Assembly (NCBI GenBank): GCA_010909165.1
Contig: MU008158.1
Coordinates: forward strand, 831,478 to 895,477
Origin: Anthoceros angustus
Lineage: Eukaryota; Plantae; Anthocerotophyta
Length of the DNA stretch: 64,000 nt
Direction: 5' to 3'
Position 1 is the stretch's first letter. The number at the start of each line of letters is the position of its first letter. The position numbers and the translations under genes are program-made. Below the pieces are notes generated by a model. The model worked only from the letters and a program-made list of their open reading frames with translations. It was not told where the DNA came from and did no database searches. Positions 1 through 64,000 of this stretch are shown piece by piece.

Positions 1-39
1 ACACAATCCAACAGGAGTTTCCAATACGGATCGTTTACA
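1..39 (-). repeat. 3' LTR of the gypsy element (partial)
   Basis: Near-identical to 5690-5730. Starts TGTAAACGAT on -, directly after a purine tract. Confidence 0.85.
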
Positions 40-54
40 TACTCCCTTCTCATT
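40..54 (-). promoter_or_regulatory. Polypurine tract
   Basis: AATGAGAAGGGAGTA on - abutting the LTR start TGT. Confidence 0.75.
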
Positions 55-79
55 TGTTGGCGCCCTCGCCAACTCATGT

Positions 80-250
80 ATATATTTCTTGACTCTCCAA
101 CCGTTGACCTGGTTGGTAGTTGCCAATCTAGCTGTTGGGTATGGAGCCATTTGCGAAAACTTCAAGGACTTTATATGGCCCCATCCATGAAGGTGAAGCT
201 TGCAGAAAGTGCATATATCTGTTGTCATATGGTAGGTCCAAGTCACGGTA
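80..250 (-). pseudogene. Integrase C-terminal GPY/F-module remnant
   Basis: Frameshifted translation DL..YDNRYMHF..KLHL.WMGPYKVLEVFANGSI...VNGWRVKKY fits the Athila/Tat integrase tail. Confidence 0.75.
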
Positions 251-461
251 CCACCCACAACCTTTCTCTTCCGTCGGTCCCTCGATATAAGTCTGTGGCG
301 GACAAATGGACTCGAATAATGCCGAGGCATCTTGTTGTTGCCTTGAAAGGTCAGGGGATGCTGCCCGATTCAGAACTCAAATATTTACGAATAAGTAGGC
401 CTGGTGTATCCGGATCTCCCTTCTCATTCTTGCCGTACCACCATCACTTGCCGTCTTCCGA

Positions 462-1140
462 TTACGCGGGCCGCTTCCCCTCCATCTCGCGAACAACGCT
501 TCGCCGGGAGAACTTCCACATCCGTCCCACCACCTTCCACAATGCGTTCCACCTTCCACTACGCAGTAGTACCTTCCACACCGGTCGATCAGCTGTCACT
601 CCATAACAACCCACGGTGATGGAGTGGGGAATGTCTCTTGATAGTCCGCTCTTCATCCGACCAAGAAATGTGGGCAAGCGGAACTTCTCTTTCTCATCCT
701 CCTCCCCAAATGTGTCTTCTACAGAGGTATAACCATCTGTTTCCGTGGGCGTCTCTCCTGCGTACGTATCTCGACTCCAAGATAAACATATCCTCCCTTC
801 CTTAACCTTGGGGTCCCAGTCCAGAGGTTTGAAGCCCACTTCCTTCCTTGCCCACTTGAAGGTACAGCGCGCCCCATACATCCACGTCCGGCCAATCAAA
901 ACGTCATATCCAGGAGCTTTCTGTTTGATGACCACATAGTCCATAAGGTACGGAATGGTACCAATATGGGTTAGAACTCCAGTCAGCTCCCCCACCGGTG
1001 TCATCCTGGACATGTCCGCAAGACGCAGCACCTTGGATGTGTGTTCTATCTCCATTAACTTGTGTCCTCCGTCATGATGTTGACCCCGGACCCGAATCCA
1101 GGTACTTTCTTGATAACGCATCCGAGATTTCTATCTGCAG
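462..1140 (-). pseudogene. Retrotransposon aspartic protease (frameshifted)
   Basis: Catalytic LDSG..GVNIM motif recoverable across 1-bp indels near 1075-1105. LRLADMSRMTPVG and YDVLIGRTW also present. Confidence 0.8.
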
Positions 1141-2039
1141 CTCCGGGACCTTGGTCACCATGGCCACCATGTTCACGGCAAGGGGCCTCGGCCTTGTTTT
1201 GGGAAGGTCGCCTCTTCTTGGGTTGTCTTGCCTTCAATGCCCACGGATCTGTGGCGGTACCTCGGATTGTCCACGAGCTGTCCAAATGTTATCATGAATT
1301 TTGGTCCATGATGGCCTCCGATTGAAAGGACATTGTGTTCTCCTTCTCGCTTGCTCCCCACTCCGTTTCAACAACCACGGTAGCTCCACAGTGTCGCGTT
1401 GAGCAGCCATGGCGGTTGGGTGGGTGGGTGGTGGTGGTGGTGGTGGTGGTCTCCGGTTCTCTCGGATCATCTCCATGACTTCCTTCGACATCGGCGGAAA
1501 CCCTAACTCATCCTTTTTTCCTTGGTTTTCGCGGATCGCGATTCGAGTTCACCCCCATCGGCTCCCTCCTTCTTCCTTCTTCCCTCTCCGCAATCCCTCG
1601 AGTTTGGACAAGACATATCCTCCCTTCCTTCTTCCCTCTCCGCAATCCCTCGAGTTTGGACAAGACATATCCTCCCTTCCTCCTCCTCCTCCTCCTCCTC
1701 TTCCTCGTAGCCAGTTGCACCTTGTTTGTGGTTGGACCTCTTCCTTCGCGATGAAGCGACTTCCTCCTCACCTCAGATATGGAGGCTCCCAATCTTCCTT
1801 CTTTCTTTTCTTCCCCGTTCTCCCCTTAGGGTGTCGCCTTCCTCCTCCGTGTTGAGCAGCCATGGCGAGTTTCATAATACCCACTATCCATGTCCTCCAA
1901 TCCCTCAAACTTCTCAACATGTTGGCCTCGGAATCCTCCCACACCGCCATGAGCGCATCTTGACTTGCATCACGTAGCTTTTTCTCCATGGGTGGGTGGG
2001 TTGCCGTGAGGGGTTGAGCAATCCTCACATGTTTTTCGG

Positions 2040-3345
2040 CGGAGGACACGCCGCCACGTGACGATTGCTTGCAATCCACACAGACCTCTCAAAATCACCA
2101 TTCCTGGCGAGATGCGGAGGGCTGCAAGATGCGAACCCTCGGCAATTGTAACGAATGGCACTCATTTGCCGGGGTTCCTTGCCATCGATTGCGAATGCCC
2201 ATGTGGGTTTTCGTAAACTTGAGGGGTACAAAGTCTTGGTGCAAAATTTCGCCTCTTGAATTTGGTATGTATCTTCCAAGCACATCTCCTCCTCCTCTTC
2301 CTCGTAGCCAGTGGTTGCACTTTTGTTTGTGGGCAGTTCGACCTCGAGTGCCCTGCATCCACAAGTTGAGCGAGAAGAGATTCGCCGCTCCGTAGCAACC
2401 CTTCTTCTATCGTGGTCCTTGATGGCATTAAGATGGAGTTTCTCGGTTTGACCATCATTTCCTCCATCTTGTTCCCTTGTTGCTCCACCTTTTTGGCTGT
2501 TTCCACCTCTCTTCTCACACTCCGCGTCCTTCGTGCATATAGCGGCTCCTTCCCTTTTGCACGTCGTCTTGTTTCCCACTCATTTTTCCTTCTTCCTTCT
2601 ATCCCTTGACGCTCACCTTCGAATTCTCCTCCGAATCCTGGTCTCTTCTTCCGTGGAACTATCAGGAGTCTGAGAGCTATCTCCTCCGTGGGCTGTCATC
2701 GGAGGATGAGTAGTACTTCTTCTTCTTCTTGTATTTCTTCTTGTCCTTCCGCGCCCTTGTTGAGTTCTTCTTTCTCTTCGCGTTGGACTCCTCATAGTTC
2801 GAGCGGCCTTGATCGCCGATCCAAATCTTTCTCGGCTTGGAGGCGTCGTGCTTCCCATCTCCGCCCAATCCTCTTGCAAACCGGTGAATGGCCATTAGCT
2901 CAGTGCGGACCGGCCCGATCCGTGGTGTGGAACCTTTCCACATAAGCTGCGGTGTCTCCTTCTTCCCTCTCCGCAATCCCTCGAGTTTGGACAAGACATA
3001 TCCTTCCACATCGACCCCTCAGACCTTTCACAAAAGCTCTCTTCAAGGCCCCAAAGGTAGGCGGGGTGTGGCGGAAGCTATGTACTCGCTTGTACCACTT
3101 GGCGCGCTCCGTAAGACTCCATAAAGCAGTGGGCACGATCGCATCCTCACGGTTGTGGCGTCGGTGCTCAAAGCTCGACAAACTCGTCGGGATCCTCATG
3201 GCCCTTCTTTTCTCCATACAGCGGGTAAGATTGCTTAGTGGTAACAAACGAGATAGCCATAACTACCGTGGTAGTACTTTCAGCAGCTGCGGTGGTTGGC
3301 CACTAAATGCGGGACCTCTACATTCACAGTTGGTGGACCGGTGGT
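2040..3345 (-). pseudogene. Retrotransposon Gag (capsid plus CCHC zinc-knuckle remnants), frameshifted
   Basis: SLTERAKWY..TFGALKRAF, YVLSKLEGLRRGKKET/AAYVERF, and YNCRG..H and MDCKQ..HVAACP fragments. Boundaries approximate. Confidence 0.72.
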
Positions 3346-3660
3346 CTAGGCAATGGAGCGAGATCAAAGACAAGGTGGGATCGGTACGGCCCTTGTACCG
3401 CTTCTAGTCGAGAGTTGGGAATCGAATCGATAAGATCGATCCCTAGTTCGAGTTGACTCCACTCCCCTCTTCCTCGTCCGGTGTGATCTCCGCCCTGCTC
3501 TCCTCGTAACTCTGCAATCTTTCCGCTGCTTGGCGTTGCCGTCTTGCGAGCGTTTCCCCAGTCGGATCGAATCGCTTGTCTCCACGAGGCATCCATCTAT
3601 CAATCTAGTAATGCTAGACTCTACTTAGGCTATGGTTAGTTCTACCTCGTCCTTGATTCA

Positions 3661-3675
3661 TTCCCGACAGCGCCA
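3661..3675 (-). promoter_or_regulatory. Primer-binding site (tRNA identity not assigned)
   Basis: TGGCGCTGTCGGGAA on -, 3 nt after the LTR end ...CTCCACA. Confidence 0.7.
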
Positions 3676-3678
3676 AAA

Positions 3679-5730
3679 TGTGGAGTGTGAATTTGTGTCT
3701 AGGGACACCGTGAGGTCCACATTCACCCTCAATGTCGTTGTAGGCTTAGGATTCGCTCCCAAGGGAATGGTTTGTGCCAAGAGGCGCTAACTTCTATCGC
3801 TCGACCTTCACCTAAGTCGGGACTTACTTACTTGCTATTACTCCTCTTACCTATCTACTCAACTACTACTACTACCTCCCGACTTGTCTAACTACCACGA
3901 TCTTATTCCACGACCGCAAATCTTATTCCACGCGGTGGCTCTCACCACTAGGGTAGTTGCTTGACTACCGAGGTGGGTCCCACGCCAAACCCTAGCGACT
4001 TATTTCCGGCGCCGCGCTGCCCAGGCGTCCGCCCGTACGGATCGGACTTTATTGCACTCCACACTTCATGCACACACACACCGATTCCTAGGGACCAAAG
4101 TTCCACAAATCCCTCACGCTCACACACACACACAAAGGCGCCACACTCACACAATTTTACAAGGAACTGTTTCCCTTGTGCACACTTCCATGACCGGTTT
4201 GGATTCTTTTGGATCCACACAAATCTCCACTGTTAGTCTCTCAATTAGTTCCCCTTCTCAACTCCTCTTACACCTCGCATCGCGTACAGTGTTAGTCACT
4301 CCTTCACCCAATCTTCTCTCTCTCTCTCTCTCTCCCTCAATTCGCCCGCAGGCTTCCAACCATCCACTCAACACTTCTCTCTCAATTTCGGAACACAACT
4401 AACAGGAACAAGGGTGAAGGAAAGAAGAACCCCCGGGCGTCACAGCAGGCGTTACGAGCAAGCTCCAGACCCGCCCCGCGCCAATCCCTTGGTTTCCTCC
4501 TCCTTTGTCAGCAAGATTGCTCTATCACCCCTCCTCCCCCAGTTGCGGAGCAAGCTCTCGACCACCCCTAGGAGCGTCTCGCGCACACCACCTCTGTCAA
4601 TCGGACGTCTCCAACCAGCCACAGGCAGCGTGGGGATCTCAACCAGGAGTTATCTGATGTGAGGGGCACAACCAAGCCCCTTTATACAATTGCTGGGGCG
4701 TCATAGCCACCAGACTTTCCAGGTCCTAAAAACGGCTGAACGCGAAGAGGCGCCCCTACAATTTCGGACGGCCTTAGGTCCAGGATGGCATCCTATCCAA
4801 AGTTCTATTCCTAGGATGCCACTACTCCCCATGTTATCTCCGCACTCCCCTCCGATTTGGTCGCTGGCCCTTCGTCCTTTCTTTGAATTTATGGGTCCTC
4901 CTTCCTCGTTGTTGATCTGGAAAATCCTCCCATAAACTCTCCACTGTTTTTCCATGATCCCAAGTCCCAGCTCCCTCACCAATCCTCCACCTCGGACCCT
5001 CCAATGGTCCATATTTGGCCATTGGGCAGTCGAAATTTCTGCTGCAACCTTGGGCGCCATGCTCCTGCAAAACCCTCACTGCCCACAGCGCCTCGAATTG
5101 CTGATAACTCGCCTCAGAATCTCCAACTTGGTCAATCCCCCCAGGGTTTCTTCCTTCCAGGAATCGCGAGCTCCCGCCGCCACCAGGGCCTGCCCTTTAC
5201 AGCCTCGTGCCAGAGCTCGTGCCCTGTCAGGGATCGTCTGGAGCTACCCCGCTGCCGCCGCGCCTCGTGCCTTTCCGAGTTCCCTTAGGGTTATATTTCC
5301 CCGGAAACTCGATGGCCGCTACCACTTCTTCTTCATGACCGCTCCTTCCTTCCACGACCGCCCGGCCGTTCGCCAACCGTCTTGAAACATAGTCCTTGAC
5401 CCTCGGCGACCACACAGTTCAACTACCGCCCGGTTGGTTCGACCTCTAGCCTACGGACCTCGCCAAATATGGGGACCCCCCCCATATATAGGCCTTTTAT
5501 TAAATATTCCAAGACCAAAGGCCAAGGAGTATCGAGTTCATAGTCCAAGGACCGATTATTATTTAACCCAGAAACAACCCCAAAACTCATAGGCCAAGGA
5601 CACTTTCTACTATAAATATCCCTTCCTACTCATAACCTAGCTCTTCTTGACACCAAACTTAACAAAAAAAAACAAAAAATCACTCAAAGACACAATCCAA
5701 CAGGGAGTTTCCAATACCAGATCGTTTACA
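3679..5730 (-). repeat. 5' LTR (~2.05 kb) of the gypsy element
   Basis: TGT..ACA termini, adjacent PBS, TATA-like TGTATAAA at 4681-4688 on -. Flank CTCAC (5731-5735) is the predicted TSD. Confidence 0.82.
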
Positions 5731-6894
5731 CTCACGGTGGCAAAAAGATCATAAACTTGGAATAGAAACAATGAGGAAACATGTATAAAGGAAACAAAAA
5801 CATAGGACATTAGTCACTTACTTTTCAATTTCGTTTTTACGGTCATGTTTTGCATTTGTATTGGTATGAGGAACAAACTCTCGTTATCTCTTCATAATTA
5901 TTTCCAAATCCTTCATGTTCTCTAACATCTAAACATACATAGAAACGTAACAGACATGGAAAATGAACATTGAAGCTTGGCTTGCTTTGTATGATAGTCA
6001 TGATAGTGCTATAACAAATTTTGCCCACTAAAAAAATCCGCGTGCAACTTTGATCATGTAAATTGAAATTATGATTGAAATTATCGGGGACAACTAATAT
6101 TGTTCAGGCTAGAAGTTGCAAATGGTGAGTGCCTACATGGAGATATCAATCATGCCGGTATGGATGTCGTCTACCATTTACTGCAGTTGATCTCTTTCTA
6201 TATGCTTGCTTAATTTGGCTTGTGTCACTACCAATTCGCGCGCAAACTTATGCGCGCACTTACATCTAAACAGTCTCCAACATCTGGCAATCATCGCCAG
6301 GTGTTGGACGTATACAAACATTTAATTCTGGTGCGCAAACTTGTTTGCGCACCTACCTTTCATTCATACTAGTCAATCCTATGACTATACTCTCGCTCCG
6401 AGAATTTTACAGGGCTTTGTTCCTTAGACATTGGGACAATAATATCTTCTTTGGCCTGATGCTCTTGATCCATGTCTAGTGCGAGAATGAGAGTGGCATG
6501 GTCTGCACTTAGAGCTGGGCCCACGCCAAACGTCTCAAGATTCAAAAGATGCAAAAGGTTCTCACTACTAGTTCAAAGTTTTAACCACTAGAAAAAGATG
6601 AGGTTAAGTAAAGATAAGAACATATCCACATTAGGGTGCTGCACAAAAAAGGTTGAAAACGTCGAAAGGAACCCTTTAAAACAACAAAAATATCAAAATA
6701 AATACAAAAAAATGCAAAACTTTTTCAAAATTTTAGAGCAAGTGCGCGCACTTGCCTCAAAAAACTGGCCTTTTTGTAATTTTTTAAGGGGTTTTTAGGG
6801 TTTTTTTAGACTTTTTGCTCTTTTTTTCTTTGGATGACCGTCTGGGAATGCACTAGGAGGCATGAACCATTTGGGTTCATGCTCCCAGGCCCTT

Positions 6895-7135
6895 CTTGAC
6901 CTTGGGTGCGCACACTTGTGTGCACACTTGGCCTCCTTGCCCGGGTGCGCACAAGTGCAGCGCGCGCACTTATGCGCGCACAAGTGTGCGCACTCGGCCC
7001 TCCTTGGTGCACGCACAAGTGTGCGCACTCGGCCCTCCTTGCTCCCTGGTGTGCACACCGAGGCCCCCTTGCCCCGTGGTGCGCGCACTTGTGCGCGCAC
7101 CCAGGCCCCCTTGCCCCCTGGTGCATGCACTTGTT
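6895..7135. repeat. Array of palindromic TGCGCAC(A)AGTG / CACTT(G/A)TG(C/T)GC motifs
   Basis: Many copies in both orientations separated by GGCCC(T/C)CCTTG spacers. Related copies near 6237, 6330, 6748 and 7436. Confidence 0.7.
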
Positions 7136-7851
7136 CACCCAGCTGGGCCCCCCTGGCATGTTTGATGATAACCCGGTACTAGGTCACCACCGAAAGAGAC
7201 GGAAACACCGTAAAGAATAAAAAGGGGATAAGGTGTTCTTCGTCGCATTAGGGCATAGGATAGGTATATAAGAGTGGTATAGGTAAACCTCCGCCGATGT
7301 GTGCTACTTGTTATTTTGTCGGGAGTTCGGGCACATCCTCAGACCGCCAAAAGGACATGCTTCCCCATTAGAAGATCATTTTTCGCGTTCTTTTTGCACA
7401 GTGCATGCACAAGTTTGCACATAGCGTTGTTTAGGCGCGCACTTATGCGCGCCTAGGCCTCAGTATACAAAACATACAAAACCACACAAAAATGCGAAAC
7501 TACGGACATGACGAAATTATGGAACAATAAGGTCACTGGCCCTTCATCACACCGACTAAATCGCCATGAACCTGAGTATAAGGTGCCAGCGCGGTGTAAA
7601 TGACTCGACAGGAAATGGTGCACCTAGAATGCCCGAAACCGATGGATGAACATGTCATGCCGTGTGATGCTAATCTCTGCACTTGGGTTTAGTGTTTGAT
7701 TAGCATTAATTAATCTAATTACTTATCTTTAAGTAAGTAATTAGTGTTAATTAATCTAAGATGCTTATGTTAATTAAGCATTAATTAGTGATAATAATCT
7801 AAGGTGCTTATGTTAATTAAGCGTTGATTAGTGTTAATTAAACATGGTTAG

Positions 7852-7999
7852 CAATAGCTAAGTGGATAAGCTCAAGTAATATGCTTTGGCATATTCCTTG
7901 CATATTATAATGTATTCTTAGGATACAATAGCTAAGTGGATAAGCTCAAGTAATATGCTTTGGCATATTCCTTGCATATTATAGTGTATTCTTAGGATA
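7852..7999. repeat. 74-bp tandem duplication in AT-rich LTR-like sequence
   Basis: caatagctaagtggataag...cttaggata twice, one mismatch. Confidence 0.9.
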
Positions 8000-9094
8000 T
8001 TTTTGGCATATCGATGCCAATAGGATTTCTTAGAATATCACGTGGTCTAGTATATATAGACCCTTCCATTGAGACAAGCTCGGATCATAGCTTGTCCTCT
8101 AGATATGCTCTGTCTGAGAGCGTTGTAAGGAGGCCAAAGCTATGACTCCGAGAGCGATGTGTGAGGAATTTGCGTGTTGTTCTCGTGGGGAGAGTGTGTT
8201 TGGTTGCACCTATATATCTGCGTATTAGATTTGTTTACTTGGTTGTTGGTCGAAGAAGTGCTTATATGAATTCAAGTGCTTACCTGGTGCGACAAACACC
8301 TAGAAAAACCAACAAAAACCAAACCAACTTCAGTTTCCGGCGAAATAGGGTTGGGATTTTTTCCAAAACCCCTTTTGACAAGAGAAACCCCTTTCTAAAC
8401 AGACGCTGTTTATTTCTTGTCTTTACACCAACAATTTAAGAAGTAACCACTTTCGTTGAGGAAGTTGCAAAGCAGACGTTTTTTTTCTTTGGATAAGAAC
8501 TCCTAGGTTGAAGACAAATTTGCCGCACTAATTTTTGTTGGTGACTCCTCCCACAGCTTTAGCTGTTGTACCTGGATTGCTACATACGAGTTTGGATCCA
8601 AAACCAGAGGCCTTGGTTAGGCCTCCAAGTTGGTATTTATAAGCACACGAGTCCCACGTGTGAACGGGCATGTTTGAGACGTAGGGTTTTTATCCACATA
8701 TAATGCCTAATCTAGAAGGGATTTAAGGTTATCCCATCTTGAACATATCTCGTGCCATCAAGCTCTCTTTCCATAAAACCCCGGCCTCCCAATTCCATTC
8801 TACCGAACTAGTGACATGTTGGGATCAGGTTTTTTTTGGGCAAGCTCCCTAATTAAGCTCGCGTTGCTCCCAACATTTGCGATGCCCTTGTAAGAGCAAG
8901 AACTTGGTGAGAAAAAAAAAATTATATCAAACTTCGTCATGGAGCCCTTCGATGCTTGGATCCTATGTTACGTAGCACCTATTTGTTGTTGGTGTTGCGG
9001 CATGAAATATGGGCTGAAGGTTTTATCCTCCATGGCGAGCTTTGCAACATAGTCTCCATTTTTGTCGACTTGCTATCTGCTTTGCGAGCAAGCC

Positions 9095-9975
9095 TAAAAC
9101 GGCTTACAATAAGGGGCGACCAAAGGACTTCATAAAAGCTAACTTCGAAAGGTTTTACAATAGGGTTTGAAGGGCTTTACAACAAGAGTGTCACGAAACC
9201 ATCTCGGTAATAATCCGACTTGCAATTTGGGATCACTTAACCAAGAAGTTCCCATCCCAATATTGATCCGACATTTATTGCGGGAAATCCCGAAAAGCCT
9301 TATAATGAAGAGCGCCGAAGGGCTTTACAACATGTAGGCCACCAAGGGCCAAGAGTAATGGGGGATAGCACCCCATCCGAGTCGGATTAATGGGTCCCAA
9401 AGGGTCTACAAGATGTAGGCCACCAAGGGCCAAGAGTAATTGCCCATAGATGGTACCCCTTCGCGGTATCCGATCGAGCCCAAGAGTAATTGACAATGGA
9501 TAGCAGCTCATCCGAATAGTAATCTCTTTTTGCCGGCAAGCCCAAAAGGCCTTACAATAAGGGCCCCCAAAGGACTTCACAAAAACTAACTTTGAAAGGC
9601 CCCAAAGGACTTTACAAAAGCTAACTTCCAAAGGCTTTATAATAGGACCTGAAGAGCTTTACAATAGGCATGCCATGAAGCCATCTCTGTAATAATCCGA
9701 CTTGCGATCTCTTAACCAAGAAGTTCCCATCCTGAATATGATCCGACCAAGGGTTCGTTTAACTAGAGAGTTCTAATGAACTCATAGAGGCGGAGTTCCA
9801 ATCCCGATAGTGATGCGACCAAAGTCATTTAACAAGGAAGTTTGAATGAACTCATGAGTTTGGTTAGCTACTCTAGGGAGGATTTTGAAAAGAAAGCTAA
9901 TCTGACTAAAGTTGTTTAAGCAGGGAGTTCTAATAAACTCATAGGTGAAGTATCACTCTTAAGGGAGGAAGTTTA
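9095..9975. repeat. Degenerate repeat-rich TE remnant
   Basis: 9095-9270 resembles 9545-9750. Recurrent gctttacaa/atccgac/gagttc motifs. Related sequence at 29590-29800. Confidence 0.55.
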
Positions 9976-10181
9976 AAAGTAAATTAAAAAGTGGAAGGCT
10001 GAATCAGCTATCCAAACTGTGTACATATGTATATCATGTGGGATATTGGCCCACCGCACTTCCGGTGCGCCATTGTGATCGGATTATGCGAGCGAGTTGC
10101 CATTGATAATAGGTAAATGATTTTTAAATACCTCTTATAATATATACCTATTTTGAACGGAAATTGTACATATGTATCTAG

Positions 10182-10462
10182 CGCATGCGCTAATGCTCAT
10201 TGTGCTCTTAATGCGAGCACAGAAACCAAAGAACCAACTCACCATGGTGAGCATGTCACACCGCAGCGGTCATGCCATCGCTCTCATCCACTCTCCCGTT
10301 CGGCGCGACGGCATTTCGCACGCCCGTCGCCGCTTCACTAACCCTAATGTAACGTATAATATAGCTATACCATATGTACTCTGTATTGTACCCATATGTC
10401 TACGTATTCCTGAACCCGTCTTTAGTTTGAAGAAGTGCAAACTCTGAAAGTGCCCTATCCCA
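10182..10462 (+). repeat. MULE left TIR
   Basis: Reverse complement of 13943-14214, roughly 90% identical by eye, one ~10-bp indel. Confidence 0.92.
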
Positions 10463-10531
10463 CGCGTTCGCGAGGCCAGGCTCCAAAGCTGGTCGTGATA
10501 GAGCAACAGAGAAGACAATCCCATAGATTTT

Positions 10532-12926
10532 ATGGATGAATCAATTCCGAGAAGGCCTGTGGGTGCCCCCATCCTGCCTCAGCCTTGCCCTTTTGAAGTG
10601 CAGAATCCGGGTCCCGGTCCTTTCTGTAAGGAGACATTGAATTGGCAGGATGGTGAGCATCTTGTCCGGCTGACGGTGACTCGTGTGAAACGTTGCTACA
10701 TTCCACGACGAGGTACCCGATTTCATTCTTTGGCGAAGAAGTTGACGTTCTTCCCCACCAAATTGATAAGGGCCAATGTTTGGACCAGATCTGGTGTGAG
10801 GCAAAGAGGAATTTCATCTACCACTCCTCGGCACTACATCAAGTTTGCTTGTGCTTATGGCTACCGAAAGCAAACTCCTCTGGATTTTGCAGTTTGTGCG
10901 GACATCACTAACAAGCCGAAGTTAGGCAAAGGGAGCAGGCGCTCCAAGATTGCTTGTGGAGAAAGCAAGAAACGTGGGTGCCAGTTTTTGTTGTTTGTAA
11001 CACAACTGGATATGTTTCCTGAGGTTGCTGAACTGAGACTACATCAAAGGGAGCACATTGATTCAACGGGAGAGTATTGTCATGGTTTGCTAGCGATTGA
11101 TTCAACTTCAAATTATACCCTTGCTCCTTACCTGTCCACAGCTAAGAAGGAGTGGGTGAAGTATAAAATGCTACATAAGACGACTGCTTTTCATATCCTA
11201 ATTGACCATGAGTCTGAGGTGTTTTTAAGGAAGCATCGTGATGTGCATGCAGTCCTTGAGCGAGATGATTTTTGGTTGCTTAGAGACATAAGGAATTTGC
11301 AGGCAGAGTTGGACTCCAGGGTGTGGCGATTCCATGTAAACGATGAGGTGAGTGTCAAGCTGTGGATGGATGTCCATAGGGAGGAGGTGTTTTTCCTTTG
11401 GAGAAGAACAAAGATGCCAAGGATTTTATGTTAGGCATCCAAAGCAGTTTTTATTCTGATCCATGTTGCGTTGGGGTCACAAGTCAGTGATATCTATGGA
11501 TGCCACATTTGGCACCAATGAATGGAAGTTCCAGATATTCACTCTGTTGGTTTTTTACGATCATTTTAACGGTATCCTCGCTTGGGTGATTACCAAGGCT
11601 GTATTTCCGCGATGGAATGCTTACGAGCAAGGATCTTTGCTACATAGGCATTGACCGCTTTTCGGTGAGCGATTGTATGGTGGAAATTAATGGCATCAAG
11701 GCTGTGTTTGGAAGTAACGTACTGGTTTTCTTGTGTCTATGGCATGTTCGGAGGGCTTGGCTGCGGTAATTGCTAAAAAAGGTGAAGGCACCCGACACCA
11801 GGCATGCAATTATGAAATCCTTACGTGATCATGCATATCGACATTGATGTCGGGGTAGAGGTAAACCAAGCATGCGTCCAAAGACTTGAACTGTTTTATG
11901 CTACCTTCCAGGAGTCTACTAGCACCTTTGTGAAGTATTTTAAAGACCAAAGGGGTTCTAACATGCTACAGTGGATTAAAGCAGTTAGGACAATTCCACA
12001 TGGACAAGGACAAGCACTCGTCCATAGAAGCATATCACAAACATAAATCGGATGTTTGCTCTCAAAACCCTTAATCGGCGATTGGATTGGCTGCTGCATA
12101 TTTTGTTCAAGAGGTTATGAGCACTTTTGGTATGTAGCCAGTGTAAGGCAGTTGGCATGCTTCGAAATTCCAAGCAATAGGACATTGTGCGGAGTGCTCT
12201 CCAAAAAGCAACAGCCATATTAGATAGCCATGTGGTCTTACCAACTCCAGACTCTCCAAATATTGCTTATGTCAACAGTCAGGACAATGGGAAAGCACAT
12301 AGATATATTGTGAGTGGTGCTGGAACCCCTTGGGGTTATTGTACATGTAAGCAAGGGACGCAAGGTTTCATGTGCAAACACCAGCTCAAGGTTATGCTGC
12401 TCATGGACAACATAGTCCCCACTCAAAAGCTGGTTGTTAGATATTCGAGGTTGCGCTTGCTCAAAAGCGAGTTCCAACACGACTTTACGCCCGATCTTGA
12501 AGGACACTTCCATGTGGGAGAATTTCCTCCCACATGGTAACAGGGACAAGTAGCCAAGGTGAGGCTGGCATTCCTGTTCTTGAGCAAGCAACCGTGTGCA
12601 CAGTAGGTAGATTGGAGACGTCTCCAAGTTTGGGAGCTTTGTGCCAGCAGTTGACACTCATTTTGGAAAAGTGGCCTTTTCTTGAGCAGCACGCGAAGGG
12701 CTTATTCCAGCAAATGATCAGACAACAAGAGGGCATGGGAGCTGGTGCAGTAGGTAACACCATGCTTCCAACACTACGAGTGCTAGCTGATAATAGCAAT
12801 TCAGATAACAACTTGAAAAGGAAGCCTTCTTTTTGGGAAAGAAGTAGTACTTGGAAGCTGCCATCTAAGAAGAAACAACCCACTTTCGTGGAGCTTGCTG
12901 GACGAGTGGACACCATTGTTCCGTAA
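10532..12926 (+). pseudogene. MULE (MudrA-like) transposase with stops and frameshifts
   Basis: SKKRGCQF..HQREH zinc-finger region, ISMDATFGTNEWKFQIFTLLV (DDE core), FLCLWHVRRAW (CxxH), CTCKQGTQGFMCKHQ (SWIM). Confidence 0.9.
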
Positions 12927-13154
12927 TATGTGGTACGGAATGCAAGCCTATTTGTGATACATGGACATATAAGACATCAATTGAGAACCAACTGTACTTG
13001 GCACTTTGTAATTTACATTGGACAGCTCATGTCTTTGACCGCTTACAAAAGCTTGAACACTATAATTGCTGCAAGAGAAATTACGAGACATATCACAGCA
13101 AGACTCTTTGCTGGAAGTGAAACCAACACAATAGTTACAACCATAGACAGAGAA

Positions 13155-13302
13155 CAACAAACGACAAGAGGCACAACAATTGACAAAGGCTTGTTCACAT
13201 GTAACAACAAACGACAAGAGGCACAACAATTGACAAAGGCTTGTTCACATGTAACAACAAGCGACAAGAGGCACAACAATTGACAAAGGCTTGTTCACAT
13301 GT
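13155..13302. repeat. 50-bp tandem repeat x3 inside the MULE
   Basis: caacaa(a/g)cgacaagaggcacaacaattgacaaaggcttgttcacatgt x3. Confidence 0.92.
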
Positions 13303-13940
13303 TTGCTCACAAGGTCTTCACAGGCTCTGCACTCATTTGTGTCCGCATGAAAAGCTGAAATTGTTTGCACTAGAGGTGTTTGTGCAGCTGTGTAGAACTG
13401 TGGCAAATTATTGGCTCTGTTGTCCATCACACCAAGGTCAGGAAACAATTCCTGAACGTAGACTGCATCAGCCCTTAGAATGATGATGCTGGAAGGGTGT
13501 CGACTTGACACCTTTTTGATGGAGAAGAGGCATAGGAAACTCTTGTGCAGCAGCCGGTCCAAGACTTCTGTACCTTCTCCTCGTAATTCCTTCAAGCTAA
13601 ACCCTTCAGGCGTGAGCCTAACAAAATCTCTACCAGCAGTGAATGCCGTCGCACATGCCTCACAACTGGAATCAGCAAGGAGAAGTCGAAGACGGTATTG
13701 CATTTGCCCATTCACAACAGCCTTACATTTTTTACACTACCTTCTCGGCGAGATACCAGTGAAACATTTCACGCAACCTCTATAGACATGTGAGCCTCTA
13801 TTGTAATCGTGTACAGTGATGCGCAGAGGCACAAAGCTGAGCTGGGTAGGCTCGTCCTCCTCCAACTGAGCGACCACCGTGTTCAAGTCGAGCTTCATTC
13901 TGCAAGTTCGGTCACGCAGTCGGTCACGGAGCAGCCTCAT
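13245..13940 (-). pseudogene. RPA70 C-terminal-like OB-fold / C4 zinc-ribbon protein carried by the MULE (one in-frame TAG at 13737-13739)
   Basis: Single frame reads VYRGCVKC..R*CKKC..QYRLRLLLADSSCEACATAF, matching the RPA1 DBD-C pattern Y-x-x-C..C..CxxC..Y..L..D....T.F. Confidence 0.72.
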
Positions 13941-13942
13941 GT

Positions 13943-14214
13943 TGGGATAGGGCAATTTCAGAGTTTGCACTTCTTCAAGGTTCAGAAATACGTAGACATA
14001 TGGGTACAATACAGAGTACATACAGTATAACTATATCATACGTTATATTAGGGTTAGTGAAGCGGCGACGGGCGCGCGAAATACCATCGCGCCGAACAGG
14101 AGAGTGGATGAGAGCGATGGCATGACCGCTGCGATGTGACATGCTCACCATGGTGAGTTGGCGCTTTGGTTTCCGTGCTCGGATTAAGAGCACATTGACC
14201 ATTTAGCGCCTGGG
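13943..14214 (-). repeat. MULE right TIR
   Basis: Inverted copy of the left TIR. Confidence 0.92.
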
Positions 14215-14505
14215 TGTATCTAGGTATTTGGTTCTTGACGCTCTATTTTGATAAACAATAGCTTAGTCGACTTTTCTTATTGTGTGCGTGTACATCAATG
14301 GCCGCTAGCCAGGAATGGTTCTACAATCTCGGGACAAAGGAAGCAACCGCTGAAACGGTCGAAAAAGGATTTTCAGATTGTTTTGCAACTATACATGACT
14401 TTACCATCACCAACGTACGGTGGCAGTGAAGACATCCGGTGCTACGTCAATCGACGACCAATAACCTTTCAGTTCAACGCTGCTAACAATCCCAGGCTAA
14501 GCTGC

Positions 14506-17500
14506 TTATTGAGCGATACAGTCGACTTTTGCTTCAATTTCTTCAGCAACCATAGCTTCTCGTGTCCTTCTTCTGCGGTGCTTAACTTCGAGATGAATGA
14601 GCAATGCTGCCACATCTGCCGGATTCACCCCACCAACCCGCGAGGCTTGTCCTATGGTTTGAGGCCGAATCTGCGAAAAAGGACAACCGTCACAAGAAAA
14701 CCAGACATAGTAGTGCCTAAGGTCTAACGGCAACACTGCGGTGTTCGGGGGATGGAACCGAACCTTAGAGAGTTTTTCCCTTGCTTCCATGGATAGTGTT
14801 TGTATTGCTAGGTAGTCCAGCTCCTGTGGTATTGGCTTATTGTGCTTATGCTCCATCTGCAATTGTCCCAAACCCACTCAGAGGAACAGCAGATGACCGA
14901 GCTGGGAACAACCACTCCAAACATACCCGCTTACATTCACATACAATCACAAGGGTGAAACTTGATCAACTATTACAGACAGCAGTAGCACCTGTTCAAG
15001 TTGGAACTGTTGACGTGTTATAAAGCCTTCATACTTGATCTCAATTTCCACACGTTCCTTCTCAGCAGTTGAGAGATCAGAACTTCCAAGACCATTTTGG
15101 TCAAGAATGTCATAGTGAATATGAGGCCTCTTCAAAATCGCTGATAACGGTACTAAGTCCTTCAAACTCTGTCCAGAAATTTGAGCTACTACTTCAGCAG
15201 CGGAGTGTGCATCTAGGATGAACAGGACCTGTTAGAAGAAAGAAACACAGACAGCTCTACTTTCCACCGAATTGAAGTCAAAGACTAGTACTACCAGATA
15301 TCCTTGTCGATTGCAGACGTTGCTTCTCTGATTCCATTCGACATTGTCTGTTCTGGAAGAGCTCCCACATCCGGTTGTCAATAAGACCAAGCTCTCTACC
15401 CAGAGGTGTCAGTCTGGTATCTGCGTTGTCCGATCGAAGCAGCAGGCGATGCTCTGAGCGGCTGAACAGAATGCAAAAACAATTAGAACTCCAGATATTC
15501 TAGATCAGCATGACTTCTATCTCTAGACCACTACACTATCCACCAGGATGCGGATGCCATCCAACATGACTTAAGCCACCACAACAGGGCACCTGGTCAG
15601 CATTCGATAAGGCTCACGCAGGTCCTTTGTCACAAGGTCATCAATCAGGGTGCCAATGAAGCTATTTTCTCTCCCCAAAGTGACAAGAGGTTTGCCACCA
15701 GCAAATTGAAAAGCATTTATGCCTGCCAGTAGTCCCTGCAACATCAAAGAGCCATCCAGTTCACAGGGACATAGAGCACAACACTGTCTCAGTCTCCTCT
15801 ATATGATCCTAACACATCTGATCCTGACAAGTTGCAAAGCAGATATACCTGGGCAGCAGCTTCTTCGTAGCCCGTGGTGCCATTGATTTGACCACTGAAG
15901 AATAGTCCTTCAAGCTTTTTGGTCATGAGGGTGTTGTAGCATTGATGGGCAGGCAAATAGTCATACTCCACAGCATAAGCGGGCCTCAGCATTGAGCACT
16001 GTTCCAATCCAGGTAGGGTTCTCAACAATGCAAGCTGTAAATTCTCCGGTAATCCAGTTGAGAAGCCCTGATTGATGTCCATATACTCAGCGTCACAGCA
16101 GAACAGGTTTTGCCCTAACATCCTGACCCAAGTAGAAAATCACAAATGTGTTTGTGCATTACCTGCACATACAGTTCTGGAACAGTGCGTCCTTCAGGCT
16201 CTAAAAAGATTTGATGGGACTCCTTGTCCTTGAACCTAACGATCTAGAGAAAGAACGCTCAATGAGCTCACTCGCTGGTGGTATTTGCACTAATCACTCT
16301 CTGTGCGAGAAAGCTCTTCTCCTATTGCATTTCCAAAAAAACTCACCTTGTCTTCAATTGAAGGGCAGTACCTTGGTCCCTTTGCATCAACCCAACCACC
16401 ATAAGTGGGAGTTTCATGCAAATTTTCAATTATTAATTGATGAGTAGCCGCAGTTGTTCGTGTCAGATAACAGGACATCTGCTCCCTTTCTATATGCACT
16501 TCGGGATCCACACTGAACCATCGGACCTGAATGCACCCGTCAACAGCCTTATCAAAGATTGCTAAGAAAATCTGCACACTACATACAGGAACCTTCTTAT
16601 GGCGACCACGATAGAAACACTTTGCACATCTGCCACCACCAACAAAACTGACATCAACCACACACCTCTTCGTCACCAGGTTGTGGCTCCAACTTGCTAT
16701 AATCCACTGAACGAACATCCACTCGTGCCGGTGTGCCAGTCTTCAGTCTGTCTGTCTCAAACCCAAGCATGTGCAGGTTCTCTGTCAACCCTGTCGAAGC
16801 TGACTCTCCTGCCCGTCCCGCTGCCATGCTGGATCGGCCAACCCAAATCTTTCCATTCATGAAGGTTCCAGTCGTTAGAACGACTGCTGGTGCATAAAAA
16901 TTCATCCCAAACAGAGTTCGAACACCCTCCACGTTGTCGTTCTTCCCAACAATGATATCCGTCACCATGGCTTCTCTAATAAACAGATTCTCAGTGCTGC
17001 AGAACACAAGCCAGGCAGATCAGCGCATGTATTGGAATCCAGAATAAATTGTTTGCTAGGAAGAGGCGAGGGCATCATGAAGAACACCAGCATGTGACTT
17101 CAAGCACCATCGTAAAACTATCAGTAAACAAGACAGATTTCTTACTTCTCTACAACCTTTTTCATTTCGATTGCGTATTCTCGTTTATCTGTCTGTGCTC
17201 GTAATGCCCAGACTGCAGGGCCCCTAGAACGGTTCAACACTCTCTTCTGCAAATAGCATCTGCATAGTGACAAGTTTTCTCATTACTGCTCGCAAAAACA
17301 CGTTCCTGTGTCGAAAGTACTCTGGCAGCAGTAGATGTACCAAATACATGACAGGTTCGAAATTCCGAACCTGTCTGCCATCCTTCCAATCTCCCCTCCC
17401 AACGCATCCACCTCATGAACCAACTGCGATTTTGCTGGGCCCCCGACAGCGGGATTGCATGGCTGTAACCACGGTAACACTGTAGCTTAGAAACCTGTCG

Positions 17501-18261
17501 AGCAAACGTCACACCTGTGATATCTAGTCCATTCACCCAAACCATTGCTGCGACCAGTTCACATTCAATCACAGACATTACATGCTTCAAATCATAACCA
17601 CAACTAACCTGCCAAGCAATTCGATCAAGGTTCAGAGTAAGGAGCAGGGTTCTGGCACCCATACGTGCAGCTGCTAGAGCAGCTTCACACCCAGCGTGTC
17701 CTCCCCCAACCACCAAAACATCATATCTTTCTTCCATTCCACCTGAACGATCAAAAACACATTCACGTCACTTCCATCGCCGTCGGGCTTTTCTACTCCC
17801 ATTCTATAGCGGTCAGCAAACATACACCTACAGTTTCCTGGCTTAAAAGATTGTGAGCTCGAGGTGAAAGCTCTGGTTGTAGCTCGCAGAGGTCGATCTG
17901 CCGGCACTGCTCCACACCATTTCCCATTCCAATGTACAAAAGGTAGCCTGCTGGCCCCCGAGAGGGCCCTCCTACTCTGGCATGAACAGCACTGCTCCAA
18001 CCTTTGCCTCAACCGAGACATGCGCCAGCCTGGGGACAGACTCGGTGACGCCAGAGGTGCTCGGAATACAAATCCTGAAGGGCCGCAAGATAAATGTCGG
18101 CGAAATCCAGGAGCGGACAGGCACGTTCCAAATGGGCCGTCCACCATGACCCAAGAGGCTGCGAATGAAGCACGGGACTGCAGGAGATAGCATCGTGCAG
18201 CTGTTCGGTGCAGAGGAGCTGCGGAGTGCTGCAGGGCAACTCCTCCGCAGGTGCCTGCCAT
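14506..18261 (-). CDS. mnmG: tRNA U34 5-carboxymethylaminomethyl modification enzyme MnmG/GidA, organellar, multi-exon
   Basis: Exons [93 protein letters not shown]. Ser/Arg-rich transit-like first exon; GT-AG introns ~100 bp. Confidence 0.96.
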
Positions 18262-19551
18262 GCCAGCAGCGGCTCCAGGAGCTGAGCTGCGTGCACACCG
18301 GGGAGATTCGGGTCTTAACCGCGCGGCAGGGTCGCACGGTCTGTTCCGAGCCCCATCACCACGGCCACGGCCATATCAGCACATGTTAGATGCTACAGAT
18401 CTGTATATGTTTACGTACATATATATCTTCTCCACACCAGACCCAGGTGTTGCATTTATCCTATAACTCCTATTACCATGTGCAAACTTTCACGTTCTGG
18501 ATGGACTGGAGCTTTGAAGTCTTCCTTTGAACGGGTAGGTTTATAGCCTTCCTATGGGCTTCTCACCTTGGGCCCTATCTTTATAAGGGCCTTTTGGCAT
18601 GAGGAAGAACCGTGGGCCACAAAACTTTATCTGGCTCGGGTTGAGATATTTGGATGCATTTAGTAGACATCGAGCTAGATGGATCAAATATCGGTTCGCC
18701 ATCATTGTAACGGGAATAGCAAGTAAAGCTTGGGTATGCTTTTCATTTCGGTGCTAGCCCGTGCATGTGCCGCAACCAATACACATCCATGGTTAGCGCG
18801 ATGGACATAATTTTGCCAATGTTGGTGTCTGTTATTGTTGCTGAATCCACTATGCTTGCACATCCCACCAACTTCCAAGAATGGCAGATTTTTAATATTT
18901 TGCATCAGCATCAGTAACCCAGGAAAGAGATGCCACAAACATGGAATTGTAAGCATCCATTCTTGGATTGAATGCTTGTCTAGCGATTCTTGCTCTTGTG
19001 GATACAATCCTTGTGGACTGGTGGTATGGATTGAAGTATAGTATAGTGAATATTACATCAAGCTACGTGTGAAAGCGAGTTTTGTGTAGAACGAAAAAAA
19101 CGTTGTGTAGCAAAACGAGAGCACAGCAATGATGGAGGCCACACAAATCACAGGCAGGTCAAACGAGAAGAAGCTTGTGACCGGCTAAGGGCGTTTTTAC
19201 ATTAAACCGCTGGTTTGTAAGTGGTCTACAGGTATTGGGCAGACACATGTTGTTGGTTTTACACCCATAATCAGTAGTAGAACGTGGATCATATGTGGCA
19301 TTTATGTGGCAGTGGCAAGCATGTCCGTGGTAAGCATGTTAGTACTTCACCTACCTCTTGAGGCTGGTGAAGCCTAACAATTTCGACATATCTCACCAAT
19401 AAAATCATGCCATCGCAGCTGTAATATTAGTCGTGACCATACTCTCTTTAATTAAAACAAGGCGCAGCAAGTGGGGTGTAGCAGTTATGTGAGGAGGTTC
19501 AATTTTGGTTGCAGGGCAGGTCTGGCATGGAGTAGAATCGCGGGAAGTGAG

Positions 19552-19643
19552 TGAAGCCGAGTGCGCGGGCATCATATGAAGCTGAGTGCGTGGCCATCAG
19601 GTATGAAGTGGAGTGCATGGCCATCAGGTGAAGCCGAGTGCGC
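19552..19643. repeat. ~26-bp minisatellite x4
   Basis: tgaag(c/t)(c/t/g)gagtgc.(t/c/g)ggccatcagg units. Confidence 0.75.
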
Positions 19644-19845
19644 AGCAAGCAGGTCGAGCATAGTGCATGCAATGGGAGATGGGGGTTGTTTGTTCAAGCC
19701 GAATGTGCAAGTGACTTACTTTGGGTTTTAGTGGTTGATGTTCATGCAATAGTAGAGCAAGGGGAGAGTGTAGATGCCTCGGCGCATAGAGTGAATTATT
19801 GGTGGTAGGCAATACGCAAGTTTAAACCACCCACCTCTGCCATTT

Positions 19846-19975
19846 CACTTGTTGCTGATGTTTATGGTTGTCACCACCTCACCTGTCGCTGATGCTTTTG
19901 CTTGTCGGCTTCTCACCTATTGCTGATGTTTTTGCTTGTCGGTGCGTCACCAATTGCTGATGTTTTTGCTTGTCG
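19846..19975. repeat. ~34-bp minisatellite x4
   Basis: cac...t(t/c)gctgatg(t/c)ttt(t/a)g(c/g)ttgtc units. Confidence 0.8.
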
Positions 19976-20319
19976 CATAGGAGCAGGGGCCAGTTGACCA
20001 AGCACAAGGATCCTTTCAGACGACCGCCCTCTGGAAACTTTATGAGCTACCTAACCACTCCTCTGCTTGGGCATATTGTGTAGCCACAACCACCTCTACC
20101 ACTTTCCCATCCTAAGGAAGTAGCTAAATGCGAGCTTGGTGAAAAGTTTCCAGCAAGTTCTCAATTACCTCCTTTCCCAATTTCTAGATAGATGCCTGCT
20201 ACAATCCTTGTAGGTCCAGGTACTAGCGCTTCAACTTAGTACCCATAAGTGTTCAACAACCCCTTTATAATAGACTTAAAACCTCTTTCTGTGCCCTCTA
20301 TATAATTAATCCTTTTAAT

Positions 20320-20527
20320 GGCTTAGGCCAAATGGACACACATTTATAAGAACGCCGTAATTAAGCATCCTGAGCTTAGATCGGTACTTAGATGGGGTGC
20401 CTAAAGGGAGTGGATGCCCTTGGTGCAAGTAGCTTAGGCACACCATGGTACAAGTTGTTAAGTACCAAGTCCCATGACGGAAATCCGTGCTTAGTGGACT
20501 TAAATAAAATTCTTCTTCTTGTTCTTC
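20320..20527 (+). mobile_element. Short interspersed repeat with AATAAA + (TTC)n tail (SINE or LINE 3' end), copy 1
   Basis: Nearly identical to the reverse complement of 61478-61650; partial copy at 51781-51904. Confidence 0.65.
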
Positions 20528-20599
20528 TAGCAGAACTACGAAAAAATCCAAAACTTCCAAAGCTAGCCCAAGCAGTTGTACATAAGCAGAAGATGCCGG

Positions 20600-20940
20600 A
20601 ACCAAGGAATCAAAGGGAGGGAGAAAGACCTGATTGTGGTCAAAGGGACAATGGATGCTGAATTTGACAAAGACCCGAAAATAAGATATTTGGTTGTAGT
20701 TATGATCTAATCAGTTGTGTATCACCGTTGCTGATGCATGTGTACTTGTGTGTAAGTTCGACCAGGTGTGGATATCTGGAATAAGGTGGCCATGGTTTGT
20801 GCAGCCTTTGACTAGTCTTTTGAGGCTTGTCGTCAGAAATGGAAATCAATCTTCAATGACTACAAGACTAACAAGGCATGAAATTCTATTTTAGGAAGTG
20901 GCCGGTCTGGTATGACCTAGTTTGATCAATTCATGCAGTA
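20600..20940 (+). pseudogene. Myb/SANT-like (trihelix or Harbinger-ORF1-type) domain remnant
   Basis: EKDLIVVKGTMDAEF..., then DIWNKVAMVCAAFD*SFEACRQKWKSIFNDYK..*NSILGSGRS. Confidence 0.6.
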
Positions 20941-22766
20941 CAACGGCATATGGTGTGTGAGGCTCATGCTGACTCACATCAAGGCTCCATAATTAGGGGA
21001 CTAGACACTAGAATCTAATGTTCACACATCAGAGAAGATGTTTCAAAGTAGTCAGGCTGTGACTGTTGAAACATTTTTGATGTTATGCAATGTTTTGATA
21101 CAAACAAAAATAACAACATCATACCTTGTGCACCTTCTCCACAAGGGCATTGCAAAAAGCATGCACATACATACCAACTCTTGATACCTTACATCCAAAG
21201 AGATCACCAATGCTCCATAGCCAAAGAGATCACCAACTGTCTACAACTTATCTCGGGGGGTTAGCGATACAATGGCATGACCACCTTAAGTTCAACGGGA
21301 ACAACTTTCTGCAATTGGGCAAGGGAGCGGAGAGGGGTGAGGTGGCCTTTTAAATTCTTCATTTCTAGGAACCCCTTGTCAGACGTACATAGGGCTCACC
21401 GGCGATCAATGCTAATCTACAATGGTGCGAGCCACCTGCCAAGGAAGGCCGCACTGGTCGGGTCACCGACGGTCGGTGTGTGGCCCTATACCATAATCCC
21501 GACTCGGTGCTCTCCAGCTACACTGAGTAAAACACCGGGCTCCTTAGGGCGAGGAGCCCAGCCCCGTATACCAAGTTTAGGTCTACCTCCGCTTCTTGAT
21601 TTGTCGCAGAGTAATGCCCGGGGCCGGGCCCGGACTCACGCGAAACCAACCTAACTTGCTCTCATTTTTCGGTCCGTTCGGCAAACGCCCTTGCATGCGG
21701 CAACTCTTTTTGGATCAAGCAAAGAACCCGCATATTATCGAAACCCTCATTGACAACGTCCAATAATCCTTAAACTTTGGCCCTTACATATTAAGTTTCG
21801 CTGCGGGTGCTCGCTTACCACCTACGTAGAATGTTGGTGATTCCAATGATTGCTTCTCACTGTGTAACCATTTTCCAGAATGAGATCGCAAGGTTTAATG
21901 TTTAGACTTAAATTCATGGACATTACCTACTATTCCCCAGTTTACCATTTAACAGGCTAATTTCTACAATAGCTAATCGTTTCAATTGGCAGACCTGATA
22001 AAGCCTAGCAGATCCAAAGACCAAGACCCAGACCGCCCAGTGCAGGACTCAAGTCAAGACATAGGCAGTTTGAACAATAAGCAATAGCCGGTTCCCGTCA
22101 TTCAAAGGTTTACCCAGATTGCAAATTCTGAATACCGTTGCACCAAGCTCTTGAACGGAGATCATACTGGGAAACATTGAAGGCAATAAGGTGCACACGG
22201 TAGGATGTGTACAATACTTCTTCCCCGAAACCGTCAACTGTCCTGATCATCTGTGAGTCTTGCAAACTACATGTAATTCCAGATACGTAGCATCTGCACC
22301 TAGAGTTAAAAAAATACAACTTGACCTGAAGCGCCCAAAACTTGCCGGGAATTACACCACCACCCCGGGACAAGTTATTTAAATGCCTGTACCATGATAA
22401 CGCTTTCTCCATGCCTGCGCTGGAGCCCAAAATGTACCTCTCCATCTACAAAAGGCACTGCAATGAAGAACTACACCACAGACAGGACACCCCACAGCTT
22501 CACATTCTCCAGCTGGCAAAGTTGCAGACGCCTAGAAAAAGACCAAATCAGTAGGATGCAGGGGTACTGGGGTACTACTTGGTGACTTCCATCAAGCGTA
22601 CAAGCCTGGGTCACCAACTCAAGCCTGTCTACTGATCTGGTTAGGAGAGATCACTAGTTTAGTTTTCCACGCAGTCAGTGGCGCATCATAGTCCAAAGTT
22701 TGTCTAGGTTGTGCCCTGACATGCTGACCAGCACCTGAATGCAACGTGCACAGAAGAAGCAGCACA

Positions 22767-25700
22767 CTACGAAACTGTTCGCCCGTAACTGACAGCTGCA
22801 ATATAGAGATTCTTGGACCACTTCTCCTAAACACAAATTGTAAACAAGTCAGCTACATAGCAGAAGCCCAATGAAAACTCATGAAACCGTGTCTCCTATC
22901 ACTCACCTTCACATGCGTGCTGGGGAATGCTGAAGTACGTAGCGTTTCCTGTGTCTCATCTGCAGGCTTCCTCCGAGGAACACTCAGCACAAAAGCAGCT
23001 TGGTCCCAGGTCGCAGCAGTGGACGTGATACGATAGCCATTGTCCCACCGTCTGTGAATACCTTCACTTGGATACAGAAAGTCAAGCTCCACAACCTGAA
23101 TGTAACACATCATGCACTGTCAGAGGAACATAGAAAATTGAACAAAAAGTTTGTGGAGAGAATGAATCAAGAAGGCCAACCTGATCTGAGAAGCCTGCAT
23201 TCCGTGACATGACAACTCCCCATCGACTGCCAGCAGTTGCCATAGATGTCACATAGAAACCCTCTCTCCATTTCTTGTTTATCCACTTGAACGGGAATGA
23301 ATCACTAACTTTGTACGACTGCTGAGTGTATGACGTCCCTGAACGGATGACACACGACATATAAGAAAAACCAAACCCTACCTACATACAGCTCAGCAGA
23401 CTATGTAGGACTTGGACAACAATCGACACACACCTTTGGACATCACAACCAGTGAGCTCCCATTCGTTGCTCCTGCAATGGCACTGATATAAAAGTTTTT
23501 CTCCCATTGCTCCATTATCCACTCCTGAAATTGCTGAAAATGTTAATGACACAGACAGCAGGGCACGAAGCGACTAGTATCAGCTTCAGTGTAAACACAC
23601 CAACCTTGTGTAAAAAAACATGAGACAGTTCATATACTTGTGCCGTGAATCCCGTTCCAGCATCCATGATCAATGCCCAAAGATTTGTACAAGAGGCCAC
23701 ACTGCTTATGTACAGTCCATCTTCATTGCCTTTCTCGACATGCTGAGTCAATCTGGAGTCCGCAACATTATAGTGATACCTGCAGTCATTTCCATAGTTT
23801 AGATTTCGGTTTGGGATAAGATTTCACGACATTCTAGTACCAGGTCAAGATCTCATTAGACAGCTCTCAGGGAGTTCTCAGCATCACCTTTGTTTCATTG
23901 GTCGGCGAGCATTGTACACTGTGATCCATTGAGTAGCAGGCATTCCCAGTCGTATTTTTTTCTTTGGCTGATCATCTTCTTCTTCATCAGCTGGGAATCT
24001 GCCTCGCTTTTGGCCAACCTGCAAACAGATAGCTCTTGACTAGTAAGAAACCTGAAACAAAAAATGTTGATCTGCATGGGCATTGTTGACTTTGAATACA
24101 TCCTCCCAAGGAAGTACAACAAGACATAATCCCTCTCGAAGGAACTACACACCCAAAGGTGATCAATCCGAGAGGGACACTCACCTTCTGAGCTCCGTCT
24201 GTGTTGATGGGTCTGACTGCTGGGTTTGGACCCAGGATACTATCGAACAGACTTATGAGCTTTCCATAATTAGGTTCTTCGTCGAACTTCATGTTCACTA
24301 CAACTTCGAGAAACTGCTTGAAAGGAATGGGACAGAAGCAACATAACATCTCAGGAGAGGTGGCCATCTTCTTCTTGCAAACTAGAAAGCCCTTGTTCTC
24401 GCCCTGAAACCACAGACCACCACTGCTTAAGATACAACCTTGAAGAGAGGAAACTCGGTGAACAAAAGTTTTGAAAGTGAAAACTACACAGTATAACCTG
24501 GAAGGGAAAAACTGAAATTTTCACCTGATATCCTTGCCATGGAAGGCGCCCTCGGAGTAAAAACACCAATGTGTATGCAAGAGATTCCAAATCATCTCTC
24601 CTGCTGCCTGTTCGACCTAAATGTGCATGGACACTTGCATATCGCACAGTTCCCCTGAAGTAAAAAGGGCATGGCATGCCCCATGGTCAGGTCGTTCCAA
24701 AGAGAAGAAAGGACCCATATGGAAGGGCGTCCAAAGAGGAACTAGGAATACAAGGAAGATGCACACATACCTGAACACATCAGGCCTCTGGTCATAGTCT
24801 ACATGCTGGTGGGTGGTTCCATCCCTCCACCTTGTTGCTGGAACAACAAACCACAATGTGAGCTTTCAGGCATTGACACAAAGGCCAAAGCAAACAAACG
24901 CAAGGAAAAAGATGCTGAGAAGACACGCACCTAAACCCAGATCTACGAGAAACAATTTCTTTTCGTCAACCGTTCCTGGCTGACCAAGTAGAAAATTCTC
25001 TGGCTTCACGTCACCATGCACGTAGCTGCAAACAGCACGCACAGAACCAATCATTACACCAACCAACGATAAACAAGATTGCCAGAAACACAGCAGCACT
25101 GTCAACTTAAAAGAAACAAGTACAAGAACATACCCTTTTGAGTGCATTTTCTCAAGGATTGATATGGACTCGACTGCAATACATGCAACCATCTCAGTTG
25201 ACATCCTGCAGACACAACACGGGTTGAAAACATCAGACATGAACCGCGTTAACAGAAACTGCCGAGGCATGAACCGCTTTGACAGGAACAACATTGCAGT
25301 AAAAACGTGCACTTACGATTGCCCAGACGAGTTCCAGACATCCCACAGGCTTGGTCCCAGCATGTCCATGACCTGAAATGCGGAGAAGAGAGACGTTGTC
25401 AAATCAAGACTCTCTTGGTGAAGAGAGATAACCAAGATATCACAATTCCAACCTAGAACTCCATCATGTGCAATTCCCGCATACCATGACATAGTAGTCC
25501 CCCTGCCTGCCTTTGAAGTGAACACGGGGAACGCCATGACTCCCACCTAGAGTACTGCCAGACATTAAGAAGAATACGGTCAGCACCCAATGAGCCCTCG
25601 ATTCAGTGGACGGGAACACATACAACGAGACAGCATGTAGCATACGTACGTGTAAACCTGCCACTCATACGGCGGGCCATAATTACAGCCTTTGCTGCTA

Positions 25701-26702
25701 CGGTGCTCAAACTTGAGAGCCACCTACAGAGCCGAAACGGGACAACATCAGACAGAACCACAAGATGTGGAGGCAATGGTCAGGGGAAAGTCGCCAAGTA
25801 GAGCGAGATGACGGCAGCACGCACCTCTACCGCCTGAGGTCCAGTCCGTTCTGTCCCACCATTGATACGCCGACCTACATAAACCTGTCCGAAACCACCT
25901 TTTCCAAGCTTTCGCTCAATCTTGTAGACCGGGGACCCTCCAACCTGGACCTGCACATAGGAGCAGGTACGAACCTCTTTCAGAAGATCCGAGATTCAAG
26001 GCCAGTCGGCGTCCTTCAGGAGCGAAGCAAAGCAACGCTTCACGAATCCGACATGGCGCGCAGCACACTCATGGACACAACACCAGGAGGCGAGGAGCAC
26101 ACGAAACCGACCCTCTCCGGAAGCGGGGCAGTGCTGCCTTCTTCTTCCGCGCCAGGAACCTTGTCGGCAGTCCTCCCGGCGCTCTCTTCTTCCATTTCTT
26201 GCTTCACGGGGGCTTCAATAACCTGAACTAGATCTAAACCGTGCTTCACCTGCAGCTGGCGACGATCCGGCGACCGCTCTGGCTCCGGGCCCTGGCTGGG
26301 AGATCCAGGCGACGTGGCCGGGTATACAACCTTCTTCCTGACGAGCGGAGCGGCGGGCCTGGGAGCCGCGGCAACCGCAGCCTTGGCGTGCCGCACGGGC
26401 TTGGCGGCCCGGGCAGCGGCAGCGGCCTTGGCCTGGCCGCGGGCTCAACCCTAGGAGCGGTAGTGGCTCCCGCCGCGGTGGCCTGCTGTGCCACAGCCGC
26501 AGCCGCCCAGGTGCGCACGCGGTTAGTCGCGGAGAAGTGAGATCAACCACGTCCGGCGGCGGCCTCCTCCTGGCAGGCGTCCTCCGGCCGCTTCCGAGGC
26601 CCGAGTCGGGGAAGGCGGGAGCTACAGCAGCTGGCGCGGCAGGCGCGAGGGATTGGCAGGCGCAGCGTGGGATTGGCGCGCTCCACTACGCAGCTCTGGC
26701 AT
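22767..26702 (-). CDS. MLK: Plant casein kinase 1-like protein of the MUT9-like/PPK/AEL (HD16) family, multi-exon
   Basis: N-terminus MPELRSGAR; [39 protein letters not shown]; C-terminus [19 protein letters not shown]. Apparent 1-bp frameshifts in the GC-rich first exon. Confidence 0.95.
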
Positions 26703-28070
26703 CCTTCACCCATGCACTCCCCGCGAGCAGCCGGACGGACGCTGCGCGACACTGCCGGCGGTGCTCCTGCGGCTGCGGCGGCTGCGATCCTCTGCGCACC
26801 TCGCTCATATCTTTCCTCCAATGCTGCCTTGTGGCCGCCCGCCGCTCCGGCCCCGCATGCAGCCTCACAGCGCCTATCCTCCTCCTCCTCCTCCCTCCTC
26901 CCGCCGCCTAGCCTAGTCCAGGCCTGCCTCCCGCAGTCACTCCTCCGCCCGGCCTGCGAGCATGGGCGAGCGCATGCCTCCGCCGAGCGCACCAAACCCC
27001 AGCCTCCGTCCACCATGCGTCCCTACCCTTCCCTTCCCTTTCCTCCCTCCTCCTCCCCGGCTGTGCGCGCTCCTCCGCTCCTGGTGCCTGCCGCTGCCGC
27101 TGGCGGAGAGCGGTCAGTGGATCTCGGCGCGCAGGCTGCAGCGCGCGGGAAGCGCACAATGCGGCGGCTGGGGTTGGCGCGAAGCCGCGGGTTGCATGCT
27201 GCACCGATGGCAGCGGGATGCGATGGAGGAGGAGACCGAGGAATGCAGAGGGTTTCAGCGCGCCCGCACTCTCGCCGAAGGGAGAGAGAAAGATGGACGG
27301 GGAGAGAGAGTCTGTGGTCACCACAGCACAGGCAAGGCCATCCCGGCACCCGGCGCCCGGCGCCCGGCACCAGCTCCAAATCCACTATCACTGTGCGTAA
27401 AAACGCGCGGCAGGCCGGTGCCCGAGGCCTTCATTTCGACACTCTTCTCGTTTCGTTTCGTTTCGTTTCGTAGTCTACTCGTAGCCTTTAAAAAGGTCCG
27501 TCCATTCCCCACTTGCTTAACTTAATATGCTCCAGCCCGGCGTCGTACACTGCGCCTACCGCCCGCTCTGCCAGCCCGCCCGCCAGGCCACGCTAATTGC
27601 CCTTTGCCCAGTCCCTGCCCCTGCGACGGCGTCCGCTAACTGGTCGCTATGCACTCGGCGTCATCGTCACTCCGGCGATATTTCCCTTTGCTTCCTCCTC
27701 TGCTTCGGGCCGCGCCCACGTCCCGTCGCCATTTCAAAAAAATCTTCACCTGGACATCCAACCTCCACCCACCAAACCATCTCATTATATTCGTATTTTA
27801 CTTACCAAATTAATTCATTTATAAATCTCTACATCATCTATCTATCTTAAAGACTGGATTACCATGCTAGTTTATATTTTCTACACGTACATGTACTTAT
27901 AGCATGTGCGTGTGTGAGACGAGTGGTTTCAAGTCCTCCAATCTTGGCTATACATACGTGACGTCTAACTTGACCATTTTGTATCTGTACAGATCTGCTT
28001 AGTTTACCACGTGCTCGCTTCGGGCATTCTCGGTGCACGCGTTATGACATTTCCGATGACGTTCCTGGAT

Positions 28071-28631
28071 TTATGGGCTCTCAATCATGCAATCTATGTA
28101 CCTATTGTACACAGCTTCGACTTCATTATACTTACACGGGTGCTTTATGTTCTCTTCTGTCCTCTTGATGCATACAGTACATAACATACACGGGGCTTTA
28201 CGGTCGCGCACTTTGAAGAGGTCTATTCTATTCCAATTAAAACCCCTTGTCCATCATAGTACATACTTAGGTTTGTCCTCTCTCATACACAAGTGTACGA
28301 AAACATTTAAGGACTCATTCATATGTCCTTTTCAGACATTGGTGAAGCCATCAGAAAGAAACAAGCCAGCACCCCGTCCACCTATACACTTGAGACATTG
28401 CCGCCGGAGGTGTAGGTTATTTATCGGAGCATGGAACACAGCTCCGTGGTTCCATGCTCCCGTGTTATTGTGCGCAATTTCATGTTTGTACCTTAGAGCC
28501 CTACAGTAGTTGGTGGTGCAGTGTTGTTCATATATAGGTGGTTCTAGGTTTTCAAAGCATGGAGCCCATAATCCACATTCCAATAGAAAAGCAGTTCTAT
28601 AGAAAAGGTGCTCTTGCTCCGGAACGTACAT
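28071..28631 (-). pseudogene. Orphan Cys/His-rich reading frame (187 codons) with two in-frame TGA stops
   Basis: One frame from ATG 28631 to TAA 28071, interrupted only at 28332 and 28254. No recognisable family. Confidence 0.35.
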
Positions 28632-29335
28632 GCGCCTCTTTTTGTACAATGCAGGTGCTTTCTTTTCGCAATGCAGGTTTGTTCTTACTCCAGAACCTAC
28701 TTGCGCCTTCTTCTTACTCCAGAACCTACATGTCCGTGCTTTTTGTAATGCAGGTTTGTTCTTACTCCAGAACCTACATGTCCGTGCTTTTTGTAATGCA
28801 GGTTTGTTCTTACTCCAGAACCTACTTGCACCTTCTTTCCGCAATGCAGGTTTGTTCTTACTCCCGGAACCTATTGTCACTTTCTTTCCGCCATGCAGGT
28901 TTGTTCTTACTCCCGGAACCTATTGTCACTTTCTTTCCGCCATGCAGGTTTGTTCTTACCCCCAGAACCTACTATCGTTTTCTTTCCGCAATGCAAGTTT
29001 GTTCTTACTCCAAAACCTACCTGCGCCTTCTTTTCCGCAATGAGGTTTGTTCTTACTCCAGAACCCACTCGCGCCTTCTTTTCCGCTATGCAGGTTTGTT
29101 CTTACCCCCAGAACCTACTATCGTTTTCTTTCCGCAATGCAAGTTTGTTCTTACTCCAAAACCTACCTGCGCCTTCTTTTCCGCAATGAGGTTTGTTCTT
29201 ACTCCAGAACCCACTCGCGCCTTCTTTTCCGCTATGCAGGTTTGTTCTTACTCCAGAACCCACCTCGCCTTCTTTTCGCAATGCAGGTTTGTTCTTGCTC
29301 CCGGAACCTACTGTCACCTTCTTTCCGCAATGCAC
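28610..29335. repeat. ~48-49-bp minisatellite, ~14 units, with a 146-bp higher-order repeat
   Basis: Core atgcaggtttgttcttactccagaacctac; 28942-29087 is repeated at 29088-29233. Confidence 0.93.
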
Positions 29336-30616
29336 ATGTGCTTTGTGCCCGTGCACTTTGATGAGTCTTTCGTAACTCAATAACAAGCCGCATGAACTCG
29401 TGTATTATTTCTAATCCAATGAAAAGGAGCATGCATGTACAAATGTTAATCCAATAAACAACCCCTAAGTATATACATAGATAAATATTTGTTATCTACA
29501 TTGTAGAGTAATATTTGGTTTGTCTTCTCTTATGTAGGTGTATGTAAAATATATCTTCATTATGAACTTGATCGTGGATTTAACTCACAGGAAGGGCTTT
29601 TACAAGAGGCTAGCTCCGCAGGGTTACAACAGAGGATGGGTAGCACCCCATCCCAACAGTGATCTGACTCAATGGTGGCATTGACAACAAGTGCCTCTGG
29701 CCGTTTTACAAAAGTCTATCTAGTGATCCAACTCAAGGGTGCTTGACCGGGGAGTTCCAATGGACCCATGTCTAAATGTCACTTCTGAAGGGATGAAGGA
29801 AAAATTATATTCAACAATTCAAGATGAAATAGGTTAAATAATATAAATAATTACAGTAAATATAAATAATTAATAAAAATAAATTAATATATACAGGTTC
29901 TAAATATTAGTATTCATCTTTTATCCCATACAAAATAATAGGTTTTTGCCTACTACAAGACATGATGACATTGGATGGCATAGATGAGCGTGATGTAGAG
30001 CCCATATATTTAGAATTGTATGATCTTAAATTAGGTAGAGTAAAGAATATTAAAAAAAATAAAACAAGCTAGTGTAGGTAAAGTAAAACATAAAAGGGAG
30101 TTGTTGAAGTTGGATCTCATGCACAAGAGATGGATCGTGACCAGCGTACCGAATACATCTAACGTCCTGGCCTCTTCTTCAGAGAAATATCCCGCTAAAT
30201 CGCTGGGGACGTGGAGTGACGGGAATCATTAACAGTGTGCGGGAATCATATTTTACCACGCAATCAGAGACCTAGGAGAGAATTTGTAGTGGCAGTTATG
30301 GTCAGACAACTTTTCCAGAAGGAATAAGTTACAGCGGTGGAAGGGGAGGCCGCAAGGTTCTCTGGAAGACTTTGGAAGGAGGAAGTACATCACGAAATGT
30401 AGGAATCACACGAAACAAACGCTTGCGGAATCACGCAAACATTGCACTTCTTCTGGGAGGCTGCAGTGCTCCCACCACTCGACTCTTGGCTTCCGCGATT
30501 TCCAGACTCCGCAAGTCTTTCCTCATCACCTACTGGGCTGTACTTTGCTGCCTTCGTAGCTCGTGGATGTGATGTGGAGAGGGTCACCAAAATTGTTGTT
30601 TGCTCTTTTGTTGATT

Positions 30617-33600
30617 TTAACCTGTCAGAACTCCCGCTAGGACCTCGCTCTTGCCACGAACTGTGATGGTGTAAGCGAGGCGGATGGCATCCAGCCACCC
30701 TTCCATCAGCTCCCAGGAATCTGCTACCTGCAGGCCGGAGTTGATTCCAGGATCAGAAGAGAAGCTGGGTTGCAGGTGGAGGGCTGGTGGGAGAAAGTGG
30801 AGACGGGGCTCACAAAATATTGTTGCCGAGTGCTTGTGTCGATCCGCAAGCCGCCCCCCGCAGGTAGGCTCAGGTCGGCACAAGGAGTCATGTAGACGAT
30901 ATCCTCAAGCTCCATTCTGAAGAAGGAGGTCTTGGCTGGTGTCTTTGCGATGGATGGACTTGAGGGCTCTGAACCGCCTGGGTTTATTATTCTTCTAGAG
31001 AAATTCTTGGCGAGTTTCTCTTCTGGTTTATCCATCTTACCAGATAACATTGTCAAGGCCGCTTGATGTTAGGACTTTCAAAAAATCCCTGACCTACCCA
31101 CACCATTTTCAGCACTCAAAAGCGAACCAGGTTGGTGCACATAAGTTCGATACATACCTCATAGAACGCCTCATGGTCTATGACAAACCACAACCTCTTC
31201 CAGTCATTATGTGGGGCAAGAGAGTCATCCCCGGGATGAACCAGCAAGTAGCCTGCCTTCAGGTACGGCAGAGGAAGCTGCAGACATAGTAAACGCTGCA
31301 TGTTATATGATTTTTCATCATTCGTTACACGGCGACAGTCGCAAACTTCTCATCTTGTTCTACAAAACTTAGGAGAGGAAGAACGTGCACCATTGATCTG
31401 ACCAGCCGAAGAGCACTCCTGTAAACCTGTCGGCTTCAACCCACACAACACTACCGGTGAGAACACAACAGCACAGCGTCGGTTGAGGATGATTCCTCAC
31501 AGAGCCTACAGAGGAAACAATCTACAAACTTGATGGTTGCAGAGGATCCCTTGACCAACCGGATAGTCGGGCTTCAAAGAATGTGCAGCTGCGATGTAGA
31601 TGGCTGATTGGCTGTACAGCTCAGAAGGCATATGGTCTGGTCGAGATACTTTCCGACCACTTCGAACCGTGTCCTCAGCTAGGCCATACTTCGCATGGCA
31701 CAAGAAAGTTATTGACTTGCACAAATATGCATTTTAGGGGTAACATGCAACAAGGAGAACCACAAGGCTCCCTCATCTCAACACTCACCAGGACAGTACC
31801 CAGATTGTAAACTGCTCGATGAAAGTCAAAGCGGAGTCCTATTGCAGCCCGAAACTGCAACAGATTCAAACGAGTGGTGCGTTTCTCCCTTAGGCAAAAT
31901 GGATGAGGCAAAAGTTACAAAAAAGAGTGCAGCTCAACTGTCTTTCACCCTTGATTGCAATCAACTCGTAATGTCGGAGAGTAGGGAGGGGAGAGGGGAA
32001 TGGGTGAGTGGGTGGGTGAGGGTGCTGCATTCTCTACTGAGCTCACCTTTCTAATTGCACTCCTTATGATTCCACGCTTTTCCTTCAGTGGGACTATGGC
32101 ACCAAGCTCCTGTGACAATCGAACACACCTCAGAAACTTTGCAAATATACCACATGGGACCAGTCCGTGTTGCAAACAGTGGGCTGTCCCACCTGAAGTG
32201 CGAGTCCCCAGTTGTTGAGAGCCTGCAAAGGACCACGAGCATTAGTCATATGTGCTGGCCAGTTGCTCACGACACCGATCTTTTCAATATAAAAGCACCT
32301 GCTGATCTACAAAACAATGCCCCGAAACGCTAGGGCCCAGACAAACACCTGCGGACTGTTCCAGTTGAGCTGCAAAGACTTCTCGTATTTCTCACATGCC
32401 TGCACAGGTGCCCACTGACCCCATTCATTCCTATCCCAACCGGGTGGAACAAACGGAACCTAAACTCCACGACTGCAATGCACAAGAGCTCCAACCCAAC
32501 AAACTTCAAGCGCAAACAGGAAACCCGAAACCAAACCTGCTTCCAAAGTTCCTCTGCCTCCTTGGTTCTACCTCTGATCTTTGCACGGTCAGAAATGGCA
32601 ATCGCCCAGTTGTAGAATGCCTGGTTGCAACCATCACGCACTTAAAGTGAGAATCGCTGAACAAGACAAATGCAGCAGCTTCTCCAGAAAGATGACCTCA
32701 AAGCCCAGCAACCGGAAAGAACCAAATCTTCACACCTCATGCAGCGACGGGCAGATACTAATCGCAGCTTCATACTTGCTGCACGCATCTTCAAGCAGCA
32801 CATCCTTTCCCGGCGGCCCACCATCCACTGGAGTGTTATCCGCGGTTTCCTGCGCCCACGTACCAAGAAAAGAAAACGCTCAGCGCCCAACCGACAATCC
32901 CCCGATCACCACACCCAATCTCCCACAAACTCCACACCAACTCACCTGGAGCACCAAAGCCCAATTGTACATGGCATCGAAGTCACCCGCGTTGGCAGCA
33001 ACCGCCCTGGAGTACCTGAACCACAACAACCCGAATCCCACAATTCAGCATCCCGCTCCCACGCTCTCGCTCTCGCACAAACCCAATCCTCACCTCCTGG
33101 CAGCAAAAGACAGCATCCTTTGCCGAGAGTGCAGATCCTCCTCCCCAGGCACAATACTACTGCGGATATCCATAATTCGCGTCCTCACAGGCGGCGTCCC
33201 CGGTCCCGTCCCCTTCCCCGAAGGCGTCGCAGGCCCACTCGCAGGCTCCTCCGCCCCATCCCGCCCAGGCCCCGCTCCCACACTCACTTCCAGCTCCCGA
33301 CCCTTCTCCTCCACGATCTCACTCGCATGCGCATGAACTTCCACGTGCACTTGCTCCCCGATCACCTGCTCCTCGGTCCCTTGCTGCTCGATCTCACCCA
33401 CCTGCCCCTCCACCCTCTCCTGCTCCTCAATCCTTTGCTCCTGGATCCCATTCCCATGCTCCTCGATCTCGCCCACCTGCTCCTTGGCCTCAGTCACAAC
33501 CTCGGGGTGCCCCCCCACAAGCTCCGAGATCTCACTGCCCTGCACGGGCTCCTGCTCCGGATCCTGATCAGCCTCCTTCCCAGGCTCCTGCTCATTCACG

Positions 33601-33632
33601 ACCGCCTCAGAGTCCCCGGTTGATGTGGCCAT
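30617..33632 (-). CDS. HLB1: HLB1 TPR/PH-like TGN/early-endosome protein, multi-exon
   Basis: [97 protein letters not shown] match the plant HLB1 family. Confidence 0.92.
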
Positions 33633-33904
33633 CCCGGGCTCTCACGGTCTCCAGCGCTGGAGTAGAGGCCCGCCTAAATCGAAAATTCTCGTTGCATCTC
33701 CAACGCCCAGGCCCTTTGCAAGCATGCTGCGGTGAGCTCACGTGTGTTCCACTTTTAAACAAGTCCGCCAGATCCCAACAAAGAACCCATGGCGACAAAG
33801 GACGCTTCCATTTTCCGCCATGCCCTAAATTTCGGACTCGTAGTTGGGACACTTGGTGCGACTGGGCCTCAGTCGGGTCAGCGCAGTCTTTGATGGGCTT
33901 GCAT

Positions 33905-36900
33905 TTACTGGCTATCTCCGCAAGAACAGAAGCCATCCTTAAACCGATGCACGCAATGGGCGTCTCTAATAATAATCTCTCGCTGTTCTACTCTGGAGAT
34001 GAGCTTGGTGCCGGTGTGGCAATGGCCACACATCCTGAGATTCTTGGTGACCACCAGAGTGGTGCCCGGAGGGGTGTTGAGGAGGCCGAAAGCTAGAGCC
34101 AGCTTCTCGGCATGTTTGCACAGGGAGTCTTCACTTTCCTGGTGAGGCCCGGGGCCGAGCACCGGGTTCGAGTCCCTGTATGCCTCGGTTTGTGTGTTGA
34201 GGCTGTTGAGCTTGGCCGAGGTGTCGTCCCTGCTTCTGCCCACTATGAATTCGTGTACCTGGCTGCCCACCTCGATCAAGGCCCTGGCGGGCTTCTTCTG
34301 GGCACCTGCGGACTGCATCATGGTTTCGACCTGGTCGACATCCGCCCACCTGCCGGCTTCTGCGTAGATGTCGGACATGAGGGCGTAGGCGGAGGCATGT
34401 TGGGGTGCCAAGTTAACTAGGCGGTGGAAGCAGCTCCTTGCTAGCTCGAGATGGTTGTGGGTCTTGGAGGCAGTGAGGAGAGATGTCCAGCCGATGGTGT
34501 CATGCTGTAGTGGCATTGTGTGGAGCATGGTTGCTGCTTCCTCCAGCCGGCCGGACCGACCCAGGAGGTCTACCAGGGAGTTGTAATGCTCGACCTGGGG
34601 CTGGATGCTGTACTGTCGGGACATCATGGTGAAGTAGTTCTGGCCCTCGGTCACCAGACCCGCATGGCTGCATGCCGCCAGCAGACATGTGAAGGTTGCA
34701 GCATCAGGTTGGACTCCTTGTTGTTGCATCCTGGCGAAGCACTGCATAGCCATGGTGCAGTTGTTGTGCTGGCCGTAGCCGCCAATGAGGGCGTTCCATG
34801 TCACCAGATCCTTCCTTGCTTGACTGTCGAATACACCCTGGGCGTCCTCCAGGCATCCGCATTTTGCATACATGTCCACCAGACTGCTGCCCACAAACGC
34901 GTCATTTTCAAGTCCTTTGTCCAGAATGTCAGCATGTATCTGTTGTCCTTCTTGAATGGCTCCCAGTTTGCCACAGACCTTTAGTACACACGAATATGTG
35001 ACGATGTCAGGCGTCAAGCTTTCTTGCTGCATTCTGAAATATGCCTTGAGGGCATCGTGGCCGAGCCCATGCTCCGCGTATCCGGCGATGAGGGTGTTCC
35101 AGGTTACTACATCTTTTGTTTGCAACCTGTCGAACAACAGACATGCATCTCCCATGCTTCCGCATTTGATGAACATGTCTATCAAGGCGTTCCCAACACA
35201 CACATCTGCTTCAAGTCCTCTTGCCAGAACCTCAGCATAGACCTTCCTGCCCTCCTCTAAGTTTCCTAAGCTACCACATGCTTTCAAAATGCTTACATAG
35301 GTGAAATTGTCTGGGACCGTGGCACTCAGAAACATGCTCCTGAAAAGTTCAAGTGCCTCTTGCCCCAGCTCATGCTGAGCGCACCCTGCAATCATGACAT
35401 TCCATGTGACCAAGTCCCTGGCCAGCAATCTGTCGAATACTCTGCGAGCATCCTCCAAGCTCCCGCATTTGGCGTACATATCCACCAACATGCTCCCAAC
35501 CAACACGTCCTCCTCAGCTCCTCTTTCCAGGATTTGGACATGAATCTGCCTGCCTTCGTGTATGTTTCCAATGATAGCACACGCTCTGAGGAGGCCCGCA
35601 TATGTGGCCTTGTTAGGCACAATTCCATCCCCTAGCATTCTCATGTACAGCTTGAGGGCTTCATCCGCAGGCCCCTGATGGGCATATCCTGCAATCATGG
35701 CAGTCCATGAAACCACATCTTTTGAAGGCAATTTGTCAAACACCAGTTGGGCATCTTCCATGCTTCCGCATTTTATGTACATATCTAATAGACTGTTTCC
35801 GAGTGAGCTATCAGCTTGAAGTCCCCTTTCAAGGATATGGGCGTGAATCTGCTTGCCTTTCTCCAAGTCCCCTACACTGCCGCATGCTTTCACAACAGCG
35901 ACAAGGGTTACATGATTGCCTGCCAACTTCCCATCCTGCTGCAGCAGGGTGTAAAGTTGAAGCGCTTCTTGCCCTCGTCCATGCTGAGCATATCCTGAAA
36001 TCATAGCACTCCAAGTCACCACATTCTTTTTTGGTAATCTTTCAAAAACTCTGCGGGCCTCCTCCAGACTACCACATTTGGCATACATGTCGACCAAGGT
36101 GCTTCCAATATAGATATCAGCTTCCAGTCCCCTTTTCAGGACCTCAGCGTGAATCTCCTTGCCCTCTTGTATAGCCCCTACATTGCCACATGCTTTGAGA
36201 ATGCTAACGAATGTGAAGTGGTTTGCTGCACACTTGCCATCCTGCCGCATCTTTACATAAAGATTGAGCGCTTCCTGACCACACCCATTTTGAGCATAAC
36301 CTGCAAACATAGCATTCCATGTCACAACATCTGTGCTCGGCAAACTGTTAAAGACATCCCTGGCCGTCTCCAGGCTCCCACATTTGGCATACATGTCTAC
36401 CAGGGCGCTCCCGACAAACACATTTGTGTCAAATCCATACTCCACCACATCCGCATGAACCAACTTGCCTGAGGCTAAATCTCCTGCACTGGCACATGAT
36501 TTCAGGACAGCAGCCAGCACAAAATCAGTCGGTCTGACGCTTGACTGTCGCATTCGCACATACAATTTGATAGCCTGCTCAGCCTTTCCATGGTCACAAT
36601 GTGCTGAAATGATCGAAGCCCATACAAAGGTGTCGGGTACAGCCAACTTGTTAAAAACCTGCTCTGCTTCCATCAAACTCCCCGTGGCAGCGTACATCCG
36701 AATTAAGTGGTTCCCCATAAAAGAGTCCAACGCAGACCCGACTTGCGCAGAGAGAGCATGGACACGCCTGCCCACCTCAAGGTCTCTAGTTGCAGTGCAC
36801 CCTTTCAGGAGCATGTACAACATGCCACTGGGGATGGAAAATCCTCTCCGGTGCATCAGGTTCACAGCCTCCAGCGCACTTTCTAGCGCTCCCTCCTTTC

Positions 36901-36940
36901 TGAAGTCTGTAGGCTCCAATAGATCTTCAACAGCCACCAT
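33905..36940 (-). CDS. PLS-class PPR protein with E1/E2 and DYW:KP-type deaminase-like domain (candidate U-to-C organellar RNA editing factor)
   Basis: About 8 P-L-S triplets; KKPARALIEV, HAEKLALAFGLLNTP, KNLRMCGHCH, end FCSCGDSQ. First in-frame ATG at 36940; an upstream targeting exon (~37025-37375) is probable. Confidence 0.93.
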   Translation of the reverse strand: MVAVEDLLEPTDFRKEGALESALEAVNLMHRRGFSIPSGMLYMLLKGCTATRDLEVGRRVHALSAQVGSALDSFMGNHLIRMYAATGSLMEAEQVFNKLAVPDTFVWASIISAHCDHGKAEQAIKLYVRMRQSSVRPTDFVLAAVLKSCASAGDLASGKLVHADVVEYGFDTNVFVGSALVDMYAKCGSLETARDVFNSLPSTDVVTWNAMFAGYAQNGCGQEALNLYVKMRQDGKCAANHFTFVSILKACGNVGAIQEGKEIHAEVLKRGLEADIYIGSTLVDMYAKCGSLEEARRVFERLPKKNVVTWSAMISGYAQHGRGQEALQLYTLLQQDGKLAGNHVTLVAVVKACGSVGDLEKGKQIHAHILERGLQADSSLGNSLLDMYIKCGSMEDAQLVFDKLPSKDVVSWTAMIAGYAHQGPADEALKLYMRMLGDGIVPNKATYAGLLRACAIIGNIHEGRQIHVQILERGAEEDVLVGSMLVDMYAKCGSLEDARRVFDRLLARDLVTWNVMIAGCAQHELGQEALELFRSMFLSATVPDNFTYVSILKACGSLGNLEEGRKVYAEVLARGLEADVCVGNALIDMFIKCGSMGDACLLFDRLQTKDVVTWNTLIAGYAEHGLGHDALKAYFRMQQESLTPDIVTYSCVLKVCGKLGAIQEGQQIHADILDKGLENDAFVGSSLVDMYAKCGCLEDAQGVFDSQARKDLVTWNALIGGYGQHNNCTMAMQCFARMQQQGVQPDAATFTCLLAACSHAGLVTEGQNYFTMMSRQYSIQPQVEHYNSLVDLLGRSGRLEEAATMLHTMPLQHDTIGWTSLLTASKTHNHLELARSCFHRLVNLAPQHASAYALMSDIYAEAGRWADVDQVETMMQSAGAQKKPARALIEVGSQVHEFIVGRSRDDTSAKLNSLNTQTEAYRDSNPVLGPGPHQESEDSLCKHAEKLALAFGLLNTPPGTTLVVTKNLRMCGHCHTGTKLISRVEQREIIIRDAHCVHRFKDGFCSCGDSQ

Positions 36941-38149
36941 CCTGCAAGATCGATCAATACTGTATCTTATAAACACAGCTCCTGATCCCAAATAGCTTTC
37001 AACATTCCACTACACGCCAAATACCTGACAGCGTTCCCTTGGTCACATCCATAATCAACAGCTGCTTCAGCAACTAATCCGTTCCTTGAAGGAACAGCAG
37101 AAGCTCCCCCTGAGCTTGAATTTCTCCCAAAGCTCGATCGAGACCCAAGCCAGAAACCCCCCCTTGTCGTGCTGTGCATGAAGGCCGGATACATGCAGTT
37201 TCTCTGTGGTGATCACCGATAGTCAACTGGAAACTGTGGGCAAAGCAACGCTGCCCAGGTCTCAATGACCATCTCGAGCCTTGCACAGCCCAAACAGATG
37301 GCAGTCACATTGGAATCACAGCAGATTTTACCTTCAAGAACCCCCAGTTCCACGACTGAGAACGAGCGGCCATAATCGTTCCCCCCATCGCATCCCGGCC
37401 AATTTCATCACCTGCAAACCAGCTAAAACATCAACACCCACCCACTCACCTGCTGCCAATCCAATCCAATCCGCTTAAGCCATCACAGGTACCCTGCGCA
37501 TGACAACAGCTCACCATTTCCACTTGTGTGGCGCTCAGCTGAGCCCCGTAGGATCGACAAGCGCCTATACCATTCTTTCAATGGTACAAGAGGGCTGAAT
37601 CTGCTCTGATTCAGCCATGCCAGCACCATTCTTCCCCCAGAACGACCACTTCTCTTCATCGCCCAGCGGGGTGTAAGAAGTGCAGAGGTACGCCTGGCAG
37701 GCTACTGGGAAGCTGGTCCTAGCAGCCTGAAGTAGGCAGAACAGTTGTCGTTTGTATTTCTTCGTGTGGAAGAAGTCGTCCAGATACGACATATCTTATT
37801 CTCAGGTTGGATACATATATCTTTTTCGCTAAAGCTTGTTGGGTAGTGGCAAGTGATAGAACTGCAGCAATGGGTCAGTGAGCAAGACGAATTCTTGGTA
37901 GATCTTAGGGTTGTCTAGGGATAGGTGTATGAAACGGGAAGGCGAAGGCTTGCGAGTCGACTCTGAATGAGGACAGGGTAGGTTGGATGGACGACAGGGG
38001 AATTGAATCTAAGCGTAGAACAGGGAAGGGCTCGTGCAAGGCATGGGGGCGTTGGAGAGAATGAGAATGTAAGCTCTGGTGACCAATCTTGGATCTGGGG
38101 ATGTGAATTTGGCAGCTGTGTCCGTTGCTGCTGCAGGGGCCGTGGCGGA

Positions 38150-41100
38150 ATGGCGGTCTCAAACGGCGAGACGGGTGAAGGTGTAGAGGAACGCATCAGG
38201 AGCATTCTGCGGGATCTGCATCTTCCGGAGACCAGGGCAGCTCATGTGGCAGTGGATGGAGAGATCGCGGAGAGTCTGAAGTTCGATCAGGCATTCTTCA
38301 AAGCATTTGCAGGTGCCTTAGTTCTGGCGGCTGAGAAAGCCTACCGCACAGGGGCAGGATCTGCGTGTTACAAGCTGTTAAGATGGTCATGTATTCTGAT
38401 CAGAGAGAACGCCGATATTGTGTCTTCAAAATCTGCGTTCTCCAGGTTAGTTTCTGTACAGGGGTCTTTACTCCATGCACTTGCAGGAGCTTCTCCTCGA
38501 CTGCAGAATGCCAGCACTCGCACTATATTGCAGTTGTTCTCCCAGAAACCCAATCTTGCCGAGCGTTATGTGGCTGAGCTGCAGGGGAATGCTGCCGATC
38601 CTGGCAGCAGCACTGGACTCGCTAGAGTTCTCATTCAGCTTGCAACAAGGGATGCAGAGTTTCTTGCGAAGCATAGGGCAACTTTCCTTGGACTGTACAT
38701 CACTCTGGTATGGTCGTCGAAGGAGAGGCCGTCCAGGAGGTTGATCGAAGCATTCCGGCCTCTTCTGAGCATCTTAAATCATAGTGAATTTGGAAACGTG
38801 GTGCAGCCTGCAGTTGTCAAAATGCTTCGCAGGAACCCTGAAACGGTGATGGACGCTGCCTGTACTCTCTTCAGCTCAGTAAGTTTGGACATGAGTAACT
38901 ATGCTGTGGATGTCTACACAGCTGTTCTTCCACAGGCTCGGCATAGTGATGAAGCCAGGCGGAAAGATAGTGCTACTGTGGTAGGCAACTTGGCTCTGCA
39001 GACGAGTGACCAAAAGGTTGTACTGACCTTGTATCAGACTGCCAAGTCAGTGCTGAGCGGTTCGGAAGGGAAGCTAACATTTCCGTACCAGAGGGTGGGT
39101 ATGATTGGAGCAATTTTGGCGCTATCAAGGACTGAAGGGGGCGAGCAAGTTTCTTCTCTTGCTGCTACAATTGGTAGAGATCTGATGCTACTGTATAAGG
39201 ATGAAGGAAATGAAGAAGTCAGGCTCGGGATATTGTCCTCCTTGGGTGTGTGGCTTCCTCGAGCCAAGAATGGTTTGCCTCAAGATTCTGTCAAGTTCTT
39301 CACCGCTGGTCTGAAGGAGAAGGACAACTTGAGGAGGGGGCATCTTCGTTGTTTAAGGCTTGTTTGTAGCGATCCTTACTTTGCCACTCAATTACAGATG
39401 CTGATTGATCCTATGTTGCAGCTGGTGAAAAGCGGCATAGCAAAGCCTGCTCAAAGGGTGGATGGTATTTATGCCTTTCTTTTATCAGTCTTGATTGCAA
39501 CAGTGGACAGCAAAGCCAACGATCTACTTAGCAAGGAGAAACTTTGGCCTATGGTCTTTCAAAAGGACTCTGCACTGTTCTCAACATCATTTGTTCCTAA
39601 GATGGCTGTTGAAGATTGCATCGCTCTTTTGCAACTTGTAGAGGTTTCTGTTTTGCAGTTTCCTCACCGTGTGACAGACAACTCCTCTGCAGCTTCAGAT
39701 GTGTTCAAGCTGGTTGTCACCCTTCTTTGGCATCCTGATTTCAGTGTTCGAGAAAGGGCGTCTCAGGTTGTGTCTCAGTTGCATAAAAACAATCTTCAGT
39801 GGTCAAGGATGCTTCTCGACTCCTTCTGTGAAGCTGTTGTTGCGGTAGAGGAGCGACTGTCCTCTCAGAAGCTTGGTGACATTGCAGAAACTGCTACCGA
39901 GTCAACTGCATTGGCACCGTTTGAGACCCTGCTTGGGAAGGCTCTGGTTGCAGTTGCCTCCCCAAATTTTGAGGGGAATTCGGACGCATGTGTACAAATT
40001 CTTCTGGTTTCTCACAATCCTTGTGTTGTGAGAGGTCGCAGAAAGGACGTTGTGTGGAAAGTCCTTGTGAGGTCATGGCGGAAGCGTGGGGCGAACCTTG
40101 TCTCAGCTTTGGAAGCAGGTCCTGTACTTTTGTGTAAGTACCTGTTTGGGCGTAGTGGGTTAAGCAGCAGTCGACCATCGGAAGCGCAGGCAGCTGTGTC
40201 AGCCCTGGCAACTGCGATGCAGACCTTGCCTCAACTTCTGTTCTCTCATTTCTTTCTTGAAATTCAACTGCTAGGGCGTCAGGCATTTGATTCTCTAACT
40301 GAGAAGGATACAAAGGATGAATCCTCTGTGATTGAAGGTTCAATGGCTATACCTGTTCAACAGGCAAAAAGACAAGTTGGAGGTCCTGGAAAGAAGGACT
40401 CCAAAAGGCCAGGAAAGGGACCCAGTGATGCTGAGAAGGCAAAGTCATCTAAGGAGCTGGCAAGAGAATTGCAGCTGAAGGAAGAAGCTGCAGCACAGCT
40501 GAAGGTACGGGCGGTAAAGGAAAGGGTCTCTTGGCTTTTGGAAGCATTGGGTGCTGTGGCTGCAGCCAATCCCACCTTTGTGCATAATCAGCTTCCTGTG
40601 CTGATTGAGTACGTTGTACCTCTATTGAGTTCTCCAATAGTGGGAAGCAAGGCCTTTGAGGTTATGGTGAAGCTGGCAGGATGTGTGCCGCCTTCATTGA
40701 GGCATTTTGCTCCAGATATTGCTGTGGCGCTGTCACTTGTGGCAGGTTCGCCTTCCACAATCTCAGATGAATTCTCAGTTTCCTTGGAACAGCAGGAGAT
40801 AAAACCGGGATTGGTTAGAAGACTGCTTCTGGGAATGGCAAATGCTTGCAAGGATGGGCCACTGCCAGCTCCAACGTTTTCTCTGTTCTTTCCCATTATA
40901 GAGAAGGTGCTTTCTATGCCCACCAAAAGTAGTGTGCATGACCAGCTTTTGTACATCTTCAACTTACATTCTTTCACTGATATGTCACTGCCCCATCTGA
41001 AGATGATTTTGGTGCTGTATAAAGTGTTGGAATGTGTACCTTCATATCAACAGCAGATTGTAGGCTTGTTGAACAAGCTTTGTACTGGACTTGACAGCTC

Positions 41101-44100
41101 AGACCTGGCAGAGGCTCTGTCAGGGCTGTTCTCTGAACATGTTCCTGTGCGTGCCGCGTGCTTGAATGCTGTCAAGTATGTGCCTTGCCTTGCCAGGAGG
41201 GAAACTCCTCCCGATAGTACTGTGGCTGCCCGCATTTGGATGGCCATGTATGATCCAGACTGGAAGTGTGCTGAGCTAGCAGAGGAGATCTGGGACCTGT
41301 ACTCTCATGAACTTGGAAGAGACTATGCCTTGCCTCTTCTCAAGTCGCTTGGCCATCCAAACCTGAATGTGCGGCTTGCAGTTGCTGGAGGTCTGGCTGC
41401 AGCTATGGACGAATATACAACAACTGTGCCTGAAACGCTGTCCTCCCTGTTCTCATTGTATGTAAGGGATCTTCCTATTGGGTCTGGGAAGGAGGATCCC
41501 ACCTGGCATTCAAGAGATGGAGTGGCTTTGGGGCTGCATGCTGCAGCAGACATCCTTACTGATCGTGACCTTCCTGTTGTTGCCACGTTCCTGATCTCGA
41601 GGGCACTTGCGGATAGAAACCCAGAGGTGCGCATAAGGATGCTGAATGCTGGGGTTGCAATCGTAGACAAGCATGGGAAGGAGAATGTTGGTCTGCTCTT
41701 CCCAATTTTTGAGAACTATCTTGACACCAAGGCTGCCGACGAAGATCAGCATGATCTGGTGCGTGAAGCAGTTGTGATTTTCATGGGTGCCCTTGCAAGC
41801 CACCTTTTACTGGATGACTCCAAAGTTTCAGCGTTTTTGGATAAGTTGTTGGAGGTTCTGAATACTCCCTCTGAGGCAGTTCAACGAGCAGTTGCCAAGT
41901 GTCTTCCTCCTTTGGTCCCATCGCAACAAGACAAGGCACACATTCTTGTGACAAAGCTTCTGAGTCAATTGCTCCAGAGTGATAAGTACGCTGAACGTCG
42001 AGGGGCAGCATTTGGCTTAGCAGGAGTGGTCCAAGGTCTTGGGTTGTCAAGCCTTAAAAAGTATGGCATCATGGATGCCCTGAAAGTTGGAGCCCAAGAC
42101 AAGAATGCCCATGCCCGTGAGGGAGCCTTGCTTGGTTTAGAGTGTCTCTGTGAATTTCTTGGCCGGTTGTTTGAACCATACTTGATTCACATTCTGCCCC
42201 TTCTTCTGGTGTGCTTTTCCGATCAGGTCTTGGCTGTTCGAAGTGCTGCAAACGCTGTAGCTCGTGCTATGATGGCTCAGTTGACTGGTCAAGGGGTGAA
42301 ATTGGTCCTTCCAGGTTTGCTCAAAGGTCTGGAGGATAAAGCTTGGCGTACAAAGGAAGGGAGCGTACAGTTGTTAGGAGCCATGGCATTCTGCGCTCCA
42401 CATCAGTTGTCACATTGCCTTCCGACAATTGTTCCAAAGCTCAGTGAAGTCTTGACGGATACACATCCCAAGGTGCAGTCAGCTGCACAAACTGCTCTGC
42501 AGCAAGTTGGCAGTGTGATAAAGAACCCTGAAATTGCCGCTCTTGTACCCACACTTTTGACAGGAATTGCAGATCCGAATGAGCACACCAGGTCTTCCCT
42601 TGATGTGGTTTTACAGACCACATTTGTCAACTCGGTGGATGCTGCATCTTTGGCTCTGCTTGTCCCCGTTGTCCACAGAGGATTGAGAGAGAGAGGTTCT
42701 GACACAAAGAGAGGGCTGCACAGATAGTCGGCAACATGAGTAGTTTGGTGACGGATCATGAGGATATGCTTCCTTACCTTAGCCTGTTGATACCTGAAGT
42801 GAAGAAGGTTCTGGTTGACCCAATCCCAGAAGTCCGGACTGTTGCAGCTCAAGCCCTTGGTGCATTGATCAAGGGAATGGGGAAGAGAACTTCAAGGACC
42901 TGGTACCCTGGTTGCTGGAATCTCTTAAGTCGGAGACAAGCGGTGTGGAAAGATCAGGTGCGGCCCAAGGTCTCAGTGAAGTTCTGGAAGCACTTGGCAC
43001 AAAGTATTTTGAATCACTATTACCCGACATCCTGCACAACTGTTCTCATCAGCGTGCTGCTGTCCGAGACGGACACCTCACTCTGTTTAAGTACCTTCCA
43101 AGTGCTTTGGGTTCTAACTTTCAAAAGTATCTAGCAGAGGTGTTGCCTGCAATATTGAATGGTTTGGCTGATGAGAATGAAGCTGTAAGGATGCTGAATG
43201 CTGGGGTTGCAATCGTAGACAAGCATGGGAAGGAGAATGTTGGTCTGCTCTTCCCAATTTTTGAGAACTATCTTGACACCAAGGCTGCCGACGAAGATCA
43301 GCATGATCTGGTGCGTGAAGCAGTTGTGATTTTCATGGGTGCCCTTGCAAGCCACCTTTTACTGGATGACTCCAAAGTTTCAGCGTTTTTGGATAAGTTG
43401 TTGGAGGTTCTGAATACTCCCTCTGAGGCAGTTCAACGAGCAGTTGCCAAGTGTCTTCCTCCTTTGGTCCCATCGCAACAAGACAAGGCACACATTCTTG
43501 TGACAAAGCTTCTGAGTCAATTGCTCCAGAGTGATAAGTACGCTGAACGTCGAGGGGCAGCATTTGGCTTAGCAGGAGTGGTCCAAGGTCTTGGGTTGTC
43601 AAGCCTTAAAAGTATGGCATCATGGATGCCCTGAAAGTTGGAGCCCAAGACAAGAATGCCCATGCCCGTGAGGGAGCCTTGCTTGGTTTAGAGTGTCTCT
43701 GTGAATTTCTTGGCGGTTGTTTGAACCATACTTGATTCACATTCTGCCCTTCTTCTGGTGTGCTTTTCCGATCAGGTCTTGGCTGTTCGAGTGCTGCAAA
43801 CGCTGTAGCTCGTGCTATGATGGCTCAGTTGACTGGTCAAGGGTGAAATTGGTCCTTCCAGGTTTGCTCAAAGGTCTGGAGGATAAAGCTTGGCGTACAA
43901 AGGAAGGGCGTACAGTTGTTAGGAGCCATGGCATTCTGCGCTCCACATCAGTTGTCACATTGCCTTCCGACAATTGTTCCAAAGCTCAGTGAAGTCTTGA
44001 CGGATACACATCCCAAGGTGCAGTCAGCTGCACAAACTGCTCTGCAGCAAGTTGGCAGTGTGATAAAGAACCCTGAAATTGCCGCTCTTGTACCCACACT

Positions 44101-47100
44101 TTTGACAGGAATTGCAGATCCGAATGAGCACACCAGGTCTTCCCTTGATGTGGTTTTACAGACCACATTTGTCAACTCGGTGGATGCTGCATCTTTGGCT
44201 CTGCTTGTCCCCGTTGTCCACAGAGGATTGAGAGAGAGAGGTTCTGACACAAAGAAGAGGGCTGCACAGATAGTCGGCAACATGAGTAGTTTGGTGACGG
44301 ATCATGAGGATATGCTTCCTTACCTTAGCCTGTTGATACCTGAAGTGAAGAAGGTTCTGGTTGACCCAATCCCAGAAGTCCGGACTGTTGCAGCTCAAGC
44401 CCTTGGTGCATTGATCAAGGGAATGGGGGAAGAGAACTTCAAGGACCTGGTACCCTGGTTGCTGGAATCTCTTAAGTCGGAGACAAGCGGTGTGGAAAGA
44501 TCAGGTGCGGCCCAAGGTCTCAGTGAAGTTCTGGAAGCACTTGGCACAAAGTATTTTGAATCACTATTACCCGACATCCTGCACAACTGTTCTCATCAGC
44601 GTGCTGCTGTCCGAGACGGACACCTCACTCTGTTTAAGTACCTTCCAAGTGCTTTGGGTTCTAACTTTCAAAAGTATCTAGCAGAGGTGTTGCCTGCAAT
44701 ATTGAATGGTTTGGCTGATGAGAATGAAGCTGTAAGGGATGCTGCTCTGAGCGCTGGGCACATCTTTGTTGAGCACTATGCAACAACATCTTTACCTCTG
44801 TTGTTACCAGCCATAGAAGATGGGATATTCAATGAAAACTGGAGAATTCGGCAGAGCTCAGTAGAGCTACTGGGAGATCTGCTGTTCAAGGTTGCTGGAA
44901 CTTCCGGCAAAGTAGTAATAGATGGTGGAAGTGACGATGAGGGTGCAAGCACTGAAGCGCATGGGCGTGCAATCGTGGATGTTCTCGGCAAAGAACGGAG
45001 GAATGAAGTTTTGGCAGCAGTGTACATGGTCCGCTCTGATGTCAGCCTCTCTGTACGACAAGCAGCTTTGCATGTCTGGAAGACTGTGGTCTCCAACACG
45101 CCAAAGACTCTTAGAGAAATCATGCCGGTACTTATGAACACTCTGATCTCAGCGCTTGCTTCAACATCCACAGAGCATCGTCAAGTGGGTGCTCGGTCCT
45201 TAGGTGAGCTCGTCAGGAAAATGGGAGAGAGGGTCCTCCCGTCTATCATTCCCATACTTGCTCGGAGGCTTGTTGATGAAAATGCAAGCACAAGGCAGGG
45301 TGTTTGCTTTGGACTGAGTGAAGTCCTGGCTAGTGCGGGGAAGCACCAGCTTGTATCGTACATGGGAGATTTGATCCCTACCATTCAGACTGCCTTATGT
45401 GATAGCTCTCCGGAAGTTCGTGTAGCTGCAGGCATAGCTTTCAGTACTCTGTTCAAAAGTGCAGGGATGCAGGCAGTTGACGAGATTGTTGCTGCTCTCC
45501 TCCGGAACTTGGAAGACGAGGACAAGTCGGATGTGGCACTGAATGGTCTCAAGCAGATTCTTAGTGTGAGGGCAGCTGCAGTTTTGCCTCATATTCTGCC
45601 AAAGTTGGTTCAAACTCCTTTGACGCCTTTCAATGCAAATGCCCTTGGGGCGTTAGCAGAGGTCGCAGGCCCTGGACTTAACGGATACCTGTCCACCATA
45701 TTGCCTCCGCTTATATGTGCCATGGGTGATGAAGATCAAGAGATAGCCTCCCTGACAAAGAAGGCAGCTGAGACGATGGTTTTGGCTGTAGATGTTGAAG
45801 GTGTGGACTCACTTATTGGGGAGCTGAGTAAAGGCCTCGGTGACACACAGAGTGTTGTCAGGAGAGGTTCCGCGTACTTGACAGGTTTCCTGTTCAAAAA
45901 CACAAGTGTTGACCTGAAGAAGGAGGTGCCAAGTCTGTTGACGACACTTATTGTTATGCTGACAGACCCTGACAGTAACACTGTTCAGGCTGCATTGGAG
46001 GCTCTAGCAAGTGTAACGGGTTCAATTCCAAAAGAGAATCTTCAGTCACATATCAAAGTTGTGCGCGATGCACTCTCCACTGCAAGAGACAAGGAAAGGC
46101 GGAAAAGGAAAGGGGATCGGATTCTCATTCCTGGGCTGTGCTTGCCTAAATCCCTGCAGACATTGTTGCCCATATTTCTTCAGGGACTTATGGGTGGTTC
46201 TGCTGAGGTCAGGGAGCAAGCAGCGGATGGTCTTGGGGAGCTGATTGATGTCACTAACGAAGTCACTCTGAAGCCTGTCATTGTCTCCATAACCGGGCCT
46301 CTTATTCGAATTGTTGGAGATAGATTTCCATGGCAAGTGAAAAGTGCCATACTAGCAACTCTTGGGATAGTCATCACAAAGGGAGGAATTGCCTTGAAAC
46401 CATTTCTCCCTCAGCTGCAAACAACGTTTATTAAGTGTCTGCAAGACAACTCAAAACCTGTGAGGTCCAGGGCAGCATGGGCTCTTGGTCAGCTGAGTGC
46501 GCTGAGTGTTAGGGTGGATCCAATGGTTGATGATCTTCTCACTCGCCTGCAGGCGTCTGAGAATGGGTTGAATGCAGTGCTGATTGCACTTATGGGGGTG
46601 ATAAAGAATGCTGGCAAGAATGTGAGCGTAAACGTGATCTCCAATGCTGTGGTAGCTTTGCAAGGTCTTCTCAATGCAGAAGAAGGTGACATCAGAGCGC
46701 TGGCAGCAAGGACGTTTGGAATAGTATCAAAGTATGTTGATGATGGAAACTTCAATAGGGTACTACAGAGTCTGGTGGCATCCCCATCTCAGCCATGGCT
46801 CTTGCGACATGGTGCAACTATTGCATTGGCATCCGTGCTAAGGCACTCCTCGTCTCGGATCTGCGTGTCCAGTGCTCAGCTGTCAGTTGCAACCTCAGTC
46901 ATCTGGGCAAGAGCCAGGGATGACAAGTCTCCTGTGCGCGAATATGCTGCCAGGGCCATTGGGTTTTTGCTGAGCTTTCAGCTGAAAGAGAGCACATCTG
47001 GTTCTGACTCCCTGCCTGACCTGGTACCCACGCTGGTGGACCTTTTGAACGATGACACTAGCGAGGTGCGGAGAAGGGCCCTCAGTAGCCTCAAGTTGAT

Positions 47101-47368
47101 CTCCAAGGCAAATGCAGGTGCACTGTTGGGTTATATTAAGCTGCTGGGTCCAGCCATCGGGAACTGCCTAAAGGACAGCAGCCCGCCAGTCCGTTTGACT
47201 GCAGAGCGTGCTGCCTTCCACCTCTTCCAGTTGCCTAGAGGACCAGAGAATCTCCAACTGGCTCAGAAGTACATTACAGGGCTGGATGCAAGGCGAATCG
47301 CCAAGCAAGCAGAGTTCAGCGATGCCAGCGACGACAGTGAGGGAGACTCATCTCCCTCTGGAGCCTAG
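38150..47368 (+). CDS. GCN1: GCN1/ILITYHIA HEAT-repeat activator of GCN2; single exon, ~2557 aa after collapsing the internal duplication
   Basis: ERRGAAFGLAGVV, KAWRTKEGSVQLLGAMAFCAP, DTHPKVQ, NWRIRQSSVELLGDLL, GSDDEGASTEAHG, ITGPLIRIVGDRFPWQVK, KPFLPQLQTTF. The 1574-aa and 1150-aa ORFs overlap in content. Confidence 0.95.
41634..44732 (+). repeat. Tandem duplication of a 1554-bp GCN1 segment (41634-43185 and 43186-44732)
   Basis: By eye the copies differ only by eight small deletions totalling 9 bp. TAAGG(G)ATGCTG microhomology at the junction. Confidence 0.95.
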
Positions 47369-48117
47369 ACTCCTGACTGAAGATAATCTAAGTCTCATTT
47401 ACCAGTTTTGTAGGCCTTGTAGGAAGCAACTGCATGGCGGTTTCTGTTTGGTACTAGCTATAGCATCCGGATTCGCGCCTCAATTCTCCTTCCGTCTCGC
47501 TGAGTGTACAACATGCCGTATGTGAGTGCTTCTCTTCTGTACTCTATTGCCTTTCTCAGGCAGACGTGTGACATTTAGACCCTCTGAAGCCATGGGCGCA
47601 CTTGAAGGTCATTGCATTCCTTCACATGCTAAATTACTCTCATGTTAACCTGAATTTATTGATGTCCACAAGGATTACAGCATACTCGTGTTCGATTTCA
47701 GTCACTAGTATACTGTTTTCGCAAGTGCACTAGATCCTACTCCAGGCTCTGACAGTTGCCAGCGGCGCTGTGAATCCATCCACCCACACGCATTCTCTAC
47801 TGTTCCTTTTTCACCCAAATTCCCAAAGAACTAGGTCAGTTCAGTCTAGTCCAGGCCAGGTACCTCCTTGTCTGGCCTGGTTCCAATCCTCTACCGGCAA
47901 GTCTATCGGAGAAGCCTTGCCACTCAAGCAACTCGTTGGTCAAACGGGAAGCTCACATATGTATGCCACGATTCCACTCCCCTGACGGTTGAAGGTGATT
48001 CACATCACCCAATTGCTTGTCTCAAACGTAGCTCAGGACCCGGCAAGAAGGTAACAAGAGCTCTATCTTGCTCTCTGGTTCTTTTTGTTCTCTGGTTTTA
48101 TACAGTATGATGTCAGC

Positions 48118-48177
48118 CTAGGATTCACATTACGGAGGCTAGGATTCACATTACGGAGGCAAGGATTCACATTACGG
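48118..48177. repeat. 21-bp tandem repeat x3
   Basis: c(t/a)aggattcacattacggagg. Confidence 0.9.
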
Positions 48178-48330
48178 TTCACGGTGTTGACACATAAATG
48201 GATGTGGCAGTTATCAAATCGTCTACGATCATCCACTCGCACGCAGCCATTATGCACCTTCCCATTGGGAAGCTTAAATCCCCGCAGCTCCCTGACGAAC
48301 AGCTTGGTGGACGGGGGGGAGTCGCTCCAG

Positions 48331-48768
48331 CATGCATACGGCTAGACGAGCAACAGTGCACCTGGAGCAGGCCATTGTGGGGAGGGCTTGCAAGACCACA
48401 AGCTCCTCTCTCTTCTTGGGATGATTTACACACAATCTCGGATTCGGATGCCTCCTGGCAGAGAGAAGGAGCCTGAGGAGAAAAACGCGTGCTGGGTACT
48501 GTGAAATCGACCACGGTCGGATTTTTCTCATAGAGGTGAATCGTGTGCAGTGGATGACGAAGGATCCAATAGAAAGGCCGACAGTGCTGAACTCTGTGCG
48601 TGTCCATGTCATGGGAAGAATCAGTAGGTTTCTACAAGGACGTTGGACGGCGCTCGCTGAGGTTCGTTCACCGGATGCGTAGCAACACTTTGACGTCGGC
48701 AGTTGCTTAAAAGAAGAAGAGAATTACCAAATAGCACAACGACAGGTTACGACGAAAACAAAGTACTT
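48331..48768. repeat. Diverged direct repeat, copy A (downstream of TFIIF-beta)
   Basis: Shares gctagacgagcaacagtgcacctggagcaggccattg and tagcaacactttgacgtcggcagttgct with 51340-51776. Confidence 0.85.
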
Positions 48769-49311
48769 CGCAGGAGTTCCACCGTTGACAATCCGATAAA
48801 CAAGCGTACATTCTGGAAATCATATACGAAGTCACAAACCCAACAAAGCAGGCATCTCGCTGCCTAATTCCTAATTATCAGCTCTACCCTGCTGTCCGCA
48901 TAGAGCATAGGATGGGAGGAGGCAGCGTTTCATGCTGAATAGAACTGAGTCTCACAAGGTTTTTCCGGGCCAGAAATTGCCCTTACCAAGCTGCAGACTG
49001 TGCCATTGGCCGAGACGTTCCGTCATTTTAGGGTTTAAATATGGGGCAACAGAGCTGATGTGGTCCAATCACTCAAGAATGGAGAGAGAGAGAATGATGT
49101 CTAACGGGCCTATCCTATGTATCGAGACTTTAATCTAAGAATTTACAGAGTGCAGAAATCCTCAGAGACGACTGAATCCTGGAAAGGCAACACCCAGTCA
49201 CTCAAAGCTCATGAGGGAGTACTTTCCCCAGGGCCGGAAAGAGGACCGCCCCCGGCCACGCACCATAAAACAGGCGATATTTCAGGCAAGGACCCACAGG
49301 TCAACCAGCAT

Positions 49312-50975
49312 CTATTCTGTGGGCGCAGCCGAAACATCCTTTGCCGTTCGGGGCCGGTATTCCGGCTTGAGTTCGTAGGAGCTTCGATGGACTCCGTCTC
49401 TCTGGAAATTGCAGAGTCCGCTCAAAATCTCCTTCAGATAATCCTAACATGAGACAGATTTCATACGTGTTAGAACTAGGATGCCAATTCAAGGCAGGTC
49501 TGACTTTGGATTCCTATAGATGACATTATACGTACCGCAGGCTGAGAAGTCTCCTTTACAAGGGCCTTCAATCGCCAAAAGGGTTTCGCTTCAAAAAGTC
49601 TGAAAACATGTTCTTCTACCTGCGAGCGATCTCCGCGCACCCGCCTGTCTACAATAGGCTTCTTATCCTGGGCACAAGAACATACGCTCGTTAACATTTT
49701 CTATTACCGGCAGTTGCAGATAGTGCTGCATTGACACGTATTAAGTGGAGTCGGAATTTTAAGGCAAGCAGCACACTGTACCTTCAAAGCCCTAGAAAAC
49801 TTTGCAGGTGGCAACCTCTCTTCTTTTCCTTTTGCAGGCACTTGGCTCTTCTCCTTATCCTGAGCGGATGAACATAAGCTCGTTAACATGCTTTGTTACG
49901 GGCAGTTGCACATAGTGCTGCATGGAAGAGTATTAAGTGGGAGTCGGAAAAGACAGACAGCACACTGTACCTCCGACATCTCTGCTTTTCGTTTTGCAGG
50001 CAGCTGTAGGTTCTTGTCAATATCCTGAGCAGATGAACATACGCTCGTTAACATGATCTGTTACGGGCAGTTGCAGAGATAGTGCTGCATGGAAGCGTAG
50101 GAGTCGGAAAAGACAGACAGCACACTGTACCGTATGCCACTTTGTCGCCCTCCAATTTTTGTGTTCATTATTCGACAGCATCTGAGACCAGGAAACATAT
50201 TTAACATGTATAGACGAGCAATTAGGACAAATGTGAAAGAGGTCTCCAGGCTGCAAACCTGTACAGTTCGTGATTTGACCACGGACTTCGTTAACCTGTC
50301 CCGGCAAATCTTGCCATACTCATTCACATCCTGGCCAATCGGCCGCCGCATGTTGAATTTGTCCGATACCGTTCCCTCCGCTCCGAGCCGACCTGTACAG
50401 GGTATCCACTCGTCATGTTCGCTGCCCTCCCCACCACAACAGGACCCGACAGTTGCGTTCAGCATCACTCCGCCAGCCCAACCAGCGTGCTACTGCACCA
50501 CACAACGACAGTTCGCCATAACGGACGCTAGTGCGCAATTACCGTCATTCCTCTCGGAAAATATGCACATCGGCAAAAGGTCCTTGGCCCCAGTAAGGAG
50601 ATATTTCTCTGGCAACTCTCCATCCTTCCCGGCCAATTCCAGGGAGAACTGCGCAATCAAAGCCAGAATGAGGTCATCCTCAAAGTCACCCTTACAATTC
50701 TAACTAAACAAGCCGTGCCACAGCTGGGAACGAGCAAGAATGGAATGTGGCGTCTGTCATGGCACCTGAGGAGGAGACTTAGGGCTGCACAGATCCCAAG
50801 TGACGATGAACCGACCCAGGGGATCTGGGGATCCTGCATCTCGCTTCTGCTGCCATGAATTAGCGACCGTACCTGGAACCTTGAGCAACACAACGCGGCG
50901 GTCTGCCCCGTCAGTGGCGAGCGGTATTTGAGGCAGCTTATGCAATTCAGATTTGCCGTCCCCGCTCACAGCCAT
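49312..50975 (-). CDS. GTF2F2: Transcription initiation factor IIF beta subunit (RAP30-like), 8 exons, divergent
   Basis: ADRRVVLLKVP, PMCIFSE, GRLGAEGTV, VFRLFEAKPFWRLKALVKETSQP, YLKEILSGLC..YELKPEY; GT-AG introns. Confidence 0.88.
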
Positions 50976-51339
50976 TGTCTCGCTGTGGGAGGCTCCCTGC
51001 TTTAGGTGATCAGGGACAACGGAAGAGTTTCATCACTTCAAACACTGAAGCGCGGGAAAGCACCTACGTACATAGGTCGAGGCTGTTTATATATAGGAGC
51101 ACAAAATTCCGAAATCCTAAACAACACCAGGCCCCAGAGTGGTCACTACTGTTCTTAGTTCGAGTTTCCGAATCGATCTTACTAATATACGGTAATTGTT
51201 TTTGCTACTATATCACGTTAGTTCCACCTAAGTGTGCCTTGGCAAGAATGTAAGCGCATATGTGATCTGCAATTCGTGCTTGGTGAAGGTGATCTTCTGT
51301 CTCCCGTTGTGGTTGCTGCAAGCCTGCCAGCATCCACAT

Positions 51340-51776
51340 CATGCATATGGCTAGACGAGCAACAGTGCACCTGGAGCAGGCCATTGTTGGCGGAAACTTG
51401 CAAGACAGAAGGTCAAGGAATGTGTTGTCCGGATTCGGATGCCTGCAGGCAGGGAGGAGGGGGCGGAGGAGAAAAACGGGTGCTGAGTACTGTGAAATCG
51501 ATGACGGATTATGCTTATACAGGTGGATCGTGTACAGCGGGTGAAGAAGAATCCACTAGAAATGCACAAGGATGCTGCAGAGTATGGTACTTGGGCCAAC
51601 AGTGCTGAACTATATGCGTGTCCATGTCATAGGGAAGAATCACCAGGTTTCCACAGGGACGTTGGACGGCGCTGAGATTCGTTCACCAGATGAGTAGCAA
51701 CACTTTGACGTCGGCAGTTGCTCAGAAGAACTATGCCAAATGGCACAGCCAAATGTTACGAGAAAATAAAGAACTT
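51340..51776. repeat. Diverged direct repeat, copy B (upstream of TFIIF-beta)
   Basis: Homologous to 48331-48768 with indels. Confidence 0.85.
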
Positions 51777-51780
51777 TAGG

Positions 51781-51904
51781 GGCTTAGGCGATATGGACAC
51801 ACATTTATAACATTAAGCATCCTGTCCTTACATCTCACATCGGTATTATCGGTACTTAGATGGGGTGCCTAGAGTTAGTGGATGCCCTAGTGCAATTAGC
51901 TTAG
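51781..51904 (+). mobile_element. Degenerate partial copy of the SINE-like repeat
   Basis: ggcttagg..atggacacacatttataa..atcggtacttagatggggtgcct..gtggatgccct matches 20320-20438. Confidence 0.6.
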
Positions 51905-52260
51905 TCCAAGCGGTTATAATATAGACTTCTTCAGAACCTAACATCGCAGACCAGGGATCTTCGCTGCCTAACTAGGACATGTGGTGCTCGTACTTGCGGA
52001 TGTTCCGGACATACGATCATTATACGGCGGGGCATACGCCCTCCCAGCGACGGGGCTTGCTTGGCTGTTTTGGGATTTCACACCCACTCGCAACTTCGCG
52101 GGTGACCATGGAAGGCCGACCCTAAGCCAGCCGGGAAGGCTTCTCTGGTCATTTTTTTCTTGGGGTGGAGCACCTGAGGGAACGAGAGGCTTGCTAATGG
52201 ATCAAAACATCAAAGAACATGCGCCAGCCGAGGAACTGAGTTCACAGGTTTCCGATTGTT

Positions 52261-53544
52261 TCATTCATCATCGTCGTCGTCATCGGAGCTGGCCGCATCC
52301 TCACTGCCGTACTCGCTGCCGTAGTCGTCGTCTTCGAGCTCGGGGTTCAGATCGAGCTGCACATGAGCAACCTGAATGGTAGCCGCAGCTGGGGGAGGAG
52401 GCGGGGGCTGGTCCCTGGCCTTGAGCAGGATCTCGGAAGGAGGCGGCAGGGCGGCGCGCTGGGGGACCTGGAGCTCCGGCGGCAGCACCACAGCGTCCCC
52501 CGGCTTCCATCCCTGCGGCACGTTGAGGAAGTCGAGCCCCTCCGGGAGGCTGAGAGGCTGCCCGGGCTTCCAGTCCTGGGGGATGTCCACCGGCATGCCA
52601 GGCTTCCAACCCGGGGGGATGTCCACCGGCATGCCGGGCTTCCAACCCGGGGGGATGTCCACCGGCATGCCGGGCTTCCACCCGGGGGGCGGCATCGGAG
52701 GAGGGGCGGCCATCCCCAACCCCGGCACCTCCACCTCCACCGCGTCCAGGAGCCTGGAGGCCTTCGGAGGCGGCGGCTTGGGAAGCCCTACGTCCATGTC
52801 ACTGAAAAGGTAAAGTTGCGAGGCCCGCATCTGTTCCTCCTGCGGGGCCGGGGGCAGGGCGTTCCGCAACGGCGTCTGCCCGTCTGCGAACTCCGGGGGG
52901 GCGAAGGTGGTGTAGCTGATGCGGTGCGAGTAGGCAACCAGGTCGGACACGTCCAGAGTGCCGGACCCCAGCCCGTCCAGCCCCGTCCGCCGCCGCCGCT
53001 TCTGCAATCCCCGGTGCTCCTGGTGCCGCTCCAGCCCTGCCTCCAGCACCTGGTGCGCGTTCCTGAGCCCCCTCGCCAAGGCCCGCATGGAGGCGGAGTG
53101 GGCGGCCAGGCCGTCCGCCACCCTGTGCTGCTCCTCGTCCATCTGCTGGATCTGCTGGAGCTCCCCCACGGCCGAGAGGAGCAGGGCCTGGTGCGCCTCC
53201 ATCACCGCCAGCACGTCCCGCGTCGTCCCGGCCGCCATGCCCTGCGGCGGGAGCGTGGCGCCGGGCAGGAACTGCACTCCTCCCGCCTTGTTGTGCCCTC
53301 CCGCCCAGATCTTGGTCCCTGCTAGCTCCGTGAGGCGAAAGGCCAGGCCTGCCATCTCCCGCAGCAGCTGCTGCGCCCGCTGAAAGGGAGGCAGCGTGGA
53401 GAGGGCAAGGGCAGTGATGTGAGACTCAACAGGTGACCCTCCGGCCGGGACTTCTCCCACTTGCGCCTGCGACTGCTGCATCGCCTCGTTGCCCGATGAC
53501 CCGCTCCATCCCAGCATCGGCTTGTCGGCTCCGAAACCTGCCAT
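52261..53544 (-). CDS. MED4: Mediator subunit 4, with repeated [12 protein letters not shown] units
   Basis: [51 protein letters not shown] and acidic tail are plant MED4 hallmarks. Start codon uncertain. Confidence 0.92.
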
Positions 53545-54669
53545 ACCATTCGCATCATCCGCATTCAGCCCAGCTGCCCTGTCGTGCACCCTAAAACAGA
53601 AGCAGAGAACCACTGGTGCGCTGAACCTACCTTCTTCAAATTGAGAATTGCCATGGCGCCTCCACTGCGCGGATTGAATTGCCACGGACGCCATCGATTT
53701 GCTGCAGCCTGGATTAGCTGCGTAAGAGAGATACGCAAGCCACGACACGAGAACCCGAGACGGGGTGCTCTAAACCCTGCACCCTTGTGGTGAAGAAAAC
53801 CACAAGAACTGTATTAGCCAATAGTTGTTGACTTCTTTTCTTCTTATGAATAAATAAATAAATAAATAAATTTTAAAACGTTTGACAAAATATTTAATAG
53901 AGACTAATTAAATTGATTATAAGAAATAATTTAATGAAAGGGGAACTGCAGGGTGCCCTAAGAGGAGAAAATAGCAGCAAAAGAGAAGGTTCCATGGAAG
54001 GTAGAAGGGGGTGTACCATAATTGTGAATGACAGCCTATTGGTTTCTCCCCGTGGACTATTGCTATGATCTTTCTTTGGCCACAGCAATAGTGAAATCTT
54101 GTGTCCGTGGCTCGGAAGGTGTTCATACGAAATAGATCATGCAGCCATTGTCCAATTGGTCTTGCCCAGTTGCCATATCCTCTTGTCCTCGTCCATAAAA
54201 TGATAGAAAAACAACAAAAAAACCTTCTTTCCATGTTCACATTCGAGAATGCCATGTTGTGAGTTGTGAAGGATGTTATCCAACAAGAATGATCCTCCCT
54301 CTCATACCGTAAAATAACAACCAATAGATGCTCTTATGGAGCCAATAAAGGAAACAATTACTAGGGATCCCATACTTTAAAATAGCCTATGCTATAGCTA
54401 GCCCGTACTAAAATTAAATACCAGGTTTTAATCTAGCAAAAAAGGGTTTCTCCATCACGCTAACCGTTTAGGCCAAAGAGATATTCCAAGGACTTCTACA
54501 TAAATTTTAGCGTTGTTTAGGGAGGCCGCCGGACTCAAAGATTTGCTGCATGAGGAGTAATCTAACTTGATATCATGAGGGGCCCTTTTGTCTTTGCGAA
54601 TAGTGGGCTTGAGGAACAAATTTCTATTGGAGTAAGAGATTTTAGATAAACAAAACTTTATGAATTTAG

Positions 54670-54837
54670 TAAAATAATTCTAGAGTCTCGGATCACACAA
54701 TCATGGGTGCAGAAGAATCGATTGAATAGCAGAGTGTGCACACGTTAAGTTCTCGTGAAGCGGTACGATCAAGTAACCACTTCGTTGGAATGCTGAGTGA
54801 ACCGTGCCCTAATGCTAGGTAAACTAGTATTTTAACA
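54670..54837 (-). repeat. Copia 3' LTR (168 bp)
   Basis: Matches 58700-58878 with ~12 substitutions and 2 indels. Confidence 0.92.
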
Positions 54838-54924
54838 CTCCCACTTAGTGAGCTAGCATTAGACTTAAACTTTAAATACTAATTATTACTAAAAAATTGA
54901 GGTAGTCTTCTCGACTATCTTTGA

Positions 54925-57900
54925 TTCTTAGGCCCATGGATGCACAGTGTTGCTGGTGCCTAGCCGAGCCGGGTGCCTAGCCGAGCCGAGTGCCTTGGTG
55001 ACGATATCGGCTGTCACTTGTTCCGTCGACCAGTACAAAACTTCGAATTTCCCGTCCTTTACTATCTTCCGAATAAAATGGAATTGTACTTCTGTGTGTT
55101 TAATACGGGCGTGGAACTTGGAGCTGTAGGTAAGTGAAATGGCTTCCTGGTTGTCACAATAGAGGGGTCTTGAAAGGTGCTGAGCTTCTCCTAATTTTGA
55201 TAGTTATAGGAGCTGCCATAATCCCTCTCTACAAGCATGTGTTAGGGAGCAATATTCTGCTTCTGTTGAGCTTAAGGCAATTACTTGTTGCCGCTTGCTG
55301 CTCCAGCTTGTGGCGGTGCCTCCGAGCAGGTACACGTAACTGCTGGTACTCTTCCTAGCGCCCTTGTCCCCTGCCTAGTCGACATCGCTGAATCCCTGAA
55401 GCTGGGGGTACTCATCTTGCTTAGTGGAAGACCAATATAAAAGTCCCATGTCCGAGGTAGATATGAGATATCTGAATATACGCTTGATGGCCTTCCAATG
55501 CTCTTGTGTGGGAGAGGATAGGAACTGAGAGAGTGCTCCCACCGGAAAAGCAAAGTCAGGCCTAATGCAAACCATTAAATACATAAGGCTCCCGACTGCT
55601 GAGGAGTAGGTTAGCCCATTAATGTTGAGGTCTGGACTTGAGTCTTGATCTGCCATAATGAGCTTGAGGTTGACTTCCATTGGTGTGGATATAGGCTTAG
55701 AATCTAGCATCTTGTACTTAGTTAAAACTTCCTAGATATATTTGGATTGATGTGTAAATATACTTCTAGACTCTCTATGTCTAACTATTTGAATTCCTAC
55801 ACAATAAGATAAATCCCTGCATGTGGTCATGGCAAAACGCTTTGAAAGCATTGACCTAGTTTCTTCTAACATGGACTTGGAGTTAGACATAAGCATAATA
55901 TCGTCTACACATACGGCAAGTAAAATAAAACAACCGTCTGACTTCCTGATATAAATATTGCTATCGGAATCCAATTTGGTAAATCCTAAGGCCTCTAGAG
56001 TTTCGTCTAACTTGGAATACCACTCCATAGCACTTTGTTTGAGACCATAAAGTGCTTTCAATAATTTGCATGCTGTTGAGAGTAACCCTTAGCTACTAAC
56101 CTCGCCTCATACCTTTCTACGCTGCCGTCTGCGCTTAGCTTGATCTTAAATGTCCACTTAGAGCCTACTAATTTTCTCTTGCTTATTGATGCCGTGTGAT
56201 TTACAAAACTGCAAGAAATCGCTTGAACCATATTCTCCTCCTCCATCTGAACGGATTGCAAGAAGTTTCTCTCCTGTTTGCTTCTCGGCCCAGGCAATGT
56301 ACTCCTGGAAACATGTGAGAGCTTGGGATTTGTGTTTCAGTAAGTAGAAGACAGTGAATCTGCTCATATCATCTATAACCAGCATGAAGTAGAGATATTC
56401 GTGAATAGATCTCTCGAATGGTCCACAGATGTCAGAAGTGCACTATCTTTAGTCGTCTTGTGGATCTGCTGGTGGATTTAGGGAAAGGAGCACGATGACT
56501 CTTCCCGAGCGAGCGTGCCTCGCAGGTACCAAACTCCTCCACGTTGGTAAGTGTGATACCTTTAGCTGCACTTGCTGATAGTATTTGCTTCATCCTCTGT
56601 ATCCCCATGTGGCCGAGCCTTGCGTGCCATAAGTAGGATTTATTGTGCTTAGTTGCAGCAGATAGTGAAAGAGCATAGTTGCAACTTCAGTCAATGTTGA
56701 GGTGATACAGATCGTCGTTCCTGAGATCTCCAGTAGCTATGAGCTCTCCTTGTGGTGTCTCGATGATGCAATGGCCTTCTCCGAAGCATACATAGCAGCC
56801 GGACTCATCAATTTTGCGGACTGAGAACAAGTTTTTAGTTAGTCCTGGGACGTGTAATACGTCTGAGATTTGGAGCGTGCTTCCTGGTTTGAGGTTCAAG
56901 TATACAGATCCTTGTCCTTCTATTGTGTGCCTTGTGTCGTCACCCAGGCTGACGAAGTGAGGAGGCTTAGAGGGTGTGAACTCTTTGAAATACTCTCGGT
57001 GTGGGGTCATGTGCTGTGACGCCCCTAAGTCTATGTACCAGGAATGTTGTCCTTGAACAGTCAAGCATGAAGCGACTAGTGCTGATGGTGGTGAGTCTGG
57101 CTTGGAGTTTTGTAGGCATAAGAATGCCTTAGAGTGTCTTTTAACAGTTAAGGCTAATTGGCCTGATGCTTCTGGCATGTCTCTTCTTTGATTGTTATCA
57201 GCCATTCGTTTCTGACACTCCTCATACGTGTGTCCTGGAATTTTGCAGTTGCCGCATATTTTTCTCCATCCTGGATTGAAATTGCCGCGTCCTCTAAAGT
57301 AGGAGCCTATGCCCCTATATGTCTGCTGCCCTCTGAAGTTGGATCTACCTCGGCCTCGAGATCTCCCCCTGCCTGTGAGGTAGGCAGCACTCGAGGATTC
57401 CCCGCCAAAGGAGGTAGCAAATACTTTCCTCCTCGCTTCTTCCGTTAGCATAGCACTGATAACCTTGTTTACTGTGAGTGCTCCTTGTAGGGATTGGACA
57501 ACAGTGATCCAGGATTCAGGTAAGGTAGAGAGTAGTATTGTTGCTGATAGGTCTTCGGTTGTAGTGAAGCCACATGACTGGAATTTGGTAGTCTAGCTCC
57601 CGAACAGCATGGTATGTACGTCTACCTGATCACTTTCCGACATTCTTAGAGCAAAGTAGTTCTTAATGGTGTAAACTGTATGCATAATGTCGGTGGCGGC
57701 CTATATGTCATGGAGTTGTTTCCATGCCTGCGCGGCTGTCTCAGTGCCTTCTAGTTGCTGCACGTTTCCTAACCTCATGCCTTGCAAGATCACGTTCTTG
57801 GCTTCCTGATTTTTCTCGTCCCATTCTTCCTGTTGTGCAGCTGTGACATTTGCGCCTGTTGGGCGTGTGATAGGGACTGGTGGAGAGCCAACTCCTCCTA

Positions 57901-58017
57901 CATATCCCCAAAGTATCTTCTCCATGAGTGTGTTGGTAATTCTAAATTTCCAGGTGGGAAAATTCTGTTGCTGCCCATCGAACCTATCTTTTTGGAAAGT
58001 GAAATGTTAGAAGCCAT
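54925..58017 (-). pseudogene. Copia gag-pol remnant
   Basis: MEKILWGYV, CGNCKIPGHTYEEC, WYIDLGASQHMTP, LWHARLGH, IRSDGGGEY, YEARLVAKGYSQ, KALYGLKQS, LLAVCVDDIML, YSSAVGSLMY, HARIKHTEVQFHFIR. Confidence 0.92.
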
Positions 58018-58687
58018 GTTTTGTTGTAATTTGTGGTAGATTTTTGTGTTTGTGGGCAGGTGTCAGCGTGCCTAGCTGTTTTAATGTTGGCTTATATCTC
58101 GATGACTGAGTTTCTTAGAAGGCACTTTGTTTCTAAGTGCATGGTGATAAGAACTCTAATTGTTTGGGGTTCATTGGTGTCCCTAGCATTTTGTAGGTGG
58201 CTGATCTTGTCGAGGATTGACATTTCTATGCTTCGATCTCGGATTGTGGAGGATCCCTAAACAGATTGTGCCTTCTGGATAAAGAATCTAGATGAATGTG
58301 GATTCTTCCCCTAATGTACGCAGGGGTGCAAGGATAACAACATCAAAAGATGTGGTATACTGGTTAATCGATTGGTAAATAGGAATGAGACCTGGATTTA
58401 TGATCTGCAGGATCTCATATTCTGCAGGATCTAGGTGCCCTCTTAGGATTAATTTATTGCCTATGAGGAGCAATATAGATGAAACTCTGGACCAAGCGTA
58501 GACCAGGAGGTCTTCATTTGCCTCTTTTAGAAAGCGTAGCTCTCGATAGTGTTTCTGCAATTCCAGGTTTTGTGAGATTCTATTTGCTCTCCTGAGCATG
58601 CGCTATTGCTTGTGAGAGCCTAACATGGCTCTTAGATTTATTTTTCATTATTATGTGGTGGGGAGATCAGGGATGCATTTGCGCCCT

Positions 58688-58699
58688 GCTCTGATACCA
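58688..58699 (-). promoter_or_regulatory. tRNA-iMet primer-binding site
   Basis: TGGTATCAGAGC directly after the 5' LTR. Confidence 0.93.
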
Positions 58700-58878
58700 T
58701 AAAACAATCCTATGAGTCTCGGATCACACAATCATGGGTGCAGAATGATCGATTGAATAGCAGAGTGTGCACACGTTAAATTCTCGTGAAGCGGTGCGAT
58801 CAAGTAACCGCTTCGTACGTGTCCGTTGGTAAGCTGAGTGAACCGTGCCCTAATGTTAGGTAAACTAATATTTTAGCA
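58700..58878 (-). repeat. Copia 5' LTR (179 bp)
   Basis: Pairs with 54670-54837; termini TG..TA. Confidence 0.92.
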
Positions 58879-59689
58879 TTTAGTAGAATAACCTTTGGCT
58901 CAAAGGTGGCTATAGAAAAAATTTCTAATGGCAATATATCCTAGAAAAGAACTCTCTCTCATCACATACTTATAAATGAGAAGGGTGACAAGAGCTCCAC
59001 ACTCAATATCGATAAATATTGAGTTGCTTTTAGATGCAGAGGAAGAAGATTCATGGTATATCCTAAACCCTAAACCCTTAAAAAATGTGAAATAGAAGAA
59101 TTTTTTTGATGAATTGCACATGAACTTAATATTTGTTCAAGCAGGAGTGATGAGGGAAGGAAGTTACCATACTGTACCTCTTACCGATTCTCGTTTCAGC
59201 TCTTGCTGATGAGCATTCGAACAACATATGTGTGGGGCTATGGCTAGTCCATTGACTATAGTCTTGCTGAATAAAAGCCTCTTCACATTGCACAGTCACC
59301 CAAATTGCGCTATCCCGCATCGTAAGGAAACAATCAAAAAAGCGAAGGATGGTACCTTAGTAAGAACTGCAATACTGCATTCTTTTCGTGATATCCAATT
59401 CTGTACCGCAATGTGTGGCACAACAAGGGAGAAGCGAAAAATGTGTTTAAAAATAGAACCCGACGCTACAAGCATCTCGTAAGATTGCCTTGGCGCCCTC
59501 GTGCGTTGGAGTTGCCATCACGCTTATAATTGGTCGCTTTGTCTGTTGGAGTTGCATTTCTCGTTAAGGTTTTCATCATGCGTTTGCTTCTTGCATTATT
59601 GTTTATGGAGTACGTGGATGTCAAAGATATGGAGGCCGAGCTAGTCCCTGCATAAGCGACGCCCACTTCGGCTGTAATATTTGTTGCAA

Positions 59690-59950
59690 ATTAGACAAAA
59701 GCTAGCACAATGGCTTGGTGGATGCCGATAAATGTGTTTTGCTGAACCGAGGTACGTGACTTAAAGCACAAACATTGGGAAGAGATTGCCCACGAGGTCT
59801 AGCAATTTTGTGCTTTCAACGTTACAGACCTGAAGTGTAAATAAAAAGTCAAAAACCTGAAGAAGGTATACGAAAAGGAGAAGAAGGCATGGCCTGGCCA
59901 AGGAGCTCCAACATGGCCATCAATTTGTTATTATGGTCATCAATTTAGAT
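59690..59950 (+). pseudogene. Trihelix (SIP1/ASIL-like Myb/SANT) domain remnant
   Basis: LVDADKCVLLNRG, then LKHKHWEEIAHEV*..VTDLKCK*KVKNLKKVYEKEKKA..PTWP. Confidence 0.68.
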
Positions 59951-61477
59951 GATGCATGCCTTGATGAAAGCCCGAAGCCTCCATACTCGCGACGCCTGCA
60001 AGTTTGAAGCACGATGAATAGATGGAGAGGCCTATAGCCTTTACTCTTGCGCCGCTTGCACCTTTGAAGCTTGAGCCTCAGGACCCTGTGGGATTGTAGA
60101 AAAGCTTGAACACTAGGGATGCCGAGTGTAAAAGCGAGCTTCCCTCCAACAAAAGAATAAGTTGGGTTTGGTTGCATAAGTTGCATGGGAACATAGGTAC
60201 GACAAGGTTTCTGATTAGATACGGGTATTGTGGGACCCATCGCATTAAAAAAATCTATTTTAAGGTAAAGATATCTTTTATCTATTGTTCCTACAATAGC
60301 CTATATGAAGAGCCCTTGAGCCATTAGGCAAGAATATAGCTACGAATCCCGAAGTATAATAGTGAGTTGACAATAGGAACATCAACATACTATTCAAGGA
60401 TTACGAGGTCTCAAAGGTTTAAGTAAACTCAATCTAGTTAATCACTAAAATATGGTTTTCATCATGGACTAATAAGTGAAGTGTATTCCAAAAAACAAAA
60501 GTTGATGAAGTTTATAAAAAAAATCTTTTTAAAAGAAAGATACTACCATTATTTTTCTTGTGCCAAATCCTACCACGCCTGCAGGCATGGCGTGGGGTTG
60601 CCCGTTTCTTATTTCACAGATTACTTCAAACAGCGAGTCTCCATTAACCCTTTTAGGCTGCATACTGATCAGATCCCAATCATCTTGGGTGCAATAGAAA
60701 GCCTATGGAAAGCTATACCTTCAAAGAGCCATCTTGACATCAATCCTTCACAAGGCGGCGGCAGCAAGTGACGCTTCTTCCTCGGTCATTTGCAAGCCAT
60801 TTGTTCTTCCTGCATATGATGTTCTAGAAGGAGTAGGTAACTTCAGGTAAAGGGCTTAGTCGCGTTTTTTCACCTTGACCCCCTAAGTCCACCTTCATTG
60901 TCCCATGCTGGATGGGTTTTTCCCCATCGTTTTCCCCCTCAATATAACATGAATGCTTCCATTTTTTATTAAATGTGTTTCTTCCACATGAAATTATTAT
61001 GTTAGAAAAAAAGAACGAAATAATATGAAGTAATGCAAAAGTTGAGAACAAGACAATCAATCAACTATGAAATAATATGAAATGATACAAAGGCAAATAA
61101 TAATAATAAATTATACATTATTTATTGATTTAAGTCTCCCATAATTGGGATTATCTCTCCTGCCACTCACACATTAGTTCACGACAGATGATTTTAGTGG
61201 GACCGATAATCAGGGCAAGAGCTAGTTCAATGGTAATGCAATTCAATACTGGAATGGCCATTCAAGGCTAGTGAAGAGAGAGAGTAAAGCTAACTGTTGG
61301 GCAGGTCCTTGGTACCGGCTAGGTGGTGGGACCACGGCCGGACCATGCCACTCCCCTTGCTCGCCACGGTTCAACCCCGGGCGTTTCTTTTCTAGCCCAC
61401 CATGCCCGGTCGCAGGTGGCATGGTTGCTCTACTTATTCAATGGCCTTCAAGGTCGTCAATTTTGGAAACCTTGGCA

Positions 61478-61650
61478 TGAAGAAGAAGAAGAATTTTATT
61501 TAAGTCCACTAAGGACGGGTTTCCGTCATGGGACTTGGTACTTAACAACTTGTACCATGGTGTGCCTAAGCTACTTGCACCAAGGGCATCCACTCCCTTT
61601 AGGCACCCCATCTAAGTACCGATCCAAGCTCAGGATGCTTAATCACGGCG
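61478..61650 (-). mobile_element. SINE-like repeat, copy 3 (5'-truncated)
   Basis: Reverse complement nearly identical to 20352-20520; ends aaataaaa(ttc)n. Confidence 0.65.
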
Positions 61651-62058
61651 TACGGTGATGTACCTTTATCGGTGGACCAAAACGGGTGATTTGATAACAA
61701 AATTCTAATGTTTATGAGTTAATTACAATAAAAAAAATAGGTCAAAGTCTCGATCCGAGACCCTTGGTCGTTTAGGGGTTAAACCTTAATGGTCTTGTTT
61801 TTGTTCGTTGAAAACTACGCTAATATTTGTCTTGGTGTTCTATTGTATGTTTTGGTGTGGCTGGCAAAAGAAGGGGTGTGCACAGTTGAATGTGAATGTC
61901 CTTTAGCCGAAAACGCATGATGTCATGCAGAGAAAACCAACATAAAGACGGTTACAACCTACCGTTATCATGCTGTCCTATTGTTCAGCGCAGTAGTCCT
62001 GTCTGGACTTCGAGAAAAAACGCAGAAGCTTGCAAATGAACGCAGCCCGTTCAACAGG

Positions 62059-63530
62059 ATGTCTGGCTGGGAAGTTGTTCCTGGACCATACACTTTAGTG
62101 GGAGAACATGCATCACGAGAAGAGTTCCAACAAGAGCTATTCGCCGGCGAGGGCATGCATGCGCAGCTGGTTGCTCTGGATATGCAGATAGGTTGGCGTT
62201 CTCCGATCTCCAGCTGGAACGGGCCGGATGATTTTGAGCCTCGTAGGCCTGCAGTATTTGAACGGGGGGTAACTGCTGAAACCGTAAGCCAACTATGTAG
62301 GAACGAGCAGCTCAGCGAGGCTGTTGAGGCTTTGGAAACTCTGGTGCGGACAGGCTGTTTCTTAGTCTCTTTTTGTGCTGTCCTAAAGCAATGTATGGCT
62401 CAGAGGGATCTGGTTCTGGGTGGTCGAGTGCATGCCCTGGCTGTGAAAGGGGGGTAATGATGAGTCAGATACGTCCCTGGGCAACAGCATCATGCGAATG
62501 TATACTTCTCATGCCAAGTTGCAAGACGCGATGGATGTGTTTGCAGTGGTGGACAAACCAGATGTCTTCACGTGGTCTGCTATAATTTGTGTGCATGCTA
62601 ATCATGGGCAAGATAAGCAGGCCATCGGTCTGTACCATCGGATGCGCAGGTCGAGTGTGAAGCCGGATTGCCATGTGTTTGTCGCAGCCCTACGGGCTTG
62701 TGCAAGAGGAGCAGACTTGAAAACTGGACGGGAGGTGCATGTTGATGTGGTGGCCAGGGTTGAGCCTGATTTGTTTGTTTGTAATTCTTTGGTGGACATG
62801 TGTGCAAAGTGTACCAGCTTGGAAGACGCTCAAAGGGTGTTTGATGGACTTGGACAAAAGAATGTGGTCACCTGGAATGCAATGATATCAGAGTATTCCC
62901 AAAAGGGGATGGGACAGAAAGCTCTTCATCTTTACAGGGATAGGAGAGAAGAAGGCATCATTGCACCGAACTCTTTGACTTTCGTGTGCCTCCTGCAGGC
63001 ATGTGCAAGTGTGGGTGCTCCAGCTTTGGGGAAGGGGAAACAGCTTCATTCAGAGATTTGAGAACAGCGACTTGACGGTGATGTTGTTGTCGGTTGCAGC
63101 CTGGTATACATGCATGCCTAGTGTGGGAGCCTGAAGGATGGATGCTCAAGGCATGTTTGATGGACTCCGTCAAAAAAAATGTGGTGACATGGACCGTTCC
63201 GATAGCAGGATTCGTAGCATGGTATGGGCAAGGAAACCCTGTCTGCACAGTGCTAGGCTAGAGGAAGGCCTGGCTGTGCCCAAAAATTGTGCCTTCTCCA
63301 GGCGTGTGCAAGTGTGGGCACCCCAGCTTTGGAAACGGGGAAGCAGCTTCATGCACTGATTGGCGAACAGGGGTCTTCAGGCTGACGTTTTTATAGCCAG
63401 CAGTCTGGTGAACATGTATGCCAAGTGTGGCACCTTATAGGATGCTCAGGGTGTCTTTGATGGACTTGGTGGAGAGAATGTAGAATGCCATGATAGGACG
63501 GTTATTCCCAGCAGGGCATGGGGCAGGAAG
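62059..63530 (+). pseudogene. PLS-class PPR pseudogene, truncated (no E/DYW seen)
   Basis: DVFTWSAII, FVCNSLVDMCAKC, NVVTWNAMI motifs; several frameshifts and stops. N-terminus resembles the PPR at 33905-36940. Confidence 0.85.
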
Positions 63531-64000
63531 CGAGAAACAACACTCTCCCTACGGTCGGTTGGCTTCAATTGATTAATGTCATCGTGTCTTACATCAATAA
63601 ACTCCACTCCCAAATCGGATCCAAGATTTCGTATCAGTTTTGATTACGTAGTTCTGAACAAACATAACCGCTCCAAAGCTTCAAACCACATAGCTACATC
63701 CAATTGGGTAAGATGTTGTATAAATGCCTTCAACCATGCTAAATGCGTGAGAGATGGATCGCGAAATGGGGTCGTGAATTGCATGGGATAAAAGTTAGGT
63801 GCGCGTCCAGTAGATGGCAGTTCGCCCGCTCGGAATTCGGGGCGTGGACTGGGAATAAAAGGTGCATTGGGAGTATAACGTGGGAACGCGTCACCTATGT
63901 CTGGCGTCCGCGAGCAAACGCGGGGGCGATGAAGTCATTGTTAACGAGCGAGCATCATTTCCAAGAGCAGTGGCACGCAAACTGAGGGAACGCACTCAAC

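Follow-up and report, generated by a model that had tools for sequence, protein, structure and literature searches.

A dead Mutator element of the hornwort Anthoceros angustus with a second gene that resembles RPA70C and very probably encoded a membrane hairpin

The closest described system is maize MuDR, whose two genes, mudrA and mudrB, converge from long terminal inverted repeats (TIRs) within a 9-bp target-site duplication (TSD), and whose transposase is a DDE enzyme with a SWIM finger (PMC10401008, PMC6446971). The product of the second gene, MURB, is required for insertion (PMC10401008) and binds MURA (PMC12973397); the papers on MURB that we consulted describe no recognisable domain in it. 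Among Mutator-like elements (MULEs), antisense accessory genes include PMD, SET, OTU, MutB, and VANB/VANC (Table 1 of PMC6446971), and the main text of PMC12973397 reports that active plant TIR elements encode Zf-GRF and Peptidase_C48 proteins, along with NAM-associated ones. RPA70-like genes are otherwise carried by Helitrons (PMC7385966). The main texts of PMC6446971 and PMC12973397 name no RPA or OB-fold accessory gene (Table S6 of the latter has 335 singleton domains). A targeted literature search found no description of a MULE that has an RPA-like second gene with a membrane anchor.

We analyzed a 64,000-nucleotide stretch of Anthoceros angustus contig MU008158.1 (the window). At 10182-14214 lies a copy, now dead, of a cut-and-paste Mutator element, from a family that was once autonomous and carried two convergent genes (Table 1). 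A sequence-only reading had called it a fully bounded MULE with the layout of MuDR, and both statements are confirmed. The 9-bp TSD is exact (the chance of this is about 4^-9 per offset) and falls within the 8-11 bp that are typical of the Mutator/MULE superfamily; the long TIRs, of about 280 bp, are typical of it as well. The TIR alignment has 271 columns and 20 mismatches, 13 of which are transitions. The right junction (14152-14400) is present with 0 differences in the public run X1, so this junction is not an assembly artefact. None of the RNA runs holds the element. Its neighbor is an mnmG/gidA gene on the minus strand, and the element lies about 280 bp downstream of that gene's last exon. 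Elsewhere in the window there is a DYW-type PPR gene, presumably with KP-type motifs, which fits a hornwort host.

Table 1. Features of the element and its flanks, in window coordinates
Feature	Position	Strand	Remarks
Left TSD	10173-10181		TGTATCTAG, identical to 14215-14223
Left TIR	10182-10462	+	From alignment to the right TIR; probably continued in degenerate form to about 10498 (extension match, and joints of 10492/10493 to 13914/13916)
Mutator transposase pseudogene	10532-12926	+	Apparently intronless; weak Pfam matches and alignment to moss MULEs
Gap between the original stop codons of the two genes	12927-13042		116 bp
Original C-terminus of ORF2	13043-13201	-	52 codons for two helices that look transmembrane; this copy has them out of frame
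Three tandem 50-bp units	13153-13302		Two of them are additional and change the reading frame, which gives an early stop at 13245-13247; organism B has one unit
ORF2 body	13303-13898	-	Putative RPA70C/DDIAS-type OB fold that includes a C4 zinc ribbon, followed by a linker and another CxxC; the TAG at 13737-13739 is in frame
Degenerate TIR extension with ATG 13940	13899-13942	-	Probably not the real start, given the extension match and contig joints
Right TIR	13943-14214	-	From alignment to the left TIR
Right TSD	14215-14223		Same junction in run X1

The start codon of the transposase gene is ATG 10532, which, as had been read, lies 70 bp away from the left TIR. Its pseudogene contains all of the expected Mutator motifs: the DDE triad (D at 11499, D at 11671, and E at 12027), the CxxH motif (11734-11745), and the SWIM finger (12340-12381). 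We placed these residues by an alignment to moss MULEs that covers the N-terminal region through the SWIM finger; identity is 25-30% in the N-terminal region and about 60% around the DDE motif. Pfam searches with pieces of the transposase gave scores for MULE, ZSWIM RNaseH, and SWIM, all of them weak. We take the N-terminal zinc region to be WRKY/GCM1-like; the N-terminal Pfam domain of the angiosperm MuDR clade had no match in the transposase. A word search with the N-terminal region was blank, and full-length relatives fall outside that search's length window. No intact transposase frame is left: several frameshifts and stops, which the sequence-only reading did not mention, break it and make this a dead copy. 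In contigs of related copies, compensating indels are present at several of these changes of frame. A MULE-like piece in a bacterial bin (L082) is probably eukaryotic contamination, and we consider it uninformative.

Although the anatomy is shared with MuDR, the transposase is closest to those of moss MULEs among the sequences that we compared. A scan of metagenomes (which we take to be peat-moss samples) for the DDE motif found 80 loci (L002-L081). The open reading frames at these loci score above the Pfam cut-off for MULE, and their alignment with our transposase begins in the N-terminal region and extends to the SWIM finger. The moss family shares the architecture and motifs of the transposase; it too has a second gene that is convergent with the first, and tandem repeats lie 3' of its transposase. 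But its members are about 10-11 kb long (they reach about 7.5 kb beyond the DDE motif) and have introns, whereas the hornwort transposase gene apparently has none. In the majority reading, the convergent second gene of the moss family encodes a C2H2-like finger and helical exons. It has no similarity to ORF2, the second gene of the hornwort element, and we found no homolog of ORF2 in L002-L081. (A hydrophobic open reading frame follows the last exon of the moss gene and might have been a membrane anchor, but the splice donor that this would require is not conserved, so we rejected it.) Because a different gene occupies the same position in the moss relatives, the convergent slot for a second gene seems to be old in bryophyte MULEs, with an exchangeable occupant.

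ORF2 runs on the minus strand from 13940. As proposed by the sequence-only reading, its two halves are one frame that is split by a single TAG. An intron might have removed the TAG, and there is a donor-like site (AG/GTAGTG), but splicing there would excise the second CxxC, so we discarded this idea. The reading's start codon, ATG 13940, is indeed 3 bp inward of the aligned right TIR, but it probably sits within a degenerate extension of the TIR (left CGCGAGGC versus right CATGAGGC, with two CpG transitions) and is doubtful as a start. In contigs of other copies from both organisms in which we found the family, TIR sequence is joined to 13914-13916, and the contigs from run X1 follow the left arm to 10492-10493 before reaching this joint. 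On this evidence, 13898 would be the first ATG that the copies share, and it is likely to be the shared start of ORF2. With this start, the argument that a compact gene with its own ATG at the TIR speaks against Pack-MULE capture fails.

The two genes had also been described as converging on a block of 50-bp repeats. Instead, the block falls within ORF2 and interrupts it; the gene originally ended with the stop codon at 13043-13045. In organism B, a contig that is found in both runs (from one sample) skips 100 nt, with a joint between 13161 and 13262, and thus represents the one-unit form. (The short side of this joint has 42 letters and is compatible with a start at 13120, where the sequence is unique.) With a single unit, the frame of ORF2 is open to the stop at 13043-13045 and encodes 251 residues from ATG 13898. 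Contigs from organism B span 12831-13149 with no gaps.

Judged from contigs, at least two organisms have inherited ORF2 together with the element. It adjoins the TIR in contigs of both organisms, and joints of TIR to ORF2 are present in all three runs. A contig from organism B that covers 13330-13893 has 67 differences and also differs by 6 nt in length, while a transposase contig in the same comparison has 65 differences in 573 nt. The divergence of ORF2 is thus like that of the transposase, as expected if the two are inherited together. So, of the proposal that this lineage has an RPA-like protein as its dedicated second gene, the part about a family-borne gene is borne out, and the RPA70C identity is plausible.

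Given the spacing of its motifs, ORF2 probably encodes an RPA70C/DDIAS-type OB fold. Four cysteines (C56, C59, C69, and C72) are followed by YRLRLLLADS, so that the C4 zinc finger would lie between strands beta1 and beta2, if we have assigned these strands correctly. The pattern Y-x2-CxxC-x9-CxxC-x9-YRLxLxLxDxS-x5-TxF, which we take to be the DBD-C signature and which we composed after seeing ORF2, occurs once in the 734 kb that we scanned, in ORF2 itself. The short CxxC of ORF2 presumably resembles that of DDIAS. In DBD-C, the base-stacking residues W537 and F541 have W-x3-F spacing (PMC8329085). By spacing only, the corresponding aromatics of ORF2 are F100, which is present, and position 96, which is Cys in this copy and Trp in organism B. 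All of the contigs from organism B that cover 13653 carry this difference, which gives W-x-T-x-F. DDIAS has a stand-alone, OB4-like OB fold whose zinc cysteines mediate its binding to ssDNA (10.1101/2025.09.09.675193).

Searches with profiles and structures were less informative. In the ESM Atlas, the top three matches were Rep_fac-A_C clusters with a score of 0.87, which is below 0.9 and of low recognition value, and with 170 of 256 features shared; all ten family matches were from one clan. An Atlas search with the N-terminal piece of ORF2 was blank. Neither piece of ORF2 had a match in Pfam, where the sequence-only reading had proposed to look for Rep_fac-A_C, or in NCBIfam; the pieces were searched separately and the TAG splits the zinc ribbon, which lowers the sensitivity of these searches. 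The pieces also had no match among PDB sequences, and word searches and searches of metagenome, genome, and viral contigs with them were blank. Single-sequence models (pLDDT of 39 and 64, made with no alignment and lacking strand beta1) did not match any OB fold, with a best Z of 4.7. In a trimmed single-sequence model, the predicted elements follow the order strand-strand-helices-strand-strand. Overall, the RPA70C-like identity has motif spacing, the restored Trp, and the Atlas lead in its favor, but no profile or structure match is significant.

The original ORF2 protein was about 251 residues long, with a two-helix hydrophobic tail at its end that the sequence-only reading had overlooked. 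The mean Kyte-Doolittle hydropathy of the 52-residue tail is 2.04 (shuffle P = 0.0002), with peaks of 2.78 and 2.93 (19 residues each) on either side of a short PAK loop. The hydropathy of the portion outside the repeat was never equalled in 20,000 shuffles, and among 25,322 stop-free stretches of 52 codons in the window, only the tail has a mean of 2.0 or above. It is therefore very probable that the protein had a transmembrane hairpin at its end, and we infer that it was located at a membrane.

The combination differs from what RPA and its relatives offer elsewhere. With DBD-C of RPA1 (PF08646) and with DDIAS, ORF2 has in common a C4 zinc finger that would be placed between beta1 and beta2 and, in the form from organism B, the W-x3-F spacing. 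In contrast to RPA1, it lacks the OB-A and OB-B domains, has no clear trimerisation helix, and continues into a membrane hairpin, and its similarity to either protein is below profile significance. Like the Helitrons with RPA70-like genes (PMC7385966), our element is a transposon with an apparent RPA homolog, but Helitrons are rolling elements with no TIR or TSD. A RepHel gene, TC/CTRR ends, and the absence of a TSD characterize them, and this element, a DDE transposon with TIRs and a TSD, does not fit that description. Also, ORF2 has a single, putative, C-type OB domain and a hydrophobic tail, unlike the RPA proteins of Helitrons. With other MULEs and active TIR elements that have accessory genes, it shares a dedicated second open reading frame, which in these is often antisense. 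Zf-GRF domains bind ssDNA, so an ssDNA-binding role for an accessory protein has precedent.

To account for these features by analogy with MURB, we propose that ORF2 encoded a membrane-anchored and strongly diverged RPA70C/DDIAS-type protein, inherited within the family, that tethered transposition intermediates. We are evenly divided on whether this is correct. Both genes would be transcribed inward from the TIRs, as for MURB. The N-terminal ~150 residues of ORF2 would form a diverged OB fold that includes a C4 zinc ribbon and binds single-stranded nucleic acid, and the hairpin would anchor this protein in a nuclear-facing membrane. Alone or with the transposase, the anchored protein may hold the ssDNA of transposition (the resected donor gap or the gaps at the insertion site). 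Tethering would favor both reinsertion and the repair of gaps, which would raise the copy number. This copy would have been inactivated later, by the frameshifts in the transposase, the TAG, and the 100-bp duplication. Because of the predicted membrane tail, a soluble RPA-like factor for gap repair is less likely than a tethering protein.

MULEs frequently capture host sequence (PMC6446971), so an ancestor might have picked up a piece of a host gene in Pack-MULE style and carried it along without function. That the moss relatives with the same transposase do without ORF2, and that ORF2 is broken twice in this copy, would fit such passive cargo. But ORF2 has been kept in two organisms with a length difference that is in frame, and it is a complete gene, start to stop, that fills its arm from the TIR to within 116 bp of the transposase's stop. 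Also, captured fragments in Pack-MULEs are highly similar to host genes, and the C-terminal piece of ORF2 has no significant relative (E <= 0.001), and hence no close donor, among 1.84 billion protein representatives. (The sole match, P0001, is a cysteine-rich repeat protein from an unrelated contig, and we consider it spurious.) The blank search with this piece speaks against ORF2 having been captured recently from an RPA1 exon of the host; near-identity to such an exon, together with presence in this copy only, was one of the results that the sequence-only reading had named as refuting its proposal. We consider passive cargo to be unlikely.

The profile and structure searches, all blank, would also be expected if ORF2 were an orphan zinc-binding membrane protein with no OB fold, which resembles RPA70C by chance. 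This seems quite improbable, since about ten spaced signature positions fit, the Trp is restored in organism B, the Atlas matches are concordant, and the trimmed model predicts the strand-strand-helices-strand-strand order. A different role for the same protein is suggested by Fanzor1, which is found across superfamilies (PMC3627910), and by the anti-silencing factor VANC (PMC6446971). By these precedents, ORF2 could be a hitch-hiking or anti-silencing gene that is common to several superfamilies of DNA transposons. Its product would bind ssRNA or ssDNA at a membrane (the ER or plasmodesmata) and blunt silencing or move nucleic acid, with no help for strand transfer. We view this as distinctly unlikely, and we prefer a protein that tethers transposition intermediates.

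The function of the second genes of Mutator elements is a long-standing question. New in this analysis are the probable membrane hairpin, the Trp that is restored in organism B, and a slot for the second gene whose occupant seems to be exchangeable; the significance is limited in that this copy is dead and the fold is putative. An accessory protein that combines a recognisable ssDNA-binding fold with a membrane anchor would lend itself to simple assays, of binding to ssDNA, of localisation, and of binding to the transposase. More speculatively, several superfamilies of hornwort DNA transposons, Mutator included, might share a membrane-anchored RPA70C/DDIAS-type ssDNA-binding accessory protein that fills the role of MURB by tethering intermediates. 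We think that this is rather unlikely. If true, a shared, anchored accessory protein would put the long-unexplained function of the second gene into a biochemically testable form.

The moss MULE family, relatives of the element's transposase fetched from peat-moss metagenomes (L002-L081), is about 10-11 kb long and has introns in its transposase gene. It carries a convergent second gene of its own, with a C2H2-like finger and helical exons, which we could not clearly assign to a Pfam family. Next after this gene comes a hydrophobic ORF, and a splice link between the two is doubtful. On a contig from a bacterial bin, L082:6001-7567 contains a MULE-like transposase fragment and a eukaryote-like retroelement ORF, which are probably contamination of the bacterial assembly.

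The window also contains other genes and repeats (see the table). The PLS-PPR gene, whose motifs we take to be KP-type in appearance, is a candidate U-to-C editing factor. The GCN1-like gene is interrupted by a tandem duplication of about 1.55 kb; its copies are 99.4% identical, and either the duplication happened recently or it is an artefact of the assembly. The 173-bp dispersed repeat is possibly a small non-autonomous element.

Features in the window and example second-gene regions from the moss family
Feature	Position	Strand	Remarks
Protease-like retroelement fragment	462-1121	minus	recognised by eye only
mnmG/gidA host gene	about 14506-18000	minus	
Dispersed repeat	20352-20524 and 61479-61651	opposite orientations	173 bp, 97% identical
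Tandem array	28708-29334		48-bp unit; shifted copies about 86% identical
PLS-PPR gene	33905-36991	minus	intact; E and DYW domains
GCN1-like gene	38003-47368		introns not evident
Tandem duplication copies (GCN1-like gene)	41634-43196 and 43186-44744		
Med4-like ORF	52261-53748	minus	short proline-rich repeat
copia-type pol fragment	56687-57451	minus	
Moss second-gene region	L067:7246-7719	minus	example
Moss second-gene region	L018:7872-8330	minus	example

The element itself lies about 280 bp beyond the last exon of mnmG/gidA. In X1, a public sequencing run whose contigs include the element's right junction, loose ends at window positions 10183 and 14195 join the element's ends to other flanks. 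These flanks show that the same organism has more insertions of the element's family.
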